Shown here in pieces: positions 1 through 64,000 of a stretch of 64,000 bases of DNA (the first letter of the stretch is position 1; every line of letters starts with the position of its first letter). The notes beneath the pieces were generated by a model. That model did no database searches and was not told where the DNA came from. It was given only the letters and a program-made list of their open reading frames with translations. This stretch comes from Candidatus Babelota bacterium. GTDB lineage: Bacteria > Babelota > Babeliae > Babelales > UBA12411. Both the position numbers and the translations under genes were made by a program. The stretch covers positions 106,010 through 170,009 of the forward strand of contig DOJW01000008.1 of NCBI GenBank assembly GCA_003511165.1, in the 5' to 3' direction.

Positions 1-2
1 AC

Positions 3-206
3 TCGACAGAAGCTCTTCGAAAAATAGAAAAATTAAAAAACAAACAGTGCGCAATCGAAGAGGCAGAAAAGTTGGAACAACTAAAATTTCTGTACTATGG
101 ACTTAAGATTAAAGCACATACAACGGACCAAAACGTTTTTGGAATAGATTTACCAGAACATAAGTTAAAGGCTGAAGAGTTCGCAAATAATTTAATACAA
201 AAATAA
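3..206 (+). CDS. kdsB: 3-deoxy-manno-octulosonate cytidylyltransferase (CMP-KDO synthetase), C-terminal fragment; 5' part outside window
   Basis: Frame open from window edge to TAA 204-206. Translation ...AEKLEQLKFLYYGLKIKAHTTDQNVFGIDLPEHKLKAEEF parallels the KdsB C-terminus pattern LEQLR-L-YG-KI-V....GVDTPEDL. Confidence 0.6.
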   Translation, partial: STEALRKIEKLKNKQCAIEEAEKLEQLKFLYYGLKIKAHTTDQNVFGIDLPEHKLKAEEFANNLIQK

Positions 207-231
207 CTTACAAATTTTCGGGAAAATTTTT

Positions 232-1908
232 ATGAAACAGCTTTTAAAAATTACATTTTTATCATTATTTATATCAATTTTTTTTATAAACGTAGAATGT
301 ACTAATGGTGGTTTAGTCGATTTAAACAACAGCAAAATAGAAACATCTATCACTCGACTAGCCGGCCAACTAAAATTAGATGGACAACCAACCCAAAATG
401 CACTTGAAAAAGTAGAATTCACATTGCGCTTACTCGAAAAGTCTCAACAATCTTCCGATGCTTCACAATTTCAGCAAGAAATTTATTCCTCGTTACATCC
501 ATATTTAGCAAATTTAGCTCGCACCACAATGTTTAATGATGAGTACCAAAAGAATATAGATTTAATCGAAAAACTATTTAATACAGAATGTACAATCGAA
601 GAAACTGGAGAAATTAAAAAACCTTTTAGATTTCCACTAATTTATTCCCTACTTGCTTTAACAAAAATAACTTTAGAAAATCCAGAATCTTATGAACAAA
701 TAAATTTATTAAAAAATAAAATTTCTATTTTTTTTAAAAATGCTTACTATCGAAACAAAAAAAAACTACATGCAAATCATCCCCCAATTACACTTAATGA
801 TATTTATCACCTTATTAATATAATTTATGAACAATTACCAACAGATAATTCACCTTCTCTTCTCAATCCAACAAATTGGAACTGGAATTATGTAGCTTGT
901 GGTGTTGCTGCTGTTTGTACAATTGTTTTAACAGTTTTTATAGTAAGAACCTTAAATAAAGTAGATATTGCTTCCAATAATTTTAGCCATTCTTTAAAAA
1001 ATATTGATAGATCTCTTGGTAATCCAGAAAATCCTACATCGGGAACATTAGCAAAAGTTTCGAGCGACTTTAGTCTTTCTCTAGAAAAATTTAATAAAGC
1101 ATTAGGCGACAGTGAACATCCAGCAAGAAACACGCTTGCGCAAGCAATTGCAGATTTTTCACAATCACTGCGCAATGTTGATAGGTCACTTGGAGATCCA
1201 GAACATCCAACCTCAGGAACTTTGGCAAAAGCTTCTAGCGATTTTAGTAGTTCTTTAGAAAAACTAAACAAATCTTTAGGAGACAGTGAACATCCAGCAA
1301 GAAACACACTTGCTCAAGCAATTTTCGATTTTTCACAATCACTACACAATGTTGATAGATCACTTGGAGACCCAGAACGCCCTACTCGCAATACACTCGC
1401 ACTTTCTCTTGAAAAATTAGATGCAACTTTAGATACAGTTCAAAGAACTTTAGGTCAATCCGAAGCTCCAGATCAAACTCTGGCACAAAATCTTCAAGCT
1501 TGCCGTGAAACTATGCGACAGGTACAAGATGTTATTGGACATCCACAAGGACAAGGAAGAGGAACACTTGCAGATACCTTAGGAAGTGTTGCTGATTTTG
1601 CAGATCAAGGCGCAGCGAGAGCCGCAAGACCTTATTGGGCGCAAGATGTAAGGAGAAGGGGTAGCCAAAATCCTGATGGAGCATCAAGCTTAGCCCCAAA
1701 ACCTGCTCAACCAATTCCACCCACATCACCAAGTCCTACCGCAAGAGCATGTTCAAGTTCAAGTGACGGCTCTTCATCAGTGGGAAGTCACTCTGACGCA
1801 GAACCTCGTGGAAGTTTTCTTAGTCGGCTAGGAGGCCGTGTAGCAGATGTTTTAATGCCAACACCAGATTCTATTGAAGAAAAACCAAAGACCGAAAAAC
1901 GTGATTAA
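232..1908 (+). CDS. hypothetical signal-peptide/TM protein with internal 29/58-aa tandem repeats and a Pro/Ser/Gly/Arg-rich tail
   Basis: 558-aa ORF. Hydrophobic N-terminus (ITFLSLFISIFFINVEC), internal TM (VACGVAAVCTIVLTVFIV), repeats LG-x-x-E-x-P-x-x-x-TLA...DFSxSL. No family recognised. Confidence 0.7.
   Translation: MKQLLKITFLSLFISIFFINVECTNGGLVDLNNSKIETSITRLAGQLKLDGQPTQNALEKVEFTLRLLEKSQQSSDASQFQQEIYSSLHPYLANLARTTMFNDEYQKNIDLIEKLFNTECTIEETGEIKKPFRFPLIYSLLALTKITLENPESYEQINLLKNKISIFFKNAYYRNKKKLHANHPPITLNDIYHLINIIYEQLPTDNSPSLLNPTNWNWNYVACGVAAVCTIVLTVFIVRTLNKVDIASNNFSHSLKNIDRSLGNPENPTSGTLAKVSSDFSLSLEKFNKALGDSEHPARNTLAQAIADFSQSLRNVDRSLGDPEHPTSGTLAKASSDFSSSLEKLNKSLGDSEHPARNTLAQAIFDFSQSLHNVDRSLGDPERPTRNTLALSLEKLDATLDTVQRTLGQSEAPDQTLAQNLQACRETMRQVQDVIGHPQGQGRGTLADTLGSVADFADQGAARAARPYWAQDVRRRGSQNPDGASSLAPKPAQPIPPTSPSPTARACSSSSDGSSSVGSHSDAEPRGSFLSRLGGRVADVLMPTPDSIEEKPKTEKRD
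1000..1610 (+). repeat. in-frame coding tandem repeat, 174-nt period (units start 1000, 1174, 1348), each unit made of two 29-aa half repeats; decays after about 1350
   Basis: aat-(a/g)tt-gat-ag(a/g)-tc(t/a)-ctt-gg recurs at 1000, 1174 and 1348. Protein units NIDRSLGNPENPTSGTLAKVSSDFSLSLEKFNKALGDSEHPARNTLAQAIADFSQSLR and NVDRSLGDPEHPTSGTLAKASSDFSSSLEKLNKSLGDSEHPARNTLAQAIFDFSQSLH. Confidence 0.9.
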
Positions 1909-1927
1909 ATTAAAAGGAGAATAAAAT

Positions 1928-2566
1928 ATGAAAAAAGGATCATTAGAAGTAATTTGCGGATCAATGTTTTCTGGAAAAACAGAAGAGTTGATGCGCAGGC
2001 TTAGACGAGCAGAATTTGCAAAACAAAACATTTTAACTATAAAACATAAGATTGATGTACGAAAAAGTTACGAATGCATAGTTTCTCATAACGGAGCCAA
2101 AAGAGAAGCTTTTGCTTTCGACGGTACAGTGCAATGTCTTGAAAAAATATTAAAGCTTTCAGAAGGTCATGAAGTGGTTGGACTGGACGAAATACACTTT
2201 TTCATCCCACAGATAATAGAAACCATCAAAGCATTAGTCGACAACGGGAAAAGGGTCATTATCGCTGGATTAGACATCGACTTCCGTGGAGAACCATTTG
2301 CAATAACAGCTACACTCCTTGCAATCGCAGACGAAGTAACAAAACTAAAAGCAATTTGCGTCAAATGCGGAAAAGATGCAAAACACAATCAACGAATAAT
2401 CAATGGTAATCCTGCAAAATATGATGATCCTATAATTTTAGTTGGCGCTGAAGAATGTTACGAAGCTCGATGCCGCGACTGCTTTGAAATCGAAAAACCT
2501 GCTAAAGATTCCTCAATAAATATTTTCCCATCAAGCAAAACAAAAATAACAGAAAATGAAATCTAG
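1928..2566 (+). CDS. tdk: thymidine kinase
   Basis: P-loop MFSGKTEEL, VVGLDEIHFF, GLDIDFRGEPF, C-terminal zinc motif CVKCG...CRDCF. AAGGAG RBS upstream. Confidence 0.93.
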   Translation: MKKGSLEVICGSMFSGKTEELMRRLRRAEFAKQNILTIKHKIDVRKSYECIVSHNGAKREAFAFDGTVQCLEKILKLSEGHEVVGLDEIHFFIPQIIETIKALVDNGKRVIIAGLDIDFRGEPFAITATLLAIADEVTKLKAICVKCGKDAKHNQRIINGNPAKYDDPIILVGAEECYEARCRDCFEIEKPAKDSSINIFPSSKTKITENEI

Positions 2567-3908
2567 CAAATCACAGTTCAACTGCACAAATTGCGGCTAT
2601 GTAAGTATAAAATGGGCCGGTTGCTGTCCCGGATGCAATGAATGGAATAGCTTTGTAGAAAAAACAATAGAGCAAAAGCAAGAAGGTTTTAAAAGCAAAA
2701 TACACACCACATCAAAAGCAAATCTATATACCCTAAACACCATTCAAACAGTTAGGCAAGAGCGAATCGTAGCTGGAATAAAAGAGTGGGACCGCGTCCT
2801 CGGTGGCGGAATATTTCCTGGATCATTTTTGATTTTAACCGGCGACCCTGGAATAGGAAAATCTACTCTGCTTTTGCAAATCGCAAACAAAATAGCCGCA
2901 ACGCACAAAGTACTATATTTTTCTTCTGAAGAATCTCTTGAGCAGGTCAAAAACCGCGCAATGCGATTAAAATGTCACAATGAACATTTACTTTTTTCAG
3001 ATCAAGCATCAATGGAAAAAATCCTCACAACAGCGGTTGACGAAAAACCAGATCTTTTGATTCTCGATTCTATCCAAAACTGTTATTTCGAAAAATCAGA
3101 AACAATTCCAGGTACCATCGGACAACTTCGCGAATCTAGCTTTCACCTCATGAAACTTGCAAAAGAAAATAATATCGCTGTACTCGTCACAGGGCACATC
3201 ACAAAAGATGGATATATGGCCGGTCCAAAATTGCTCGAACACATGGTAGATGGATTATTTTATCTGCAAGGTGAAGATCGCTGGCAAACAAGAGTTTTGC
3301 GCGCGATGAAAAATCGTTTCGGCGCTATAAATGAAATTGGTTTTTTTGAAATGCAGGAACATGGACTTTCAGAAATCACAGACATAAATAAATATCTTTT
3401 AAATAATTCTACACCCGCAGCAGGAAGTGCTTTAATCACATGCATCGAAGGGACACGTCCATTGATTTTGGAATTACAATCACTTTGCGTTGCATCCAAA
3501 TTTGGAATTCCACAGCGAGTTGTTAGCGGAGTTGATCCCAAACAGATCGTACTTATTGCGGCAATACTCGAAAAATATTTGAAAATCAGACTTAGTGGTT
3601 ATGACATATTTTTCAAAGTTAGTAGCTCCTTTAAAATCAAGGAAGAAGGAAGCGATCTTGGAATAGCTCTTGCTCTGCTCTCCAGTTATTTCCAAAAACC
3701 ATTGCCGCAAAAATCAATCTCTATCGGCGAAATTAGTTTAACCGGACAAATAAAACCATGTACACAGCTTGAGCACCGCGTAAAAGAAGCAGAAAAATTT
3801 GGAATTGAAACCTTATTTTTGTCCGCACTACAAAAACCAAAAACAAGTTGCAATGTTGTATCGTTCAAACACATTTATGAACTGTTGAATTTGTTTCCAG
3901 AAGAATGA
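2556..3908 (+). CDS. radA: DNA repair protein RadA/Sms
   Basis: N-terminal zinc finger FNCTNCGYVSIKWAGCCPGCNEWNSF, Walker A GDPGIGKSTLLLQ, KNRFG motif, Lon-like C-terminal domain. Overlaps tdk by 11 nt. Confidence 0.93.
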   Translation: MKSSKSQFNCTNCGYVSIKWAGCCPGCNEWNSFVEKTIEQKQEGFKSKIHTTSKANLYTLNTIQTVRQERIVAGIKEWDRVLGGGIFPGSFLILTGDPGIGKSTLLLQIANKIAATHKVLYFSSEESLEQVKNRAMRLKCHNEHLLFSDQASMEKILTTAVDEKPDLLILDSIQNCYFEKSETIPGTIGQLRESSFHLMKLAKENNIAVLVTGHITKDGYMAGPKLLEHMVDGLFYLQGEDRWQTRVLRAMKNRFGAINEIGFFEMQEHGLSEITDINKYLLNNSTPAAGSALITCIEGTRPLILELQSLCVASKFGIPQRVVSGVDPKQIVLIAAILEKYLKIRLSGYDIFFKVSSSFKIKEEGSDLGIALALLSSYFQKPLPQKSISIGEISLTGQIKPCTQLEHRVKEAEKFGIETLFLSALQKPKTSCNVVSFKHIYELLNLFPEE

Positions 3909-3924
3909 AATTCTATCTAAAATT

Positions 3925-3965
3925 TTGAAATAAAAAAGAGGGAATTTTTACATTCCCTCTAAATT
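3925..3965 (-). terminator. rho-independent terminator for the ankyrin gene (stem AGAGGGAAT 3937-3945 / ATTCCCTCT 3952-3960, T-run on minus strand); copy 1 of a 41-bp repeated module
   Basis: Perfect 9-bp stem, 6-nt loop, flanked by aaaaaa (a T-run when read on the minus strand). The same 41 bp recurs at 6883-6924. Confidence 0.7.
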
Positions 3966-3992
3966 GTGAATTCGCTTATGGATGATTTACGA

Positions 3993-5090
3993 TCAAACGT
4001 GAAGTTTATTTAAAACTTTTCTTCTTATAATTTCTTCCCTTAGCAACTGAGCGCAATCTTCATGTCCCTCAGCAACCGCAATATAAAGAGGCATCATGCC
4101 GTCATCATCTTTTACTTCGATATTTGCCCCTACATTAATTAAAGTCTGAGCGCAATCTGCATGCCCACTTCCAACGGCAACATGAAGAGGCGTCATGCCA
4201 TTATTAGCTTTTACTTCGATATTTGCCCCTGCGTTAATTAATGCTTCAGCACCACCTACTTTACCAAAACAAACCGCAATAAGAAGCGGCGTTGCGCCGG
4301 TCTCATTTTTTGCATCAATATTTGCTCCAGCATTTATTAAAACCCTAACACAATCTGCATATCCCACAGCATAATGAAGCGGTGTCGAACCATCTAGATC
4401 TTTTGCTTCAATATTTGCCCCTGCATTAATTAACGACTCAACACAACCTGCCTGACCAGTTGTAACTGCAGCATGAAGAGGCGTTGCGCCTTTATCTGTT
4501 TTTGCTTCAATATTTGCCCCTGCACTAATTAATGCCGAAACCCAATCTGCACGACCTAGACAAACAGCGACATGAAGCAATGTCGCGCCGGTCTCAGTTT
4601 TTGCTTCAATATTTGCCCTCGCTTTAATTAATGCCTTAATACAACCTGTGTGACCTAGAACAGCAGCAAGTTGAAGCGGTGTCATGCCTTTATCTGTTTT
4701 TGCTTCAATATTTGCCCCTGCATTAATTAATGCCTGAGCACAATCTGCATAACCAAGAGAAACAGCGAGATGCAAGGGCGTTAAATCAGCCATAACAAGG
4801 TTCTGATTTGCAAGATGCCCCTGCAACAAAAAGTTAGGATTTACAATCCTAGCTTGTAGTAAAAAATTTAATCTTCTCGTATCATCCAATTTTATTGCTT
4901 TTTCAATCGAAAACTTTACAATTTCTCTAAGCTCGGCCAATCTTTCCTCACTATGAGCTGCTGCTTGCAACTCAAGATCAATGATTCGATCTTCTCTAAC
5001 CCCCAAAGATCCATCTCCCGCATTTAGCGTCATTCCCTCAAAAGCAATTAACGATAATGTAATAAACAACATTTTCTTAATAAAATTCAT
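3993..5090 (-). CDS. secreted ankyrin-repeat protein (about 8-9 ANK repeats), paralog of 8483..9268
   Basis: N-terminal signal MNFIKKMLFITLSLIAFEGMTLNAGDG. Repeated G-x-TPLH-x-A...LINAGANIEAK blocks with 99-nt periodicity. Ends ...NKLHV. Confidence 0.9.
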   Translation of the reverse strand: MNFIKKMLFITLSLIAFEGMTLNAGDGSLGVREDRIIDLELQAAAHSEERLAELREIVKFSIEKAIKLDDTRRLNFLLQARIVNPNFLLQGHLANQNLVMADLTPLHLAVSLGYADCAQALINAGANIEAKTDKGMTPLQLAAVLGHTGCIKALIKARANIEAKTETGATLLHVAVCLGRADWVSALISAGANIEAKTDKGATPLHAAVTTGQAGCVESLINAGANIEAKDLDGSTPLHYAVGYADCVRVLINAGANIDAKNETGATPLLIAVCFGKVGGAEALINAGANIEVKANNGMTPLHVAVGSGHADCAQTLINVGANIEVKDDDGMMPLYIAVAEGHEDCAQLLREEIIRRKVLNKLHV

Positions 5091-5136
5091 AATTTCTCCA
5101 ATATCTAATTATTAAGTTTAAAAATATACAAATTAA

Positions 5137-5165
5137 ACCCTATCAAATCTTGAAAATAATTACAA
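5137..5165 (-). promoter_or_regulatory. candidate sigma70-type promoter of ankyrin gene 1 (TTGTAA-N17-TAGGGT on minus strand)
   Basis: -35 at 5160-5165 and -10 at 5137-5142. The equivalent TTGCAA-N16-TAGGAT is conserved upstream of the paralog at 9322-9349. Confidence 0.3.
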
Positions 5166-5261
5166 ATGGGGTAATGTCGGCAGTGTGAAAACATTGATTT
5201 TCATAGTTTTTTATAAAATTCAAATCAAAAACATACAAAAAACTCAAATTTCGATGAATTA

Positions 5262-5377
5262 AAAAATTTGGAATTGAAACCTTATTTTTGTCCGCACTAC
5301 AAAAACCAAAAACAAGCTGCAATGTCATATCGTTCAAACACATTTATGAATTAATGAATCTATTTCCAGAAGAGTAA
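5262..5377 (+). pseudogene. orphan duplicate of the radA 3' end (last 37 codons plus stop)
   Basis: Manual alignment to 3793-3908 shows about 10 substitutions and no indels. Encodes KFGIETLFLSALQKPKTSCNVISFKHIYELMNLFPEE* versus radA ...NVVSFKHIYELLNLFPEE*. No upstream radA body. Confidence 0.85.
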
Positions 5378-5569
5378 AAAACTTGTAAATTCCAACTATT
5401 TTTAATCAAAAATCAAAACTCTGCATACTTTTCAAACTCGATCTGATAACATTTCTAAATATCGCTTTACGGATCGGAATTTGGATTTCCGATTTGTAAG
5501 CATAAATAAAGTTAAATTTAATTAATAATACAGGCTTTAATATTTGGATATTTGTTTGTACGCAGTGCC

Positions 5570-5595
5570 ATTGTCACCCTCGCATGGGCGACAAT
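5570..5595. repeat. isolated GC-rich hairpin element (ATTGTCACCC-tcgcat-GGGCGACAAT) in AT-rich spacer
   Basis: 10-bp stem with one mismatch. Its composition contrasts sharply with the surroundings. Similar in style to the GC-rich elements at 50462-50510, 51073-51106 and 51318-51351. Confidence 0.5.
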
Positions 5596-5710
5596 ACCGT
5601 ATCAATCATAGATAGAAATTTGTAACATGCTTTATTCAAAAATTAAAGCTAAAAATAATTAAATTTAACTCACACTAAAGTAAGTAAAACTATAAAATTT
5701 AGGAGATTTT

Positions 5711-6877
5711 ATGATATCAAGAGAATTAACTACAGAATTAAAAGCAACCGCAAAACAGTTTCCCGTCGTTGCCGTTTTAGGCCCAAGACAATCGGGTAAA
5801 ACAACGCTTGTAAAAAACACATTCAAAAAATACAACTATGTAACGCTTGAAGATTTAGATAAAAAACAAATGGCGGAAACAGATCCGCGCTCTTTTTTGG
5901 AATCAAATAAAAATGAGCACGGTCTAACCTTGGACGAAGTACAGCTTACCCCAAATCTTTTTTCGTATATCAAAACATATGTTGATTCACACAAAGGAGC
6001 TGGGCAATTTATACTAACCGGATCACAAAATTTTTTATTAAACGAAAAAATCTCGCAATCACTTGCAGGAAGAGTTGCAATTTTAACACTCTTACCTCTG
6101 TCATACACTGAACTAGAAAAAGCAAAGCTTCTAAGCAATAAAATTGATAAAACTCTTTATTTCGGGTTTTATCCAAGAATTTGGAACGAAAAAATCCCAC
6201 CACAAAAATGGTACAAAAACTATATTCAAACATACATCGAACGCGATGTAAGAAATTTAAGAAATGTTGAAAATTTAAGTTTGTTCCAACAATTCATAAA
6301 ACTATGCGCGGGTAGAATTGGACAAGTTTTAAACCTTGCATCACTAGGAAATGATTGTGGAATTACAGCAAATACAGCACGCTCATGGATTTCTCTTTTA
6401 GAAAGTAGTTATATAATCCACCTTTTACGTCCACATTATAAAAACTTCAGTAAAAGATTAATCAAAGCTCCAAAGCTTTATTTCTACGATGCAGGACTTG
6501 CTTGTTCTCTACTTGAAATAGAAAATGAAAAACAATTAGCCACGCATTACTTGCGCGGAAATCTATTCGAATCTTTTGTAATTTCAGAATTAATCAAAAA
6601 ACAGTATAACCAGGATAAAAGACCTAACGTCTACTTTTGGCGCGACAGCCTAGGACATGAAGTTGATTGCATAATTGAAAAAGGACAAGAACTAATTCCG
6701 CTTGAAATCAAAATCGGCAAAACAATAAATCCTAGTTTCTTTGACGGTTTACACTATTGGAATGAATTAGCAGGCGAAAAATCTCAAAATGGAGTTTTAA
6801 TTTATGGCGGTGATGAAAAAGTTAAACATCAGGGAATTAAAATTTTAGGATGGAAATTTTTGAAAAATATTTCTTGA
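5711..6877 (+). CDS. AAA-type ATPase with C-terminal DUF4143-like region (AAA_14/DUF4143 family ATP-binding protein)
   Basis: Walker A GPRQSGKTTL near the N-terminus, LDEVQ Walker B-like motif, and the length and layout typical of this family. AGGAG RBS. Confidence 0.75.
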   Translation: MISRELTTELKATAKQFPVVAVLGPRQSGKTTLVKNTFKKYNYVTLEDLDKKQMAETDPRSFLESNKNEHGLTLDEVQLTPNLFSYIKTYVDSHKGAGQFILTGSQNFLLNEKISQSLAGRVAILTLLPLSYTELEKAKLLSNKIDKTLYFGFYPRIWNEKIPPQKWYKNYIQTYIERDVRNLRNVENLSLFQQFIKLCAGRIGQVLNLASLGNDCGITANTARSWISLLESSYIIHLLRPHYKNFSKRLIKAPKLYFYDAGLACSLLEIENEKQLATHYLRGNLFESFVISELIKKQYNQDKRPNVYFWRDSLGHEVDCIIEKGQELIPLEIKIGKTINPSFFDGLHYWNELAGEKSQNGVLIYGGDEKVKHQGIKILGWKFLKNIS

Positions 6878-6882
6878 AATCT

Positions 6883-6924
6883 TTGAAATAAAAAAGAGGG
6901 AATTTTTACATTCCCTCTAAATTT
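6883..6924 (-). terminator. rho-independent terminator (stem 6895-6903 / 6910-6918); copy 2 of the 41-bp module seen at 3925-3965
   Basis: ttgaaataaaaaagagggaatttttacattccctctaaatt is identical to the copy after radA. It sits between convergent genes 5711..6877 (+) and 6956..8254 (-). Confidence 0.7.
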
Positions 6925-6955
6925 TTATGTAGTTATGAAATATCAACCAAAATTT

Positions 6956-8254
6956 TTATTCTCTTCCTGGAATATAAGTTGACCCTGGAAGATGAACTCC
7001 TTGACATGCCGCCAAAGTCCAATCAAATTGCGCATCTTCTTGATACTCTTGAATTTTATGTTCTTTATTCACAGATTGTTCTTGTTTTTTATCGTCTTTG
7101 TTCTCTGATTTTTTTTGATCAGGATTTTGTGATTTATTCACCATTTTCTCTGTGTTTTTAGGCTTTGAACCTACATGATTATCCTTACATATTTTTTCAT
7201 GTACAAAAACTGAATAATTCTCTTTTTTAGGTACAGATAACACATTAACTTGTGTAATATTAGAAGTCTTTTTTTGTGACGCAATACAATCTCGCAATTT
7301 TATTATCTCTTGCAATTCTCTTTCTTTTTTATATTCGTTAGACGATCTAATCAATTGAATGCATTTTTGAAGCTGCTGCAGATACCGCTCTGCTTTCAAA
7401 GAAGTCTGTTGGTCTGCTAATTGATTTGCAATAGCTTTTATATCTTCAAGGTTTATTCGTAAAGTAGATCTATAATTTCTATCTCCTCCCAAAAATTGTA
7501 ATGCGTTAAGCAAAGGAAAATCATCATAATTAAATTGAGAATCTTTGAGATAAAAATTCAAATCCATTACAACTTTTTTTGAAAAATCTTGCTCAACTTG
7601 CTTTAATGAATTCCTGTTTTGTTCAATCAATTTTTTGGTTTCTTCGATCTGCATGTCTCTTCTTTTAGCAGCTAATGCTTTTTGTAAATCATCTTCGTTT
7701 ATCGCGTTTAATTTAGATAGCAATAAATTGACTTTCCCTTTTAAAGTTGTAAATTCGTTCAATAATTCTGCTTTACGCTCAGAACTAAAACTTAACTCTG
7801 TTAACTCTTTTTGCAAATCATCAAAAACAGATAAATCTAAAGAATCTTTTAAAGACTTAAAGTCTTTAATTTTTGCCAAAGCGGTAACAATTTCATCAAA
7901 TGGCTTTAAATTCCTATCCTTACCAATAGCAGCTGCATAAATAGCTTCATAAACAGAAATTTTACTATCAAGGCTCCATTGAAACGCGGATCTTTTTCGT
8001 GCTTTAAGATGTTGACATGCTTGAATTTTATGTATCAACCAAGCCGAAATAATAATAACTTGCACCCCTCCAACAATAGCCATTTCTCTTGGATAATTTT
8101 TTACGATTTGCCTTAGCCACGCAGAAGGAATGATAGCTAGCGTTTTTGCACGTTCACTTATATTTTGTAAGCAATCGACACTTTTTATATTAGAATTTAC
8201 AAAGAATGCACTTATCCCTAAAACTAAAACAAGTGACTTAATTGCCTTATTCAT
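6956..8254 (-). CDS. hypothetical signal-peptide/TM coiled-coil protein with Lys/Glu/Gln-rich C-terminus
   Basis: 432-aa ORF. N-terminal MNKAIKSLVLVLGISAFFVNS, second hydrophobic segment MAIVGGVQVIIISAWLI, long heptad-like charged regions. No family recognised. Confidence 0.65.
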   Translation of the reverse strand: MNKAIKSLVLVLGISAFFVNSNIKSVDCLQNISERAKTLAIIPSAWLRQIVKNYPREMAIVGGVQVIIISAWLIHKIQACQHLKARKRSAFQWSLDSKISVYEAIYAAAIGKDRNLKPFDEIVTALAKIKDFKSLKDSLDLSVFDDLQKELTELSFSSERKAELLNEFTTLKGKVNLLLSKLNAINEDDLQKALAAKRRDMQIEETKKLIEQNRNSLKQVEQDFSKKVVMDLNFYLKDSQFNYDDFPLLNALQFLGGDRNYRSTLRINLEDIKAIANQLADQQTSLKAERYLQQLQKCIQLIRSSNEYKKERELQEIIKLRDCIASQKKTSNITQVNVLSVPKKENYSVFVHEKICKDNHVGSKPKNTEKMVNKSQNPDQKKSENKDDKKQEQSVNKEHKIQEYQEDAQFDWTLAACQGVHLPGSTYIPGRE

Positions 8255-8400
8255 AAAACCCCACTTAAATTAAATTTAACAACTAAAATGATTCAATTAA
8301 AATAATGCTGCCCTAAGGGCTTTATTAAGTCAAAATAAATTTTATGATATTTATAGAAAATGCGAATTTTATAATGTAAATTTATTTGTAATTTCAAATT

Positions 8401-8457
8401 GAAAACAAAACAAGGGTTATATTTTAAAGGCGTAAAAAATATCTTTAAATATAACCC
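8401..8457 (-). terminator. rho-independent terminator of ankyrin gene 2
   Basis: Stem GGGTTATATTT(T)AAAG 8414-8429 / CTTTAAATATAACCC 8443-8457, followed on the minus strand by ttgttttgttttc. Confidence 0.65.
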
Positions 8458-8482
8458 GTTTATTTATTTGAATAATTTACAA

Positions 8483-18233: not shown

Positions 18234-18346
18234 TTCTTCTCCATCAAACCTTATTCGCTATTTTAATATTTTCTATTTCTAACTTCAGATAAAAGAGGCA
18301 ACGCTGCTTAAAATCACAACGTTACCTCTTTGTTTAACAAACTAAA

Positions 18347-19438
18347 TTATATCAAAAATTCCTTATTTGTTTTTGCTAAAATCCAATCCAATATTATTTT
18401 CAATGCCTCTGGCGCTATTGTTTCTTCAATTGTTCCATACTCTGCTAAAGAACCCGTTTTACATGTTTGAAATGTATGATTCAAATTATGCAATTCAACT
18501 GTTTTATAATCCAAATTGCCTGCAGCTTTTAGTGAGTCAGAAGTTATTTCTAGCGATGGATTAGATGAAACAATCCAATCTCGATCACCATTAAGAGCAA
18601 GAACGGGGACAACAATCTTTTTAAGCATTTCAGCGGTATTACAATTAAGAAAATAACGATACCAAGATGAATTAAATGCCTCAACCATTGAATCTATTTT
18701 TGATTTGGTTATTGCAAAAGGAATATTATCCGATTCTTTTTTTAAATTCTCAGGCAATTGCGCGCAATAATCATTCATTAGTTTTTGCAGTTTAACTTTG
18801 GCAACTTCTATATTTAATTCTTGTTTTACAATGGTCAATATCTGCATTCGCAATTTATGATCTTGAGCAAGAAGTTCTTCACTTGCACCATCAGCCTTTA
18901 ACTGCTTTGCAGTTTGCATAACTAAATCATCAACATCTGTTTGGACAACTCCTGCCATCGATACTAAAAAAGCAACATCTTTGGATTCTGCAGCTAACAT
19001 ACAGGCAATCATCCCGCCTTCACTATGTCCAATTAACCCAATTTTATTTGGATCAATCTCTTTTCGCGTTTTTAGATATTTAATTCCGGCAATAACATCA
19101 TCCGCAAAATCTCTGCTCGTTGCCACCGCATAATCTCCCGTAGATTTTCCAACTCCACGCTTATCAAAACGTAAAACGGCAATACCATTACGCGTCAGAT
19201 AATCTGCAAGCACTAGAAAACGCTTGTGCCCCATCATATTATTATCACGGTCATGCGGACCTAAACCAGCAACCAATATCACAGCGGGGAAATGTCCGGT
19301 TTGATTCGGCATAGTTAAACTACCTGAAAGGTTTACTTTTGCCTTCTCATTTTGATAACTCACTTCTTCTATTGAATAAGGGAAAGGAGGTTTTGGTTCT
19401 TGATAAAAATTTAGCTGCCTTGTGTCTTTATTACTCAT
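18347..19438 (-). CDS. alpha/beta-fold hydrolase (serine nucleophile)
   Basis: Nucleophile elbow IGLIGHSEGG. Upstream VLRFDKRGVGKS is typical of the fold. C-terminal D and H candidates (NGDRDW, LNHTF). Confidence 0.8.
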   Translation of the reverse strand: MSNKDTRQLNFYQEPKPPFPYSIEEVSYQNEKAKVNLSGSLTMPNQTGHFPAVILVAGLGPHDRDNNMMGHKRFLVLADYLTRNGIAVLRFDKRGVGKSTGDYAVATSRDFADDVIAGIKYLKTRKEIDPNKIGLIGHSEGGMIACMLAAESKDVAFLVSMAGVVQTDVDDLVMQTAKQLKADGASEELLAQDHKLRMQILTIVKQELNIEVAKVKLQKLMNDYCAQLPENLKKESDNIPFAITKSKIDSMVEAFNSSWYRYFLNCNTAEMLKKIVVPVLALNGDRDWIVSSNPSLEITSDSLKAAGNLDYKTVELHNLNHTFQTCKTGSLAEYGTIEETIAPEALKIILDWILAKTNKEFLI

Positions 19439-19788
19439 TTTTCTTCAGTTCTTTCGATATTTTTTGTTAAACAATTATTAATCATGTACATGCACATAAA
19501 AATGCATAAACAGATCAACTTTTATGCAGTCAGCATAAAATATTAAAATTATATGGAAAATATAAACACGAATACCAAAAACAGATGAAAAACATCACGT
19601 TTTTCGGCTAGTTTAGATAAGAACTAATAAAACTTTCATAACGGCCTCGCTAAATTTTCTATTTTAATTTGAGGTCCAAATAAACTATAACTAAGTGATA
19701 ATGCTAACCAAGAATTTCACTTTTAGCAAAATAATTGCTCCTTTAATTTGCAACATATTAAGCAGGTACTTTAGCAAATCAAAAACGC

Positions 19789-20316
19789 TTATTCATTTGC
19801 TCGTGCCCTTACTCTTTCAATGACTCCTTGCATTCTTCTTTCTTCGAAATATTTTATTAAAATGGGGTATTTATCAACTAAAGAAAGAAATAACTGTGTC
19901 CCTTTTTTATTATTTAATTTAAGCAATGTATAAACAGCAGAAACTAAACTATCATCATCATTTTTTTTATAAGCTTCTTCGGCAAGTTTAATAAGATAGT
20001 CAGCAGCACTTTCATCACCTATGTCTATCAAACACTCTGCAGCTTCGATTTTACCGCTTAAATAATCACTCTTATCTATAAATTCATGTAATTTTTCTTT
20101 TATAGGTGGCCATTTTAAAGAGATTAAAACCTCTGCCAATATTAATTTATTTTCTTCATCCTTTTCTTCTTCGTTAAAAAGATTAATTAGGTACTCAAAC
20201 TCTATAGGATCTTTTTCTGCAGCCTTTTTCATTTCATCCATATAAAATTCAATTACATTATAATCTTGTACACCATCTCTAAAAGCATTATAAAAACTTC
20301 GAACGTTTGTTTTCAT
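19789..20316 (-). CDS. HEAT/PBS-like helical repeat protein; candidate immunity protein 2 (paralog of 20320..20838)
   Basis: 175 aa, 3 nt after the upstream paralog. GKIEAAECLIDIGDESAADYLIKLAEEAYKKNDDDSLVSAVYTLLKL resembles the HEAT_PBS pattern A-x-x-L-x-x-iGd-x-x-A-x-x-Li. Confidence 0.5.
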   Translation of the reverse strand: MKTNVRSFYNAFRDGVQDYNVIEFYMDEMKKAAEKDPIEFEYLINLFNEEEKDEENKLILAEVLISLKWPPIKEKLHEFIDKSDYLSGKIEAAECLIDIGDESAADYLIKLAEEAYKKNDDDSLVSAVYTLLKLNNKKGTQLFLSLVDKYPILIKYFEERRMQGVIERVRARANE

Positions 20317-20319
20317 AAA

Positions 20320-20838
20320 TTATTCATTTGCTAATTTTTTAACTTCCTTAAAAAACTCTTTTCCTTCGCAATATTTTTTTAATTCTTCATATTTATTTAC
20401 TAATTTAAGAAAAGCTTGTGTTCCTTTTTTATTTTCTAGCCTAAGCAGTGTTATTGCAGCAGAAATTAGATAATGATTATCCTTTTTTTCATATGCTTCT
20501 TGTGTTGTATTGATAATATAATCAATTGCTCTTTCATCTCGCATGTCTACCAGATATTCTATAGCTTCAATTTTATTTCCTAAATCGCAACTTTTTTCTA
20601 TTAACTCATGTAAGATATTTTTTATAGGCATCCATTTCAATAAAACTAAAACTTCTGCTAATGTTAATTTATTACCCTCATATTTTTCTTCGCTTAAAAG
20701 ATTAATTAAATCTTCGAACTCTACAGGATCACTTTCTGCAGCATTTTTCATTCTATTTATGCAATCTTCATAAATATCATAGTCTTGACATTCATATCTT
20801 ATTGATTCATAGATATCTCTTAATTTGCTTTTTTTCAT
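20320..20838 (-). CDS. HEAT/PBS-like helical repeat protein; candidate cognate immunity protein 1
   Basis: 172 aa, starting 9 nt after the toxin stop. NKIEAIEYLVDMRDERAIDYIINTTQEAYEKKDNHYLISAAITLLRL. Collinear with its paralog over the full length. Confidence 0.5.
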   Translation of the reverse strand: MKKSKLRDIYESIRYECQDYDIYEDCINRMKNAAESDPVEFEDLINLLSEEKYEGNKLTLAEVLVLLKWMPIKNILHELIEKSCDLGNKIEAIEYLVDMRDERAIDYIINTTQEAYEKKDNHYLISAAITLLRLENKKGTQAFLKLVNKYEELKKYCEGKEFFKEVKKLANE

Positions 20839-20847
20839 AAATTTCCT

Positions 20848-23800
20848 TTATTGATTCCATGTAGGGTATACGGTTAATATTTTCCCTTCTGAACTAACTC
20901 GAGCTTCAACTCTAATGCCTCTAGAAGTAATACCTACAAATTTATTACCCTCAATATTATTTGCTTTATTTGAAACTATTTCTTTCGCAGCTTCGAAAAT
21001 ATCTTTAGAAGTATAATTTGTAGGCCACAGTGTTTTTATACCTTTGATTTCTTCACCTGATTGTGTAATAACTTTTGCTTTGTTATAAAATTTATCTTTT
21101 GCAAATACATGTTTTGGAGAAATAACTCGAGTAACGCCATTTTCTAATTTTTCAACTTTAAATAAATCATCCGCGAAATTAAATTTCTTTTTAAAATTTT
21201 CAAAAGCCTCCAATGTATGCATCCCAACTGTTAATCCAGAACGAATTTGCTGTGTCTCATTAGCAGCTAAAAACTCCCCGCAAAATACATGTTCTATCGA
21301 TTTTCCGTTCCATTCTTCATGTCGTAGAAGCAAATCTAACCATTGATTTGTATGAACACCGACATCATGAATAGCGGGATGATCGGTTAAACATTTTTTG
21401 GCATAAGCAACTTTTTCTGCTCCAAACTTTTTTTCTAAATCGTAGACATGATTTAAATCGCAAACAAGATTATTAATCGGAGCCACCACAGCTTGTAAAT
21501 CTGGATTTTTAATAGTTCGAGCAATTCTCTCTTCGTTTTTCAAAATTTGTACGAACTTTGATATTTGACCAAAAGCTACGCTATGTGCTGTCGGAATTTT
21601 ACTACCAATGACAAAACTTCCCGCTACTCGCCCAACTGTTTTTTCTGCTCCCAACACTTCATCACTATCCAAATAATCTAGCTTGTCATTTATCGATTTG
21701 AGCACTTTATCAAAAGATAAATCTGAATGATCTCTTATATGTTTTAAAAATTTTATAGAACCATCAAAGAAGTCATCACAAGCACCGTCGGGATTTTCTG
21801 CAACATATTTACCTAACTCCCATGCGTTTAACGCAGCCATAGTTGAATATTTTTTCAATCCTGATCCGGCAGCACAAGCAAGATTTTTAATCGCAGTATA
21901 ACTTTCATCAATTGTTTCAAGCGGTCTATCAATGGTATCTACAGCATAAGCTAAAGCATCAAAAGCGGATAAACCTACACCTTTTGCTAAAGATAAACCT
22001 GTATGAAGATAAACATCTTCGAATTTCACATAAACTTTTGCTATTTCTTTGCTATACCGAAGCATCGAATGCGCAAAATTATTAGCAGCGGCACATTTTA
22101 TCATCTCATTTTTAAGCGCAAAGTTTTTAGCATGTCGCAATGCAGAATAAATGGCATATGAAGGACCATGTAGTTGCTTAACATCTACAAAAGAATCTAA
22201 CATTTGAGAAGTTTGATTGATTATGTCAACTGTTTCTCCCAAAAACGATCTCTGTACTTTATTACCCGTAAAAGATCTGTACTCATTCGGGTCAAAATTT
22301 AATCGCGGCAAATATTCGCATGCTTGGTTGTTTAGACTATAATATTCAGTTCTAATTTCTTTATTTGGACCTTCTTGCAAATAGCTATAAATTGCGTCTG
22401 ATCGTTTTTTCAAAAAAGCATTTTCATCACTATGCACAGTTGCTTCTTCGCCTTCTGTAGGCAAACTTTCAAGCCCAACACGCGCAACTTCTTTATCATA
22501 CTCTGAAGAGTTAGAAGAGTTTGAAACATTATTAAAGAACTGCTTTTTGTATCGAATAGCTTGCAACTCGTTGCTACCAGGATCACCAAACAAAGAATCA
22601 GTTACAAAATTAGACGCCTTTGTAAGAAGCGATTGATTTTGCTTTTCTAATTTTTCTTTATTTTCTTCTTCCTCTTTTTGCAATAACATTTCATTCAAAG
22701 CATTTTGCTGTTCTTGTTCCCACTCATTGTGCTTTGACAAATATTCTTGCTCATTTGCTGATTTTAAAGATTCCTCTTCTTTTTGCTGCTTCAAAATTTG
22801 ACGATTCATCTCTTCAATATCAAAAGCCGATTGTAGAAAAATATCTGAAAGCGTAGCGTTCAACTTTTTCATCGATGCATCATCAGCAAGATAATAATTT
22901 GAAGTTTCAAGCTCGGACGCGATAACATTCGTAAGCAACTGATTTAAATTTCCATCACTACTACCAAGCGGATTAAAAATTGCTGAAATATTATTTTTTA
23001 TTATTGATAAATTATCTTCACTTAAATTTTCTATGCGGTATAAACCTTTAATCGAATTCAAAACTTGAGAATTTTTTTGTAAATCTAATACCAAATTGCT
23101 ATAAGCCAAAGCTGCATCTTTACAAGCATCACAATAACTTGATACAAGAAAAATTTTGTTCTTTTGATCTTGGTCAGATTTATAGGAGAAATTTTCTTTG
23201 ATAAGGGTTATAGAAGGTCTTCGATAATTCAAAAGGTTCGGATCCCACTTTAAATCTCCTGAACCCTGAGTAATTAATAACGAATATTTTTCGCTAGCAA
23301 CGATCATCTTTTCGCAAAAATCACATAAAGCAAACGATTCTTTAATGTTATTATTTGCCGATTTATCTGCAGCCAAATTTGCAGTCCTATAAATCATTTC
23401 TGTAAGCGATTTTATACGATCATCCGCATTAAAATATTTTCTCAAAACACAGGTTCTATTTAAAACCGCTTCAATCTCTTGATTTACCAGTTGCTGTACT
23501 TTGCATCCATCACACTTTTTGAATTTCTCACAATTTATCCCAAAAGATTTCAAATCATTTTCTGCATCTTGTGACAAATTATATGTTTTACACTCTTTGG
23601 CGGTAAAATCTGAAAAATCATCATTTAAGGCGCTTATACGAATTTTGTATTTTTCAAAATTATTCAAATCATTATTTTTTAATGCACTGTTCATTCTACC
23701 AATAGATTCCACTGATGCTTCTATCAATTGCTGTTGCCGCTGTGAAAGTATTAATTCTTTTTGTTGTTTTTCTACAACATTCAAAAGAATCTTATATGTT

Positions 23801-24513
23801 TCTTGCCCTCCTTTAAGTGAATTATTTTTATCTTTTCTTTGCTTTTCAGATTCAATAAGTTGCTTCTGCCACAATTTACTTTCTTGATTTCCCTTGATAA
23901 TCGCACTCGAATAATTCTGATAAAACTCAGATCTTTCGGATTTTATTCGACTAGCTTCGGTTTGAACATATCTTACCCATTCCTTATCTGCGAGACCCGC
24001 ATCTCTTCCGGAATGTTTATACTTACAACGATGATCATATTTTTCGAAATATTTGTCTTTATCCAAAATATATTCTTCATAGCCTAGGGCGTCACAAATC
24101 ATCCCTTTATAATTTGGATTTGAATAATAATCGAAATTACCAAAAAGATTTTGATTATTTTGTGGAGATCTATTTAACTGATCGGAAAATTTTGTTTTTA
24201 TTTCATTTTGATCAAAACTTTGAATCTCTGGATTTTTTACCGGATGTTCTTTTGGTGTGGTATTGTACAATGCATTTAAATTCTGGGTTCTACGAGAAGC
24301 TTCGTATTCACATCGAGCTTGGTCCATGAAAGCCTGAGTATCATTTTGCTGTGATTTAGGCTGTGAATAATTCCCCATAGAAAATTGTGTGTTATACTCA
24401 GCTATAGGCGCAGCTCCATAGCTATCCAAATAAGATGGAACTAATTTAATAAAAGTTGTTGCAATTAAAAGTAAAAATATAAAAAGTAGTTTAGAAATTT
24501 TTTTGGATATCAT
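20848..24513 (-). CDS. large Sec-signal protein with C-terminal EndoU/XendoU-like endoribonuclease module (candidate polymorphic toxin)
   Basis: 1221 aa. N-terminal KLLFIFLLLIATTFIKLV, a central Glu/Lys/Gln coiled coil, and in the last ~180 aa IEHVFCGE(x18)GMH ... IKGIKTLWPTNYTSKDI ... GIRVEARVSSEGKILTVYPTW. GAGG RBS. Confidence 0.6.
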   Translation of the reverse strand: MISKKISKLLFIFLLLIATTFIKLVPSYLDSYGAAPIAEYNTQFSMGNYSQPKSQQNDTQAFMDQARCEYEASRRTQNLNALYNTTPKEHPVKNPEIQSFDQNEIKTKFSDQLNRSPQNNQNLFGNFDYYSNPNYKGMICDALGYEEYILDKDKYFEKYDHRCKYKHSGRDAGLADKEWVRYVQTEASRIKSERSEFYQNYSSAIIKGNQESKLWQKQLIESEKQRKDKNNSLKGGQETYKILLNVVEKQQKELILSQRQQQLIEASVESIGRMNSALKNNDLNNFEKYKIRISALNDDFSDFTAKECKTYNLSQDAENDLKSFGINCEKFKKCDGCKVQQLVNQEIEAVLNRTCVLRKYFNADDRIKSLTEMIYRTANLAADKSANNNIKESFALCDFCEKMIVASEKYSLLITQGSGDLKWDPNLLNYRRPSITLIKENFSYKSDQDQKNKIFLVSSYCDACKDAALAYSNLVLDLQKNSQVLNSIKGLYRIENLSEDNLSIIKNNISAIFNPLGSSDGNLNQLLTNVIASELETSNYYLADDASMKKLNATLSDIFLQSAFDIEEMNRQILKQQKEEESLKSANEQEYLSKHNEWEQEQQNALNEMLLQKEEEENKEKLEKQNQSLLTKASNFVTDSLFGDPGSNELQAIRYKKQFFNNVSNSSNSSEYDKEVARVGLESLPTEGEEATVHSDENAFLKKRSDAIYSYLQEGPNKEIRTEYYSLNNQACEYLPRLNFDPNEYRSFTGNKVQRSFLGETVDIINQTSQMLDSFVDVKQLHGPSYAIYSALRHAKNFALKNEMIKCAAANNFAHSMLRYSKEIAKVYVKFEDVYLHTGLSLAKGVGLSAFDALAYAVDTIDRPLETIDESYTAIKNLACAAGSGLKKYSTMAALNAWELGKYVAENPDGACDDFFDGSIKFLKHIRDHSDLSFDKVLKSINDKLDYLDSDEVLGAEKTVGRVAGSFVIGSKIPTAHSVAFGQISKFVQILKNEERIARTIKNPDLQAVVAPINNLVCDLNHVYDLEKKFGAEKVAYAKKCLTDHPAIHDVGVHTNQWLDLLLRHEEWNGKSIEHVFCGEFLAANETQQIRSGLTVGMHTLEAFENFKKKFNFADDLFKVEKLENGVTRVISPKHVFAKDKFYNKAKVITQSGEEIKGIKTLWPTNYTSKDIFEAAKEIVSNKANNIEGNKFVGITSRGIRVEARVSSEGKILTVYPTWNQ

Positions 24514-24524
24514 TTTGGATACCT

Positions 24525-24566
24525 CATTTTTTAAACAAAAAGCCCACGAATTTTTCGTGGGCTTTT
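24525..24566 (-). terminator. rho-independent terminator of tkt
   Basis: aaaagcccacgaa / ttcgtgggctttt stem (24537-24566), followed on the minus strand by tgttt. Confidence 0.75.
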
Positions 24567-24573
24567 ACATTTG

Positions 24574-26436
24574 CTACTCAAATAATTTAACAATCGATTT
24601 GCTATCAATTCCTTCAAACTGTAAAAGCTCTTCGGGTTTTCCAGATCTTGGAAGTTTATCAACATAAAGATTTGTAATTTCAAATTTCTCATTTGCAACA
24701 GAAGTAGAAACAGCTTCACCAATTCCGCCTGCTAAGTAATGATCTTCAACGGTTACAATTTTGCTTCCCGACTCTTTTGCAACTTTTATGATTGTTGCAA
24801 TATCAAGAGGTTTAACTGAGTAAAGATCTATCACAGAAACAAAAATTCCTTTATTTTTCAATTCTTCATAAGCTTTAAGAGCTTCGAATAAAGTAATACC
24901 TGCAGCAATGATACAAGCTTTATCATTTTTGCTCTGGCGCAAAACTTTGCATCCACCTATTTCGAACTTTTCATCTTTACCATAAATTACCGGAGTTTTG
25001 CCACGAGTGGTTCGAATGTATGAAACACCATCATTATAATTTGCCATCAGCTCTGTAAGTTTATAGGTTGAAACGCCATCGCTAGGGTAAAAAACAATAG
25101 AATTTGGAATGGTTCTAAACATGGCAATATCTTCAAGCGCCATTTGCGATGGACCATCTTCCCCTATCGAAACCCCACAGTGTGAACCGCATAATCTTAA
25201 CGCATTTCGACCAATTCCAGCCATGCGAATCTGATCAAATGCACGACTAAAAAATGCACCAAAAGTTGCAGCAAAAGGTATTTTACCTCTGCCTTGAAGT
25301 CCGGTTGCAATACTTACCATATTTTGCTCGGCAATAAAACATTGGATAAATCTGCTTTCATGATTTTTTTTGAAAAAATTTGTATACGTTGAATTATTCA
25401 CATCCGCATCAAGGGTAACAACATTTTGAGAAACGTTACCTAAATCTGAAAGCGCATAACCAAACGCTTCACGGCTTGCAAGCTCTTTGCCTTTTTCAAA
25501 AAGATCTTTGTACTGTGAAATAGTTAAATCAATTTTGATATTTTCTTTTTTCAAAATATTTTCAGATTTATTTGGCAAATTTGGAGCAAATTTAAAGTTC
25601 GATTCTTCTTTTAAAAATTTATTTTTTATTTCTTGGATCGCAGCTTTTGCCTCTTCGTCATTAAATGGTTTACCATGAAATCCATTTTTATTTTGAATAT
25701 TTTCAAGACCATAACCTTTGAATGTTTTTGCAATAATCGCAACCGGTTTATCTTTGATCGATTTTATTTTTTCAAATGTTTCCAAAATTTGATCAATATT
25801 ATGTCCATCAATAGCAAATGAACTCCATCCAAAAGCTTCAAATTTTCTTGCATATATTTCAGTATGATGATCATCTATCGATTCGCCAGATTGCCCCAAA
25901 CGGTTACAGTCAACAATCGCAACCAAATTATTTAAATTGTAATGGCTTGCAAGTTCTGCTGCTTCCCAAACAGAACCTTCCGCAGTTTCTCCATCGCCCA
26001 AAAGAACATACGTTTTGTAATCTAATTTGGATATTGTTGCATTCAATGCCATTCCCAAACCAATCGAAAGTCCCTGTCCTAAGGAACCTGTTGCAGCTTC
26101 ATTATATTCAAAGCGAGGAGTTGGATGTCCCTCAAAAACCGAATCAATTTTGCGCAGAGAAAGTAAATCGCTTTCAGAAATTACACCAAGCTCTTTCCAT
26201 ACAGCATACAAAATAGGAGCTGCGTGACCTTTGGACAAAATAAAACGATCATTGTTTGGGTTTTGATGATTTTTAGGATCAAATTTCATAACATAAAAAA
26301 ATAAAACTGCCATAATATCTGCAGCAGACATGCAAGTAGTAGGATGGCCAGATTTTGAAGCTGTTGTAGCTTTTATTGAATCAATTCTAAGTAAAGCAGC
26401 TCTGCTTTGTATAAATTTTTTAATTTCATTTTTCAT
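24574..26436 (-). CDS. tkt: transketolase
   Basis: SGHPTTCMSAADIM, GHAAPILYA, LGDGETAEGSVWEA (ThDP motif), full length 620 aa. Confidence 0.93.
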   Translation of the reverse strand: MKNEIKKFIQSRAALLRIDSIKATTASKSGHPTTCMSAADIMAVLFFYVMKFDPKNHQNPNNDRFILSKGHAAPILYAVWKELGVISESDLLSLRKIDSVFEGHPTPRFEYNEAATGSLGQGLSIGLGMALNATISKLDYKTYVLLGDGETAEGSVWEAAELASHYNLNNLVAIVDCNRLGQSGESIDDHHTEIYARKFEAFGWSSFAIDGHNIDQILETFEKIKSIKDKPVAIIAKTFKGYGLENIQNKNGFHGKPFNDEEAKAAIQEIKNKFLKEESNFKFAPNLPNKSENILKKENIKIDLTISQYKDLFEKGKELASREAFGYALSDLGNVSQNVVTLDADVNNSTYTNFFKKNHESRFIQCFIAEQNMVSIATGLQGRGKIPFAATFGAFFSRAFDQIRMAGIGRNALRLCGSHCGVSIGEDGPSQMALEDIAMFRTIPNSIVFYPSDGVSTYKLTELMANYNDGVSYIRTTRGKTPVIYGKDEKFEIGGCKVLRQSKNDKACIIAAGITLFEALKAYEELKNKGIFVSVIDLYSVKPLDIATIIKVAKESGSKIVTVEDHYLAGGIGEAVSTSVANEKFEITNLYVDKLPRSGKPEELLQFEGIDSKSIVKLFE

Positions 26437-26614
26437 AAAAAACCTTCTAATTTTTCTCTAACAAAATATTTCGCACAAAAAGTATTATAAACTTAAGGAT
26501 AAAATCTTAGAAATTAAAATTATCTTGAAATTTATACCCTGCAAAATTTTAGCTTTAAAAAATAAATTTTTAAATTAGATTAATACAAAATCCTAAATTT
26601 GAATCGAGACATAA

Positions 26615-27073
26615 ATGAAAAAATATTCTATCGAACATATAAATAAAATCATTTTAGAAAATCTTCCTAAGGAAACTCTGTGGAAAGTAAAACTTTTTCA
26701 AAACTGGAATGATATTATTGGAGAAAATTTAAAAGACAAAATAAGAATAGAAAGAATAGACTCCAATACAATCACGCTTGGCGTAGACCATCCAGCTTGG
26801 GCACAAGAACTCAACTCTCTTTCAAATTTGTTCAAAAAAAGAATAAATGATGTACTAGAAACAAATCAAATCGAAATAATACGATTCAAAGTAACCGGTA
26901 AGAAAAAAATAGCAAAAACTCAAAATGTTCAATTCATAAAAAACAGAAAAAACAGTTCAAATAACACTGAAATTTCATTTTCTGTCAAAGAACAAAAATC
27001 TTTAGATAAGATAAAAGACATTGAATTAAAAAATGTGTTAGTCGAGTACTATAAAAATAGAATCGCTAGATAA
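26615..27073 (+). CDS. DUF721/DciA-like protein
   Basis: W-x-x-IIGENL...I..ID.NTITLGVDHPAWAQELN pattern is typical of DUF721 proteins. Confidence 0.5.
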   Translation: MKKYSIEHINKIILENLPKETLWKVKLFQNWNDIIGENLKDKIRIERIDSNTITLGVDHPAWAQELNSLSNLFKKRINDVLETNQIEIIRFKVTGKKKIAKTQNVQFIKNRKNSSNNTEISFSVKEQKSLDKIKDIELKNVLVEYYKNRIAR

Positions 27074-27097
27074 GTCTAAAATTTTGAGGAATAAGTA

Positions 27098-28684
27098 ATG
27101 AAAAAGCTGTTTTTACCATTATTTCTATTTAATTTTTTCTTAATCAATCTAAAAGCAAGTGACCCTAATAATTATTATAATTTTTCTCTTGCAGAATATC
27201 ACTCCGTTCAAGGAGATTTAAAAAAGTCTCTAGATGCTTTCAATAAAATAACTCCTAGCAATTCGAAAGAACCACAAAAAGAATTACTCCGAACTCTTGA
27301 AGGCTTCGGGCGTTATGATTTGATAATCGAGCTTAAAGACAAATTTGCAAATGATGCAGAAGCACAACTAGCCGTTGTACAATCTTATCTTGCAACAGGC
27401 AAAAAAAATGAAGGCACAAAGCTTTTGGCGGAATTGCTTGAAAAAAATCCTACTAATCTAAAAATAGTAGCATTTCACATTTTCCTACTCATCGACGAAG
27501 AAAATTTTGACCAAGCGCTAAAAGCAATCGACCAATTTTTGGCAAGCAACCCAAAACAATCCAAAGAATTTAGTGATATTTACTTTTTGAAAGCAAAAAT
27601 ATTACTCCAACAGGAAAAAGTTGCCGAGGCGGAAACTACTATCGATACACTTCTTCGCATAGACAAAGAAAATGAAAATGGCTGGCTACTTAAAGCGGTA
27701 ATTGCCGAATTTAAAAAACAAAATAAAGAAGCTATCAAATATTATCTCTCTTATTTAAAAATTCGAGATAAAAAAGGTACTCCAAACCCAGTGGTACAAA
27801 AAAAGCTAATTCTACTTTTATTTGAACAAGAAATGTTTGCCGAAGCTATCGCAGAACTAGAAAAAGTCACAGATGATTCAGCGGAACATTTTTTTGATTT
27901 GGCTTTAATTTGTTGGAAAGGGAAACATTGGGACAAAGCCAAAAATTACATATCTATCGCTTTAGAAAAAAATTCGCACCTAGCTAATGCAAAAGCTTTA
28001 AAAACTGAAATTTTATTCGGCATAACGCTACAAGAACCAAATAAACAATTAGTAAAAGAACATTTAATTGTGCTTCTAAATTATCTAAAAGACTGGATAA
28101 TGGATGAACCTGATAATCTTACGCCCTTAGAGTCACTTCTTGCATTAAAAAAAATAGGGCTAACAAACGAAACTATTTTTAAAATCTTGCATCATGTAAT
28201 TGCGCAAAATAAACAAAGTAAACAAATTTTCATTTTTTTAGCCGATTTATATTTAGCTGATAAAAACTTAGAAAAAAGCCTTTATTATTATCAAAAAGCT
28301 TTGGAGTTAAATAACGATGAAACATTAAGGCCTAAAATTTTATATCCAATTGCATATTTAAATTTTGTTCTTGAAAAAAATTCTGAAGTTGAAAAGCCAC
28401 TAAAAGAGATAATTGCGCTAAAAAAAATCTATCCGCAAGCTTATAATCTTTTAGCTTATTTTTATGCTTCAAATAATCAAAATTTCGACTATGCTTATGA
28501 ATTAGTTACCGGCGCGCTAAAATATGAACCTAAAAACTTAGCATTCTTAGACACAAAAGGTTTTATTCTTGCAAAACAGGGAAAAATCAAAGAAGCAGTT
28601 GAAATATTTAGCGAAGCGTTAAAAATTGATCCTCAAAACAAAATTATAAAAGAACACTTATTAAGTTATGCTTACACACATTGA
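27098..28684 (+). CDS. secreted TPR-repeat protein
   Basis: Signal MKKLFLPLFLFNFFLINLKA. Multiple 34-aa A-x-x-x-(F/Y)-x-x-A(L/I) helical repeats (for example LEKSLYYYQKALELN, IKEAVEIFSEALKIDPQN). Confidence 0.75.
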   Translation: MKKLFLPLFLFNFFLINLKASDPNNYYNFSLAEYHSVQGDLKKSLDAFNKITPSNSKEPQKELLRTLEGFGRYDLIIELKDKFANDAEAQLAVVQSYLATGKKNEGTKLLAELLEKNPTNLKIVAFHIFLLIDEENFDQALKAIDQFLASNPKQSKEFSDIYFLKAKILLQQEKVAEAETTIDTLLRIDKENENGWLLKAVIAEFKKQNKEAIKYYLSYLKIRDKKGTPNPVVQKKLILLLFEQEMFAEAIAELEKVTDDSAEHFFDLALICWKGKHWDKAKNYISIALEKNSHLANAKALKTEILFGITLQEPNKQLVKEHLIVLLNYLKDWIMDEPDNLTPLESLLALKKIGLTNETIFKILHHVIAQNKQSKQIFIFLADLYLADKNLEKSLYYYQKALELNNDETLRPKILYPIAYLNFVLEKNSEVEKPLKEIIALKKIYPQAYNLLAYFYASNNQNFDYAYELVTGALKYEPKNLAFLDTKGFILAKQGKIKEAVEIFSEALKIDPQNKIIKEHLLSYAYTH

Positions 28685-29822
28685 AAATAAAAAATATCTA
28701 GCCATAGCCGCTGGTGGCTCTGGTGGGCACATTCTTCCAGCTTTTACTTTGGCTAAAAACTGGATGCTAGAAAATTCATCCGGCGAAATAATCTTTTTTG
28801 GCAGCGCAAAAAAAATAGATAAAAAAGTAACAGAAGAATTTAAAATCCAATTCATCAAAATTGATCTAAATTTAATCAATTTTCCAGGCAAAAAAGTTTG
28901 GCTTTATCCTAAATTTTGTTTTCAATTTTTAAAAACAATTCTCAAAAGTCGTAAAATTTTAAAAACGTATAAACCTACAAAAATTATCAGCACTGGCGGA
29001 TACCTCTCAATTCCAGTTTGCATCGCTGCCAAATACCTAAAAACTCCAATCGAAGCTTATGAGTTAAATGTAGTTCCAGGCAGAGCAACAAATTTTATAG
29101 CACCTTTTGCAAGCAAAATTTTTGTAGTATTTGAAAAATGCAAAGAATTGTTAACTATCAAAAATCAAAAACTAGAAAACAAAATATTCTTAGCTCCATA
29201 CCCAATTCGCTTTAACGAAAATGATAAAAGTTTTGATAAAAATGAATTTATTACATTAATAAACAAAAGATTCCAAAGCAAAGAAGATGTATTAAGCACC
29301 AAAGCTCATTTGAAATTAGGCTGCGGCAATCTCGAAGTTGATCCTTTTTACCCCTTTGATTTAAAAAGAAAGACTCTTTTTGTTTTAGGCGGTTCACAAG
29401 GTTCTTCTTATCTCAACGACTTATTTATTAAATGGTTAGAAAAAAACAAAGAAATTCAAAATAAAATCCAAATAATTCATCAAACAGGTCAAGGCCATGA
29501 TAAATTGGTTGCATCGTTTTATCGTTCAAATGAAATTCCCGCAATAGTTTTTAACTACAAAGACAAACTAAAAGATTACTTTTTGCTTTCTGATCTTGTG
29601 ATTTGTCGCGCTGGAGCAGGAACAATATTCGAACTTGAATTTTTTAATAAAAAAGCATTAATCATTCCGCTTCAAACCAAACAAACAGATCATCAAATAT
29701 TTAACGCCAAAGAGATGGTAAAAAAACATCCTAATTTATTCATCATCCAACAACAAACAAATATGCCTATGGATGATCTTGTAAATATTGATGAAAATAT
29801 TAAAAAATTAATTCAACTTTAA
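28668..29822 (+). CDS. murG: UDP-N-acetylglucosamine--N-acetylmuramyl-(pentapeptide) pyrophosphoryl-undecaprenol N-acetylglucosamine transferase
   Basis: N-terminal G-loop AAGGSGGHILPA, GGSQGS, CRAGAGTIFE. Overlaps the TPR gene by 17 nt. Confidence 0.88.
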   Translation: MLTHIENKKYLAIAAGGSGGHILPAFTLAKNWMLENSSGEIIFFGSAKKIDKKVTEEFKIQFIKIDLNLINFPGKKVWLYPKFCFQFLKTILKSRKILKTYKPTKIISTGGYLSIPVCIAAKYLKTPIEAYELNVVPGRATNFIAPFASKIFVVFEKCKELLTIKNQKLENKIFLAPYPIRFNENDKSFDKNEFITLINKRFQSKEDVLSTKAHLKLGCGNLEVDPFYPFDLKRKTLFVLGGSQGSSYLNDLFIKWLEKNKEIQNKIQIIHQTGQGHDKLVASFYRSNEIPAIVFNYKDKLKDYFLLSDLVICRAGAGTIFELEFFNKKALIIPLQTKQTDHQIFNAKEMVKKHPNLFIIQQQTNMPMDDLVNIDENIKKLIQL

Positions 29823-31366
29823 AAAATTGTTTTGTCTGTCATTTCTTTTGGAATATCAAGTTTCATAAATTTCAAAATTGTTGGCGCTATGGACGAAATT
29901 CCAAGCTTTATTGGGGCTGCAATTTTAATATTTAAAGGTTCTTTTGATACGGCCATAAAAGGAACAGGATTGGTCGTGTGACAACTTTTTGGATTACCTT
30001 GTTCATCAAGAACACATTCTGCATTTCCATGATCTGCAGTTACAAACAAAATTCCATTTTTATTTAAAACAACTTCTTTATACAAAATTGTAAGTTGTTG
30101 ATCCAAAACTTCGCATGCTTTTATCGTAGCCTCAAAATCTGCGCTATGGCCAACCATATCAGCATTAGCATAATTTACTAAATAAAAATCACAAACATCA
30201 TCGTTTAACGATTCTACTATTTTTTGTGTTATCTCATTTGCTGACATTTGCGGACATTGAATATAATTTTTGGTTTTTACAGAAGGAATTAAAATTCGAA
30301 TTTCGTTTGGCAAATTTTCTTCATTCATTCCATTGAAAAAATACGTAACATGCGCATACTTCTCCGTTTCTGCTATAGCAAATATTTTTTTATTATTTTT
30401 CACTAAAACATTCAAAAAAGTATTTTGTATTTTAACTTCATCTTCATCGAACAAAACAAACGCATTTAGATTTGATGCATAACAAGACATACAAACAAAA
30501 AATGATAATTTCAAATCCTTATTTACTTTAAACAATTTAAAATTAGGATTCGTTAAACATTCAGTAAGCTCTCTTGCTCTATCAGGTCTAAAATTAAAAA
30601 AAACAACACCGTCTCCACTCTGTACTCTTCCTTTTTCATCAAGCAAGATAGGTTTTACAAATTCATCACTATCACCATTTTCATAAGATTTTTTCAAAGC
30701 TTCTTGCCAATTCATTTCAGTTGAAACGATTTCTGGCTGAGTCAATATATTGCAACTTTTTTCTACCCTATCCCAATTTCTGTCGCGGTCCATCGCATAA
30801 AAACGACCATGAAGAGAAGCTATTTTGCCTATTCCAATTTTTTGTAAAAATGATTCTAATTGATTTAAATATTTAGTTGCAGATTTTGGAGAAGTATCAC
30901 GTCCGTCCAAAAATGGATGTACATAAACATTTTTTAGTCCTACATTTTTGGCCATTTCTAAAAATGCAAATAAATGATCGATATGGCTATGCACTCCGGC
31001 ATCAGAAAGTAAACCCATCAAATGAAGCGATTTATTTTCATCTTTTAATTTTTTAAAAAGATTTAAGATCTTTTCATTTTTAACAAAAGATCCATCTTTT
31101 ATAGCATCATCAACTTTTGCAAGAACGCTTTTAACAACTCGTCCGGACCCTATGGTTAAATGTCCAACCTCTGAGTTCCCCATAAAACCTTCCGGTAATC
31201 CAACAGCGCCTCCTGAAGCATTAAGTAATGTATTAGGATATTTTTTGAGCCAAGAGTTCCAAGTAGGCATTTTCGCAGCAGCTATAGCATTTCCATCTTG
31301 CAAAGAATTAAAACCAAAACCATCCAAAATGACTAAAAAAACAGGCGCTTTTTTCAAATTTTCCAT
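29819..31366 (-). CDS. gpmI: 2,3-bisphosphoglycerate-independent phosphoglycerate mutase
   Basis: LVILDGFG, MGNSEVGHLTIGSGR, VTADHGNAE. Start at ATG 31366 (MENLKK, with an AAGAAGG RBS) is preferred over the longest-ORF start at 31405. Confidence 0.92.
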   Translation of the reverse strand: MENLKKAPVFLVILDGFGFNSLQDGNAIAAAKMPTWNSWLKKYPNTLLNASGGAVGLPEGFMGNSEVGHLTIGSGRVVKSVLAKVDDAIKDGSFVKNEKILNLFKKLKDENKSLHLMGLLSDAGVHSHIDHLFAFLEMAKNVGLKNVYVHPFLDGRDTSPKSATKYLNQLESFLQKIGIGKIASLHGRFYAMDRDRNWDRVEKSCNILTQPEIVSTEMNWQEALKKSYENGDSDEFVKPILLDEKGRVQSGDGVVFFNFRPDRARELTECLTNPNFKLFKVNKDLKLSFFVCMSCYASNLNAFVLFDEDEVKIQNTFLNVLVKNNKKIFAIAETEKYAHVTYFFNGMNEENLPNEIRILIPSVKTKNYIQCPQMSANEITQKIVESLNDDVCDFYLVNYANADMVGHSADFEATIKACEVLDQQLTILYKEVVLNKNGILFVTADHGNAECVLDEQGNPKSCHTTNPVPFMAVSKEPLNIKIAAPIKLGISSIAPTILKFMKLDIPKEMTDKTIF

Positions 31367-31441
31367 CACAACCTTCTTATTTAAATAAAATATGCTAAAC
31401 TTCAAAAGTTAAATTTTTCATAAATGAAAGGATATAAAATA

Positions 31442-31915
31442 ATGAAAAAACTTATTTTACTTTTATCCATAATTTTTACACTATTTTTTCTCAACAAATC
31501 AACAATAAAAGCACAAGATAATCAAGAAAATAATATAGAAGATATCAGCTTCGAAGATTTGACACCAAATTTTAAATCAGAAAATTTACAAGAAAAATCA
31601 TTTTTAGCCAAAATATATGATCAAATAAAAGCTTCGCCAACTTATGCAAAAATTTTATGGAAATTATCTAAAAGCGAACTAAATATCGACCCTTCTAAAG
31701 AATTAACAGTAACAGAAAAAGCAAAAATCGCATTCAAAATGCTACAATTAATTTCTCATGAGACAAACGAACAAGTAAGCCCTTTGGCTTCCGCAGCATC
31801 TCAGCACGTTACAAACAATAAGGGGAAATATTTAACAGGGGCGGGCACATCGATTTTAGCTTTAGCGTTAATCTACTTTAAATCAGATTTGTTTGAATTA
31901 TCAAAACTTAAGTAA
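31442..31915 (+). CDS. hypothetical secreted protein
   Basis: Signal MKKLILLLSIIFTLFFLNKSTIKA. ATG 31442 is preferred (AAAGGA 8 nt upstream). No family recognised. Confidence 0.6.
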   Translation: MKKLILLLSIIFTLFFLNKSTIKAQDNQENNIEDISFEDLTPNFKSENLQEKSFLAKIYDQIKASPTYAKILWKLSKSELNIDPSKELTVTEKAKIAFKMLQLISHETNEQVSPLASAASQHVTNNKGKYLTGAGTSILALALIYFKSDLFELSKLK

Positions 31916-31920
31916 AACCC

Positions 31921-32682
31921 ATGAGTAATAAACATATTTTTGCATTATTCTTTAAAGATCTAAGCTCCAAAATTAATTCTTCAAAAAAAATTGTCCTACA
32001 AAATAAAGAGTTACTACAAAGAATCACCAAAATATTACGGCTTCGAACTGACGAAAACTTTATCCTGTTTGATAACAAATCAAATGGATTATTTTCGCTA
32101 TCAGCTGAAACATTCGCAAGCAAAGACACAACTTACGCAGAAATAATATCTATAAATGAAAACAAAAAATTAAAAACAAATATTGTCTTAGCTCTGCCAA
32201 TTCTCAAAAAAGAAGATTTTGAAACATCGGTTTGCAATGTATCGGCAATAGGAGCAAATATTATCCAACCAATTATTTCACAAAAAGTTCAGCGTAAATG
32301 GTATGGCGATAAAGAGCTAGAGCGACTACAAAAAATATCTGTTGCTGCATGTGAACAGTCCAAAAACTTTGCAATCCCACAAATTTTAAACCCTACCTCA
32401 TTTGAGAACTTTGTAGCAAAAATAAAAACCGAATATACAAATCATAAAAAAATAATTTTTGAAGACTCTACAAATCCTCTACTTGATTTGCTAAGTGATT
32501 TAAATAGCAAAAAACATTCGAACATTTTGGTAACTGTTGGTCCTGAAGGTGGTTATAACGAAGAAGAATTAAAAACATTTAGAGATTTAAATTTTGATTT
32601 TATAACATTAACACCTACGATTTTAAAAGCAGTTGAAGCTGTTACAATCGGAATCGGTGCTATAAAAAGCGTTGTGGAATAA
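31921..32682 (+). CDS. rsmE: 16S rRNA (uracil1498-N3)-methyltransferase RsmE
   Basis: C-terminal VGPEGGYNEEE...LTPTILKAVEA parallels the RsmE pattern GPEGG-x-x-x-E...LG-x-RILRAETA. Length 253 aa. Confidence 0.7.
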   Translation: MSNKHIFALFFKDLSSKINSSKKIVLQNKELLQRITKILRLRTDENFILFDNKSNGLFSLSAETFASKDTTYAEIISINENKKLKTNIVLALPILKKEDFETSVCNVSAIGANIIQPIISQKVQRKWYGDKELERLQKISVAACEQSKNFAIPQILNPTSFENFVAKIKTEYTNHKKIIFEDSTNPLLDLLSDLNSKKHSNILVTVGPEGGYNEEELKTFRDLNFDFITLTPTILKAVEAVTIGIGAIKSVVE

Positions 32683-32684
32683 AA

Positions 32685-33179
32685 ATGGAAAAATTAAACT
32701 TTGTTATAGAGTCATTTCAAACCAAATATCAAAATCAAGTAATAGACCTAATTTCAAACATTCAGCAAAATGAATTCTTTATAAAAATCACACCAGCAGA
32801 GCAACCGGATCTAAAAAATATTTCAGAGTTTTATCAAAAAAATAATGGAAACTTTTGGATTGCAACTTGCGGTGATAAAGTCATTGGTACAATTGCTCTA
32901 CTTGATATTGAAAATAATAAAGCAGCTTTAAGAAAAATGTTTGTAGATAAAGATTATAGAGGTAAAGAAATAGGAATCGCAAAACAACTTCTTGATAATC
33001 TTTTAGATTGGGCAAAAGAGCACAATATTAAAACAATATTTCTTGGAACGACTCCTGCATTTCTCGCCGCACACAGATTTTACGAAAAAAATGGTTTTAC
33101 CGAAATAACAGAGCAAGATCTTCCTAAAAATTTTCCAATCATTAATGTGGACAAAAAATTCTATAAAAAATCGTTGTAA
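32685..33179 (+). CDS. GNAT-family N-acetyltransferase
   Basis: LRKMFVDKDYRGKEIGIAKQLL ... AHRFYEKNGF. Confidence 0.85.
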   Translation: MEKLNFVIESFQTKYQNQVIDLISNIQQNEFFIKITPAEQPDLKNISEFYQKNNGNFWIATCGDKVIGTIALLDIENNKAALRKMFVDKDYRGKEIGIAKQLLDNLLDWAKEHNIKTIFLGTTPAFLAAHRFYEKNGFTEITEQDLPKNFPIINVDKKFYKKSL

Positions 33180-33255
33180 AAAAAATCAGTTGGTCGCATG
33201 CAAAATATCTTCAGATGGACCAACTAAAATTATTGAAAGTTTTTAATTTGATCAA

Positions 33256-34038
33256 TCATTCCTCAGATGGGCTAGGGCCGAAAGCACCTTTTTCTCTTTG
33301 GAAAACCTTAAATTCATCCAATACCATGCTCCATCCGAAACCTTCTCTGCAGCTTCTCATAACATTTTCTAACGCTACAAATTCAGCCAATTTTTCTGGA
33401 ATTATTTCTCCAGAATTAGGAGAACAATATTCATCAAAAAGGTATTCCGCCATAAACAGTATATTCTTACGTAATGGCTTTTTTCTAAAAAGTGATAATT
33501 TCTGTTCTTCTGAACAAATAATCTTATTAATCCATTCTATAAAAATTTCAAAATCAGAAAGTTTAACATTACGAATATTAAAAACTTTATATGCTTCTAA
33601 ATGCTGTTTACCTTCAAGCTTTTCTATGTAATACGCTTTTACAATTTGCTCATAATTAAAAAGCTTAAATGTTTCCAAAACTCTTAAAACTGCAAATAGT
33701 TTTTCTTTGTTTTGATAAAATGCATTTTGTTGCAAGATTGAAAAAACCTGTTGATACACCAAAGAATCATAGTAATAAGAGCGAGCAAACTCCTTTGTCA
33801 AAAGCGCAGCTCCATTTTCTAAACCGAATACACAATTTAAAATAGGCATTGCTATTTCGTAATCAGAGCTAGAACAATCGGCATTGTATACGTTATATGC
33901 AAGCGAAACATGAGGAAACACGCTATTTGCAAACATATCATCTACACCAATTTTACCCCCATCATTGAATATAATTTTAAAGGGAGAAATTTGTAAACTA
34001 ATCAAAGCTAAAAAAACTATCATTACTACTTTTTTCAT
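33256..34038 (-). CDS. hypothetical secreted protein
   Basis: 260-aa ORF with signal MKKVVMIVFLALISLQISPF and an AAGGAA RBS. No family recognised. Confidence 0.6.
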   Translation of the reverse strand: MKKVVMIVFLALISLQISPFKIIFNDGGKIGVDDMFANSVFPHVSLAYNVYNADCSSSDYEIAMPILNCVFGLENGAALLTKEFARSYYYDSLVYQQVFSILQQNAFYQNKEKLFAVLRVLETFKLFNYEQIVKAYYIEKLEGKQHLEAYKVFNIRNVKLSDFEIFIEWINKIICSEEQKLSLFRKKPLRKNILFMAEYLFDEYCSPNSGEIIPEKLAEFVALENVMRSCREGFGWSMVLDEFKVFQREKGAFGPSPSEE

Positions 34039-34086
34039 ATTTTTCCTTTTTTATTTTTTAAATTTATAACTCTTATTTTTATTTAT

Positions 34087-35472
34087 TTAAAATTCTGCAT
34101 GACCAGGATAACGAGGGAATGCTATAACATCACGAATATTTTCCATGCCTGTCACAAGTCTAATAAGTCTTTCAAATCCCAATCCAAAACCTGCATGAGG
34201 AACAGATCCGAATTTGCGCAATTCCAAATACCACCAATAATTTTGTTTATCAAGTCCAAGCTCATCCATGCGTTTTTCAAGCAATTGTAAATTGTCTTCA
34301 CGCTGACTACCGCCAATAATTTCTCCAATTCCACCAACTAAAACATCCATAGCTGCTACAGTTTTACCGTCCTCGTTTTGTTTCATGTAAAAAGATTTAA
34401 TCTCTTTTGGATAGTTGATCAAAATGACAGGTTTTTTGAAATATTCTTCAACCAAATATCTTTCATGCTCGGACTGCAAATCAGATCCCCACTCAATTGG
34501 AAATTCAAATTTTTTGTCAGCATTTTTTAAAATTTCTATCGCTTTGGTATAAGGTAACCTTTCAAATGGTTGCTCAACTATATGATTTAAACGGTCAATC
34601 AAACCTTTGGAAATCATCTTGTCAAAAAATTGTAAATCTTCCATGCAATTATCTAATGCATACTTAACGCAAAATTTTAAATAATTTTCTGCACAATTCA
34701 TATCATCAACAAGTTCTGCAAATGCCATCTCAGGTTCGATCATCCAAAACTCTGCCAAATGCCGTGCAGTGTTTGAATTTTCAGCTCTAAACGTCGGGCC
34801 AAATGTGTAAATATTTCCTAAGGAACATGCATAACATTCGCCTTCAAGCTGCCCTGAGACTGTTAAAAAAGCAGGCTTTGCAAAAAAATCTTGTTCATAA
34901 TCAATTTTACCGATTTTATCTTTTGGCAACTTTTCAAAATCCAAAGTTGAAACTTTAAACATCTGTCCTGCACCTTCACAGTCGGATGCAGTAATAATCG
35001 GAGTTTGAATATATAAAAATCCATTTTCTTGAAAAAATTTGTGCGTAGCAAAAGAAAGTGCACTTCGAACGCGAGTCACAGCACCCAAAGTATTTGTGCG
35101 AGGACGAATATGTGCGATAGTTCTTAAGAATTCAAATGTATGATGTTTTTTTTGCAATGGATAAATTTCAGGATCACATTCACCAATTATTTCTACTTTT
35201 TTTGCATGAAGTTCAAACGATTGTTCTTTCCCTGGACTTTTTACTAAATCTCCAAAAACAGAGATAGAAGCTCCAGTTGTAGCTTTTTTCATTATCTCTT
35301 CATAATTTTCAATTTTAGCATCAACAACAACTTGCAAGTTGGAAAAACAAGAACCATCATTAATTTCGACAAACGAAAAATCTTTAAGATTTCTAGAACT
35401 TTTGATCCATCCTTTGACAAGAAGATCCTTACCCAAACTATTTGTCGTGATTGATTTGATTTTTGTGATCAT
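34087..35472 (-). CDS. asnS: asparagine--tRNA ligase
   Basis: Class II motifs [39 protein letters not shown]. Length 461 aa. Confidence 0.93.
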
Positions 35473-35551
35473 TAGAAAGCTCCCTAAATTTGAAGCAAAA
35501 ATTTTTTAAAAATTTATTTCACACATTGTGAAAAGATATCTCAATTTTTAC

Positions 35552-35584
35552 AAAAAAAAAAGGAGCTGCAAAATTTGCAGCTCC
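35552..35584 (-). terminator. rho-independent terminator directly after the tmRNA CCA end
   Basis: Stem GGAGCTGCA 35562-35570 / TGCAGCTCC 35576-35584, with a T10 run on the minus strand (35552-35561). Confidence 0.85.
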
Positions 35585-35591
35585 AAAAAAT

Positions 35592-35964
35592 TGGTGGAGG
35601 CGATGGGAATTGAACCCATGTCCGAAACAATATGTAAACTAAGCACTACATGTTTAGCCTTCGAATATACTACTGATTCATCTCAAAGGCAAAAAATTAA
35701 ATCACAGCCAGTTTAGTGATATGATCTAGCTACTAAACCAAAAAATCTTGCTAGAAAATTCTATCTGATTAATACAAGTTAGATTAGCTGATAGCCACGC
35801 CGCACTAACAGGAGTCAAGCTAAATAACTGAGTTAATTAAGCTTGAGCTGCAGAATATTGTCCTGCACTTATTGTTTTTGCTTTAGTTCTTTAACGAGTT
35901 CCCAAAACAAAACTCGACATGCTCTCAAGTCGACACGTTATCCCGTCGAAACCGTGACGCCCCC
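35592..35964 (-). ncRNA. ssrA: transfer-messenger RNA (tmRNA)
   Basis: Minus-strand read: 5' GGGGGCGTCACGGTTTCGACGGGATAACG ... 3' GGACATGGGTTCAATTCCCATCGCCTCCACCA. The acceptor stem has a G3:U pair and there is a T-arm. Internal ORF GCA AAA ACA ATA AGT GCA GGA CAA TAT TCT GCA GCT CAA GCT TAA. Confidence 0.93.
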
Positions 35965-36100
35965 AAGTTTTCAAATTTTTTGGGGTAATTTCAAAGAATT
36001 GATATTTCTACTTGTCAATTTTAATTGTAACAATCTCAAGTTTTTGTGTCAATTAAATATAAGCTTTATTTTTATTAATTTTACAATATTATATTAGATT

Positions 36101-36934
36101 ATGAAAAAACACCAAAAATTCGATAAAAAACCATATTTTTCTTATCACAATCGCGACGAAAATGATGGATTTCCAAGAAAAAAGAAAGCCTACGGTCAGC
36201 ATTTTTTGAGGAAACAATCAGTCGTTGACCATATGATTGCTGAAGTAAAAATTGATGAAAACACAACAATTATGGAAATCGGGTGTGGTGACGGATTTTT
36301 AACTGAGTCAATTTTATCTCAAACAAACTGTAAAAACTTAATTTGCTACGAAATTGATCCAGAATGGGCAGAAGTTGTAAGAAATAAAATATCAGATCCA
36401 AGACTCGAAATTATAGAAAAAAATATCTTAGAAGTTGAGTTTGAAAGTTTAAAAGAAAAACAACCACTCGTTATACTCGCAAACCTTCCATATCAAATAA
36501 CATTTCCAATATTTTTCTTATTTTTGAAACATAAACATCTTTTCAATGAAGGTGTTGTAATGATTCAAGAAGAAGTTGCACAAAAAATAGTTTCCAAAAC
36601 TGGAAAAAGTTACAGCGCAACAAGTTTATTTTTACAAAATCATTTCGAATTCAAATTGCTAGAAAAAGTAGAACCGGGAGCATTTAGCCCACCGCCAAAA
36701 GTTTTTTCACGTCTGATTTATTTCAAACCAAAAAGCGAAACTCTGCAAATACCACAAGAAGAGAATTTTTGGAAATTTCTAAAACTTTGTTTCCATCAAC
36801 CACGAAGAACCCTAAGAAATAACTTGGTATCAAATCATTACAGTCTTGAAACTTTTTCAGAAAAATTTTTAAATTCTCGCGCTCAGCAACTTTCAATACA
36901 TGATTTTTTAGAAGCTTGGTCTAAATTAATTTAA
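36101..36934 (+). CDS. rsmA: 16S rRNA (adenine1518/1519-N6)-dimethyltransferase RsmA/KsgA
   Basis: GQHFL, SAM motif IMEIGCGDGFLT, ANLPYQIT. Confidence 0.92.
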   Translation: MKKHQKFDKKPYFSYHNRDENDGFPRKKKAYGQHFLRKQSVVDHMIAEVKIDENTTIMEIGCGDGFLTESILSQTNCKNLICYEIDPEWAEVVRNKISDPRLEIIEKNILEVEFESLKEKQPLVILANLPYQITFPIFFLFLKHKHLFNEGVVMIQEEVAQKIVSKTGKSYSATSLFLQNHFEFKLLEKVEPGAFSPPPKVFSRLIYFKPKSETLQIPQEENFWKFLKLCFHQPRRTLRNNLVSNHYSLETFSEKFLNSRAQQLSIHDFLEAWSKLI

Positions 36935-37563
36935 ATCTTTTTTAAATAATCAAAAACAATTTTGCTCCAAGATTCCATCTTCGTATAAAATCGCAAGAGT
37001 TCAGGAATTGAATACAAATTTCCTTGTTTTAATTCCGAACGAACATCAATTCTGCTACTATCGCCTTCAAGCAAAAAAATAAATCCCGTGTGAACGGATC
37101 CTACAGCATCACTTTCGTCATTTAATAATCCAATAGGTTTGATATTAAAAGAACCACCATAATAAATCTCTTCTGAAAATTCTCTTGTAGCCCAAGATGT
37201 TATATCTCCATTTACAAGATCTTCTTTTCGAATATGGCCACCTATTCCCAAAGAATATTTATTTTTCAATCTTGATTCAGAAGCAGATGATTTCCGCTGC
37301 ATAAGAAAAAATTTATCTTTATAAGAAAAAACTAAATAAGGGATAATTTGCTTATAATTGGTATCTTCTTCTACTAAACTTCTTTTTAAAAAAATTCCTT
37401 TAGACAATATCAATTTTTCATATTCCGCTACATCAACAAATTGTAAACCGTCAATTACTCCATACGGAAATAAAAATTCACGTCTTACGACTAGAATCTC
37501 CTCTTCAACAGAATTTAATATTATTTTGGGATTTTTACTTTTTTGAATTTTGCAGGACTGCAT
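36931..37563 (-). CDS. NUDIX-like (YmaB-type) hydrolase
   Basis: QIIPYLVFSYKDKFFLMQR...LGIGGHIRKED...TREFSEEI is a degenerate Nudix box. Confidence 0.45.
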   Translation of the reverse strand: MQSCKIQKSKNPKIILNSVEEEILVVRREFLFPYGVIDGLQFVDVAEYEKLILSKGIFLKRSLVEEDTNYKQIIPYLVFSYKDKFFLMQRKSSASESRLKNKYSLGIGGHIRKEDLVNGDITSWATREFSEEIYYGGSFNIKPIGLLNDESDAVGSVHTGFIFLLEGDSSRIDVRSELKQGNLYSIPELLRFYTKMESWSKIVFDYLKKI

Positions 37564-37707
37564 AAAAGACTCCTACTTAATAAAAAGATTTTTAAGCTTT
37601 ACCAAAGCTAAAAAAGAAATTAATTCTAAAGATAATAAACTAAAAAAGCTCAATCTAAAACATAATTTTAATTTTTAGATTGAGCTTTTGTTTTATTTTA
37701 TGGAATT

Positions 37708-39186
37708 TTATCGCATATTATCTACCAAAAACTGCACCCACAAGGTGTTTTTGGCAAATTCTGTTTTCATGTAAGAATTATCAACATTAGAACTTTTTGG
37801 AAAATATATTGAAATACCTTTTGCTCTAGCAATATTTTTCCCAACAGTATTAGCTATAACAATTTTTTCAATTGCCTTCATTCCAACCCATAAATCATTT
37901 TTTAAATTTTCAATCTCACCAGATTTGAAATTAATATCACTCGACTCTGCAAGAAGCGTTAACTCATCCTCACTTGATACAATAGAAGATGAAATCTCGT
38001 CAAGTAGTGACATTGTATTATCTTGAACTTGCAATTCAACTTTATCTGATGATGTAGTCGATGTTAAATCCAAACAATTTGTTGGAGTTTCCGTAAGATC
38101 TTTAAAAACCAAATTTTCTCTATTTTCTACATCTTTAGAATTATTTAAAAATTCATTTGATATAACATAATTAACAAATCCATCATTTATTTCACTTGGA
38201 GACTTTTTACCAGCTTTTAATTGATTATAAAGTTCAGAATAAAAAGAATGTAAATCAACATAAATAGGAACATTAAATTGTGCGCAATTATTTCTAGCAG
38301 ATCTAATAACATTAGTAAAAGAGTTACCATAAAGTTTTTTACAATTTTGAATACCTATCAAAATTTGATTCAAATTATTTTTCAAAATTTCAATTTCACT
38401 AATATTTACAGCTGATTGTGTGTACCAATCAAATCGCTTTTCATAAAATCTTTTATAAGCATCAACAATTAGGTACCCAAGCTGCGAAGCGTTTAAACTT
38501 TTTGAATTTAAATCTTTAAATATTTCTGAGAAAAACCAACCATCTGCATGCTCTTGCTCTTGAGATGCAACCAAATATTCAACTCTATCTTTTATTTGAT
38601 AATCGGTTTCTAGCGATGCCATCAAACATGCATCAAGACCCAAAAGTTCTAATTTTTTACCACCCAAAACATCTCTTTTAATACCATCTAACATTTCAAC
38701 TAATTGCTGATTATTTAAATATGTTCTATTTTCCCAATCAAAAAGAATTCCTCGATTAGCAAAATAAGATGGATCTATAGGACCGCTTCCATGACCAGAC
38801 AAAATCAATGCATAATGTTTTGCAGGATATTTTGCAACACCCCATTTAAAAAAATCAATCACATCTTTTGCAATATTTTTACCTGTAAGCGCGGAAGTAT
38901 GATAATCCAAATCTATCGAGCCTTTTTGAACTTTGTATCGCCATGTTCCTATTTTTTTAGGTTGTTCCCACTGCACAACAACATTCAATTTATCGCTAGA
39001 ACCGACCTTTGCCATATCTCTTAAATTTTTGGCAAAAAAATTGTTTAAATCATTTTTTGTCTGTGCATAAACAAAAAATGACCACTCTGCTACCTTTACA
39101 TCTTTGAGAGCGTGTGCATTTAGCTGACAAAATACAAAAAATGTAATTATCAAAAATTTTAAAATAGATAATTTAGTTTTGTTCAT
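37708..39186 (-). CDS. secreted clostripain-family cysteine peptidase (MEROPS C11, clan CD)
   Basis: Signal LSILKFLIITFFVFCQLNAHA. Catalytic His block ALILSGHGSGP and Cys block LELLGLDACLMASLE, then YLVASQEQE. ATG 39186 with a GGGGGA RBS is preferred over GTG 39198. Confidence 0.75.
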   Translation of the reverse strand: MNKTKLSILKFLIITFFVFCQLNAHALKDVKVAEWSFFVYAQTKNDLNNFFAKNLRDMAKVGSSDKLNVVVQWEQPKKIGTWRYKVQKGSIDLDYHTSALTGKNIAKDVIDFFKWGVAKYPAKHYALILSGHGSGPIDPSYFANRGILFDWENRTYLNNQQLVEMLDGIKRDVLGGKKLELLGLDACLMASLETDYQIKDRVEYLVASQEQEHADGWFFSEIFKDLNSKSLNASQLGYLIVDAYKRFYEKRFDWYTQSAVNISEIEILKNNLNQILIGIQNCKKLYGNSFTNVIRSARNNCAQFNVPIYVDLHSFYSELYNQLKAGKKSPSEINDGFVNYVISNEFLNNSKDVENRENLVFKDLTETPTNCLDLTSTTSSDKVELQVQDNTMSLLDEISSSIVSSEDELTLLAESSDINFKSGEIENLKNDLWVGMKAIEKIVIANTVGKNIARAKGISIYFPKSSNVDNSYMKTEFAKNTLWVQFLVDNMR

Positions 39187-39363
39187 ACTATCCCCCACTT
39201 AATTAAAATACATTTATAACTTTATCCCCTTTTAATAAAGTATCGTTAATCAGAGATAAATAAGTCAATATTTACAAATAATCAATTTGTTTTAATGCTA
39301 AACAATAATATTTGAATAAAAGAGGAACTTAAAAAGATGTTTTTTTATCAAAAATTTACATTT

Positions 39364-41043
39364 TTAAGAAACTGAAGGGGTAATAAAAATTAAAAGTTGA
39401 TGATCTTTAATGTTTTTTCTAGTTCCTTTAAAGAGGTATCCAAAAAGAGGAATATTACTTATAAGCGGTATTCCAGCCTTATAATCATTTTTTGTATCTT
39501 CTATTAATCCGCCGATCATTGTAGTTTGCCCGCTTTTGAGGGCAACCCTACTGCTCGATCTTGTTGTAGCAATTGTCGGATATTTTGCACCCGCTGCCTG
39601 GGATGCGCTAGAATTTTCAACATAAATATCTAAAAAAATCGACTTTTTATCTGCAGAAACCAGCGGTTTTACTTTTAACTTTGTCCCCACATCTTTATAG
39701 GTAGCGGTTGTAATATCTCGCAAACTATCCGCAATTGTATCTTTTACAACAGCTTCTATTGGAATACTACTTCCCACCAAAATTTCTGCATCTTCTCCAT
39801 GATTTGTTAAAATCGAAGGCTTTAAAATTGTTTTTACATCTCCTTTTGTCTCAGCAGCATCAAGCTCTAAATTCAATCTTTTTGTATTTAAATCTTTACC
39901 ACCAAAAACAAACGGTAATTTAATCATTCTTCCAGCATCACCAGCCGCAGGGAAAAAATTTAACGCCCAATCAACCACATCGGCCGCAGACTGTGCAGCT
40001 GGAGCGTTTTTAATACCTTCAGAAGGATTACCTCCTCCTATAAACCCCCATCCACTTCCCATACTTGCTCTTCTGTTGTAAATTCCAGACCATCGAACGC
40101 CGAGACTTTCTTCAAAATCTTTATTTGCAATGACCATACGAACTTCGATTTTTACTTGTGGCAAAAAAACATCTATACCTTTCAAAAAACTTTTCATTTC
40201 GCCCACTTGGTGCACTCGACCTCTAAAAAGTATTTTTTTACTCAATTTATCACAAATCAAATAAAATCCTGTTTTCCCAAAATCTTCACCCAAGAGAGAT
40301 TTCCAAACGTTTTCAATATAAATCTTCACCTCATCGGTAAATTTAACATTGTTTAAAGTAATAAAATATCTTTCAAACTCTTCAGACTTTGCGCCCAAAA
40401 TTTTTCTTTTCAAAGATTCATAAATATTTGAAAGTTTTGCGACGCGATAAACATTCATCTCTTTAGTTAAAACTAGCTCTTCTTTGCTAAATGAAAACAA
40501 AATTTTCAAAAATGATGCAAGCGAAACATCTTTTAAATCTAAACTTGGTACCATCACATCAATATCAGGATCCACAACAAAATTTAATTTTGTTAATTTG
40601 CTAGCAAGCATTATCAAATCTGATATTTTTGTATTTTTCAAAGATATTGAAAGCTTTACAGCTAACTCTTTTTCATCAAATTGTTTTTCTAAATTTTTCC
40701 TAATCTCTCCATCAAAAAGCAATTCTTCTTTTTTAGAATGCTCTATGGCTAAAGCCTGTGGCAAATGGGTCAAAAATTTTTGAAATTTATTTTTATCTTT
40801 TGCAAGTATTTTGGCTTCAGCTTCAAGTTCTTTGTCCGAAGATTTAACAATTTTGCTAACAACATCTTGCACCATTGCGCGATCTTCTTTTTCCTTAATT
40901 TGCTGCTCGTTTTCTACCAAATCAGTAAGCAGTGGAGGAACTTGTGATAAATCAAAAAGCTCTTTAGGTATAATAGTTTCATCACAACAAACAAAACCAT
41001 AACTTAAAAATGAAATTAAAATTATTTTTAAAATTTTGCTCAT
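39364..41043 (-). CDS. pilQ: type IV pilus / type II secretion family secretin (PilQ-like)
   Basis: C-terminal secretin domain ...SGQTTMIGGLIEDTKNDYKAGIPLISNIPLFGYLFKGTRKNIKDHQLLIFITPSV. N-terminal signal. Follows PilO/PilP-like genes. Confidence 0.85.
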   Translation of the reverse strand: MSKILKIILISFLSYGFVCCDETIIPKELFDLSQVPPLLTDLVENEQQIKEKEDRAMVQDVVSKIVKSSDKELEAEAKILAKDKNKFQKFLTHLPQALAIEHSKKEELLFDGEIRKNLEKQFDEKELAVKLSISLKNTKISDLIMLASKLTKLNFVVDPDIDVMVPSLDLKDVSLASFLKILFSFSKEELVLTKEMNVYRVAKLSNIYESLKRKILGAKSEEFERYFITLNNVKFTDEVKIYIENVWKSLLGEDFGKTGFYLICDKLSKKILFRGRVHQVGEMKSFLKGIDVFLPQVKIEVRMVIANKDFEESLGVRWSGIYNRRASMGSGWGFIGGGNPSEGIKNAPAAQSAADVVDWALNFFPAAGDAGRMIKLPFVFGGKDLNTKRLNLELDAAETKGDVKTILKPSILTNHGEDAEILVGSSIPIEAVVKDTIADSLRDITTATYKDVGTKLKVKPLVSADKKSIFLDIYVENSSASQAAGAKYPTIATTRSSSRVALKSGQTTMIGGLIEDTKNDYKAGIPLISNIPLFGYLFKGTRKNIKDHQLLIFITPSVS

Positions 41044-41058
41044 TATAAGCTCACCCTT

Positions 41059-41352
41059 CTAGCTAAGATGCAGAGTAATTTTTTTATCATCATCTTCTAA
41101 AATCACATCCTCAAACCTTATTGATGTTACTTTATAATTTTCCACAGGATCAGTTGCAAAAACTATATAACTTTTTTTGCCACAAACGATAACCGCACCC
41201 ATTTTCTCATCCGACTTACAAACAGCCGACAATCGAAAATGTTCTTGAATATCTTTCTGCGATTTTGGACTGTTTACGAAAAATGGATCACGTGCATTTA
41301 CAGCCACACCAGATAATAAAAATGTTATAAATAAAAATTTAAAATTTTTCAT
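41059..41352 (-). CDS. PilP-like pilus assembly protein (short)
   Basis: Signal peptide, ARDPFF motif, then a beta-rich segment (GAVIVCGKKSYIVFATDPVENYKVTSIRFEDVIL). Positioned immediately upstream of the secretin. Confidence 0.5.
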   Translation of the reverse strand: MKNFKFLFITFLLSGVAVNARDPFFVNSPKSQKDIQEHFRLSAVCKSDEKMGAVIVCGKKSYIVFATDPVENYKVTSIRFEDVILEDDDKKITLHLS

Positions 41353-41921
41353 AATTTTGCAAAATCTATAAAATCAATAACCCTAAATAGTATTTCCACC
41401 TTTAAAAAACCACTATCCATGCGTTTGATCACCACTTGTTTAACTTTCAAAAAAGAACTTTTACTCGCTAGATAATCAAAAAAGGAAAACAAACTATCAA
41501 ATGAACCTTCCGCTTTTAATGAGAATAATTTTTTTGAATAAATTTTATCTTTAGCTTTTGTTGGCAGATTTATTTCTTCTAAGTCTAAAAATCTTAAATT
41601 TTTCTTTTCCAAATTTTCCAAAATTACTTTTATATGTTTTTCGACTTTCCACTTTTGGTTTACATTCGAAATTAAAAATTCATTCTCTTTATCCAGCTTT
41701 TGCAGCTCATCAAGTTTTGATTGTAACTGATTGCGTAAAGCTTCACCCTGCTGCAAAGAGTTATTTAGATTTGAAATATTTGAATTTATAGAATTGAAAA
41801 AGAAAATTTTAAAAATTAGAAATAAAATAACAATGACAAAAATTGGCATAAAAATTTTTGATTTCAACGATAAATCGCGTGCTAAAAAAATTAATTTATT
41901 TTCCCTAAAAATTATCGCCAC
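41349..41921 (-). CDS. PilO/PilN-like bitopic pilus assembly protein
   Basis: Single TM (IFMPIFVIVILFLIFKIFFF) followed by a coiled coil. Operon position before the PilP-like gene and secretin. GTG start; overlaps the next gene by 4 nt. Confidence 0.4.
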   Translation of the reverse strand: MAIIFRENKLIFLARDLSLKSKIFMPIFVIVILFLIFKIFFFNSINSNISNLNNSLQQGEALRNQLQSKLDELQKLDKENEFLISNVNQKWKVEKHIKVILENLEKKNLRFLDLEEINLPTKAKDKIYSKKLFSLKAEGSFDSLFSFFDYLASKSSFLKVKQVVIKRMDSGFLKVEILFRVIDFIDFAKL

Positions 41922-42160
41922 AAAAAATCCCGCTAAATTTTTATTATGAAATTGCGCAGTTGATTTTAAGAAATCAAAAAGTTGAAAGTAAAGGATAAAA
42001 ATAAAAAATCGGTAAAACTTTATTTAAAAGCTTTATCTCAAAAACTCAAAAAAGCTCCTAAACTATTATTATTATTATTATTTTCTTGATTTTTTCATCC
42101 CATTTTTTCTAGAAAAGATAAGGTAGTTAACTTTTAATTTTTAAAAAAGGAAAGACATAA

Positions 42161-45100
42161 ATGAAAGTTTCAAAAATTATAGTTTTAGCTTTGTTTATCG
42201 GAAGCATTTTGGGAAATATACGAATTAAATGCGGGGAAGAAGAAGAAGCAATATCCCGTGCAATTGCAAATATACAAAAAAACTACGACGACGAAATATT
42301 AAAACCATATGAACACAATTTAGAAGTTAATCTTAAAGCGATTAAAGAAATAGAAGGCAATATTAAACAAACTAAAAGCAATCTTGAAAAATCACAATCA
42401 CAAGATTCAATTGAATATCATAAATCACAACTGGTTGATCATGAAAAACGTCTTGAAAACGCAATAAAAATATACCTCGATACCATAGAAATTTTTTTAA
42501 AAAACGCAGAAAGTAGAAAAAATCTAATACTAGACGAAATAGCATATCATATCCAAAGAATAGCTAACCTTACACTACGCAAAGAATTAGACCTAAAACT
42601 AAAATTAGAAACAGATCAAATCACAGAAACAATAAGTAAAAAAAGAGCTCAACTTGAGGAAGAGATTAGACTCATACAAGAAGAAGCTAAACGCCTTAAA
42701 GAAGAAATTAAAATTGCAATCGAAAAAAAACAAAAAGAAGATGAACTCGCAAAAGAAAAAGCTAAAATTGAAGCTGAAGCTAAACAAAAAGAAGATGAAA
42801 CTACCTTGGGAAAACAAAAAAATATATTTAGAGATAATATACGCCTTCATTATTTTAAAATCGCTTGTGAAATACTTTCGGAAATAGAAAGTAAAAACCA
42901 AACTAATGATTTTTTTAAATCTATTTGGGACCCTTCTTTTGACATCAACTCAAAAGATAAAGATGAAAACACAATATTAATTGTTGCTGCGATGCATGGC
43001 CTTGATAAATTCGTTACATTTTTACTCGAAAATGGTGCTGATGCAAATGTAAAAGGAGAATATGAGAGAACGGTCTTCTTCTACCTTAACACTAAAAATA
43101 TTGCAATCATTTTGATTGATTGGTTGAAAAAAAATGGTTTAAATCCTGCTGAATATTTGAATGACCGAGACCTCGATGGAAATACGCCTTTAATGGTTGC
43201 AGCAATGCATAGTGCAACTGAGTCACTAAAAATTTTACTAGATAATGGCGCAAATATTAACGCAAGGAATAACGCTGGCCGCTCTTTTCTTCATTTTATT
43301 TATGCAAATCCAAAAGGTATTAGTTATTGGATCGAAATAGCCAAGACTACTGAGCTAACACCAACATTACCAACAATTGATGAATACTATCGAACCCCTC
43401 TATACTGCGCTTTAGAAGAAGGAGAAGATGTAACACAATTCACAAAAGAATTAGAAAAACAAAATGCTCCACTGTTTGGCACCAATAGCGAAGGTCAACC
43501 GGTCTTCCCATATGCTACAAATAATCCTGCTATTTTGGTTAAAGCATTAACCGAAGCTGTGCAAAAACAAAGTAGCATGGACGAGGAATCTCAGCAGCGT
43601 ATTTTGGGTGAAATTCTACTACCTTCAATTTTATTTCAACACCAAGTCTGTCTACCCCTTATAATAAAAGATCCAAAATTACTGCAAAATACTAAAAAAC
43701 TATTTAAAGAATTTGCACCTAAAAGAGTTGATGATTTTTTTGAAAAAACTATTAACGATGCTAAAAAGAATATTCCTCAAGTTCCTTTGCATCATTTAGC
43801 TATATTTATAGATAAAGATGATGAATGGGATGTCACTAATAAAGCTATGAGCGTAAAACTTACATCAATGCTTAAACAAGCAGGCACACCATGTCTCGTT
43901 ATAGGTGGCCATGTACTAAAACATGCGGCCACAAACCTGCATAAAGAAAAATTCGATTTTGAAAAAAACTTTTATTTTTTTACAATCAATGATGATAAAT
44001 TTTTTCCTGTTCTTGTTATTCCTAAAAATTATGCCGCAAGAAATGTAAGCGATAAATCTCTAATAAATTTGTCAAATTTATCTTGGCTAAGATCTTTAGG
44101 TTTTAACCCTAAAAATTTGGTTCATAAAAAATTTGCCAATATCGACTTCAGTAAAGAGCAAATAATTCCAACTAAAGAATTTGGGGAAAAAACTATTAAT
44201 CTGGTTAAAAATGTTTTGACTAATGTTAAAGAACGTGGACGAATTGTATATGTAAGCGGACATGGATATAGTTATATTCGACAAAAAATAGATACTATTT
44301 ATGAGCGTGCGGTAAACTTACCTTTAAACGCATTTTTTGATTTAATTAGAGAGTTAGAAGAAAAAGGCACATTGTTCACACACGTTTTAACATGTTACAT
44401 GGGGGGTGACAATTTATCAGCTTTGGAAAAAGTTATGATAAATGATTTTTACAATACAACGCTTGCAACTATGCTGGATACCCATCAAAAAACAAAAAGC
44501 ACTACTTCCGAAACTCATAATAAAATGTTTTTATCTGTTGCATCAACAGCAGATGTCTCAACAAGCGGAGACGTTGATACAAATTTATTCTTCCCAGCTG
44601 TCGATACGTTTTTCAACTTATTACGATCTGACGCAGTAAAAGATATGATGCCAAATCTATTTACTTGGCTTACAAGAATGTTTAGAACCGTTGGCGTTCG
44701 TAGAGATATTGTGAATTATCCACAAATCAGAATACCTGGTAATCAAACATCATTTTATCTTGCAGATATCCATGGAGACTTACAAATAATCAATAGAATG
44801 AACACCATGCAAGATCGCTTCACAATCGCACAAAAAGGGGATAAAAAAGTAGTTAAAATCAATAAACCAAAAGATATTGTCGTTACAAACAAAAATGTTT
44901 TGGTAACGTACATCGACCATGTCGAAAACAAAGTAATAATCGAAGATAAGGTACCTGTAATACTTGCCATGGGAACTAATGAATATTTCAGAACATTCAG
45001 TGAAATATTTGTAGACATACCTGAAATGGATTTTTTTAATTTTGCTTACAACAGTTTCTACCCTGCAGATTTTGGCGAAGAAATGGGTCATCGCGAAACT

Positions 45101-45781
45101 TATTTAATGAAAAAACTCACTTTTGCAAATGAAGATATTTTTGAAGATATTGATGTTCCACAAGAAATTGCTTCACAAAAACCACAGACTTTATACAACG
45201 TTTATCTCAAAAGAGGATTAGAAGAAAAAGCTGCTGTTATTTTTTCACTCGGACAAAATCCTACTGACGATGTTTTTGAGATAAATGAAGATAAAGTTGT
45301 AAGAAAACTCGAAGGCGAAGAGAAAGAACTTTATTTAGCTAGAGTTTCGGCAATGCAGGCAGAAGTTGGTCACTACTTTAGTCCACTAGAAGAAAAGCTT
45401 CTAAAAAATAGCGCTCTATTCTTACAAGAAAATAAACAAGATTTGGCAAAAGTATTTAAAACCGCATTAGTAAAAAGTGTTGTTTTGAGTGGAAGAGATT
45501 GCGATAAATTATTGTTATCATATTTAAAACTTCTTGATACAACTACAGATGAAGAAATATTAACTTCGCTCAAAGAACTTCTTCCTTTTTTGATGCAAAA
45601 TTACAAAGAAATTCCATCATGGACACTGCTTGAAAAAATGAAATTTGTAATTTTAAGTTTCAAAGAACTAAAAAAGGAAACAGTCGAAACTTTCGAAAAA
45701 ATAATAGATAAACTTTTTGAATTCGATGAGAAAAATAAAAAAGCATTAAAAGATCTACTAAAGAAAATTACAGTTAAATAA
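42161..45781 (+). CDS. giant secreted protein A: signal peptide, Glu/Lys coiled coil, ankyrin repeats, clan CD-like His/Cys domain, helical C-terminus
   Basis: 1206 aa. MKVSKIIVLALFIGSILG; ANK blocks DENTILIVAAMHGLDKFVTFLLENGADANV and DGNTPLMVAAMHSATESLKILLDNGANINA; RIVYVSGHGYSY (His701, nt 44261-44263) and FTHVLTCYMGG (Cys745, nt 44393-44395). Confidence 0.85.
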   Translation: MKVSKIIVLALFIGSILGNIRIKCGEEEEAISRAIANIQKNYDDEILKPYEHNLEVNLKAIKEIEGNIKQTKSNLEKSQSQDSIEYHKSQLVDHEKRLENAIKIYLDTIEIFLKNAESRKNLILDEIAYHIQRIANLTLRKELDLKLKLETDQITETISKKRAQLEEEIRLIQEEAKRLKEEIKIAIEKKQKEDELAKEKAKIEAEAKQKEDETTLGKQKNIFRDNIRLHYFKIACEILSEIESKNQTNDFFKSIWDPSFDINSKDKDENTILIVAAMHGLDKFVTFLLENGADANVKGEYERTVFFYLNTKNIAIILIDWLKKNGLNPAEYLNDRDLDGNTPLMVAAMHSATESLKILLDNGANINARNNAGRSFLHFIYANPKGISYWIEIAKTTELTPTLPTIDEYYRTPLYCALEEGEDVTQFTKELEKQNAPLFGTNSEGQPVFPYATNNPAILVKALTEAVQKQSSMDEESQQRILGEILLPSILFQHQVCLPLIIKDPKLLQNTKKLFKEFAPKRVDDFFEKTINDAKKNIPQVPLHHLAIFIDKDDEWDVTNKAMSVKLTSMLKQAGTPCLVIGGHVLKHAATNLHKEKFDFEKNFYFFTINDDKFFPVLVIPKNYAARNVSDKSLINLSNLSWLRSLGFNPKNLVHKKFANIDFSKEQIIPTKEFGEKTINLVKNVLTNVKERGRIVYVSGHGYSYIRQKIDTIYERAVNLPLNAFFDLIRELEEKGTLFTHVLTCYMGGDNLSALEKVMINDFYNTTLATMLDTHQKTKSTTSETHNKMFLSVASTADVSTSGDVDTNLFFPAVDTFFNLLRSDAVKDMMPNLFTWLTRMFRTVGVRRDIVNYPQIRIPGNQTSFYLADIHGDLQIINRMNTMQDRFTIAQKGDKKVVKINKPKDIVVTNKNVLVTYIDHVENKVIIEDKVPVILAMGTNEYFRTFSEIFVDIPEMDFFNFAYNSFYPADFGEEMGHRETYLMKKLTFANEDIFEDIDVPQEIASQKPQTLYNVYLKRGLEEKAAVIFSLGQNPTDDVFEINEDKVVRKLEGEEKELYLARVSAMQAEVGHYFSPLEEKLLKNSALFLQENKQDLAKVFKTALVKSVVLSGRDCDKLLLSYLKLLDTTTDEEILTSLKELLPFLMQNYKEIPSWTLLEKMKFVILSFKELKKETVETFEKIIDKLFEFDEKNKKALKDLLKKITVK

Positions 45782-45788
45782 AGATTAA

Positions 45789-45825
45789 AGTGGTATGAAT
45801 TTTTTTAAATTCATACCACTTTTTA
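45789..45825 (+). terminator. rho-independent terminator of giant gene A
   Basis: Stem AGTGGTATGAAT 45789-45800 / ATTCATACCACT 45809-45820, followed by tttt. Confidence 0.8.
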
Positions 45826-45879
45826 TAAGTTCATAAATACTAATTAAATATAAAAACTTCTGCTCTCTAAAATACCACA

Positions 45880-45946
45880 TTTTTGATTTCAACGATAAAT
45901 CGCGTGCTAAAAAGATTAACTTATTTTCTCTAAAAATTGTCGCCAC
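45880..45946 (-). pseudogene. duplicated 5' fragment (about 22 codons) of the PilO-like gene, created by the tandem duplication
   Basis: The minus strand reads GTG GCG ACA ATT TTT AGA GAA AAT AAG TTA ATC TTT TTA GCA CGC GAT TTA TCG TTG AAA TCA AAA, which is M-ATIFRENKLIFLARDLSLKSK. The intact gene reads MAIIFRENKLIFLARDLSLKSK. Confidence 0.85.
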
Positions 45947-48900
45947 AAAATGTCCCACTAAATTTTTATTATGAAATTGCGCAGTTGATTTTAAGAAATT
46001 AAAAAGTTGAAAGTAAAGGATAAAAATAAAAAATCGGTAAAACTTTCTTTTAAAGCTTTACCTTTAAAACTCAAAAAAGCTCCTAAACTATTATTATTAT
46101 TATTATTATTTTCTTGATTTTTTCATCCCATTTTTTCTAGAAAAGATAAGGTAGTTAACTTTTAATTTTTTAAAAAGGAAAAACATAAATGAAACTTGCA
46201 AAAATTATAGTTTTAGCTTTGTTTATCGGATGTATTTTGGGAAATATACAAAGTGCGAATGGTGATATTGAAAAGCAAATAAATCAAAGGGTTGAACAAA
46301 TTCAAAAAGATTACGAAGCTGCTCTAAAACACAATGAAGAATATTTAAAACGCTATGATGAACCAATAAAACGATATGAAAATGAAATAAAACAAATAAA
46401 AATCAAACTTGAAAAAGTTAAATCAGAATTTGGATCTCTTTGGGGCGAAGAATATAAATCGCAATTAATTTACGCTGAAAAACATCTCGAAGATACAAAG
46501 ACTGATCGCATAAAAACAAAAGAACTACTATTACAACAAGCAAAAGCTCATAAAAAATCCGCCGAAAAAGAATTAAAAGAAGATATTGAAAGACATGCTC
46601 GCGGAATACAATTCGAAGAATTTAGATTAAGAGAACAAGCAGAAGATGCCGCTCGAATAGAAGCAATAAGAAAAGAACAAGCAAAACTTGAAGAAGAAAG
46701 AAAACTCCGAGAAGAAGCTAGACTCAAAGAAGAAGCAAAAAAACTAGAAAAAGAAAAAGAAGAAAAACAAAATCCATTTAGAACAGAAATAAAAAAGCAC
46801 AACTTTGAAGGAGCGTTTGAAATTTTGAAAGAGATAGATCCTAAAAATCAAACTAATGACTTTTTCAAATCTGTTTGGGATGGTTCTGTTGATATTAACG
46901 CAAAAGACGAAGAAGGACAAACAGCTTTAGGATTTACAGTAAGTTATGGAAATAGCAATTTACTTTCTTTTTTACTCGATAATGGCGCAGATATTAATGC
47001 GAAAGATGGTTACGACAACACTGTATTTTTTCACATTGGAAATAAAAACATTGCAGAAATTTTAATCAATTGGTTGAAAAAAAATGGTTTAAACCCTGCT
47101 GAATATTTAAATGCAAAAAATCTCAATGGAGATACTCCATTTATCAATACTGTTGCAAGGAAACAAAATTCTGATCTTTTAATATATTTATTAGAAAATG
47201 GAGCAAGTATTGATACAAGAAACAACAATGGTCAAACAATCCTGCATTTTGCTAATGACAATCCAAATCAAATTGAATTTTGGACAAAAGTTACACAAAG
47301 CGCGCAAATAGCCAATATCTTATCGTTCATAGATGAATACTCAAGAACACCGCTTTATACCGCACTAGAAGAAGATGAACCTGTTAAAAAAAATGCACCA
47401 AAATTTGCAGCCGCACTTGAAAAACAAAACGCACCACTGTTTGGAACTAATAATGAAGGTCAACTAGTCTTTCCATATGCTACAAATAATCCTGCTATTT
47501 TAGTTAAAGCATTAACCGAAGCGATGCAAAAGAAAAGTAGCATGGACGAAGAATCTCAGCAGCGTATTTTGGGTGAAATTCTACTACCTTCAATTTTATT
47601 TCAACACCAAGCCTGTCTACCTCTTATAATGAAAGATGCACAGCTACTGAAAAAGACTCGCGAATTATTCAGAGAATTTGAACCCAAAAGAGTTAATGAT
47701 TTTTTTGAAAAAACTATTAACGATGCTAAAAAGAATATTCCTCAAGTTCCTTTGCATCATTTAGCTATTTTCATTGACCAAGATGGCGAATCACATGGAC
47801 CAAGAGCAGTAAGTTTGAATCTTGTAAGAATTCTTCAAAATAAAAAAGAGCCTTGTCTTATCTTCGGTAAACATTTATTATTTAATGCTGACTTTATAAG
47901 AAAAGCAGATAAAATCGATTTGGATTTAGAAAACAGTTTTCATTTTTTCATTGTTAATAATAATCAATCCGCTGTGCTTATCATCCCAAAAGAATATATA
48001 AAAAGTTTTATCCCTTCTACAATAAAATTATCAGATATTGCTATTCTTAGATGGCTAGGGTTTAACCCGCAAAGCTTAACTCACAAAAAATTTTCAAAAA
48101 TAGATTTAAAGACAAAAAGCGATATCTCTGCTGATGAATTTGGCAAACAAACTGTCGAATCGATAAAAAATGTTTTGACCAACGTCAAAGAGCGTGGACG
48201 GATTGTTCAATTAGAAGGTCATGGCTGGAGTTATTTAAGGCAAAGAAAAAACCCTACAAATGCTATCGCTGTAAATCTTTCTCTACCTTACTTTTTAGAT
48301 TTGATTAGAGATCTAGAAGAAAAAGGCACACTGTTCACATATGTTCTAACTTGCTACATGGGAGGCGATAATTTATCCGCTTTGGAAAGGGTTATGATCA
48401 ATGATTTTTATAATACTGAACTTGCTAAGATGCTGAATGCTCACCAAAAAACAAAAAGTGCTACTCCCGAAACTCACAATAAAATGTTTTTATCTGTTGC
48501 ATCAACTGCAGATATATCAACAAGTGGAATGGTAGATACCAATTTATTTTTCCCAGCTGTCGATACGTTTTTCAATTTATTAAAATCTGACGCAGCAAAA
48601 GATATGACGACCAATTTATTTGCCTGGATTACAAGAATGTTTAGAACCGTCGGAGTTTTAAGAGATATAGTCAATTATCCACAAATTAGAATCCCTGGCA
48701 ATCAAACATCATTTTACCTTGCAGATATCCATGGAGACTTACAAATAATCAATAGAGTAAACAGTATGCAAGATCGCTTCATAATAGTGCAAGAAGGAGA
48801 TAGAAAAGTAGTTAAAGTCAATAAGCCAAAAGATATTGTCGTTGCAAACAAAAATGTTTTGGTAACATACATAGATCATGTCGAAAACAAAGTAATAATC

Positions 48901-49743
48901 GAAGAAAAAGTACCGGTAATACTCGCCATGGGAACTAATGAATATTTCAGAACATTCAGTGAAATATTTGTAGACATACCACAAATGGATTTCTTTAATT
49001 TTGCATACAACAGTTTTTACAAAAATCCTTTTGCGGAAGAAATGGGCCATCGCGAAACTTATTTAATGAAAAAACTCACTTTTGCAAATGAAGATATTTT
49101 TGAAGATATTGATGTCCCACAAGAAATCGCATCACAAAAAGCTCAGACTTTGTACAACGTTTATCTCAAAAGAGGATTAGAAGAAAAAGCTGCTGTTATT
49201 TTTTCACTCGGACAAAATCCTACTGACGATGTTTTTGAGATAAATGAAGATAAAGTTGTAAGAAAACTCGAAGGCGAAGAGAAAGAACTTTATTTAGCTA
49301 GAGTTTCGGCAATGCAGGCAGAAGTTGGTCACTACTTTAGTCCACTAGAAGAAAAGCTTCTAAAAAATAGCGCTCTATTCTTACAAGAAAATAAACAAGA
49401 TTTGGCAAAAGTATTTAAAACCGCATTAGTAAAAAGTGTTGTTTTGAGTGGAAGAGATTGCGATAAATTATTGCAGTCATATTTAAAATTTCTTGATACA
49501 GCTACAGATGAAGAAACATTAAATACGCTCAAAGAACTTCTTCCATTTTTGATGCGAAATTACAAAGAGATTCCTGCATGGACACTACTTGAAAAAATGA
49601 AATTTGTAATTTTAAGCTTCAAAGAACTAAAAAAGGGAACTGTCGAAACTTTCGAAAAAATAATAGATAAACTTTTTGAATTCGATGAGAAAAATAAAAA
49701 AACATTAAAAGATCTTCTTAAAAAAATCACAATATCAAAGTAA
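45881..49743. repeat. tandem segmental duplication, unit 2 (through the stop of giant gene B)
   Basis: Collinear with 41853-45781. The 3' flank of unit 1 is not found after 49743 but reappears at 50861-50972. Confidence 0.9.
46189..49743 (+). CDS. giant secreted protein B, paralog of A
   Basis: 1184 aa. MKLAKIIVLALFIGCILG; ANK blocks; RIVQLEGHGWSY (His678, nt 48220-48222) and FTYVLTCYMGG (Cys722, nt 48352-48354). The C-terminal third is nearly identical to A. Confidence 0.85.
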   Translation: MKLAKIIVLALFIGCILGNIQSANGDIEKQINQRVEQIQKDYEAALKHNEEYLKRYDEPIKRYENEIKQIKIKLEKVKSEFGSLWGEEYKSQLIYAEKHLEDTKTDRIKTKELLLQQAKAHKKSAEKELKEDIERHARGIQFEEFRLREQAEDAARIEAIRKEQAKLEEERKLREEARLKEEAKKLEKEKEEKQNPFRTEIKKHNFEGAFEILKEIDPKNQTNDFFKSVWDGSVDINAKDEEGQTALGFTVSYGNSNLLSFLLDNGADINAKDGYDNTVFFHIGNKNIAEILINWLKKNGLNPAEYLNAKNLNGDTPFINTVARKQNSDLLIYLLENGASIDTRNNNGQTILHFANDNPNQIEFWTKVTQSAQIANILSFIDEYSRTPLYTALEEDEPVKKNAPKFAAALEKQNAPLFGTNNEGQLVFPYATNNPAILVKALTEAMQKKSSMDEESQQRILGEILLPSILFQHQACLPLIMKDAQLLKKTRELFREFEPKRVNDFFEKTINDAKKNIPQVPLHHLAIFIDQDGESHGPRAVSLNLVRILQNKKEPCLIFGKHLLFNADFIRKADKIDLDLENSFHFFIVNNNQSAVLIIPKEYIKSFIPSTIKLSDIAILRWLGFNPQSLTHKKFSKIDLKTKSDISADEFGKQTVESIKNVLTNVKERGRIVQLEGHGWSYLRQRKNPTNAIAVNLSLPYFLDLIRDLEEKGTLFTYVLTCYMGGDNLSALERVMINDFYNTELAKMLNAHQKTKSATPETHNKMFLSVASTADISTSGMVDTNLFFPAVDTFFNLLKSDAAKDMTTNLFAWITRMFRTVGVLRDIVNYPQIRIPGNQTSFYLADIHGDLQIINRVNSMQDRFIIVQEGDRKVVKVNKPKDIVVANKNVLVTYIDHVENKVIIEEKVPVILAMGTNEYFRTFSEIFVDIPQMDFFNFAYNSFYKNPFAEEMGHRETYLMKKLTFANEDIFEDIDVPQEIASQKAQTLYNVYLKRGLEEKAAVIFSLGQNPTDDVFEINEDKVVRKLEGEEKELYLARVSAMQAEVGHYFSPLEEKLLKNSALFLQENKQDLAKVFKTALVKSVVLSGRDCDKLLQSYLKFLDTATDEETLNTLKELLPFLMRNYKEIPAWTLLEKMKFVILSFKELKKGTVETFEKIIDKLFEFDEKNKKTLKDLLKKITISK

Positions 49744-49794
49744 TATACTTACAAAGCGTCAATTATTAAAAAATATTTAAAGAAAGGTCTTAGT

Positions 49795-50343
49795 ATGAAT
49801 AAGTTAAATAAAATACTGTTTACAATGGTTGCAACGCTAATGTTTTCAAGTTATCCAATCAGCGCTCAAAGACAAATAACAACTATAGTAAAAGTAATAA
49901 ATAAGACACAATATGAAGCTCACATCTCATGTCTATGTGGAGATGGTTCTGTAGAAAAAGTAGTTTTACCACAAAGTGAAATGTCTGTGTATGGTAGATA
50001 TGATATATCTATGAAGTTCGACATGCCTATATTTCAGATTATTGGTGTTTCACGATGGGTACCAGTATCAAACCGCTCCATATATTCGTATTTATCTCTT
50101 GATAAAAATGGTGAAACAATTGAAGAAAATTTAATTAAAGAAACTCGAAAGATCATAGCGCTTGATGAAGGAAGAGGCAAATTGCTTACTGATTGGAACG
50201 AATGTTTATATATATCAAAAGCTGCCATCTTGATTATTGATTGTGATGGAAGTTTACATATAAAGGAATATGCAGTACTTGATGATCAAAAAGATCTTGA
50301 AGGACTATCCCAAGCTCAGACAATTTTACACGGAATAGATTGA
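49795..50343 (+). CDS. small secreted hypothetical protein S1 (paralog of 51537..52019)
   Basis: Signal MNKLNKILFTMVATLMFSSYPISA; ITTIVKVINKTQYEAHIS...; ends TILHGID. The 25-nt leader is identical to that of S2. Confidence 0.7.
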   Translation: MNKLNKILFTMVATLMFSSYPISAQRQITTIVKVINKTQYEAHISCLCGDGSVEKVVLPQSEMSVYGRYDISMKFDMPIFQIIGVSRWVPVSNRSIYSYLSLDKNGETIEENLIKETRKIIALDEGRGKLLTDWNECLYISKAAILIIDCDGSLHIKEYAVLDDQKDLEGLSQAQTILHGID

Positions 50344-50362
50344 AATTTCTCTAAAAATAAAA

Positions 50363-50394
50363 AGGCGGTAAAGATTTTAAAATCTTTACCGCCT
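50363..50394. terminator. 32-bp perfect palindrome hairpin after S1 (bidirectional terminator candidate)
   Basis: AGGCGGTAAAGATTTT|AAAATCTTTACCGCCT. Confidence 0.6.
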
Positions 50395-50461
50395 AATACT
50401 TAGAATAGACCTCTTTTGAAACCTTTAGCTATCTTAGTCAGACTCTTGAATTTTTACTTCC

Positions 50462-50510
50462 GTTCGCCCTGAGCGAAGCCATTCTATGGCGTAGTCGAAT
50501 GGGTGCGAAC
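50462..50510. repeat. GC-rich compound hairpin element downstream of the GIY-YIG gene
   Basis: Outer stem GTTCGCCC / GGGTGCGAAC and inner stem GCCAT-tct-ATGGC. A GC-rich island in AT-rich spacer. Confidence 0.5.
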
Positions 50511-50563
50511 TTCTTTATTTTAATATCAGGGATTTATAATTTTGAATTGATTCATGCTTAAAC

Positions 50564-50839
50564 CTACTTTTTATCCCTGTTTGCTAATGCTTGCCATCCC
50601 CCTGAAATAAGTAATTCCTTTTTTACTCGAGTCCATTTTTTCATTTGTCTTTCTGCCATAAGCGCTTCATATCTAGTAGCAAAGGCTTGTGTAAAGACTA
50701 TCTGAATTGGAAGTCTTGAACTTGTATACCCACTATACTTTCTAAATTTATGTTCCGAAATTCTTTTTTCAAGATTATCAGTATGCCCTATGTAGTAGGA
50801 ATTATCATCACATTTGAGTATGTAAACATAAAATGACAA
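50564..50839 (-). CDS. GIY-YIG nuclease superfamily protein (UPF0213/YhbQ-like), apparent TTG start
   Basis: (M)SFYVYILKCDDNSYYIGHTDNLEKRISEH (GIY...YIG motif), ...RQMKKWTRVKKELLI. AGAAGG RBS 7 nt before the TTG. Confidence 0.85.
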   Translation of the reverse strand: MSFYVYILKCDDNSYYIGHTDNLEKRISEHKFRKYSGYTSSRLPIQIVFTQAFATRYEALMAERQMKKWTRVKKELLISGGWQALANRDKK

Positions 50840-50844
50840 CGTAT

Positions 50845-50862
50845 AACCTTCTTAAGAAGGTT
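50845..50862. repeat. 18-bp perfect palindrome AACCTTCTTAAGAAGGTT abutting the GIY-YIG start
   Basis: Read directly. It contains the putative RBS of the GIY-YIG gene and lies at the junction with the orphan flank. Confidence 0.8.
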
Positions 50863-50972
50863 ACAGTCAAATAAAGATTAAAAGGGGTATGAATTTTTTG
50901 GAATTCATACCCCTTTTTGTAAGTTCATAAATGCTAATTAAATATAAAAACTTCGGCTCTCTAAAATACCAC
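50861..50972. repeat. orphan copy of the 3' end plus terminator flank of giant gene A (aligns with 45768-45878)
   Basis: ttacagtcaaataaagattaaaaggggtatgaattttttggaattcatacccctttttgtaagttcataaatgctaattaaatataaaaacttcggctctctaaaataccac compared with the A flank. The terminator hairpin at 50884-50918 keeps pairing through compensatory changes. Confidence 0.85.
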
Positions 50973-51072
50973 CTCCACGGCACTTATCATTACCCACATC
51001 TTTTACTAATCTAAACTTTTATGATTTTATATGAAAATAAACATTTTTATGTATGTTAAATATACATCACCT

Positions 51073-51351
51073 CCTGTCGTCCTTGCGTAAGCGAGGATCC
51101 AGTTTTCATGCATTTATCAAAAGTAGTATCAAAATGAAAAATTATTACGTATATATTCTATGCTCTAAAACAAATGGAACTTTATATATTGGTGTGACAA
51201 ATAATATTGCAAGACGAATTTATGAGCACAAAAACAAGTTAAACATTGGTGCCGTGAGTAGAAGTTACAATTAATCGAAGCCTCAAATCCAAAAATGGAA
51301 AGAAATTAATTGAAATTAAAACTGGATCCTCGCTTACGCAAGGATGACAGG
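51073..51351. mobile_element. 279-bp element bounded by 34-bp terminal inverted repeats and carrying a decayed GIY-YIG gene (MITE-like)
   Basis: Left IR 51073-51106 cctgtcgtccttgcgtaagcgaggatccagtttt. Right IR 51318-51351 aaaactggatcctcgcttacgcaaggatgacagg. The reverse complements differ at one position. Confidence 0.7.
51134..51309 (+). pseudogene. GIY-YIG nuclease pseudogene (internal deletion or frameshift)
   Basis: MKNYYVYILCSKTNGTLYIGVTNNIARRIYEHKNK then a premature stop at 51272-51274. A -1 frame continues LIEASNPK..., resembling the family C-terminus (LIE..NP.W). The central ~40 aa of the family are missing. Confidence 0.7.
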
Positions 51352-51386
51352 AAAAGTTGTTTTGCGGTTTTTTAAATTTAATTTAA

Positions 51387-51506
51387 CGTCGAACTCACGT
51401 TAAATTACATCTTAAAGAATGTGAATGGCGTTGGAATAAAACTTCTGATAAACTTAATCTCGAATTATGGAAAATTGTATTAAAATTTAATCGTCTGATG
51501 GTCTAA
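51387..51506 (+). mobile_element. C-terminal fragment of an IS1595-family-like transposase (remnant)
   Basis: Open frame RRTHVKLHLKECEWRWNKTSDKLNLELWKIVLKFNRLMV*. (F/L)HLKECE(F/W)R(F/W)N is, from memory, characteristic of the IS1595/ISXO2-like transposase C-terminus. No upstream body. Confidence 0.5.
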
Positions 51507-51536
51507 AGCCAAAAAATATTTAAAGAAAGGTCTTAT

Positions 51537-52019
51537 ATGAATAAGCTTAAAAAAATGCTGCTTATATTTATTACTATTTTAGGATTTGCAGTTATTACAA
51601 TTAATGTTGAGGGTAAAATAACAAAAATAGTAAGCGTAATTAATAAAACAGCTGCTCCTGTTCATATCTCACGTTCAATATATGATGGTTCCATAGAAAA
51701 AGTAGTTCCGGCTTTCGAGGAAATGCTTTTGGGTGATGATATGTATATGGATAACGACTTCAATAGTTCTCGACCGCATTATATGACAGTTTCACGAATG
51801 GTCTTAGATCAAATTTGTACAACAATGATATATGCTAATGGAAGCGGTAGTATAATTGAAAATAATAAAAATAGCATAGGACATTTTCATAACGACAGAT
51901 TTAGATTGATTATTCACCGTGATGGAAAGTTGGAGGCAGAAGAGCCTTATGACATTTATAATGACAAATATCTCGAAAGATTGCGTGACGCTGATACAAT
52001 TTTACACGGAATACACTAA
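51537..52019 (+). CDS. small secreted hypothetical protein S2 (paralog of 49795..50343)
   Basis: Signal MNKLKKMLLIFITILGFAVITINVEG; ITKIVSVINKTAAPVHIS...; ends TILHGIH. Confidence 0.7.
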   Translation: MNKLKKMLLIFITILGFAVITINVEGKITKIVSVINKTAAPVHISRSIYDGSIEKVVPAFEEMLLGDDMYMDNDFNSSRPHYMTVSRMVLDQICTTMIYANGSGSIIENNKNSIGHFHNDRFRLIIHRDGKLEAEEPYDIYNDKYLERLRDADTILHGIH

Positions 52020-52042
52020 AAACTTCTTAAAGGGATATGATT

Positions 52043-52070
52043 GAGATAAATCTTTATAAAGATTTATCTC
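52043..52070. terminator. 28-bp perfect palindrome hairpin between convergent genes
   Basis: GAGATAAATCTTTA|TAAAGATTTATCTC. Confidence 0.6.
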
Positions 52071-52099
52071 TTAATATTTAGAATGTTTAATTTAAATTT

Positions 52100-53302
52100 T
52101 TAATTCACTTTAAATTGAGATTCCACAAAAAATTGTGGGCCATGCGCTATAAAATTATCACACGCAAATTTATAAAGTTCTTTTTGTTTCAAATGGTTTC
52201 TAACATGTGGATTTGATGTAATAACCACAGCCTTTGGAACATTTATAGTTTCCCAAATAGTCTCAAAATAATCCCTTGAAATTACAAGATCATTTCGGCT
52301 ATAAAACATCAAAACATTTGTATCTTTTATATTAGGTAAATAAGTAGTAACTCGTATATCATCATTCAATTTATTATCCGAAAGCTTGCTAACTTGCCAC
52401 ATCAAGAACATTTGTACCGGCCAACGTTGTAAAACAGCAGTTATGCAATATTCAGCACTTGTTATTCCCCATTTTGAACCGCCATGTTGTGGATCAAAAA
52501 ATAAAGCCATGTTATTCTTTCCATTATCAATAATAGATTTGAGCGATAACCAGCAACCATCCAAAATAAGGTCGGAAAACAATTTTTCGCCTTCCTTATT
52601 TTTCAAGCCTTGAGCTTTGGCCATAAGCATTGCACCATAACACACACCAAGACCTATAACCTTTTTATATTGCTTTTTATCTTTTTCTAATTTTTTTTCT
52701 TTCACTGCTTTGACAACAGCAAAAATATCTTCTTCTTCTTTAAAACCAAATCTTGATACAGATAAATCTACTTCTAAGAATTTCTTAAAAAAGTTGTTTA
52801 AACGTCCTTGGTCTTTACTCTTATTCATCAAATCGCCATGGCCTCTAAAGTTCATCAAAACAATGTCACAATCTCGATTGTTCCAAAACATTTCAACAAA
52901 TGGGGCCATCGTTTCTTTCGCATTGGTAAATCCAGGAGCAACAATAATCACGTTATCACCACCACGAGCAATGTAAGAATAAGAAATATCAACGCCATCA
53001 ATTGTTTTTGTATAACATTCTTCAGCTTTAACATTTTCTTTCAAAATTTTCTTAACAGCTTTTGTATCTTTTATTATTTGTGCATCAAAAAGTTTCGATT
53101 CATTCAAATAACCATTCTTTTTTTTAGCAGCTTCTTTTATAGCTTCCGATATTTCAAAACCGGTTTCATTAAAAGAAGAGACTACATATGTAAAATCTTT
53201 AGAATTTTTAGATTCAGCAGAATTACCATACCAATCTTTCTCTGCTAAAAGGTTAGGCAAAGAAAATGATAAAAAGAGTAATAAATTGATTTTTTTAAAC
53301 AT
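52100..53302 (-). CDS. secreted alpha/beta-fold hydrolase with Gly-x-Cys-x-Gly nucleophile elbow
   Basis: Signal MFKKINLLLFLSFSLPNLLA; VIIVAPGFTN; VLMNFRGHG; KKVIGLGVCYGAMLMA. ATG 53302 is preferred over TTG 53341. Confidence 0.65.
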   Translation of the reverse strand: MFKKINLLLFLSFSLPNLLAEKDWYGNSAESKNSKDFTYVVSSFNETGFEISEAIKEAAKKKNGYLNESKLFDAQIIKDTKAVKKILKENVKAEECYTKTIDGVDISYSYIARGGDNVIIVAPGFTNAKETMAPFVEMFWNNRDCDIVLMNFRGHGDLMNKSKDQGRLNNFFKKFLEVDLSVSRFGFKEEEDIFAVVKAVKEKKLEKDKKQYKKVIGLGVCYGAMLMAKAQGLKNKEGEKLFSDLILDGCWLSLKSIIDNGKNNMALFFDPQHGGSKWGITSAEYCITAVLQRWPVQMFLMWQVSKLSDNKLNDDIRVTTYLPNIKDTNVLMFYSRNDLVISRDYFETIWETINVPKAVVITSNPHVRNHLKQKELYKFACDNFIAHGPQFFVESQFKVN

Positions 53303-53436
53303 AAAATAAAGCCCCTCTTTAAAAAAACAGCAATTTTTCAATAAAAAATGCTAAAATTCCTTCAATATTCGCTATAAAATACAGTTTTATTAAAAAGAAG
53401 CTTACCAACCATATATTTTTTCGCAACTGCCCTAAA

Positions 53437-54324
53437 CTAGCGAATTTTGCCATCAAAAACCACAGAAGCTATCGAGTCACAAAATTTAATAGCCGCCGAA
53501 ACATCTTTTTGAAAAATATTTCTGCCTACAGCACACCCAGATGTTCCACCTATATAAATTTGATCATACAATTCTTGCAAAAATGCCTTTTCGTCTTTCA
53601 AAGAACCGCCAGCACAAATCACTCTGCTCTTACCTGCAGCTTGAGTAGCCTGCATGAGCAATTCTCCATTTTTCTTTAAACTCTCACTGATCGGAGGATT
53701 TATTTTGATAAAATCTGCACCGAGAGCAGCACCTACACCAGCAGCTCCTGCTAGCAAATTCGCTTCTCTTTCATTTTTAATGGCCTGACCGCGAGGATAA
53801 ATCCATAAAATTGCAATCATTCCGTTTTGATGCGCATGCAAAATCATTTCGCTAGCCTGACGCATCATTTGCGCTTCATATTTGCTTCCTAAATAAATTG
53901 TATATCCCATTGCTACAATATTTAATTGCGATTGATTTTTAAAATCTACTACTTCTTGCGGAGTGACCAAAAACAAACTCAACGGATCTTCTTGGGCTGT
54001 AGAAACAATGCTTGATTTGCCATTTAGCTTTATAACATAGTTAACACTTGAATATTCTTCACCATATCTTGCAATTAAACCCAAGTGAGTTGCAAAAGCG
54101 CCTATTTTAGATTTGCTAGCTATTTCAAAAAGCGACTTTGGATCATTACACAAAGCCGGTAAATTTGGACCATAAAAATCTTGATTTAAATGTTCTATTT
54201 TTTGATCAGCCGCAAACAAAAATAATTTTCCACTTCCCCTTGTCATCGAATCATAATTTTTTTCATAAATAGCCTTTGATTTGGTAGGAACAGTCAAAGG
54301 AATACTAAATTTATTATTTTTCAT
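53437..54324 (-). CDS. class I (DhnA/FbaB-type) fructose-bisphosphate aldolase family protein
   Basis: ...ILWIYPRGQAIKNE...AGVGAALGADFIKINPP matches the YPRG and GAD-x-(I/V)K Schiff-base lysine region of archaeal-type class I aldolases. Confidence 0.65.
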   Translation of the reverse strand: MKNNKFSIPLTVPTKSKAIYEKNYDSMTRGSGKLFLFAADQKIEHLNQDFYGPNLPALCNDPKSLFEIASKSKIGAFATHLGLIARYGEEYSSVNYVIKLNGKSSIVSTAQEDPLSLFLVTPQEVVDFKNQSQLNIVAMGYTIYLGSKYEAQMMRQASEMILHAHQNGMIAILWIYPRGQAIKNEREANLLAGAAGVGAALGADFIKINPPISESLKKNGELLMQATQAAGKSRVICAGGSLKDEKAFLQELYDQIYIGGTSGCAVGRNIFQKDVSAAIKFCDSIASVVFDGKIR

Positions 54325-54440
54325 TTATTTACCTCTTCGTTAACTTTCAAAGTTTACTTGAAACATTCGATCTATATTTATTAATATTCAATTTAATTAG
54401 TCAATTTTTTAATAAGTTATAAAAATTTTGGAGCTAGTAC

Positions 54441-57023
54441 ATGGAAGTTTATCAAATACCAGTAGAAGAAATCGCAAAAAATTTAAAAACAGATGTGAAA
54501 ATAGGATTATCAAGCAACGAGGCAAATGAACGCTTAAAAAAATTTGGCCCCAATTCTGTACCATCAAAGTCAAGCGATACCGTTTTTTCTATTTTTATTT
54601 CTCAATTTTTAAATCCTTTAATATTTATTTTGGTAATCGCAACCATACTAAGTTTGCTAATAGGCGATCTAAAAGATGCGATCATCATCGCTGTCACAAC
54701 TATGATAAATACCATTGTAGGGTTTTTTCAAGAATACAAAGCAAATAAGGCAGCAGAAAAATTACGCACTTTTGAAATTTCAAAATGCATTGTAAAACGT
54801 AATGGCAAAACATTTTTGACCGATACTAAAAATCTAGTTGTTGGCGATATCGTCTTGCTCACAGCAGGTAGCAAAGTCCCTGCAGACATTCGATTAACAA
54901 ACAGTTTTAACTTTGAAATTCAAGAATCAATTTTGACCGGAGAGTCACAAGCGTCGCAAAAAAATACTTTTATATTAAAAGAAAAAGTAACACTTGCAGA
55001 TCAAAAAAATATGGCTTTTATGGGGACATTTGTTATAAACGGTCGCGCTGAAGGAATAGTGGTAAAAACAGGGAAAGAAACAGAATTTGGAAAAATCGCA
55101 AATTTGATTTTAACACCAGAAACTTCGCTAACTCCCATCCAAGATCAATTAAAAAAATTCAGTTGGTTCATTGGCGGATTAATGACTTTTATATCGTTAA
55201 TCATTTTATCAATAGGATTAATAAGACAAATCCCACTTGTAGATTTAATAGGAGTTGCAACAGCTCTAACCGTCGCAGCGATTCCCGAAGGTTTGATAAT
55301 AGCCGTAACCATCACACTCGCAATAGGAATGCAGCGAATTTTCAAAAAGCATGCACTTATCAAAAAATTAATTGCGGCCGAAACTTTAGGAAATATTTCT
55401 GTCATTTGTACAGACAAGACAGGAACGCTCACAGAAGGAAAAATGTCCGTTTCAAAAATCATTACTCAAAACTACCAGGGCGCAATCGATTTAACAAAAC
55501 TAAAAGAAATAGAAAACATTCTCCAGCTTGCGGCGTTAAATAACAATGTCTTTTATAATAACGAGTCTAAAACCTGGATAGGAAGCGCAACAGAAAAAGC
55601 ATTAGTAGAAGCAGCAGAAAAAATAGGAATCAAACCATCAGAAATGCAAAACCAATTTCCATTGATCGACGAAATTCCTTTTTCTTCAGATTTAAAATAT
55701 ATGGCAACATTGCACAAGTCTGATACTGGGCAAAAATTAGTACTCAAAGGCGCACCTGAGGTTATTTTACCTTTATGTAATTTAACAATTGAAGAAAGAA
55801 AACATTTTGAAGAAGAAAATTTAAAAATAATTTCCAGCGGTTTTCGCGTTTTGGCATTTACTTACAAAGACCAAAAAACAATAGACCTAAAAAAAGATCT
55901 AAATAATCTAACCTTTGCAGGTTTAATATATCTCCAAGATAAACTCCGCCCCACAGCGGCAAACAGTATACAAATATTAAAAAATGCGGGAATTAGAACA
56001 ATCATTTTGACAGGTGATAATGCCGAAACAGCAAGAATTATAGCAAAAGAAATAGGTCTTATCGTGGAGCAAAATGGAATAATCACAGGCGCAGAACTTG
56101 AAAAAATGTCTGACAAAGAACTTGCTACAAAGATAATTGATACCAAAATATTCGCGCGCATCGACCCAATCCACAAAATTAGAATCGTAAAAATTTTAAA
56201 AAGTATGGGCAACTCTGTAGCAATGATCGGAGATGGAGTAAATGATGCTCCGGCAATCCTTGCAGCCGATATCGGAATAGCTCTCAGCAGTGGATCTGAC
56301 CTTGCTTGTGAAGTTGCAGATATGGTTTTACTTGATAATAATCTTGCAACTGTTACCGATGCTGTTTATGAAGGACGACTAATAATCGATAACATAAAAA
56401 AGGTTTTGACTTATCTTTTGGCCCACGGCTTTGGTGAGATAATTTTGATTGGACTTGCCATATTGTTTAATCTTCCAATGCCAATAACAATTGGACAAAT
56501 TTTGTGGATCAATCTAATTTCTCATGGCTTCTCGCACCTAGCATTAACGGTTGAACCTGCAGAAGATGGAATAATGGACAGAAAACCACTTCCACGAAAT
56601 AATCCCATTTTTACAAAAGATATGAAAATATTAATTTTTGTCATAGGAATTACAACTGATATAGGCTTATTTTCCATTTATTATTTTTTAAGAAAATTTA
56701 ACACTTTCGATTTTAATCATTTAAGAACAATAATCTTTTCCGCCTTTTCACTTACCTCTCTTTTTTATGTTTTTTCAGTTCGCAGCATGAACCAATCAAT
56801 TTTTAAAACAAAAATTCTACAAAACAAATGGTTAAATCTTACCGTAATTGTTGGGGTTTTGATGCAGATTGTAGTTATTTACGCTCCAGCCTTACAAAAA
56901 ATATTTTTAACTGAACCATTAAACCTAATAGAATGGGGATTAATACTTACTTTGGCATCACTAAAACTAATTTTTATAGAGATATTTAAAAACATTTTGA
57001 TATCAAGGCGTAAAAAACTTTAA
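54441..57023 (+). CDS. cation-transporting P-type ATPase (type IIA, Ca2+-ATPase-like)
   Basis: N-terminal GLSSNEANERLKKFGPN; TGES; phosphorylation site CTDKTGTLTEGKM; KGAPE; TGDN; GDGVNDAPA. 860 aa with 10 predicted TM-like segments. Confidence 0.9.
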   Translation: MEVYQIPVEEIAKNLKTDVKIGLSSNEANERLKKFGPNSVPSKSSDTVFSIFISQFLNPLIFILVIATILSLLIGDLKDAIIIAVTTMINTIVGFFQEYKANKAAEKLRTFEISKCIVKRNGKTFLTDTKNLVVGDIVLLTAGSKVPADIRLTNSFNFEIQESILTGESQASQKNTFILKEKVTLADQKNMAFMGTFVINGRAEGIVVKTGKETEFGKIANLILTPETSLTPIQDQLKKFSWFIGGLMTFISLIILSIGLIRQIPLVDLIGVATALTVAAIPEGLIIAVTITLAIGMQRIFKKHALIKKLIAAETLGNISVICTDKTGTLTEGKMSVSKIITQNYQGAIDLTKLKEIENILQLAALNNNVFYNNESKTWIGSATEKALVEAAEKIGIKPSEMQNQFPLIDEIPFSSDLKYMATLHKSDTGQKLVLKGAPEVILPLCNLTIEERKHFEEENLKIISSGFRVLAFTYKDQKTIDLKKDLNNLTFAGLIYLQDKLRPTAANSIQILKNAGIRTIILTGDNAETARIIAKEIGLIVEQNGIITGAELEKMSDKELATKIIDTKIFARIDPIHKIRIVKILKSMGNSVAMIGDGVNDAPAILAADIGIALSSGSDLACEVADMVLLDNNLATVTDAVYEGRLIIDNIKKVLTYLLAHGFGEIILIGLAILFNLPMPITIGQILWINLISHGFSHLALTVEPAEDGIMDRKPLPRNNPIFTKDMKILIFVIGITTDIGLFSIYYFLRKFNTFDFNHLRTIIFSAFSLTSLFYVFSVRSMNQSIFKTKILQNKWLNLTVIVGVLMQIVVIYAPALQKIFLTEPLNLIEWGLILTLASLKLIFIEIFKNILISRRKKL

Positions 57024-57192
57024 TTTTTAAGCAAAAACCCCACTTTTTTAAAAACCAGAGGGGGCGGTTTGACTTTAGATTTCTTTCATTTAAGGTAGAA
57101 GTACTAAAATGCAAAACTCTAAAACTACTAATTAAACGCCATATTTTGCACCTTAGAAACTTTTTAACCTTAATTTGGGAAGGGATCACATA

Positions 57193-57633
57193 ATGATTAA
57201 CAATAAATATGTAAAAATCACTATTTTAGCCGGTACATTAGGCTTAGTTGGCTTTTTAAAAGCTGCAAATTCAATAACAATTGAACAGCCTTCAATAGAA
57301 GCAAAAAAACATTTTGACTTAGCAACCAAAATCGGTGTAAGAGAACTACTTGAAGAATTAGCTACTAAATTGCCCGAAAAAGAAAAAAAGCTTTGTGAAG
57401 AAATCAGAAATTTATTAACGACTAAATCTGGATCCATCCAAACCAGTAACATTACAGGAATTGTTTTATTAAAGTGTCCTGGATGCAACTTTGACGAAGT
57501 TAAAAAAGCTTTCGAATCTTTAAAACACAATGCTAATCTTTCAAACATAAATAAATTCGAAGCTGTTTTAAACACAACAGGAGCTTTTTCATTGGCTTCT
57601 AATTTTGCAAAATATCTAAACAGCTTAAGTTAA
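57193..57633 (+). CDS. hypothetical secreted protein
   Basis: MINNKYVKITILAGTLGLVGFLKA signal. GGAAGGG RBS before ATG 57193. No family recognised. Confidence 0.6.
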   Translation: MINNKYVKITILAGTLGLVGFLKAANSITIEQPSIEAKKHFDLATKIGVRELLEELATKLPEKEKKLCEEIRNLLTTKSGSIQTSNITGIVLLKCPGCNFDEVKKAFESLKHNANLSNINKFEAVLNTTGAFSLASNFAKYLNSLS

Positions 57634-57651
57634 CTTTTTAAATTTTCTAAA

Positions 57652-57686
57652 AATAACCTTGTGTTTTTCACAAGGTTATTTTTTTG
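57652..57686 (+). terminator. rho-independent terminator
   Basis: AATAACCTTGTG / CACAAGGTTATT stem followed by tttttt. Confidence 0.8.
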
Positions 57687-57848
57687 CCTATTTTCATCTA
57701 AAACTTTTTATATTTAAAGTAATAAGCAAAAACTTCAAAGAATGAGTAAAATTGACATTTTATCCAGTTTCTGTATTTAATAGTCATCTAAAAGATTAAT
57801 TAAAAATAATTTTATTTTTGCTATCTAACTTATATTTTAAGGTTTTTA

Positions 57849-59360
57849 ATGAATCAATTTTGGAAAAAAAACATTCTTTTAGCTATCTTATTTTTTACAC
57901 TTACAACCGTAACTACAATAAAAGCAGATGAAGATGATTTTGAAGATCTTTTACAACTTCAACAAATTTCAATTCCAACAGAATGTTTGGCAACAAAAAG
58001 TGCTATCGGTGAATCATTTTCATTAAGCAATGAAGAAAAAGATTTACTATTATTTATGTCACAAAATGTTAAAGATCCCCTATGGACTATGACAAGACCA
58101 GATCCAACAAGAAACACCATATATGCAACTTCAAATTCACTAAGAATTGATAATCGTAATTTTCAAACAAATATATTTTATAACTCTACTAACAAAACGG
58201 GCGTAACTACTGATAATTTTATAAATTTAGTATTCGTAAATCCCACAGCAGAAAGTCAATTTTATGCCTTGTTAGTACAGGCAATAAAAACAGCAAAGGG
58301 TGTAGATGCAAATAGAGATGATATTCAAACCTTATATACAATGTTAAAAAAACTTTGGATTCAAGAACGAAAAGCTGGATTTATTTTAAAATCAGATTTT
58401 TTTAAAGGTTCATTTTGCCTCCAAGCAACCTTACCTGTAATCCTAGTAGAACGAAATTTAATGGCATCAGACGAAGATCAAAAACAAATCAATGATTTAG
58501 TTAATAAAAATTTTGGCAACACCGGCACTTTTGATAAAAAAAGAGAATTGGCTCGAATAAAAATAGGAATCGGAGACACCAAATTAAAATTTGGAGTCAA
58601 AGCCGTCAATAACGATAATCTAAAAATACATTTAGGATTAGCTAGTATTTTACCTACGGCTACAGGAATATTATTAGATGGTAAATTCAAAAAACCACAA
58701 AGAACATATTTTAATGATTATGACTTTCTCGAGTCTCTTTTAGAAAATTCTAGAGATTTACTTATATATCCGGAACTCGGTAATGATGGACACTTTAGCA
58801 TCGGACCTTTTTTAGAAGTAAACTTAGGCCTAGTAAATAACAAAATGAATCTATGGGGAAAGGTATCATTCGATTCTCTTTTGCCAGCTAGAGAAAAAAG
58901 ATTAATTTTAAAAAAAAGGACTATAGAAGATCCTGAATATATAAACAATGCTGCTGAATCAGAAAAAAATAAACTTTTAGAAGAATTTAAGCATCAATAT
59001 ATTGCGCCTCAAGAATATGATGTTACCGTAAGACCCGGGGGAATTCTCAACTTCACATTTGGCTCTGATTGGAAACACAAAAAATGGACCTTTGGAGCTG
59101 CTTATGATTTTTATCTACAGGAAAGAGAGATTTTTGAAAAATTACATAAAATTGAAGATATCAATATGAATTCTTTAAAAGTCGATGAAGCTTTCATTGA
59201 TAGAGCGCTTCAGCACAAATTAGCAGGTGAAATATCTTACGATATAAAATTAAAAAAAGGTTCTAAAATCAATCTTGGTATCGGAGGCGATGCAACTTTT
59301 GTTAGCAGAAGAATGGGACGAGATTGGACCTTATATTCAAAACTAAATTTTTATTTTTAA
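57849..59360 (+). CDS. putative outer-membrane beta-barrel protein
   Basis: Signal ILLAILFFTLTTVTTIKA. Alternating hydrophobic beta-strand-like segments in the C-terminal half. Terminal ...DWTLYSKLNFYF (C-terminal Phe is typical of OMPs). Confidence 0.45.
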   Translation: MNQFWKKNILLAILFFTLTTVTTIKADEDDFEDLLQLQQISIPTECLATKSAIGESFSLSNEEKDLLLFMSQNVKDPLWTMTRPDPTRNTIYATSNSLRIDNRNFQTNIFYNSTNKTGVTTDNFINLVFVNPTAESQFYALLVQAIKTAKGVDANRDDIQTLYTMLKKLWIQERKAGFILKSDFFKGSFCLQATLPVILVERNLMASDEDQKQINDLVNKNFGNTGTFDKKRELARIKIGIGDTKLKFGVKAVNNDNLKIHLGLASILPTATGILLDGKFKKPQRTYFNDYDFLESLLENSRDLLIYPELGNDGHFSIGPFLEVNLGLVNNKMNLWGKVSFDSLLPAREKRLILKKRTIEDPEYINNAAESEKNKLLEEFKHQYIAPQEYDVTVRPGGILNFTFGSDWKHKKWTFGAAYDFYLQEREIFEKLHKIEDINMNSLKVDEAFIDRALQHKLAGEISYDIKLKKGSKINLGIGGDATFVSRRMGRDWTLYSKLNFYF

Positions 59361-59476
59361 AATTATTTAATTTTGCTTTTTTATTTTATTTCGCATATAA
59401 ACTGTTAAAAGTTTAGGAAGTATTAATGAAGCATTGTAGTAATAACGAATTTATTAAAAATCTAAGGAGATTTAAT

Positions 59477-60184
59477 ATGTTTAACAAAAAACATTTGCTA
59501 GCAGCAATAACAGTAATTTCAAGCATGTCTTTAACAATAAAAGCAACTAATCCGACAACCGAAACACCTTCTAATGAACACAAAGGTTTTTATAAACACG
59601 CATATGTATCTATCATTGATTCAAAATTGAAAAATAATTCTAGATGCGGCGAATTTTCAGCAGAAATTTTATTAACAATGGAAGACGCACTAAAATCTTT
59701 AGAGGTGTTAAAAGCAGAATATATAAAAACAAAGTCTTTCTCTGAAGAACAAAAAAAAGAGTCTAACGATAAAGTTATTCAACATATAAAAGAGGATTTG
59801 ATCAAACCTCGAACTGTATTTTTGAATTATATATATGAATATAAAGAAATGATGGAAGAACTTGTAAAATGGTCCTTTACCAATGTCTCTAAAGTAAAAA
59901 TCGATTTAAATGATTCTATCCTTCTTAAATTTTTAAAAAGTGATTTAAAAACCAAAGAACAAATTGAATCCTTTTTTCTTGATGAAGTTACAACTATAAA
60001 AAAAGCTAAAAGTCTTTGCACAGAATTCTATATTTTTACAAACCCTCTTTGGATGTTGTTAAATCCTTATACAAAAGAAAAATCAATTGATTGGATTAAA
60101 GATAAAAAATTAAGAACCGAACAAGAAATTGAAGCTTTAAAAAAAGGACCTTACTTCGCAGGAACTTTTGAACAATCAAAATAA
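59477..60184 (+). CDS. hypothetical secreted protein
   Basis: MFNKKHLLAAITVISSMSLTIKA signal. AAGGAG RBS before ATG 59477. No family recognised. Confidence 0.6.
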   Translation: MFNKKHLLAAITVISSMSLTIKATNPTTETPSNEHKGFYKHAYVSIIDSKLKNNSRCGEFSAEILLTMEDALKSLEVLKAEYIKTKSFSEEQKKESNDKVIQHIKEDLIKPRTVFLNYIYEYKEMMEELVKWSFTNVSKVKIDLNDSILLKFLKSDLKTKEQIESFFLDEVTTIKKAKSLCTEFYIFTNPLWMLLNPYTKEKSIDWIKDKKLRTEQEIEALKKGPYFAGTFEQSK

Positions 60185-60212
60185 TTTAAACATTTAAACA
60201 AAATTACATAAA

Positions 60213-60247
60213 AAGGGTAAAAGAGCTTTCTTTTACCCTTAATTTTT
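60213..60247 (+). terminator. rho-independent terminator
   Basis: AAGGGTAAAAG / CTTTTACCCTT stem followed by aattttt. Confidence 0.7.
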
Positions 60248-60257
60248 GAAAAAAATT

Positions 60258-62450
60258 ATGAATGAAATTGTAGAAATTCACGGCACAATAGAAAAAGAAC
60301 TTTTTAAAAGTCCAGAAAGTGGATTTTCAATTTTTATTGTCAAAGTAAATTCCAAAGAAAATATCACCGCAAAGGGAATTTTGCCTGCGATCCACCAGGG
60401 AGAATCTGTTACGCTGCGTGGAATTTGGGGCTTTCATCCAAAATTCGGCAGACAATTCGAAGTCAAAGAATGCATAGCAAAACTACCATCAAACGTCGAA
60501 GGCATAAAAAAATATTTAAGCAGTGGGCTCATCAAAGGAATTGGTCCAAAGTATGCAGAAAAATTGGTAGCGACTTTTGGTGAAAGAACTCTTGAGGTGA
60601 TTGATGAAACGCCAGATGAACTTTTCAGAGTTGATGGCATCGGTGAAAAAAGAGTTTCAATAATCATCGAAGCTTGGCAATCTCAAAAAGAAATTTCTCG
60701 AGTCATGGTCTTTTTGAAAGAAAAAGATATTTCTACATCGTTTGCCACCAAAATTTATAAAACTTATGGTAAAGAATCGGTTGAAAAGATTTTAGAAAAT
60801 CCTTATCGATTAGCAGAAGATATTTGGGGTGTTGGTTTTAAAATATCAGATCAAGTTGCCCTCAAGCTTGGATTTGAAAAAAATTCATCAATGCGCATAA
60901 AAAGCGGAATTTTATTTTGTCTATCACAAGCAACAAATGATGGCCACCTTTACTTGGAAATTGATGAACTGAAAAATCAACTTTTTAAGATGCTAGAACT
61001 AGAAGAAAGTGACGAATCTAAATCTTTAGTTAAAGCTGCACTCAATAATCTTTATCTCGAAGAAAAAATTAAGCTTCTAACTAATAATGAAAAACATTAT
61101 TTGTCACTTCCAAAATATTATTATTCAGAAAAAGGCATCGCTAACAAAATCAAAAAATTAAAAGATTATAATGCTAAAAATTTTTATTTAGATTTTAACG
61201 AAATTTACAAAACAGTTTCTGCTACAGATTCTTACGGAAAACAACTAAATGAAGACCAACAAAAAGGAATTTTAAGTTGTCTACAATCAAAAATTACAAT
61301 CATCACAGGTGGTCCAGGAACGGGTAAAACAACTTTGATCAAAAAATTACTAGAAGTTTTAGACAACTATAAAATTAATTATAGACTTGCTGCACCAACA
61401 GGAAGAGCTGCAAAAAGAATGTTCGAAGGAACTGGAAAATCTGCTGAAACTCTGCACCGTCTTTTAGAATTTAACCCAACAACCATGAATTTTAATCGAA
61501 ATGAAGAAAATGCTCTTTTGCTAGATTTTTTAATAGTCGATGAAGCCTCAATGATCGATGTATTTTTGATGAATTCTATCCTACGAGCAATGCCCCTTCA
61601 AGCCAATTTAGTTTTGATAGGAGATGTCGACCAACTTCCATCGGTTGGCGCGGGAAATATTTTAAACGATTTAATTGCATCAAATCAAGTCGAAGTTTTG
61701 AGATTAACGCAAATTTTCCGCCAAGCAGAAGATAGTATGATCATCGTAAACGCACACAGAATTAATCACGGTGAGTTTCCAACATCTACAAGAGTAGGAT
61801 CCAAAAACGATTTCAAATTTATCAAAGAAGATTTACCAGAAAATATCTTTCCTCTGCTTCGTCAAATTTATGCGAATTTAGAAAACAAATATAAAATATC
61901 GCCTCAAGATTCCATTGTACTTTGTCCAATGAATCGTGGCGTTGTTGGAACGCAAAGATTAAATCAAGAGCTACAAATGATTTTAAATCCGCAAAATAAT
62001 GAAGAAAAACAGGTGGCGCGTTTTGGGCAAGTTTATAAAATTAATGATCGAGTTATGCAGATCAAAAATAATTACGACAAATTTGTTTTTAACGGGGATA
62101 TTGGAGAAATAACAGATATTAATAGAACCGACCAGATATTAAAAATAAAATTTGGTGAACGTGTTTTAGACTATGATTTTACCGAACTTGATGAGATTGT
62201 TCTTTCTTATGCTGTTTCGATACATAAAAGCCAAGGCTCCGAATTCAAAGCGGTAATTATTCCAATATTTATGCAACATTTTGTTATGCTTCAGCGCAAT
62301 TTGATTTACACAGCAATCACGCGAGCCAAAAATTTATGTATTTTCATTGGACAACCAAGAGCTATCGCTATGGGTATCAAAAATAATAAAAGCGTAATTA
62401 GAAATACATTTTTGAAAGAATTTTTGACAACAGATCTCGAAGCTAGATAA
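60258..62450 (+). CDS. recD2: RecD2-type ATP-dependent SF1B DNA helicase (RecD/TraA family)
   Basis: N-terminal OB-like region, HhH (GIGPKYAEKL, VDGIGEKR), Walker A GGPGTGKTT, VDEASMID, GDVDQLPSVGAGN, SIHKSQGSEF. ATG 60258 is preferred (TTG 60246 is possible). Confidence 0.9.
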   Translation: MNEIVEIHGTIEKELFKSPESGFSIFIVKVNSKENITAKGILPAIHQGESVTLRGIWGFHPKFGRQFEVKECIAKLPSNVEGIKKYLSSGLIKGIGPKYAEKLVATFGERTLEVIDETPDELFRVDGIGEKRVSIIIEAWQSQKEISRVMVFLKEKDISTSFATKIYKTYGKESVEKILENPYRLAEDIWGVGFKISDQVALKLGFEKNSSMRIKSGILFCLSQATNDGHLYLEIDELKNQLFKMLELEESDESKSLVKAALNNLYLEEKIKLLTNNEKHYLSLPKYYYSEKGIANKIKKLKDYNAKNFYLDFNEIYKTVSATDSYGKQLNEDQQKGILSCLQSKITIITGGPGTGKTTLIKKLLEVLDNYKINYRLAAPTGRAAKRMFEGTGKSAETLHRLLEFNPTTMNFNRNEENALLLDFLIVDEASMIDVFLMNSILRAMPLQANLVLIGDVDQLPSVGAGNILNDLIASNQVEVLRLTQIFRQAEDSMIIVNAHRINHGEFPTSTRVGSKNDFKFIKEDLPENIFPLLRQIYANLENKYKISPQDSIVLCPMNRGVVGTQRLNQELQMILNPQNNEEKQVARFGQVYKINDRVMQIKNNYDKFVFNGDIGEITDINRTDQILKIKFGERVLDYDFTELDEIVLSYAVSIHKSQGSEFKAVIIPIFMQHFVMLQRNLIYTAITRAKNLCIFIGQPRAIAMGIKNNKSVIRNTFLKEFLTTDLEAR

Positions 62451-62516
62451 AACCTCTTGAATAAAAACATTTTTTATATAACTTTAATCTAAAATGTCTT
62501 ACTTCCAAAGGATAAA

Positions 62517-64000
62517 ATGCTTAGCAATGTAGAAAATATTTTTTTAGAAAAAAGTGGTCGAAAATTAAATTATCCAAACGAAAAAATTCCAGTAATCGAA
62601 GTTGAAAATAGCTTAGAATTAGGAAAACTCGTAGCCCTTAGATTTATTGAGTGGGTATTACAAAATCCTAACGGAGTTATTTCTCTTCCGACCGGTAAAA
62701 CTCCACTTACATTCATAAAGCAATTAGATCATTACAAAAAAAATTGGAATGATTCTACAGTTTCCGCAGAACTAAAATATTTTGGTATCTCAAATAAAAC
62801 TTTCCCCGATACTTCAAGCCTAAAATTTGTCCAGATGGATGAATATTTTCCTATAGAAACTAATGACAAAAATAGCTTTTCATCTTATGTCGAAAAAAAT
62901 TACATTTCTATTTTGCAAATAAAACCAGAAAACTGTTTGAAAATGATCTTCCCAAAAGAAATGTTAGAAAATCCAACTTCCGATTCTATTGAAAAGTTTT
63001 GCACAGATTATGAAGAAAAGATCAAAAATTTTGGCGGGATCAATTTCTTTTTGGGTGGCATAGGGCCTGATGGACATATCGCTTTCAACATGAAAAATTC
63101 CTCGTTTGACAGTAAAACAAGATTAATAACTTTAAATTATGAAAGCGCTGCCGTTGCTGCAGGAGATTTTGGAGGCATGAGCCACTGTCGAAATAAACAA
63201 GCTATTACAATAGGCTTAAACACTATAACAGCAAATAAAAACGCGACCATAATAATTTTTGCATCAGGAAAACTCAAAGCACCGATTGTTAAAAAAGCTA
63301 TTGAAGAAAAACAAAGCATCGAAAGTCCTGCATCGATTTTCCAAAACAACCCAAATGCCAAATTTTATTTAAACAAAGACGCTGCATCAAACTTATATTT
63401 TAGAAGAGCTGAATATATAAAAAATATTCCAAATTTAGAAAATCATCCTCAAATAATAGACGAAATAATTTTTGAGCAATCAAAAAATTGCCACAAAAAC
63501 GTTGATGAATTAACAAAAACTGATTTTGAAACAACAGAAAAAGGTAAATTTTTAATTTCAAAATTCGATAGCAAGTTACCCGATATTTTGCAAGATTCAA
63601 AAAATAGATTAATCGAAAAAATAAAACTCGGACAAAAACAACTAAAAGGCCTAAAAATATTACATACATCGCCACATCCTGACGATGAGATGCTTGGATA
63701 TTTTCCGCACATTTTAGATTTATTAAAAGATAATGAAAATTATTTTGCATATTTCACAAATGGGTATAGGGCTATTGCAAACAGCTATCTTGAAACACTT
63801 GCAAACGACATTGATTTAAATTTCATCGAAACAAATAAATCTTTAATTTTCGATCTACCTTACGAAAAAACATTAGAAATATTCAAAAATTCTTTCTTAA
63901 AAAACACGCAAAACTTAGATTTCGATAAATTGATACTTTCACGATTTTTGGCAGAAACTTTTGAGATTAATTGCGCTAATAAATTAATTGAAAAAATAGT
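62517..64000 (+). CDS. glucosamine-6-phosphate deaminase/isomerase (NagB-like) fused to an LmbE/PIG-L-type deacetylase domain; 3' end outside window
   Basis: Absent from the ORF track because no stop occurs in the window. LPTGKTP, QMDEY, GGIGPDGHIAFN (NagB motifs), then HTSPHPDDE (LmbE motif) near 63670. AAAGGA RBS. Confidence 0.75.
   Translation, partial: MLSNVENIFLEKSGRKLNYPNEKIPVIEVENSLELGKLVALRFIEWVLQNPNGVISLPTGKTPLTFIKQLDHYKKNWNDSTVSAELKYFGISNKTFPDTSSLKFVQMDEYFPIETNDKNSFSSYVEKNYISILQIKPENCLKMIFPKEMLENPTSDSIEKFCTDYEEKIKNFGGINFFLGGIGPDGHIAFNMKNSSFDSKTRLITLNYESAAVAAGDFGGMSHCRNKQAITIGLNTITANKNATIIIFASGKLKAPIVKKAIEEKQSIESPASIFQNNPNAKFYLNKDAASNLYFRRAEYIKNIPNLENHPQIIDEIIFEQSKNCHKNVDELTKTDFETTEKGKFLISKFDSKLPDILQDSKNRLIEKIKLGQKQLKGLKILHTSPHPDDEMLGYFPHILDLLKDNENYFAYFTNGYRAIANSYLETLANDIDLNFIETNKSLIFDLPYEKTLEIFKNSFLKNTQNLDFDKLILSRFLAETFEINCANKLIEKI

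What the first reader, a model, noticed from the sequence alone, without database searches (positions are those of the whole stretch)
3793..5377. Ankyrin cassette flanked by a direct duplicate of the radA 3' end whose differences are mostly synonymous
Seen: 3793-3908 (the true radA end) and 5262-5377 align without indels and differ at about 10 positions. Eight of these are silent in the radA frame. The two replacements are conservative (V to I, L to M). The orphan copy keeps an in-frame stop (TAA versus TGA). Between the copies lie only a terminator and ankyrin gene 1 with its promoter region. Inference: a neutrally decaying in-situ duplicate should not be this biased toward silent changes. 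One copy probably evolved as part of a functional radA in a related genome and arrived with the insert. This is the logic of islands that target gene 3' ends and carry a replacement end. No integrase is present, so the mechanism is unknown. It could be homologous recombination with foreign DNA or an integrase encoded elsewhere. The AAA/DUF4143 gene (5711-6877) then lies between the orphan radA end and the second copy of the radA terminator module (6883-6924). That arrangement suggests a nested second insertion.
Basis: partly seen in the sequence, partly recalled or inferred. Interest (0 to 1): 0.6.

Follow-up and report, generated by a model that had tools for sequence, protein, structure and literature searches.

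The report
Orphan radA gene-end copy beside ankyrin gene
In an uncultured TM6 (Dependentiae) bacterium, a 118-base copy of the end of the DNA-repair gene radA lies 1.5 kb past the real gene end; its mostly silent differences show that part of it once ended a working radA, but it looks like a recombination scar in a variable gene neighbourhood, not a new kind of mobile island.

Summary
3793-3910 and 5262-5379 align without gaps and differ at 10 bases: 7 synonymous, one stop-to-stop, V>I and L>M. Two facts are new. All 10 differences lie in the last 63 nt, and the first 55 nt are identical (P about 0.001). A simulation in which the orphan decays neutrally gives 8 or more silent changes with P 0.0005-0.017. 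The "selected in a working radA" inference therefore holds.

The "3'-end-targeting island" reading is not supported:
- None of the 47 ORFs of at least 150 aa is an integrase or transposase.
- The ankyrin gene has a diverged paralogue, with homologous flanks, 4 kb away.
- The terminator copies share 42 identical bases.

The diverged stretch lies between identical flanks (55 nt and 42 nt). In the orphan copy it adjoins the AAA/DUF4143 gene, a candidate defence gene (PADLOC PDC-S01) with different neighbours in every relative. My best model has two events: a recent local duplication of "radA end + terminator" around the ankyrin cassette, and a homologous-recombination import of a foreign allele.

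No relative closer than 79% RadA identity exists, so empty sites cannot be checked. Interest is modest.

The parts
2556..3908 (+). radA (450 aa), intact. tk-radA synteny is conserved across Babeliales; the downstream region is not.
3793..3847 (+). R_A 5' block: 55 nt identical to 5262-5316.
3848..3910 (+). R_A 3' block: last 20 codons, TGA stop and 2 nt. Differs from the orphan at 10 positions, 8 of them silent.
3919..3965 (.). T1 terminator module. The hairpin is 3937-3960, and 3924-3965 is identical to 6882-6923. It is terminator-like on the minus strand (for ank1); there is no T-run on the plus strand.
3979..5251 (-). ank1 cassette: ankyrin-repeat gene 3993..5090 (365 aa) with about 14 nt of 3' flank and 161 nt of upstream region. 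All of it is homologous to the ank2 cassette 8469-9435 (69-81% nt identity, 49% aa identity).
5252..5261 (.). 10 nt of unassigned filler at the junction between the ank1 upstream region and the orphan copy.
   Evidence: and direct reading
5262..5379 (+). R_B, the orphan copy of the last 113 nt of radA coding sequence, its TAA stop and 2 nt. There is no ORF upstream. It carries Met at a position that is L, I, F or V in 109 RadA homologues.
5380..5710 (.). 331-nt spacer upstream of the AAA gene. It contains a long imperfect hairpin or inverted repeat at 5510-5670. No Rfam match, no coding remnant, no homology to other AAA loci.
5711..6877 (+). AAA_14 + DUF4143 (PD-(D/E)XK-type) ATPase gene. Matches PADLOC candidate defence family PDC-S01 at E = 4e-108. 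Accessory gene with different neighbours in every relative.
6877..6923 (.). T2 terminator module, hairpin 6895-6918. Terminator-like on both strands. It serves the convergent AAA (+) and 6956..8254 (-) genes.
6956..8254 (-). Hypothetical 432-aa gene with no family match; the right-hand neighbour of the structure.
8469..9435 (-). ank2 cassette (gene 8483..9268, 261 aa), the paralogue of ank1 with homologous flanks. It has its own, different terminator hairpin at 8398-8473.

Best explanation
The locus holds two copies of a small module, 'last 118 nt of radA - 13 nt - terminator hairpin'. Copy 1 (3793-3965) is the real gene end. Copy 2 is split: the orphan radA end (5262-5379), then 1.5 kb of spacer plus the AAA/DUF4143 gene, then the terminator (6882-6923). 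The ankyrin cassette lies between the two copies.

I propose two recombination events and no integrase.

Event 1 (inferred): a recent local duplication of the roughly 173-nt module arose when a copy of a resident ankyrin-family cassette was placed just after the radA terminator. This was an illegitimate or duplicative join, with 10 nt of filler at 5252-5261. It explains why the first 55 nt of the radA end and 42 nt of the terminator are identical in both copies.

Event 2 (inferred): the block between those identical flanks differs between the copies. It is 76 nt in copy 1. In copy 2 it is 63 nt plus the spacer and the AAA gene. One version is an allele from a related lineage in which that radA end belonged to a working radA. 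It entered by ordinary homologous recombination, with crossovers in the flanks. It most likely came in together with the horizontally mobile AAA/DUF4143 candidate defence gene. This explains why the differences cluster and are silent.

Shown: the repeat, its mosaic structure, the selection signature, the absence of a recombinase gene, the paralogy of the ankyrin cassettes, and the mobility of the AAA gene. Inferred: the order of the events, which allele is foreign, and the joining mechanism.

One consequence: recombination across the 55-nt identical block would delete the ankyrin gene and leave an intact chimeric radA (V>I, L>M). Excision of e14 does the same to icd.
For: - Mosaic structure: 0 differences in 55 nt, 10 in 63 nt, 0 in 42 nt. 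Clustering P = 0.0013. Fisher test of the 3' block against the other repeat segments, P = 0.0011.
- Silent bias beyond the neutral-orphan null: P = 0.0005-0.017. Nine of 10 differences are transitions.
- Module boundaries are sharp, with no further homology in any flank.
- ank1 and ank2 are paralogous cassettes whose non-coding flanks are only 69-81% identical. They are therefore older than the R and T duplication.
- AAA/DUF4143 has homologues of 55-75% identity across many phyla, on viral contigs, and with different neighbours in eight Dependentiae loci. It matches PADLOC PDC-S01.
- In L067 a 72%-identical AAA gene is bracketed by two identical 44-nt copies of the upstream gene's terminator hairpin. 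The architecture there is 'gene stop + hairpin / spacer / AAA stop + same hairpin'.
- Only T2 keeps a plus-strand T-run, so the context of T2 looks like the original radA terminator.
- No integrase or transposase in the window.
Against: - The model needs two events, and no intermediate has been seen.
- No database genome has AAA/DUF4143 directly after radA, and none has a RadA ending in the orphan's I/M variant. The RadA cluster has a single member sequence; the next-best RadA is 79% identical; C-terminal fragments reach 70% at most.
- An import into the orphan copy would have had only 118 nt of homology on its left side.
- Met at the L>M position is absent from 109 RadA homologues. This could equally mean that the orphan has simply drifted.
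- The selection test rests on 10 sites.
- The enrichment of direct repeats around AAA genes is partly due to dispersed repeat families.
Confidence: 0.4

Rival explanations
1. An e14/icd-type element. A small non-autonomous island (replacement radA end + terminator + ankyrin gene) integrated by site-specific recombination into the radA 3' end, using an integrase encoded elsewhere. The 55-nt identical block is the att core, R_A is the element-borne replacement end, and R_B is the displaced original.
For: The architecture and the substitution pattern almost match icd/icdC: 10 of 12 silent against 8 of 10 here. Homology starts abruptly at 3793/5262 and is followed by an identical stretch. radA stays intact.
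Against: No integrase, excisionase or transposase in the insert or in any of the 47 ORFs in 64 kb. The 'island' terminator T1 shares 42 identical bases with the resident T2, although the adjacent coding block is 16% diverged. The cargo has a local paralogue with homologous flanks. No empty site is known.
Confidence: 0.15
2. A one-step merger of two alleles. A fragment or circle from a sister lineage, carrying 'radA end - terminator - ankyrin gene', recombined through the 55-nt identical block. This could be Campbell-type, unequal, or homology-facilitated illegitimate recombination. The recipient chromosome already carried 'radA end(b) - AAA - terminator', so the two alleles ended up in tandem.
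For: A crossover inside the identical 55 nt reproduces the observed order in one step. The 10-nt filler at 5252-5261 fits an illegitimate join. The silent-biased 3' block fits two alleles that were both functional.
Against: The sister lineage would have to be identical in the 55-nt and 42-nt flanks, yet different in what follows the terminator. A diverged block between those flanks would still need an earlier import. No such sister allele has been sampled.
Confidence: 0.2
3. A purely in-situ tandem or segmental duplication of [radA end - terminator - ankyrin - upstream region]. The orphan then decayed neutrally, was partly refreshed by gene conversion from radA, and the AAA and 432-aa genes were inserted later. 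The silent bias is chance.
For: The repeated modules are collinear in both copies (R, T, ank, upstream). The junction 'ank upstream | R' is what a tandem duplication makes. Tandem duplications occur elsewhere in the window.
Against: The null is rejected at P = 0.0005-0.017. Module divergences are very uneven: 0/55, 10/63, 0/42, against about 27-30% in the ankyrin flanks. Two separate conversion tracts would have to skip the 76 nt between them. The orphan has no indels.
Confidence: 0.1
4. An older, larger duplication included a whole second radA. Both copies stayed functional for a time and accumulated silent differences. The second copy was then deleted down to its last 118 nt.
For: It explains the selection signature without horizontal transfer.
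Against: No trace of further radA or tk sequence lies upstream of 5262. The identical 55-nt and 42-nt segments bracket the diverged block, which again needs extra conversion events. No relative has two radA genes at one locus.
Confidence: 0.08
5. An assembly artefact that merges two strain variants.
For: The source is a metagenome-assembled genome, and a 55-nt exact repeat could confuse an assembly graph.
Against: The same gene order appears in four NCBI assemblies and in JGI, ENA and Logan contigs built with different assemblers. The 12 contigs that carry RadA gave only one distinct neighbourhood.
Confidence: 0.02

Closest known systems
Prophage e14 in the 3' end of E. coli icd, with the displaced pseudogene icdC (Hill et al. 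1989, as cited in PMC13626634)
   Same: A direct repeat of a housekeeping gene's 3' end flanks the insert. The gene stays intact and the orphan copy has an in-frame stop. Differences are almost all silent: e14 has 12 in 165 nt, 10 silent plus 2 D>E; here there are 10 in 118 nt, 8 silent plus V>I and L>M. Recombination between the copies would give a chimeric but intact gene.
   Different: e14 carries intE and xisE, is 15 kb long, and has only an 11-nt identical core followed by evenly spread differences. Here there is no recombinase. The insert is 1.35 kb with one resident-family gene. The identical block is 55 nt, and a second duplicated module (the terminator) is interleaved with the first.
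Allelic replacement or insertion by homologous recombination with DNA from a related lineage, including homology-facilitated illegitimate recombination (my own knowledge of the transformation literature)
   Same: A diverged block bounded by identical flanks. Clustered, silent-biased polymorphisms lie next to an accessory-gene insertion. No dedicated recombinase is needed.
   Different: Such events normally replace sequence rather than leave both alleles in tandem. The donor has not been identified.
Integrase-less variable 'hotspots' between core genes that hold defence genes (my own knowledge; PADLOC candidate family PDC-S01 for the AAA gene)
   Same: A core gene (radA) is followed by a lineage-specific set of accessory genes: an ankyrin effector-like gene and a candidate defence ATPase-nuclease. 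Content differs in every relative.
   Different: Hotspots are defined from many related genomes. Only one species-level genome is available here.
Integron gene cassettes (ORF followed by an attC hairpin)
   Same: Single-gene units are followed by a repeated hairpin module (T1, T2; L067).
   Different: T has no GTTRRRY core sites (direct reading). No integron integrase (IntI) is present in the window. The first 'cassette' would be the core gene radA.

Membership tests
Gene-3'-end-targeting integrative element with replacement end (e14/icd type) | A direct repeat of the target gene's 3' end flanks the insert; the gene is intact and the orphan lies at the far side | tested here: met
   118-nt repeat at 3793-3910 / 5262-5379; the radA ORF is intact
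Gene-3'-end-targeting integrative element with replacement end (e14/icd type) | Differences between the two ends are mostly silent (both evolved as functional ends) | tested here: met
   8 of 10 silent; P = 0.0005-0.017 against the neutral-orphan null; e14 control 10 of 12
Gene-3'-end-targeting integrative element with replacement end (e14/icd type) | A site-specific recombinase (tyrosine or serine integrase) is encoded in the element | tested here: not met
   The insert holds only an ankyrin gene. Pfam finds no integrase, resolvase or transposase in any of the 47 ORFs of at least 150 aa in the window
Gene-3'-end-targeting integrative element with replacement end (e14/icd type) | Empty-site alleles exist in relatives or in the population | tested here: inconclusive
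   All assemblies of the species share the arrangement. The nearest relative has 79% RadA identity and an unrelated downstream region. A metagenome pattern scan returned nothing
Gene-3'-end-targeting integrative element with replacement end (e14/icd type) | The cargo is foreign to the resident genome | tested here: not met
   ank1 has a paralogue 4.2 kb away whose coding ends and non-coding flanks are homologous
In-situ tandem or segmental duplication with a decaying pseudogene fragment | The repeated modules are collinear and share a single junction | tested here: met
   Order R, T, ank, upstream in both copies; junction at 5252-5261
In-situ tandem or segmental duplication with a decaying pseudogene fragment | The modules have similar divergence (same age) | tested here: not met
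   0/55, 10/63 and 0/42, against about 27-30% in the ankyrin flanks
In-situ tandem or segmental duplication with a decaying pseudogene fragment | The orphan accumulates changes without regard to the reading frame | tested here: not met
   Monte Carlo P = 0.0005-0.017; no indels
Homologous-recombination import of a diverged allele | A diverged block is bounded by identical flanks | tested here: met
   Flanks 3793-3847 = 5262-5316 and 3924-3965 = 6882-6923; the block between them is diverged or heterologous
Homologous-recombination import of a diverged allele | A donor lineage carrying the imported allele can be identified | tested here: not met
   No RadA with the orphan-type end was found and no AAA gene lies next to radA in the databases. 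Sampling of close relatives is absent, so this is weak evidence against
Integron gene cassette | An attC site with conserved core sites, and an IntI integrase nearby | tested here: not met
   T has no GTTRRRY motif (direct reading); no integrase in the window
Homing-endonuclease-associated insertion | A nuclease gene (GIY-YIG, HNH or LAGLIDADG) lies within or next to the insert | tested here: not met
   No GIY-YIG remnant at 3909-5710. GIY-YIG genes occur only at the second orphan-end locus, 50.5-51.3 kb

The most novel reading that the evidence does not exclude
Dependentiae, and perhaps many other bacteria, may have integrase-less single-gene cassettes (ankyrin genes, AAA/DUF4143 candidate defence genes, small ORFs linked to GIY-YIG nucleases). 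These would insert right at gene 3' ends or terminators and generate long (about 30-220 nt) direct duplications of 'gene end + terminator'. They might be mobilised in trans by a nuclease such as the PD-(D/E)XK domain of the AAA/DUF4143 protein or a GIY-YIG enzyme. The radA orphan, the T1/T2 pair, the second orphan end at 50848-50874 and the hairpin duplication in L067 would all be footprints of one mechanism.
Probability: 0.1. Interest if true: 0.7.

Novelty: new member of a known kind. Interest (0 to 1): 0.3.

Why it matters
The finding gives a clean, statistically supported case, in a host-dependent candidate phylum with no genetics, of a housekeeping-gene end that carries the signature of having worked in another genome. 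This is evidence of recombination between related TM6 lineages at a variable locus that holds an effector-like ankyrin gene and a candidate defence gene. It also yields a testable prediction: recombination across the 55-nt identical block should delete the ankyrin gene and leave a chimeric but intact radA. It does not reveal a new mobile-element class. The same footprint is well known from e14/icd, and ordinary homologous plus illegitimate recombination can explain what is seen.

Tried and rejected
- Empty-site search. RadA relatives in 185,579 species genomes reach 66% identity at most. The 5.8-billion-protein set gives 79% at best, and that relative's downstream region is unrelated. A C-terminal fragment search with the orphan-type end gave 70% at most. 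A degenerate DNA pattern for the 5' block found nothing in the JGI metagenome collection, which evidently lacks this organism.
- Outgroup polarisation of the 10 sites. Synonymous sites are saturated at 71-79% aa identity. Only L>M could be called derived in the orphan.
- Codon usage to tell which end is native. Not discriminating. R_A has the rare CTG and TGA; R_B has the rarer GTC, GAG and CTA.
- Hypermutation as the source of the transition cluster. Rejected, because the directions are mixed.
- Hidden gene or RNA in the 5380-5710 spacer. No Rfam hit, no GIY-YIG or other coding remnant, no similarity to the spacers of other AAA loci.
- Extended homology beyond the repeat boundaries. None found.
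- T as a dispersed repeat. Only two copies in 64 kb.
- Literature on radA as an integration site. Nothing relevant found.
Full report
**What is there**

The window comes from an uncultured Dependentiae (TM6, Babeliales) bacterium. Its RadA is identical to proteins of candidate division TM6 bacterium GW2011_GWE2_31_21 and three other assemblies. radA (2556..3908) follows tk, as in most Babeliales. What follows radA differs in every relative examined.

3793-3910 and 5262-5379 align without gaps at 91.5% identity, and there are only two copies in 64 kb. There are exactly 10 differences. Seven are synonymous, one changes the stop TGA to TAA, and two are conservative replacements (V>I, L>M). Between the copies lie a hairpin terminator T1 (3919-3965), an ankyrin-repeat gene on the minus strand (3993..5090) and its upstream region. 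After the orphan come a 331-nt spacer, an AAA_14/DUF4143 gene (5711..6877) and T2 (6877-6923). Forty-two bases of T2 are identical to T1.

- All 10 differences lie in the last 63 nt; the first 55 nt are identical. The probability of this under uniform placement is 0.0013. The 3' block also differs from the remaining repeat segments by Fisher test, P = 0.0011.
- Nine of the 10 differences are transitions, in mixed directions.

I simulated the fair null model. The true end accepts only silent changes, the orphan accepts all changes, both receive equal mutational input, and runs are conditioned on 10 differences in the last 60 nt. Eight or more silent differences occur with P = 0.0005, 0.003, 0.006, 0.014 and 0.017 for transition/transversion ratios of 1, 2, 4, 8 and 16. 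The neutral in-situ model is therefore rejected at about the 1% level, although on only 10 sites.

As a positive control I measured the classic case. The E. coli K-12 icd end and the icdC pseudogene across prophage e14 differ at 12 of 165 nt. Ten of these are silent and two are D>E (see also PMC13626634). The two patterns are numerically almost the same.

One caveat concerns the orphan's Met. It sits at a position that is L (95), I (10), F (2) or V (2) in 109 RadA homologues and is never M. The orphan has therefore probably drifted a little since it lost function.

**Why it is not an e14-like island**

- Pfam scans of all 47 ORFs of at least 150 aa, and of the small ORFs near the structure, find no integrase, resolvase or transposase.
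- The 'cargo', ank1, belongs to a resident family. ank2 (8483..9268) lies 4.2 kb downstream on the same strand. Its signal-peptide end, C-terminal end and non-coding flanks are homologous to those of ank1 at 69-81% nt identity.
- The two terminator copies share 42 identical bases. The coding block 13 nt away from T1 is 16% diverged, with roughly half of its synonymous sites changed. A replacement end and terminator brought in from a foreign genome should not show that contrast.

**Structure of the locus**

The locus is best read as two copies of a module, 'radA end - 13 nt - terminator'. The two copies have identical outer parts: 55 nt on the left and 42 nt on the right. The block between these flanks is diverged or heterologous. 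In copy 1 it is 76 nt. In copy 2 it is 63 nt plus the spacer and the AAA gene, 1565 nt in all. Boundaries are sharp, and no homology extends into any flank. Only T2 keeps a plus-strand T-run, so its context looks like the original radA terminator.

**The AAA/DUF4143 gene is the mobile partner**

- Its homologues are 55-75% identical across Dependentiae, CPR (candidate phyla radiation) bacteria, Omnitrophota, Elusimicrobiota and Planctomycetota.
- It occurs on 22 IMG/VR contigs.
- It has different neighbours in all eight Dependentiae loci I fetched.
- It matches the PADLOC candidate defence family PDC-S01 at E = 4e-108.
- Its DUF4143 domain belongs to the PD-(D/E)XK nuclease superfamily (PMC3424549).
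- In L067 a 72%-identical homologue is bracketed by two identical 44-nt copies of the upstream gene's terminator hairpin. That is the same arrangement as T1/T2.

**Best model (confidence 0.4)**

I propose two events.

1. A recent local duplication of the roughly 173-nt 'radA end + terminator' module arose when an ankyrin-family cassette was placed behind the radA terminator. The join was illegitimate, with 10 nt of filler at 5252-5261.
2. The block between the identical flanks in one copy is an allele from a related lineage in which it ended a working radA. It was imported by homologous recombination with crossovers in the flanks. It most likely came with the AAA/DUF4143 gene, which it adjoins.

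This accounts for the mosaic structure, the silent bias, the identical terminators and the lack of a recombinase. It remains an inference, because no intermediate or donor has been sampled.

**Rivals**

| Model | Confidence |
|---|---|
| One-step merger of two alleles through the 55-nt block | 0.2 |
| e14-type element served by an integrase elsewhere | 0.15 |
| In-situ duplication with gene conversion and chance | 0.1 |
| Old duplication of a whole radA, later truncated | 0.08 |
| Assembly artefact | 0.02 |

The artefact is contradicted by four NCBI assemblies and by the 12 contigs carrying RadA, which gave only one distinct neighbourhood.

**Limits**

Comparative tests were not possible. Apart from the species itself, the closest RadA is 79% identical and sits on a 4-kb contig with an unrelated downstream region. 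The RadA cluster has one member sequence. C-terminal fragments reach 70% identity at most. The metagenome DNA collection does not contain this organism. I therefore cannot say which allele is native, nor the order of the two events.

**Broader lead, only partly followed**

The window holds a second orphan gene end. The tandemly duplicated large gene 46189..49743 keeps an intact end. After it comes a 1.1-kb insert that carries a small ORF (a paralogue of a gene 1.7 kb downstream) and a GIY-YIG nuclease gene. Then comes an orphan copy of the gene's last 27 nt, with the original terminator.

Across 52 AAA/DUF4143 loci from metagenomes, direct repeats bracket the gene in 8 cases, against 5 of 154 shifted control windows (P = 0.005). 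Some of these repeats belong to dispersed repeat families. A common integrase-less mechanism that duplicates 'gene end + terminator' is possible but unproven (probability about 0.1).

**Verdict**

The island interpretation is not supported. The structure is a new instance of a known footprint: an orphan gene end with silent-biased differences. It is most likely produced by ordinary recombination at a variable locus. Interest 0.3.

Noticed in passing
window 41854-50972 (orphan end 50848-50874; insert 49744-50847): A second orphan gene end. Tandemly duplicated, ankyrin-containing large genes lie at 42161..45781 and 46189..49743. Behind the intact end of gene 2 sits a 1.1-kb insert: ORF 49795..50343, a terminator, a GC-rich hairpin, and a GIY-YIG gene at 50564..50839 on the minus strand. 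Next comes an orphan copy of the gene's last 27 nt with an in-frame stop, then the original terminator and downstream sequence (89.6% identical to 45755-45878). The orphan is closer to the end of gene 1 (5 differences, 4 silent) than to the present end of gene 2 (7 substitutions plus a codon indel).
   Followed up: partly
L067 495-557 and 1867-1929; L079, L099, L115, L116, L139; window T1/T2: AAA_14/DUF4143 (PADLOC PDC-S01) genes are often bracketed by direct repeats of 40-220 nt at 91-100% identity. This holds in 8 of 52 loci against 5 of 154 shifted controls (P = 0.005). In L067 the repeat is the upstream gene's stop codon plus terminator hairpin. Some cases (L085, L068, L108) are dispersed repeat families, so the signal is only partly specific.
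   Followed up: partly
window 51072-51352: A truncated GIY-YIG ORF (51137-51274) is flanked by 35-nt inverted repeats (51072-51106 / 51318-51352, 97% identical). It looks like a small decayed mobile unit.
   Followed up: no
window 50455-50515; L068 140-400 and 1734-2070: GC-rich palindromic repeats of the type CCGTTCGCCCTGAGC...GTCGAAGGGTGCGAAC occur next to the GIY-YIG gene in the window and, in several copies, around the AAA gene of another Dependentiae contig. This is a repeat family shared between lineages.
   Followed up: no
window 5510-5670: A long imperfect hairpin or inverted repeat (arms about 41 nt, with a central hairpin ATTGTCACCC...GGGCGACAAT) lies in the spacer between the orphan radA end and the AAA gene. 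DNA fold z = -2.9. No Rfam match.
   Followed up: partly
window 980-1385 (gene 232..1908): Five 87-nt (29-aa) tandem repeats lie inside the 558-aa gene upstream of tk. GC content rises to 0.46 at the gene's 3' end.
   Followed up: no
window 13853..15839: Tandem paralogous DUF2608 genes, 67% nt identical over 750 nt.
   Followed up: no
window 3906-3908 and 6875-6877: radA and the AAA gene both end in TGA. Only 1 of 28 other genes counted in the window does so (TAA 22, TAG 5).
   Followed up: no
window 35592-35964: A tmRNA gene on the minus strand; tag peptide AGQYSAAQA.
   Followed up: no

Follow-up and report, generated by a model that had tools for sequence, protein, structure and literature searches.

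An EndoU RNase toxin and a tandem pair of HEAT-like proteins, very probably its immunity family, in a Candidatus Dependentiae bacterium

The closest described relatives of the locus studied here are the Tox-EndoU polymorphic toxin systems, among them CdiA-CT/CdiI of E. coli STEC_O31 (PDB 5HKQ) and the MafB EndoU toxins. The EndoU catalytic signature consists of H, H and [SNT], joined by a Lys in the triad of CdiA-CT STECO31 (PMC3482391, PMC9086364). In the catalogue of these systems, Tox-EndoU is partnered by Imm-SUKH, Imm-SuFu and Imm28 (PMC3482391); CdiI-STECO31 is of the mixed alpha/beta type (PMC9086364). Immunity proteins built of HEAT repeats form a recognised polymorphic-toxin class, which the same catalogue pairs only with Tox-REase-7 and Ntox34 (PMC3482391). 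A plain Sec signal is an accepted export category among polymorphic toxin systems (Zhang et al. 2012, PMC3482391).

We analysed a stretch of 64,000 nucleotides (the window) from a Candidatus Dependentiae (TM6) bacterium, in which a long gene ending in an EndoU domain is followed by two small genes. The window and related loci also encode eukaryote-like ankyrin, Sel1, RING and F-box-LRR proteins, the ankyrin proteins lying in the window itself. A PADLOC search gave no meaningful match. The features of the locus are as follows.

23266..23685, minus strand: scaffold module copy 1 (~135 aa; toxin aa ~277-416), from its match to the toxin of the related locus L005 (30% identity, E 3e-15).
22036..22434, minus strand: scaffold module copy 2 (toxin aa ~694-826), matching the same L005 segment (E 5e-7).
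20848..24513, minus strand: toxin gene, 1221 aa, an ORF with an EndoU_bacteria match at the C-terminus.
21300..21335, minus strand: cassette boundary, from sliding DNA identity, protein identity and dS against the closest relative, L004.
20851..21303, minus strand: EndoU RNase tip, aa 1071-1221, basic (pI 8.9), from Pfam and a six-tip alignment.
20320..20838, minus strand: imm1, 172 aa, presumed cognate immunity gene, from its ORF, paralogy and fold.
19789..20316, minus strand: imm2, 175 aa, sister paralog of imm1 and putative second immunity gene, from its ORF, the tree and dN/dS.
19439..19788: non-coding spacer of 350 bp without an ORF longer than 42 aa, before an unrelated alpha/beta hydrolase gene.

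The initial annotation of this DNA had read the two small ORFs, lying close behind the toxin candidate on the same strand, as collinear paralogs in the immunity position. Both the spacing and the paralogy hold. The toxin stop codon is followed after 9 nt (aggaaattt) by the ATG of imm1, the imm1 stop is followed after 3 nt (ttt) by the ATG of imm2, and all three genes lie on the minus strand. The two small proteins are collinear and 51-53% identical; the alignment with 51% identity covers 174 aa at E 2e-49, far beyond chance. The layout is that of a polymorphic toxin system, with a putatively exported multidomain protein, a toxin domain at its extreme C-terminus (aa 1071-1218 of 1221) and, directly downstream, a presumed immunity gene that co-varies with the tip.

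The C-terminus of the toxin matches PF14436 (EndoU_bacteria) at aa 1071-1218 with 40.1 bits against a cutoff of 25.3 (E 5.7e-10; model positions 3-128 of 129), and the tips of relatives score 36.1, 30.5 and 27.8 bits against the same model. Nine residues are invariant in the six aligned tips, namely H1075, G1079, G1097, H1099, K1160, W1163, P1164, Y1167 and T1168, while position 1161 is Thr in five of them and Ser in one. The EndoU signature residues are thus represented by H1075, H1099, K1160 and T1168, an equivalence that is based on motif order and not on structural superposition. With its invariant H, H, K and T and its above-threshold Pfam match, the tip looks active. Searches of the PDB with the tip, by sequence and by profile, gave chance-level matches only, and the AF2 model of the tip has a pLDDT of 77.5, with Foldseek matches in the PDB that include no EndoU structure.

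The small proteins are acidic (pI 5.1 for imm1 and 4.8 for imm2), and neither has a signal peptide. Their resemblance to PBS-lyase HEAT repeats, which had been proposed from a short motif, is real: it stays below the Pfam thresholds for single sequences and becomes clear with the family profile and the AlphaFold model. In Pfam, the HEAT_2 scores are 17.3 and 17.4 bits (cutoff 27.7; E 0.006) and the HEAT_PBS score is 17.2 bits (cutoff 20.9; E 0.007), so that the gathering score of neither model is reached; of the 16 family members, only 4 match HEAT_2 at E<=0.01, the strongest of them at E 1.7e-4. A PDB sequence search with a single small protein returned no match. The family profile, by comparison, aligns with alphaRep chains, which are PBS-HEAT-derived, at E 3.9e-13 to 1e-7 through the motif kiwAAenLikleDERgieyL. 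The AlphaFold model has 11 helices and a pLDDT of 95.3. Foldseek places it closest to alphaRep, to a designed HEAT protein and to the CpcE/CpcF lyase (TM 0.5-0.6, none at E<=0.001), and the best 50 matches are all helical-repeat proteins. The predicted fold, clear in both the profile and the structure model, is a PBS-lyase-type HEAT-like solenoid. Only one repeat is canonical (aa ~85-117), the remaining repeats being degenerate. As modelled, such a solenoid is a protein-binding scaffold, consistent with an immunity role.

The family itself is rare. Neither Pfam nor NCBIfam has a model for it, and the Imm, SUKH and SUFU models of these databases gave no match to the small proteins at E<=1. Homology searches based on word indexing, started from imm1, from the whole toxin or from the family profile, retrieved hardly anything beyond the query genome, and the GTDB genome collection, scanned twice with different family alignments, yielded no relatives. 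An exhaustive HMMER search of 1.84 billion representatives was required to bring the family out; it gave 22 sequence clusters at E<=1e-3, which puts the family at about 20 clusters, and all family statistics given here come from about a dozen loci.

We found that the family is tightly linked to EndoU tips. Two HMMs, one derived from the three closest tips and the other from the family alignment, were run against six-frame translations of all retrieved loci. Among the 16 family copies with readable upstream sequence, 13 lie directly behind an EndoU tip or a truncated tip, two lie behind another family copy and one lies in an orphan-cassette array. A full EndoU toxin stands directly 5' of the family gene in the window, L003 (739 aa), L004, L006 (845 aa) and L013, and a truncated tip does so in L005 (7758-7985), L006 (3300-3485), L007/L008 and L009/L010. 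In L002 (STFYPTWHQ*), L011 (..RIITTFPT), L012 (..KILTAFPSWYQ*) and L015, the contig edge preserves the last tip residues and the family gene follows. The truncated tips in L005, L006, L007/L008 and L009/L010 form orphan cassettes, in which a tip without its catalytic N-terminal half precedes an intact family gene. The L009/L010 locus also has a full-length toxin, and a truncated tip intervenes between it and the family gene. In L006 a duplication with 85% identity spans the tip end and the family gene, and the family copies there have a dN/dS of 0.12. One family copy in L005, P0007, has no EndoU remnant upstream. The initial annotation had suggested a search of relatives for toxin tip and immunity pairs, and noted that broad occurrence of the small proteins away from toxins would count against an immunity role; only this one copy of the 16 falls outside a tip or copy context.

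The family follows the tip and not the scaffold. The L005 toxin has a scaffold like that of the window toxin (E 3e-15), a different C-terminus and then different small genes; the family gene is absent beside it. The breakpoint shows in the comparison with L004. Window and L004 are 85-98% identical in DNA down to about position 21332 and 48-68% identical from there into the start of imm2, a stretch that takes in the tip and imm1. The toxin proteins are 80-98% identical up to aa ~1075 and 25-46% identical beyond it; the two tips are 43% identical. Values of dS are 0.30 before the tip, 1.5 in the tip and 1.17 in the immunity gene. The imm1 protein is only 34-36% identical to its L004 family counterpart, although the region before the tip is about 90% identical. 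This fall in identity and rise in dS at the EndoU domain boundary is the pattern that a swapped tip-plus-immunity cassette would leave in the sequences. The boundary is sharp, and the tips vary on a conserved N-terminal region, as a swap in L004 and as an unrelated tip on a shared scaffold in L005.

Hence, because the family gene has the same neighbourhood on unrelated contigs, is replaced together with the tip and is kept in orphan cassettes behind truncated tips, the small genes very probably encode immunity to the EndoU tip, a reading well supported by comparative genomics, and they very probably make up a small antidote family, unnamed until now, that moves together with the tip. This part of the earlier interpretation stands. 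A further suggestion, that the spacer downstream of imm2 might hold decayed orphan toxin tips, does not: tblastn at E<=10 detected no remnant of an EndoU tip or of the immunity family in 19439-19788, and unfiltered HMM scans of the spacer gave only negative bit scores, so we rejected it. The spacer has no Rfam match, and scans for promoters and terminators found sites no more numerous than in shuffled sequence. Orphan cassettes occur in the loci of relatives and none is present in the window itself.

Comparison with the known systems brings out what is shared and what is new. As in the Tox-EndoU systems, a large, putatively exported protein ends in a variable EndoU RNase domain with His, His, Lys and Thr, the presumed immunity gene lies directly downstream, sequences appear to be replaced at the tip boundary, and relatives carry orphan cassettes in which an immunity gene follows a truncated tip. 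In contrast to Imm-SUKH, Imm-SuFu, Imm28 and the alpha/beta CdiI-STECO31, the window immunity protein is predicted to fold as a HEAT-like solenoid made up entirely of alpha helices. The toxin lacks any FilH, RHS, MafB-N, LXG or WXG module, and the host is a member of the Dependentiae (TM6). A search of a literature library returned no paper linking this phylum with polymorphic toxins. The pairing of helical-repeat immunity with an EndoU toxin had been flagged as unfamiliar, and it is indeed absent from the catalogue (PMC3482391). The Imm-HEAT class (Zhang et al. 2012) is similar in being an all-alpha HEAT-type repeat protein beside a toxin tip with a predicted immunity function, but its catalogued partners are Tox-REase-7 and Ntox34 and not EndoU; the likeness is drawn from the class description, and the window family scores under the thresholds of both HEAT_2 and HEAT_PBS and is represented by no dedicated model. 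PBS-lyase HEAT-like proteins (CpcE/CpcF and the artificial alphaRep binders) share the motif A-A-x-x-L-x-x-x-x-D-E-R-[AG] and the solenoid fold, whereas the window protein stands alone as a short unit of five hairpins, is tied to a toxin tip and has no lyase context.

Three parts make up the toxin: a signal or anchor at the N-terminus, a long scaffold specific to the lineage, and the C-terminal EndoU RNase tip. A hydrophobic signal or anchor segment occupies aa 9-27 (hydropathy peak 2.26), and this Sec-type N-terminus is the only export feature seen. Outside EndoU, searches with Pfam, NCBIfam and PADLOC gave no further domain, and Pfam and NCBIfam matched none of the trafficking domains such as RHS, filamentous haemagglutinin, LXG, WXG, PAAR and MafB-N; in one relative there is a weak, sub-threshold match to an SctB2 translocon-like protein. 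The ~135-aa scaffold module is common to toxins of related loci that bear other tips. Self-BLAST of the window toxin does not detect the repeat of this module, so its two copies must be very diverged. Delivery of the toxin into a target cell is thus a conjecture, as the scaffold has no known trafficking domain, and for the same reason the scaffold is a candidate for a new delivery mechanism.

We consider it highly likely that the three genes form one operon, a polymorphic toxin system with an exchangeable cassette of EndoU tip and HEAT-like immunity. We propose that the 1221-aa toxin would be exported via its N-terminal signal or anchor segment and that the lineage-specific scaffold would present or deliver the C-terminal EndoU-type RNase tip. 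The acidic, cytoplasmic HEAT-like proteins would bind the basic tip one-to-one and block its active site or its RNA-binding surface, so that a producer would withstand both its own toxin and copies of it arriving from sibling cells. Charge and location are consistent with such a role, the small proteins being signal-less with a pI of 4.8-5.1 and the tip having a pI of 8.9. The tip and its immunity gene or genes would move as one exchangeable cassette through recombination at the EndoU domain boundary.

The two small genes probably differ in their part in this scheme. They are sister paralogs in 194 of 200 bootstraps, both are intact, and their dN/dS of 0.35 indicates purifying selection. A second family gene likewise abuts the first in L004, where it was compared by its N-terminus, and tblastn and HMM scans found no tip remnant between imm1 and imm2. 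Because the copies are sister paralogs with no remnant between them, and because L004 also has a second copy, a tandem duplication or a conserved two-gene cassette appears to fit the origin of imm2 better than an acquired orphan cassette. Measured against the immunity proteins of related tips, imm1 and imm2 show about the same distance, and co-divergence singles out neither as the cognate one; imm1 is the most likely cognate inhibitor. We suggest that imm2, an old tandem duplicate kept by purifying selection, most likely widens immunity to cover related tip variants present in the population and less likely acts with imm1. The two might instead be subunits of one immunity factor, or an inhibitor and a chaperone or export adaptor for the tip, and not independent inhibitors. 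The tandem second gene in L004, where the tip is only 43% and the first gene 35% identical to those of the window, the retention of both window copies under purifying selection and the 3-nt spacing, which suggests translational coupling, would all fit such a unit. It is improbable, however, given that most loci (L003, L013, L009, L007 and L012) have a single family gene per tip, that the second copy in L006 brings its own tip fragment, pointing to a duplicated cassette there, and that the copies within each locus are mutual closest relatives (in L004 by N-terminus), as repeated local duplication would produce.

The purpose of the RNase allows another explanation, in which the system resembles barnase and barstar: an exported effector or scavenging RNase would act on the protist host or on extracellular RNA, and the small proteins would serve only as intracellular inhibitors that protect the producer. 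Here too an exported BECR-fold RNase would be encoded alongside an acidic intracellular inhibitor; Dependentiae are host-dependent, the eukaryote-like ankyrin, Sel1, RING and F-box-LRR proteins of the window and related loci are in keeping with a host target, the toxin shows no known interbacterial delivery domain, and an RNase that folds in the cytoplasm needs an inhibitor whatever its target. We nevertheless regard this explanation as decidedly improbable. Barnase and barstar, the latter a small alpha/beta protein, have no large polymorphic scaffold, no orphan modules and no recombination at a tip boundary. Replacement of the cassette at the domain boundary, with a tip and inhibitor far more diverged than the rest of the gene, intact inhibitor genes kept behind truncated, inactive tips, and arrays of orphan cassettes are hallmarks of a strain-against-strain arms race, and a host-directed effector alone would give no reason for immunity to tips that are no longer made. 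Furthermore, intracellular bacteria typically encode no immunity genes for the toxins that they direct at their host (PMC3482391). It is extremely improbable that the small proteins serve the toxin as secretion adaptors or chaperones, or that they are host effectors of HEAT-repeat type unrelated to it. Helical-repeat proteins are generic binding scaffolds, and Dependentiae genomes are rich in repeat-protein effectors, such as the ankyrin proteins of the window; the family, however, follows the C-terminal tip, even fragments of it without scaffold or signal peptide, and not the N-terminal delivery region, on which ground we rejected the adaptor or chaperone reading, and its members have no signal peptide and are absent beside the L005 toxin.

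The polymorphic toxin reading, which we prefer, would add an unnamed immunity family to the polymorphic-toxin repertoire, and with it a HEAT-like solenoid uncatalogued until now as an EndoU RNase inhibitor. The small solenoid may be a natural, compact binder of an RNase, with a fold predicted at high confidence and related to the alphaRep scaffolds of protein engineering. Dependentiae, a candidate phylum whose members are known solely as parasites or symbionts dependent on a host, appear to keep the full machinery of an arms race between bacteria, with exchangeable tips, matching immunity genes and orphan cassettes, and this implies competition between co-infecting strains. They are obligate, genome-reduced parasites of protists. 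An extension of the preferred reading, which we offer as unlikely, is that they wage strain-against-strain warfare, perhaps within a shared host cell, using a Sec-exported scaffold without a known delivery module and an EndoU cassette with a conserved two-gene HEAT-like unit that is either cooperative or of two specificities; if true, this would constitute both a new delivery route and, for BECR RNases, a new architecture of immunity.

The two small open reading frames lie directly behind a long toxin gene on the same strand, exactly where the initial annotation had placed them:

20848–24513 (−), toxin of 1221 aa with a C-terminal EndoU RNase domain, the tip
20320–20838 (−), first small ORF, imm1, 172 aa
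19789–20316 (−), second small ORF, imm2, 175 aa

The sequence runs from the toxin stop through 9 nt (aggaaattt) to the imm1 ATG, and from the imm1 stop through 3 nt (ttt) to the imm2 ATG; with spacers this short, the three genes are packed as one operon. The proposed tandem paralogy of the small proteins is borne out, as they are collinear and 51% identical (E = 2e-49). Neither has a signal peptide. All three database entries read 'hypothetical protein' from a Candidatus Dependentiae (candidate division TM6) metagenome-assembled genome, and the window has 31.5% G+C. The toxin starts with a strongly hydrophobic segment (aa 9–27) and matches Pfam EndoU_bacteria at aa 1071–1218 (40.1 bits against a curated threshold of 25.3); outside EndoU, Pfam, NCBIfam and PADLOC scans found no further domain. 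The tip is basic (pI 8.9), and imm1 and imm2 are acidic (5.1 and 4.8).

An alignment of six tips shows invariant H1075, G1079, G1097, H1099, K1160, W1163, P1164, Y1167 and T1168 (window numbering). These residues match both the Tox-EndoU signature H, H, [SNT] (PMC3482391) and the His-His-Lys triad of the CdiA-CT STECO31 toxin (PMC9086364), and the tip therefore looks catalytically competent.

We fetched every reachable locus carrying a gene of the imm1/imm2 family and scanned the six-frame translations with two HMMs, one from the three closest tips and the other from the family alignment. A family gene sits directly behind a full EndoU toxin in five loci: the window, L003, L004, L006 and L013.

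Relatives' loci in which a family gene follows an EndoU tip or tip fragment
L003: 739-aa EndoU toxin; different neighbourhood, adjoining mutS
L004, closest relative of the window locus: full EndoU toxin
L006: 845-aa EndoU toxin; also, at 3300–3485, a truncated EndoU tip
L013: 294-aa EndoU ORF
L005: truncated EndoU tip at 7758–7985
L007/L008: truncated EndoU tip
L009/L010: truncated EndoU tip
L002: contig edge, upstream codons give the tip end STFYPTWHQ (stop)
L011: contig edge, tip end ..RIITTFPT
L012: contig edge, tip end ..KILTAFPSWYQ (stop)
L015: contig edge, tip end ..GAKTLWPAHYTPDDIAEAAKEILSNP...ATAFPL (stop)

Because the window tip ends alike (..KILTVYPTWNQ, stop), the four contig-edge fragments are, by sequence, clearly homologous to the EndoU tip end. 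Among the 16 family copies with readable upstream sequence, 13 have a tip or part of one in front of them, two (imm2 of the window and L004's second gene) have another family copy there, and one (P0007, in L005) has unrelated small genes, within a toxin-cassette array. Across the loci scanned, the family is thus not spread broadly apart from toxins, the pattern that the initial annotation had named as speaking against its reading. Comparative genomics gives good support to imm1 and imm2 being the putative immunity proteins of the EndoU tip.

Several loci show further arrangements. The 250-aa family protein P0019, on a 977-nt contig, is a chimeric ORF whose N-terminal half is of the immunity family and whose C-terminal ~80 residues are an EndoU tip end (..AYPTWNNEQS), probably the outcome of a deletion inside an orphan array. 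In L009 (2933–6582), a 115-aa truncated EndoU tip, which shares 43% identity with the main one, stands between a full 906-aa EndoU toxin and the family gene P0011, leaving the active tip without an adjoining immunity gene of its own; L010 is arranged the same. Against the SctB2 translocon family, the L009 toxin scaffold scores weakly and below threshold. The family-bearing contigs L011, L013 and L009 span 27% to 45% G+C, and their eukaryote-like genes near family genes (F-box-type LRR, RING finger, ankyrin, Sel1) suggest that all the hosts are protist-associated bacteria.

The toxin most closely related to that of the window is a fragment in L004. In 60-residue blocks the two proteins are 80–98% identical up to residue ~1075 and 25–46% identical thereafter; DNA identity is 85–98% from 22171 down to ~21332 and 48–68% beyond it, an interval that takes in the tip, imm1 and the beginning of imm2. 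The drop in identity falls where the EndoU domain begins. Synonymous divergence is 0.30 ahead of the tip but 1.5 within it and 1.17 in the immunity gene, so the tip and immunity segment goes back to a much older common ancestor than the remaining gene does. Such a difference in age indicates an exchange of cassettes by recombination, more than rapid protein evolution alone.

The cassette anatomy of these loci is that of the polymorphic toxin systems of Zhang et al. 2012 (PMC3482391). On the 245-kb contig L005 (3551–11942), a 1191-aa toxin shares with the window toxin a ~135-aa scaffold module, of which each protein has two copies (E = 3e-15 and 5e-7), and ends in an unrelated tip. Behind this toxin lies an array: first a 103-aa gene, next an EndoU fragment with a family gene, then a second 103-aa gene, an orphan toxin module of 415 aa bearing a third tip, a pair of paralogous genes (169/177 aa), and lastly P0007, a further family gene, here without a tip fragment. 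In L006 (2300–4100), the final 54 codons of the EndoU tip and a family gene have been tandemly duplicated as one unit (85% DNA identity over 674 nt; dN/dS of the two family copies, 0.12).

An exhaustive HMMER search with a two-paralog (imm1 + imm2) profile against 1.84 billion cluster representatives matched 22 clusters at E ≤ 1e-3. Some 18 of the clusters are small proteins of 63–250 aa (most 160–210 aa) in which the alignment covers the greater part or the whole of the protein, and the remainder are long or repetitive proteins with several short matching stretches each. Both window proteins retain the nearly invariant residues of the family. An AlphaFold model from the 16-sequence family alignment (mean pLDDT 95.3) has eleven helices in hairpins; its best PDB matches by Foldseek are alphaRep proteins, with a designed HEAT protein and the CpcE/CpcF lyase also found, all at TM 0.5–0.6 and none at E < 1e-3. 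AlphaRep proteins are artificial binders whose building units are PBS-lyase HEAT-like repeats, and the family profile matches their sequences with E down to 3.9e-13 through kiwAAenLikleDERgieyL, the segment first singled out as HEAT-like. As single sequences, imm1 and imm2 fall under the Pfam thresholds for HEAT_2 and HEAT_PBS, match no NCBIfam model, and have no PDB relative by sequence search. In profile and fold the proteins are therefore rightly described as HEAT-like, given the alphaRep match and the model, but under Pfam's curated cutoffs they do not belong to HEAT_2 or HEAT_PBS.

The second copy is the sister of the first: among 17 family members, a neighbour-joining tree groups imm1 with imm2 (194/200 bootstraps; dN 0.33, dS 0.93, dN/dS 0.35). 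In L004, a second family gene (1852–1932, MMKTKVRECYEDYKEYCDEYSAEICEK...) starts 0 nt after the stop of the first, at the contig end, so that the toxin-immA-immB layout is common to the two closest loci, though their cassettes differ. By manual count, its N-terminus is closest to the preceding L004 gene and to the family protein P0013. Most other loci have a single family gene per tip. The two-gene layout may have come about by local duplications that recurred, may be an ancestral pair evolving in concert, or may answer a functional need for two proteins. For imm2 itself, we rank extra immunity for variant tips first, a cooperative pair second and simple dosage third. The 3-nt gap between imm1 and imm2 leaves no tip remnant there. 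The downstream spacer had been suggested to hold decayed toxin tips; this was rejected, as 19400–19830 yielded no tip remnant in tblastn (E ≤ 10) or in unfiltered HMM scans, with negative bit scores only. The spacer has no Rfam match.

The window holds two other tandem paralog pairs:

42161–45781 (+) and 46189–49743 (+), ~1200 aa each, signal peptide and ankyrin repeats
13853–14821 (−) and 14865–15839 (−), signal peptides and DUF2608 (HAD-hydrolase-like) domains

The ankyrin-repeat proteins look like host-directed effectors. They are 66% identical overall and almost identical over the C-terminal ~400 residues, an unevenness that suggests gene conversion between them.

The system behaves like a polymorphic toxin of the Tox-EndoU kind together with its immunity protein, and it shows those defining genomic features that could be tested. 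It differs in its immunity fold, in a toxin N-terminal scaffold without a trafficking domain recognised by Pfam or NCBIfam, and in its host, a Dependentiae bacterium. The immunity partners catalogued for Tox-EndoU are Imm-SUKH, Imm-SuFu and Imm28, and that catalogue has HEAT-repeat immunity only with Tox-REase-7 and Ntox34 (PMC3482391); in the sole solved EndoU toxin-immunity complex, CdiI is alpha/beta (PMC9086364), unlike the HEAT-like solenoid of this family. The pairing of helical-repeat immunity with EndoU, unfamiliar to the initial annotation, has no counterpart in the catalogue, and the literature searched mentions neither EndoU paired with HEAT-repeat immunity nor Dependentiae together with polymorphic toxins. 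The toxins of intracellular bacteria are mostly aimed at the host and come without immunity genes, Odyssella being an exception (Zhang et al. 2012, PMC3482391); the window locus would be one more.

What the first reader, a model, noticed from the sequence alone, without database searches (positions are those of the whole stretch)
45196..45514. 319-bp perfectly identical tract inside otherwise mosaic paralogs: gene conversion alongside N-terminal diversification
Seen: 45196-45514 (gene A) and 49155-49473 (gene B) show no difference in my manual comparison. Neighbouring C-terminal sequence differs at scattered sites. The N-terminal coiled-coil parts (A about 42230-42830, B about 46260-46790) are barely alignable. 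A central segment (A about 43830-44180, B about 47790-48150) is also strongly diverged. Other short identical islands exist, for example 43741-43805 and 47703-47767. Inference: there is concerted evolution of the catalytic and C-terminal modules, combined with diversifying or replaced N-terminal and central modules. That fits a modular effector with a constant enzymatic part and variable targeting parts.
Basis: seen in the sequence. Interest (0 to 1): 0.55.

Follow-up and report, generated by a model that had tools for sequence, protein, structure and literature searches.

The report
Gene conversion between tandem ankyrin paralogs
Two neighbouring copies of a large secreted ankyrin-repeat gene in an uncultured Dependentiae (TM6) bacterium share a 321-base stretch that is letter-for-letter identical, most likely because one copy recently overwrote the other there (gene conversion), which is a well-known process seen here in an uncharacterised protein family.

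Summary
Chance does not explain it (0 of 20,000 permutations; third-codon-position P about 2e-10). Constraint does not explain it either: this stretch is the least conserved part of the protein between lineages (30-55% aa). Three other assemblies of the same organism end their contigs 23 or about 100 nt inside the tract, at its exact boundaries, as expected for a true exact repeat. Two further assemblies erase the flanking A/B differences, giving 777 bp of identity. That looks like repeat collapse, so the extent of the tract depends on the assembly.

The best explanation is recent ectopic gene conversion between tandem paralogs, on top of an older mosaic. The promoter plus signal peptide, a linker and the 3' 1.4 kb are homogenised (dS 0.2-0.4). 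The coiled-coil/ankyrin region and the centre are saturated (dS above 1).

No catalytic domain is recognisable by Pfam, PDB sequence search or Foldseek. Of the only candidate motif (family-invariant GHG...C), the His lies in a diverged block and the Cys in the transition zone at its edge. This is an ordinary mechanism in an unstudied, Dependentiae-type ankyrin protein family.

The parts
42161..45781 (+). Gene A (1206 aa): signal-peptide-like N-terminus, K/E-rich helical region, ankyrin repeats, about 650-aa C-terminal region without a known family
   Evidence: ORF list. Pfam finds only Ank, at aa 222-380. Identical to NCBI HBS48436.1, Candidatus Dependentiae bacterium.
46189..49743 (+). Gene B (1184 aa), tandem paralog of A, 65% aa identity overall
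   Evidence: Corresponds to HBS48437.1.
45194..45514 (+). Identical tract, copy in A (codons 1012-1118). It spans the end of the beta-rich domain and the first helices of the helical domain.
49153..49473 (+). Identical tract, copy in B (codons 989-1095)
41854..45878 (+). Tandem-duplication unit 1 (4025 bp). Its left edge is at 41854, and the junction with unit 2 is at 45878/45879.
   Evidence: Similarity starts abruptly at 41854/45879 (D4/D6). The unit's right end 'AAAATACCAC' recurs at 50972.
41854..42221 (+). 5' homogenised block in A (B copy: 45879-46249): upstream non-coding DNA, start codon and signal peptide, 94% identical, ending sharply about 20 codons into the ORF
42222..43453 (+). 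Diverged block 1 in A (B copy: 46250-47418): K/E-rich helical region plus ankyrin repeats, 44-46% nt differences, dS 0.8-1.3
43454..43803 (+). Middle homogenised block in A (B copy: 47419-47768), dS 0.38. It includes the 73-bp exact run 43731-43803.
43804..44332 (+). Diverged block 2 in A (B copy: 47769-48291): N-terminal half of the alpha/beta domain that carries the invariant GHG. Here A-B distance equals A-outgroup and B-outgroup distance.
44333..45756 (+). 3' homogenised block in A (B copy: 48292-49715), 7-12% nt differences, dS 0.28-0.41 outside the tract. By dS its true left edge is somewhere in 44330-44530.
44261..44263 (+). His701 codon of A (B copy: 48220-48222), in the GHG motif invariant in 24 family members
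44393..44395 (+). Cys745 codon of A (B copy: 48352-48354), invariant in 24 family members
45787..45822 (.). Palindromic hairpin just after the stop codon of A; probably a bidirectional terminator
50846..50972 (+). Orphan copy of the last about 27 nt of the gene, plus hairpin and downstream DNA (92% to 45787-45878). It is probably the original 3' end of unit 2, displaced by a 1.1-kb insertion.
   Evidence: (D7)

Best explanation
The 321-bp tract is the footprint of a recent non-reciprocal homologous recombination event (ectopic gene conversion) between two tandem paralogs 3,959 bp apart. A patch of about 300 bp of one copy was copied into the other, erasing roughly 30-35 pre-existing differences (inferred from the approximately 10% flank divergence).

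It is the youngest layer of a mosaic. Promoter plus signal peptide, a linker and the 3' 1.4 kb were homogenised earlier (dS 0.2-0.4). The coiled-coil/ankyrin part and the first half of the central alpha/beta domain have escaped homogenisation and are as far apart as either copy is from other lineages.

The likely dynamics are inferred, not shown. RecA-type recombination keeps acting where identity is still high enough, while segments that drifted or were selected beyond that threshold stay independent. The two proteins therefore keep a common expression and export signal and a common C-terminal part, but have different N-terminal (presumably target-binding) parts.

Shown: the identity, its statistical excess, the dS tiers, the distance pattern against outgroups, and corroboration of the tract boundaries by other assemblies. 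Inferred: the recombination mechanism, the direction of transfer (unknown), and any selective value.
For: - Exact 321-bp run.
- 0 of 20,000 permutations reach it (longest 144). Analytic P is about 1e-14, and third-position P is 2e-10.
- dS is 0 in the tract against 0.41 and 0.28 in the flanks and above 1.2 in the diverged blocks.
- Against three outgroup lineages the tract region is the least conserved part (30-38% aa to A/B, 40-55% among the outgroups), yet A = B at 100%. Constraint therefore cannot explain the identity.
- In the centre A-B (51% aa) is about equal to A-O1 (52%) and B-O1 (50%). From about 44411 onward A-B is 86-100% against 30-64% to the outgroups. This is the distance signature of concerted evolution.
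- The non-coding upstream DNA is 94% identical next to coding DNA at about 55%.
- There is no Rfam match and no unusual RNA folding in the tract (z = -0.05).
- Independent contigs L005, L006, L007 and L008 are 100% identical to the window. They end 23, 23, 23, 99 and 101 nt inside the tract, measured from its boundaries 45194, 45514 and 49153. De Bruijn-graph contigs behave this way at a true exact repeat.
Against: - No reads were available, so the interior of the tract could hide a few collapsed variants.
- Two other assemblies (L003, L004) show that assemblers can and do homogenise these paralogs.
- There are only two paralogs, and no second species carries both orthologs. A proper segment-wise phylogeny or GENECONV/RDP test was therefore impossible.
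- The three older similar blocks have similar dS. This would also fit a single, more recent duplication followed by replacement of the divergent segments.
Confidence: 0.8

Rival explanations
1. Assembly artefact. The true A and B copies differ inside the tract, but the short-read assembler threaded one variant path through both copies (repeat or bubble collapse).
For: L003 and L004 are assemblies of samples SAMN03203003 and SAMN03203005. Each differs from the window at 58 sites, all at A/B-distinguishing positions and all carrying the paralog's base. This gives 777 bp of A = B (44966-45742) with a different block choice in each assembly. Every switch point is an exact run of at least 56 bp. 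That pattern is typical of k=55 bubble merging (this last point is my own knowledge of assemblers).
Against: - The window keeps dense differences right up to both edges of the tract.
- Contigs from two other assemblies with different apparent k (overhangs of 23 and about 100 nt) stop exactly k-1 into the tract at 45194, 45514 and 49153. The flanks therefore really do merge there in the read graphs.
- L007 and L008 show that at least the first 99-101 nt are shared.
- Both collapsed assemblies also carry the same 321 bp.
Confidence: 0.1
2. Nucleotide-level purifying selection. The tract holds an element constrained at the DNA or RNA level (embedded RNA, regulatory site, or a mobile insertion present in both genes).
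For: Identity extends to all 107 third-codon positions.
Against: - There is no Rfam match in the tract even at E up to 1.
- RNA folding is no better than shuffles (z = -0.05).
- The stretch is ordinary in-frame coding sequence, homologous to the outgroups at only 30-38% aa. It is therefore neither an insertion nor conserved across lineages.
Confidence: 0.02
3. For the older mosaic (not the 321-bp tract): the tandem duplication itself is fairly recent (dS about 0.3-0.4). The two divergent segments were later replaced by recombination with distant alleles or paralogs (module swapping), rather than having escaped repeated conversion after an old duplication.
For: - The three separate similar blocks have similar dS (0.38, 0.41, 0.28; signal peptide 0.23).
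- There is a very sharp 5' boundary at the end of the signal peptide.
- The duplication junction at 45878/45879 is clean.
- The outgroup O1 resembles B at 'GPRAVSL' but A further on, which hints at mosaicism among lineages.
Against: - The other block edges are gradual rather than sharp.
- The divergent segments have the same base composition as the rest.
- No donor sequence is known.
- This model still needs a separate recent conversion to explain dS = 0 in the tract.
Confidence: 0.3
4. A programmed variation system. Frequent segmental conversion between the copies generates protein variants within the population, as in antigenic-variation cassettes.
For: - Assemblies from different samples disagree only at paralog-distinguishing sites.
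- In L003, site A:45682 carries B's base while 45678, only 4 nt away, stays A-type. Simple bubble collapse does not produce that.
Against: - Both copies are full-length ORFs with nearly identical promoters, so there are no silent cassettes.
- The disagreement pattern follows exact runs of at least 56 bp, as an assembler artefact would.
- Four other contigs are 100% identical to the window.
Confidence: 0.05

Closest known systems
Ectopic gene conversion / concerted evolution of duplicated bacterial genes (reviewed by Santoyo & Romero 2005, cited in PMC4209131; classic case tufA/tufB, from my own knowledge)
   Same: Non-reciprocal patch homogenisation between paralogs in one genome. Identity tracts far exceed the flank expectation. 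Paralogs are closer to each other than to relatives in other lineages.
   Different: Only parts of the gene are homogenised here. Other parts are saturated, so the result is a mosaic rather than whole-gene concerted evolution. The organism is an uncultured Dependentiae, and the evidence comes from metagenome assemblies only.
Segmental gene-conversion variation systems (Anaplasma msp2/p44, Neisseria pilE/pilS, Borrelia vlsE; my own knowledge, p44 context in PMC1366493)
   Same: Short conversion tracts move between related gene copies of a surface or secreted protein in a host-associated bacterium.
   Different: Those systems have one expression site plus many promoterless silent cassettes, and conversion creates diversity. 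Here there are two complete, separately promoted genes, and conversion removes diversity.
Expanded host-interaction gene families of amoeba symbionts (Parachlamydiaceae PEX/NEX families, PMC4209131)
   Same: Tandem arrays of large eukaryote-like-repeat proteins in protist-associated bacteria.
   Different: Those families were found to follow birth-and-death evolution with only minor recombination. This pair shows clear partial homogenisation.
Signal-peptide-bearing ankyrin-repeat proteins of Dependentiae (Chromulinavorax destructans: 98 ANK proteins, 78% with signal peptide, PMC6561590; TM6 genomes, PMC4776705)
   Same: Same phylum. Same architecture of an N-terminal export signal followed by ankyrin repeats. 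Presumed host-interaction role.
   Different: A and B add an approximately 650-aa C-terminal region of a rare family (26 hits among 1.84 billion representative proteins) with no Pfam model and no structural neighbour.
Clan CD cysteine peptidases (caspase/clostripain/legumain type; my own knowledge)
   Same: Invariant His-Gly directly after a beta strand and invariant Cys directly after the next-but-one strand, about 44 residues apart ('VSGHG' ... 'LTCYMGG').
   Different: No HMM hit to any peptidase family. There is no significant Foldseek match: MALT1 reaches only E about 1 with the full-length model and is absent from the listed (top-50) hits with the domain model. hhalign against the neighbouring C11 peptidase gave nothing.

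Membership tests
Ectopic gene conversion between paralogs (concerted evolution) | An identity tract significantly longer than the divergence of the flanks predicts | tested here: met
   The run is 321 bp. The permutation maximum was 144 in 20,000 and the analytic P is about 1e-14.
Ectopic gene conversion between paralogs (concerted evolution) | Synonymous divergence collapses in the tract relative to neighbouring codons | tested here: met
   dS is 0 over 107 codons against 0.41 and 0.28 in the flanks. Third-position P = 2e-10.
Ectopic gene conversion between paralogs (concerted evolution) | The identity is not explained by functional constraint (the segment is not unusually conserved between lineages) | tested here: met
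   The tract region shows 30-38% aa identity between A/B and three outgroups, and 40-55% among the outgroups. This is the lowest of all segments.
Ectopic gene conversion between paralogs (concerted evolution) | Phylogenetic incongruence: paralogs group by genome in converted segments and by ortholog in unconverted ones | tested here: inconclusive
   Only the distance pattern is available. A-B is about equal to A-O and B-O in the centre, and A-B is far closer than either is to O in the 3' part. No second genome with both orthologs was found.
Ectopic gene conversion between paralogs (concerted evolution) | The repeat is real in the genome and not an assembly product | tested here: inconclusive
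   Supported indirectly by contig breaks at k-1 inside the tract in L005-L008. However, L003 and L004 show collapse of the flanks. Reads were not available.
Ankyrin-repeat proteins (Pfam Ank, Ank_2-5) | Significant matches to ankyrin repeat HMMs above the gathering score | tested here: met
   A: Ank_2 54.7 bits, Ank 51.8 bits. B: Ank_5 50.5 bits, Ank_2 50.7 bits.
Clan CD cysteine peptidases | Conserved His and Cys, each following a beta strand of the central sheet | tested here: met
   G140-H141-G142 and C185 are invariant in 24 and 18 sequences. They follow strands E134-139 and E177-183 in the model.
Clan CD cysteine peptidases | Sequence-profile match to a clan CD family (C11, C13, C14, C25, C50, C80, CHAT) | tested here: not met
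   No such Pfam or NCBIfam hit for A, B or 22 remote homologs, even at E up to 5. hhalign against the neighbouring C11 gene gave probability 0.2%.
Clan CD cysteine peptidases | Caspase-hemoglobinase fold | tested here: not met
   Foldseek against the PDB found no hit with E <= 0.001, either for the full model (pLDDT 83.5) or for the domain model (pLDDT 74.8). MALT1 appears only at E about 1.
Clan CD cysteine peptidases | Proteolytic activity dependent on the His/Cys pair | not testable with these tools
   This needs biochemistry.
Cassette-type antigenic variation systems | One expressed locus plus promoterless, partial donor cassettes | tested here: not met
   Both copies are complete ORFs preceded by 94%-identical upstream regions.
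Sec-exported proteins | N-terminal signal peptide | not tested
   The hydrophobic N-termini 'MKVSKIIVLALFIGSILG' and 'MKLAKIIVLALFIGCILG' were seen in the sequence. No signal-peptide predictor was available.

The most novel reading that the evidence does not exclude
The C-terminal 650 residues of A and B define a new, Dependentiae-restricted enzyme family fused to ankyrin repeats. It has an invariant GHG...C pair and folds that match nothing in the PDB or BFVD. Its tandem copies also undergo ongoing segmental conversion that is still polymorphic in natural populations. The hints for this are the disagreement between assemblies from different samples and the single site A:45682. Under this reading the locus is a live example of effector homogenisation and diversification in an uncultured parasite of protists.
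Probability: 0.12. Interest if true: 0.6.

Novelty: new member of a known kind. Interest (0 to 1): 0.3.

Why it matters
Biologically, this is a clean, well-bounded case of partial concerted evolution in Dependentiae. That phylum is known almost only from metagenomes, and its many secreted ankyrin proteins are presumed host-manipulation factors (PMC6561590, PMC4776705). The case shows which parts of such a protein are kept in step: the expression and export signal and the C-terminal domains. It also shows which parts are free to diverge: the coiled coil, the ankyrin repeats and half of the central domain. That gives a hypothesis about where target specificity resides.

Practically, it is a warning. 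Different assemblies of the same population give three different versions of these genes (321 bp against 777 bp of identity, or broken contigs). Paralog mosaics in MAGs therefore need read-level validation before evolutionary conclusions are drawn.

Tried and rejected
- Identifying the C-terminal region: Pfam at E up to 5, NCBIfam, and PDB sequence search with 3- and 18-sequence profiles all failed. The only weak PDB sequence hit was an NMN adenylyltransferase at E 0.006 over 100 residues, judged to be chance. Foldseek of two models against the PDB and one against BFVD also gave nothing.
- Clan CD protease: the motif and strand topology fit, but profile and fold tests failed. I keep it only as a lead.
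- Other paralogs in the window: tblastn of A finds only B plus weak ankyrin matches at about 4.0-4.5 kb and 8.6-9.0 kb. The 1221-aa ORF at 20848-24513 is unrelated.
- Species carrying both orthologs: the scan of one genome per species found a single truncated locus (L002). The metagenome scan found none. The word-indexed search found one truncated homolog.
- Embedded RNA or regulatory element in the tract: rejected.
- A lipoprotein signal: B has 'FIGC' but A has 'FIGS', so it is not a conserved lipobox (read from the sequence).

Full report
WHAT IS THERE. The finding lies in two adjacent + strand ORFs, A (42161-45781, 1206 aa) and B (46189-49743, 1184 aa). The window is AT-rich (about 31% GC). 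A is identical to a hypothetical protein of a Candidatus Dependentiae metagenome-assembled genome (HBS48436.1), and B to HBS48437.1. Both proteins begin with a hydrophobic signal-peptide-like segment. This is followed by a K/E-rich, proline-poor region (48-56% charged or Gln residues), ankyrin repeats (the only Pfam hits), and about 650 residues without any family assignment. Upstream, on the other strand, lie a PilO-like gene, a secretin and a clostripain-family (C11) peptidase.

CHECK OF THE OBSERVATION. The two stated intervals are 319/319 identical, and the exact run is 321 bp (45194-45514 = 49153-49473).
- N-terminal part: 50-64% nt identity.
- Centre: 51-63%.
- 3' part: 78-100%.
The real run is 43731-43803 = 47696-47768, 73 bp.

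A three-state HMM places the blocks as follows:
- 41854-42221: similar, 5.9% differences.
- 42222-43453: diverged, about 45%.
- 43454-43803: similar.
- 43804-44332: diverged, 43%.
- 44333-45193: similar, 12.5%.
- 45194-45514: identical.
- 45515-45756: similar, 7.4%.
- The last 22 nt: diverged.

IS IT MORE THAN CHANCE OR CONSTRAINT? I shuffled differences within codon-position classes inside the similar 3' block. This never produced a run above 144 in 20,000 trials. The analytic expectation is about 1e-14, and the 107 third positions alone give P = 2e-10.

dS (Nei-Gojobori) falls into three tiers:
- Above 1.2 in the ankyrin region, the centre and 44201-44470.
- 0.23-0.41 in the signal peptide, the linker, 44471-45190 and 45515-end.
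- 0 in the tract.

Outgroups: P0003/L001 (50% identical, truncated), L002 (Candidatus Babeliales MAG, truncated) and P0004/P0039 cover the C-terminal region. Across all pairs of lineages the tract segment is the least conserved part: 30-38% aa to A/B and 40-55% among the outgroups, against 50-63% for the segment before it. Selection on the protein therefore cannot explain 100% identity. No RNA family and no unusual RNA structure sit in the tract. In the first 190 residues of the C-terminal region, A-B (51%), A-O1 (52%) and B-O1 (50%) are equidistant. Downstream, A-B is 86-100% against 30-64% to the outgroups. This is the distance signature of partial concerted evolution.

IS IT AN ASSEMBLY ARTEFACT? 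The protein clusters revealed five other assemblies of the same organism.

L003 and L004 are ENA records, named for SAMN03203003 and SAMN03203005. Each differs from the window at 58 positions over 15-23 kb. All 58 fall at A/B-distinguishing sites, and all carry the paralog's base. In both records A = B over 777 bp (44966-45742), but with different block choices. Every switch occurs at an exact run of at least 56 bp (56, 60, 61, 68, 73, 321), and never at the next-longest run of 39 bp. That is what merging of paralog 'bubbles' at k = 55 would give (an inference from how de Bruijn assemblers work).

L005 and L006 (GCA_003520785.1), L007 (GCA_000989255.1) and L008 (JGI 3300001242) behave differently. 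They are 100% identical to the window and stop inside the tract:
- L005 ends at 45216, 23 nt in.
- L006 runs from 45492 (23 nt before the tract's end in A) to 49175 (23 nt into B's tract).
- L007 ends at 45292 and L008 at 45294, about 100 nt in.

Contigs that end k-1 bases into a repeat, at three separate boundaries and with two different apparent k values, show that the four flanks really converge at 45194/49153 and diverge at 45514. They also confirm the window's phasing of the flank blocks. I conclude that the window's version is the least collapsed one and that the tract is real. Only reads can exclude a few hidden variants in its interior. One detail does not fit simple collapse: L003 has B's base at A:45682 but A's base 4 nt upstream. 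This may be a real polymorphism.

WHAT IT IS AND HOW IT WORKS. Similarity begins abruptly at 41854/45879 and unit 1 ends at 45878, so this is a head-to-tail duplication of a 4,025-bp unit. The non-coding upstream 307 bp and the signal peptide are 94% identical. Identity collapses to about 55% within a few codons of the predicted mature N-terminus.

The most economical reading is repeated homologous recombination between the two direct repeats. The 321-bp tract is the latest non-reciprocal patch: differences at 45193 and 45515-45517 bound it to at most 321 bp. The dS 0.2-0.4 blocks are older events, or possibly the duplication itself. A rival model for the older layer is a younger duplication followed by replacement of the divergent segments. 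It cannot be excluded, because the three similar blocks have similar dS. It still needs a separate recent conversion for the tract. The direction of transfer cannot be determined.

THE PROTEINS. A full HMMER scan of 1.84 billion representative proteins found only 26 relatives (E <= 1e-3) of the C-terminal region. Of the 24 sequences aligned, 13 carry ankyrin repeats, and JGI names several of them 'ankyrin repeat protein'. Six columns are invariant across these 24: G700-H701-G702, C745, P854 and P932 in A numbering.

AlphaFold models are confident (pLDDT 83.5 for residues 561-1206, and about 90 in the core of the first domain). They show three parts:
- An alpha/beta domain in which the His follows strand 134-139 and the Cys follows strand 177-183.
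- A beta-rich domain.
- A helical bundle.

That His/Cys arrangement recalls clan CD peptidases (my own knowledge). However, no profile or fold search supports membership. I rate 'His/Cys hydrolase of some kind' at roughly 30%.

His701 (44261-44263) lies in the diverged centre. Cys745 (44393-44395) lies in the transition zone, where dS is still saturated. The tract (residues 1012-1118) straddles the beta-to-helical domain junction. The homogenised part is thus not 'the catalytic module'. It is constant only within this genome.

COMPARISON WITH WHAT IS KNOWN. Gene conversion between duplicated bacterial genes is textbook (Santoyo & Romero 2005, cited in PMC4209131). Signal-peptide ankyrin proteins are the hallmark presumed effectors of Dependentiae (PMC6561590, PMC4776705). 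Large effector families of other amoeba symbionts were reported to evolve mainly by birth-and-death with little recombination (PMC4209131). A clearly homogenised pair is therefore a modest contrast. It is not a cassette-type variation system, because both copies are complete and separately promoted.

VERDICT. The gene-conversion interpretation is supported (about 0.8). The 'constant enzymatic part / variable targeting parts' reading is only partly supported. The mechanism is ordinary. The protein family is uncharacterised and rare. The assembly-dependent versions of the locus are a useful caution. Interest 0.3; new member of a known kind.

Noticed in passing
window 49744-50972: Between the stop codon of B and an orphan copy of the gene's original 3' end plus terminator (50846-50972, 92% to 45787-45878) lies a 1.1-kb insert. 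It carries a small signal-peptide-like ORF (C1, 49795-50343, 182 aa, no Pfam hit) and a GIY-YIG nuclease ORF on the minus strand (50564-50839, PF01541 E 1e-16). B's last few codons differ from A's, while the orphan matches A. B's 3' end therefore seems to have been rebuilt by this insertion.
   Followed up: partly
window 51537-52019 and 49768-49792 / 51511-51535: ORF C2 (160 aa) is a diverged paralog of C1. Both have the same 25-nt ribosome-binding region (100% identical) and the same C-terminal 'TILHGI' motif. The function of this secreted-looking pair next to the A/B array is unknown.
   Followed up: no
window 51072-51352: A 38-nt inverted repeat (95% complementary; arms 51072-51109 and 51315-51352) encloses what looks like a decayed GIY-YIG N-terminus ('MKNYYVYILCSKTNGTLYIGVTNNIARRIYEHKNK', read by eye, followed by stops). 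It may be a small degenerate mobile element.
   Followed up: no
L003 and L004 (window 43647-43730, 45515-45682, 48981-49152, 49474-49637): Two public assemblies of the same organism replace whole blocks of A/B-distinguishing sites with the paralog's version (58 sites each). The deposited protein sequences of these genes therefore differ between databases (P0031, P0032, P0002, P0035 against the window). This is probably k=55 repeat collapse.
   Followed up: yes
window 45682 (L003 position equivalent): In L003, copy A has T (B's base) at 45682 although 45678 keeps A's base. Block collapse does not explain this. It may be a real polymorphism or a micro-conversion that extends the 60-bp exact run 45683-45742.
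   Followed up: no
L001:1-2006, L002:1-1087; P0004, P0039, P0008, P0028: Every close relative outside this species is recovered only as a C-terminal fragment cut by a contig end inside the gene. This could mean that multi-copy, partly identical paralogs break assemblies in those lineages too. The 12 codons before P0003's called start read 'SGPRAVSLDL', which resembles B rather than A, whereas further on P0003 resembles A.
   Followed up: partly
window 37708-41921 (minus strand): Divergently transcribed from gene A are a PilO-like gene (weak match), a 97-aa ORF, a secretin (PF00263, E 1e-39) and a clostripain-family C11 peptidase (E 8e-33). Profile comparison shows the peptidase is not detectably related to the A/B central domain.
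   Followed up: partly
window 43119-43158 / 47069-47108: A 40-nt nearly identical island (1 difference) sits inside the otherwise diverged ankyrin region ('WLKKNGLNPAEYLN' in both proteins). It could be a short conversion patch or a constrained motif.
   Followed up: no

Follow-up and report, generated by a model that had tools for sequence, protein, structure and literature searches.

A GIY-YIG pseudogene between inverted hairpins in a Candidatus Dependentiae genome: a probable decayed Ssn/SRM module

The window (the whole stretch of DNA that was analysed, 64 kb) belongs to a Candidatus Dependentiae genome that was recovered from groundwater metagenomes, is ankyrin-rich and has 31% GC. The features described here lie in an intergenic region (50344-51536) between two tandem paralogous genes coding for 182 and 160 amino acids; these flanking paralogs (49795-50343 and 51537-52019) are small secreted-protein genes. 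Read along the forward strand, the region contains a terminator hairpin, a GC-rich hairpin termed element-2 (50462-50510, forward strand), an intact GIY-YIG gene (50564-50839, reverse strand), a palindrome followed by a terminator-like hairpin (together 50842-50917, reverse strand) and the flagged element, a GIY-YIG pseudogene enclosed by the two arms of an inverted repeat. Two adjacent ORFs of ~1200 amino acids are located upstream (42161-45781 and 46189-49743); ankyrin-repeat matches were present in the gene calls of matching contigs, and a short sequence stretch is repeated downstream of both ORFs. A tmRNA gene was located at 35592-35964 on the reverse strand (tag peptide AGQYSAAQA). It was the sole real match when the whole window was searched against Rfam at the gathering threshold and 50300-51550 was searched by E-value; nothing relevant to the element was returned.

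The ORF between the arms (51134-51274) has 46 codons and matched the GIY-YIG family PF01541 (E = 7e-11), which is its sole domain. The GIY and YIG tyrosines and RR..EH are present in its N-terminus. The pseudogene as a whole spans 51134-51309 on the forward strand, with codons 1-36 in frame 1 and the C-terminal part in another frame. The latter (51226-51309) reads KQVKHWCRE*KLQLIEASNPKMERN*; it was aligned with the stretch KQLKHWNRKWKIELIEKENP in an intact relative. The Pfam match and this alignment together bear out the sequence-only reading of a 46-codon GIY-YIG ORF with a family-like C-terminal remnant in another frame. A placement in which the frame-1 tail '…GAVSRSYN' is true family sequence and the deletion follows it was tried and rejected. 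Because tblastn aligns the KQVKHWCRE*KLQLIEASNP frame to intact relatives, the deletion was placed between the HKNKL and EKQLK codons. It is ~100 nt long, shifts the frame, has the microhomology AAAAACAAGTTAAA and led to the loss of the catalytic Glu region. The pseudogene carries TAG at 51259-51261, where a second Dependentiae contig (L036, described below) has TGG, a Trp codon; its original stop is TAA 51307-51309. The window pseudogene is unable to encode an active nuclease. An exact sequence look-up of the 46-amino-acid ORF returned no record, and the only NCBIfam match was the sub-threshold TIGR01453 (group I intron endonuclease), at 24.7 bits against a cut-off of 56.

The arms were delimited by a repeat search at 51072-51109 (forward strand) and 51315-51352 (reverse strand); they are 38 nt long and 95% complementary, with 205 nt between them. 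The 34-nt arms described earlier (51073-51106 and 51318-51351) were recovered with their single mismatch (G51079 against the partner of A51345). The 21-nt core TCCTTGCGTAAGCGAGGATCC has exactly two matches in the 64 kb, at 51080-51100 (forward) and 51324-51344 (reverse), a result obtained in 0 of 100 dinucleotide shuffles even with three mismatches allowed. Each arm consists of one oriented hairpin of the format TGTC(A/G)-TCCTTGC-GTAA-GCGAGGA-TCCAG and was predicted to fold as ssDNA into a 7-8-bp stem with a GTAA loop. The left-arm motif (51075-51102, TGTCG-TCCTTGC-GTAA-GCGAGGA-TCCAG) points inward on the pseudogene's sense strand, with a predicted fold of -5.5 kcal/mol (z -2.6); the right-arm motif (51322-51349, TGTCA-TCCTTGC-GTAA-GCGAGGA-TCCAG) also points inward, and its predicted fold is -6.6 kcal/mol (z -4.2).

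This anatomy was compared with that of the published Ssn/SRM system, in which Ssn nucleases act on Ssn-related motifs, or SRMs (Chenal et al., Nat Commun 2025, PMC11893778). The Neisseria meningitidis protein SsnA, of 94 amino acids, has GIY-YIG as its single domain (CDD cd10448); it binds the NTS hairpin CGTCATTCCCGCGMAVGCGGGAATCYRG as ssDNA only and cuts a few nucleotides upstream of it. Cutting depends critically on the bases immediately 5' of the palindrome, and binding on the C that directly follows it (PMC11893778). Hairpin-specific, ssDNA-only binding with upstream cleavage was found for four tested Ssn homologs, and an SRM is located near 71% of the bacterial ssnA homologs and on each side of 42% of them (PMC11893778). 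No further literature on Ssn repeats was found beyond this paper. The right arm aligned to the NTS consensus without gaps, with 21 of 28 positions the same; three of its departures from the consensus are paired changes in the stem (T-A to C-G, C-G to T-A and C-G to T.G), and the GTC, the C that follows the stem and the final CAG are retained. In both arms GTC stands directly 5' of the palindrome and C directly 3' of it, and SRM-type hairpins are found on both the 5' and the 3' flank of the pseudogene. The published SRM search pattern, HGTCWYN(0-2)YYVSBRHN(0-5)WNVSBRGN(0-2)RNCYNB, is a hand-made heuristic; it gave zero literal matches in the window, and a one-substitution search was used in its place. 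The right arm is one substitution away from the pattern (a T at the V position, giving a G.T stem wobble) and the left arm is two away. Single-stranded DNA carrying TGTCATCCTYGCGTAAGCGAGGATCCAG is, by this comparison, a predicted substrate of Ssn-type enzymes. A hairpin variant that is just missed by the published pattern indicates that the pattern undercounts the family.

A TTTT run a few bases past each hairpin, on the inner side, would suit arms that serve as ordinary terminators of transcription, as insulators or as an RNA element, with no relation to the gene. The terminator scan nevertheless passed over both arms while flagging three other nearby hairpins, and the T-run is not kept in the other 37 copies of the motif, whereas the unpaired GTCA and TCC are. 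An RNA element would also have to be reconciled with the lack of an Rfam match at the arms and with the inactivity of the published Ssn enzymes on RNA (PMC11893778). This explanation was judged to be extremely unlikely.

The core TCCTYGCGTAAGCGAGGATCC was scanned in one genome per GTDB species and in metagenomes. The exact 21-nt core was found at 13 GTDB loci (~0.5 expected, by our own estimate from the size of the collection) and at 22 further metagenome loci, and the cross-genome search for the arm thus places the core at 35 other loci in several phyla. The taxa are Alphaproteobacteria, Fibrobacter, Saccharibacteria, Kuenenbacteria, Bauldia and Dependentiae; viral contigs scanned for the core gave 0 matches. 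GTCA precedes the core in 38 of 39 copies elsewhere, against GTCG in the left arm, and the likeness between copies stops sharply beyond GTCA…TCC. The published SRM pattern is fitted literally by 18 of the 39 core copies elsewhere (the C variant). One Fibrobacter MAG has several copies, and the 64-kb window, with 2 copies only, gives no sign of a genome-wide motif expansion of the kind seen in Neisseria or Wolbachia. At 32 of the 35 loci elsewhere the same hairpin stands alone with no GIY-YIG gene close by. The arms are oriented, widespread short hairpin motifs and not DDE-type transposon ends, and the sequence-only reading of them as terminal inverted repeats was abandoned: they are single oriented SRM/NTS hairpins that occur mostly solo elsewhere.

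Several of these copies have features of their own. In Fibrobacter succinogenes RUG10790 four core copies (L008, L014, L015 and L017) share ~60 nt more on the 3' side, ATACAGTT…GATTACAAGA.GTATGGATGG…, a conservation that points to a larger repeat unit there. In L010, from a Fibrobacter MAG, SRM hairpins lie in frame in two paralogous lipoprotein genes (340-1206 and 1229-1975), within the N-terminal signal-peptide region (…SRPSSSRKRGSIQ… and …SLTSSLRKRGSIQ…), and the second gene also bears the long SRM form VILSGTKWNRRIS; these in-frame hairpins recall the Rickettsia palindromic elements inside genes and are of use for asking whether Ssn modules are selfish and mobile. Two further contigs (L038 5214-5290 and L043 2667-2743) carry two inverted cores separated by only 27 nt of gene-free sequence, resembling a REPIN doublet, and the inner flank TCCAGTTTT is common to this doublet and to the window arms.

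Relatives of the 46-amino-acid ORF (60-81% protein identity) have the same hairpin-gene-hairpin layout. In L022 the gene is enclosed by 35-nt inverted arms (GTCATCCTGAGCGAAGCGAAGGATC) with 299 nt between them, and in L025 and L018 SRMs are present on both sides of the gene, in L018 as arrays. The window's own core was found ~50 nt upstream of an intact-looking 97-codon ssn gene (start codon unclear) in L035, where the 3' motif of the module (520-860) is inverted and reads TCCTCAC-GAAA-GTGAGGA against TCCTCGC/GCGAGGA on the 5' side, a compensatory pair, with loop GTAA against GAAA. L041 has the core on both sides of an ssn gene of ~88 codons, together with the canonical NTS CGTCATTCCCGCGCAAGCGGGAATC. 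Intact-looking GIY-YIG copies are bounded in the same layout, with the window's core on both sides in L041, and the hairpin sequences vary from one relative to another. The genes of L035 and L041 have the single-domain size of ~90-100 amino acids; many database relatives are truncated to 43-80 amino acids, and the window copy is truncated as well. The spacing of the arms forms a series from ~300 nt around a full gene through 205 nt around the deleted gene to 27 nt in the gene-less doublet, and this series provides material on whether Ssn modules are selfish mobile units.

These relatives bear on the idea that a free-standing GIY-YIG homing endonuclease gene was inserted into a pre-existing palindrome. 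The GIY-YIG domain itself, the weak TIGR01453 match below threshold and the presence of two GIY-YIG genes within one intergenic region are in keeping with such an insertion. The protein family, however, has a single domain of ~95 amino acids and no DNA-binding module, no intron RNA was found with Rfam and there is no intron context, and the same hairpin is mostly solo elsewhere. The flanking hairpins of the relatives also vary in sequence while keeping the SRM format, which suggests that they travel or co-evolve with the gene and are not a fixed target. A homing gene is accordingly regarded as highly improbable.

The intact neighbour (50564-50839, reverse strand) is a single-domain GIY-YIG gene of 91 amino acids in the UPF0213-like clade, with matches to the solved UPF0213 structures 1zg2 (BH0048, E = 2e-15) and 1ywl (EF2693, E = 1.3e-12). 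The two GIY-YIG genes of the window are ~36-50% identical. They appear to represent different GIY-YIG clades, because the 91-amino-acid protein matches UPF0213 structures and P0013, an Ssn-like relative of the pseudogene, has no PDB match at E < 0.01. On sequence grounds the truncated gene was assigned to the Ssn-like clade and not to the YhbQ/UPF0213 clade, so the earlier label 'YhbQ-like' was moved from it; it is the intact neighbour that is UPF0213-like. That gene had been described as lacking the arms and having a GC hairpin and a palindrome of its own. It does lack the arms, and both structures were located: the element-2 hairpin at 50462-50510, and a 10-bp palindrome (50842-50865) with a 16-bp terminator-like hairpin (50880-50917) upstream of the gene on the reverse strand.

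Element-2 (GTTCGCCCTGAGCGAAG-[GCCATTCTATGGC]-GTAGTCGAATGGGTGCGAAC, in short GTTCGCCCTGAGCG…GGGTGCGAAC) is GC-rich and lies 3' of the intact gene, inverted relative to it. Members of the element-2 family have the form CCGTTCGCCCTGAGCG-(variable self-complementary hairpin)-GAAGTCGAAYGGGTRCGAAC, and one adjoins every UPF0213-like homolog examined (60-78% protein identity). It precedes the gene in L049-L052, follows it in L048 and in the window, and is present as inverted copies on both sides of the gene in L053, L054 and L057; in ~330 kb of unrelated loci the strict motif occurs once or twice. In L053 the UPF0213-like gene (~880-1420) is situated between sufD and sufS and occupies the loop formed by an inverted repeat of >100 nt that includes element-2. 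The inner core of element-2, TGAGCG…CGAAG…TCGAA, resembles the long SRM forms of L010 and L022. Element-2 is without GTCAT, and the published SRM pattern cannot match it. The literature searched contained no paper on repeats of UPF0213 or YhbQ genes.

A block of the window (50406-51353) is shared with L036 (516-952), another Dependentiae contig, at 84-94% identity and in another gene neighbourhood, the L036 genes on both sides being unrelated to those of the window. In L036 the pseudogene has the deletion seen in the window, and the two copies are 94% identical over 375 nt. The right edge of the homology lies 2-3 nt outside the GTCAT of the right motif, which is the outer SRM edge, and an extra tandem SRM is present in L036 at 481-509, just past the homology border. 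On the left the homology runs on for ~160 nt past the left arm and resumes at window 50472-50406, leaving L036 without window 50473-50981 (509 bp, including the intact GIY-YIG gene). This difference was considered as the insertion of a mobile UPF0213 cassette into the window, L036 being the empty site. That reading was rejected: the element-2 hairpin, a conserved unit that is intact in eight other loci, is interrupted by the junction, so it is L036 that carries a deletion.

Judged from this alignment, the shared unit is the ~950-bp block with both GIY-YIG modules. Its occurrence in two contexts, in two copies only, hints that the hairpins may be sites of movement or recombination. As the left border in L036 is ~160 nt past the left arm, the arm-to-arm unit is not demonstrably what moved. 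The right border falls on the side of the hairpin where cleavage is predicted, and it bears on the mobility of Ssn modules. A tentative proposal, to which we give somewhat less than an even chance, is that UPF0213-like proteins would be a second family of hairpin-specific ssDNA nucleases, with element-2 as their cognate repeat, and that the ~950-bp two-module block would be a composite unit moving or recombining at hairpins. If this were true, the Ssn concept, and with it the range of specificities for cutting ssDNA, would reach another GIY-YIG clade.

The same data bear on a cut-and-paste origin of the element, in which it would be a new class of MITE- or DDE-like cassette bounded by terminal inverted repeats and the GIY-YIG gene would be its cargo or its transposase. 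The 38-nt inverted arms do bracket the gene tightly, a 94%-identical copy exists in another gene context (L036) and a gene-less doublet with 27 nt between its arms is found in L038 and L043. A target-site duplication was looked for at the arm ends and none was seen, the flanks (CATCACC to the left and AAAGTTG to the right) having no common repeat; the element contains neither a DDE nor another transposase, its only ORF being the GIY-YIG one. The arms are moreover oriented single hairpins with a mostly solitary distribution, the block shared with L036 runs past the left arm, and the layout with its likeness to an insertion sequence has already been described for Ssn, the authors having compared NTS-ssnA-NTS with an insertion sequence and with REP/RAYT (PMC11893778). 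Such a cassette is therefore considered to be quite unlikely. The pseudogene was detected by tblastn in L001-L003 and also in the short contig L004. A search for an empty site of the SRM-ssn-SRM module found none among the four assemblies with the locus, in which the spacing from the intact gene to the next gene downstream is the same. Mobility of the module is put forward as a hypothesis.

The reading that we prefer, with a probability of about 0.86, is that the element is a decayed Ssn/SRM module, that is, a pseudogene for a site-specific ssDNA endonuclease of the Ssn family, flanked by inverted cognate hairpins. The GIY-YIG family is probably the enzyme acting on the repeats. In the mechanism proposed, the product of the ancestral gene would have recognized both window hairpins and, the motifs being inverted, would have made its cuts on opposite strands, immediately beyond the two ends of the element. 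The positions predicted for these cuts coincide with the start of arm identity (~3 nt before GTC) and with the end of the homology to L036. The module may at one time have spread, or undergone rearrangement, much as REP/RAYT systems do; the copy in the window would now be a relic, and its hairpins would be substrates only for an Ssn enzyme encoded elsewhere in the genome. Of the mobile cassette proposed in the sequence-only reading, one part stands, namely that a gene with inverted flanking repeats is one unit that recurs in other genomes; it is not a distinct new class, since the layout has been published (PMC11893778). By this reading the element is a new, decayed example from a Candidatus Dependentiae genome; the layout itself dates from the 2025 report. 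Only the association of element-2 with UPF0213-like genes and the block found in two contexts may go beyond published work.

Among the known systems, the REP/REPIN/RAYT (TnpA_REP) 'REPtrons' are alike in having a short conserved sequence next to an imperfect palindrome, inverted copies around a gene, gene-less doublets (as in L038) and many copies in some genomes. The enzyme here is a GIY-YIG protein and not a Y1 HUH transposase, however, and the likeness is architectural only; we know of no strand-transfer activity for a GIY-YIG nuclease of the Ssn type. The IS200/IS605 elements resemble the module in that their hairpin ends are recognized as ssDNA and no target-site duplication is formed, but both of their end hairpins lie on one strand and are dissimilar, whereas those of the window are inverted copies, and the enzyme family differs. 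With the GIY-YIG homing endonucleases (I-TevI and the Seg proteins) the catalytic domain is held in common; the separate DNA-binding domain, the cutting of dsDNA and the location in introns or between phage genes that characterize those enzymes have no counterpart here. The likeness to UPF0213/YhbQ-like proteins (1zg2 and 1ywl) concerns the neighbour at 50564-50839 and not the flagged element. The element differs from the published Ssn/SRM system in its Dependentiae host, in its dead gene, in its low number of motif copies (2 in the 64 kb) and in the variant TCCTTGC-GTAA-GCGAGGA, which is one base off the published pattern. The two are alike in the small single-domain GIY-YIG gene, in the oriented hairpin of ~28 nt that carries GTC(A/T)Y before the stem and C-YRG after it, in the motifs that flank the gene on both sides and in the solo copies of the motif elsewhere.
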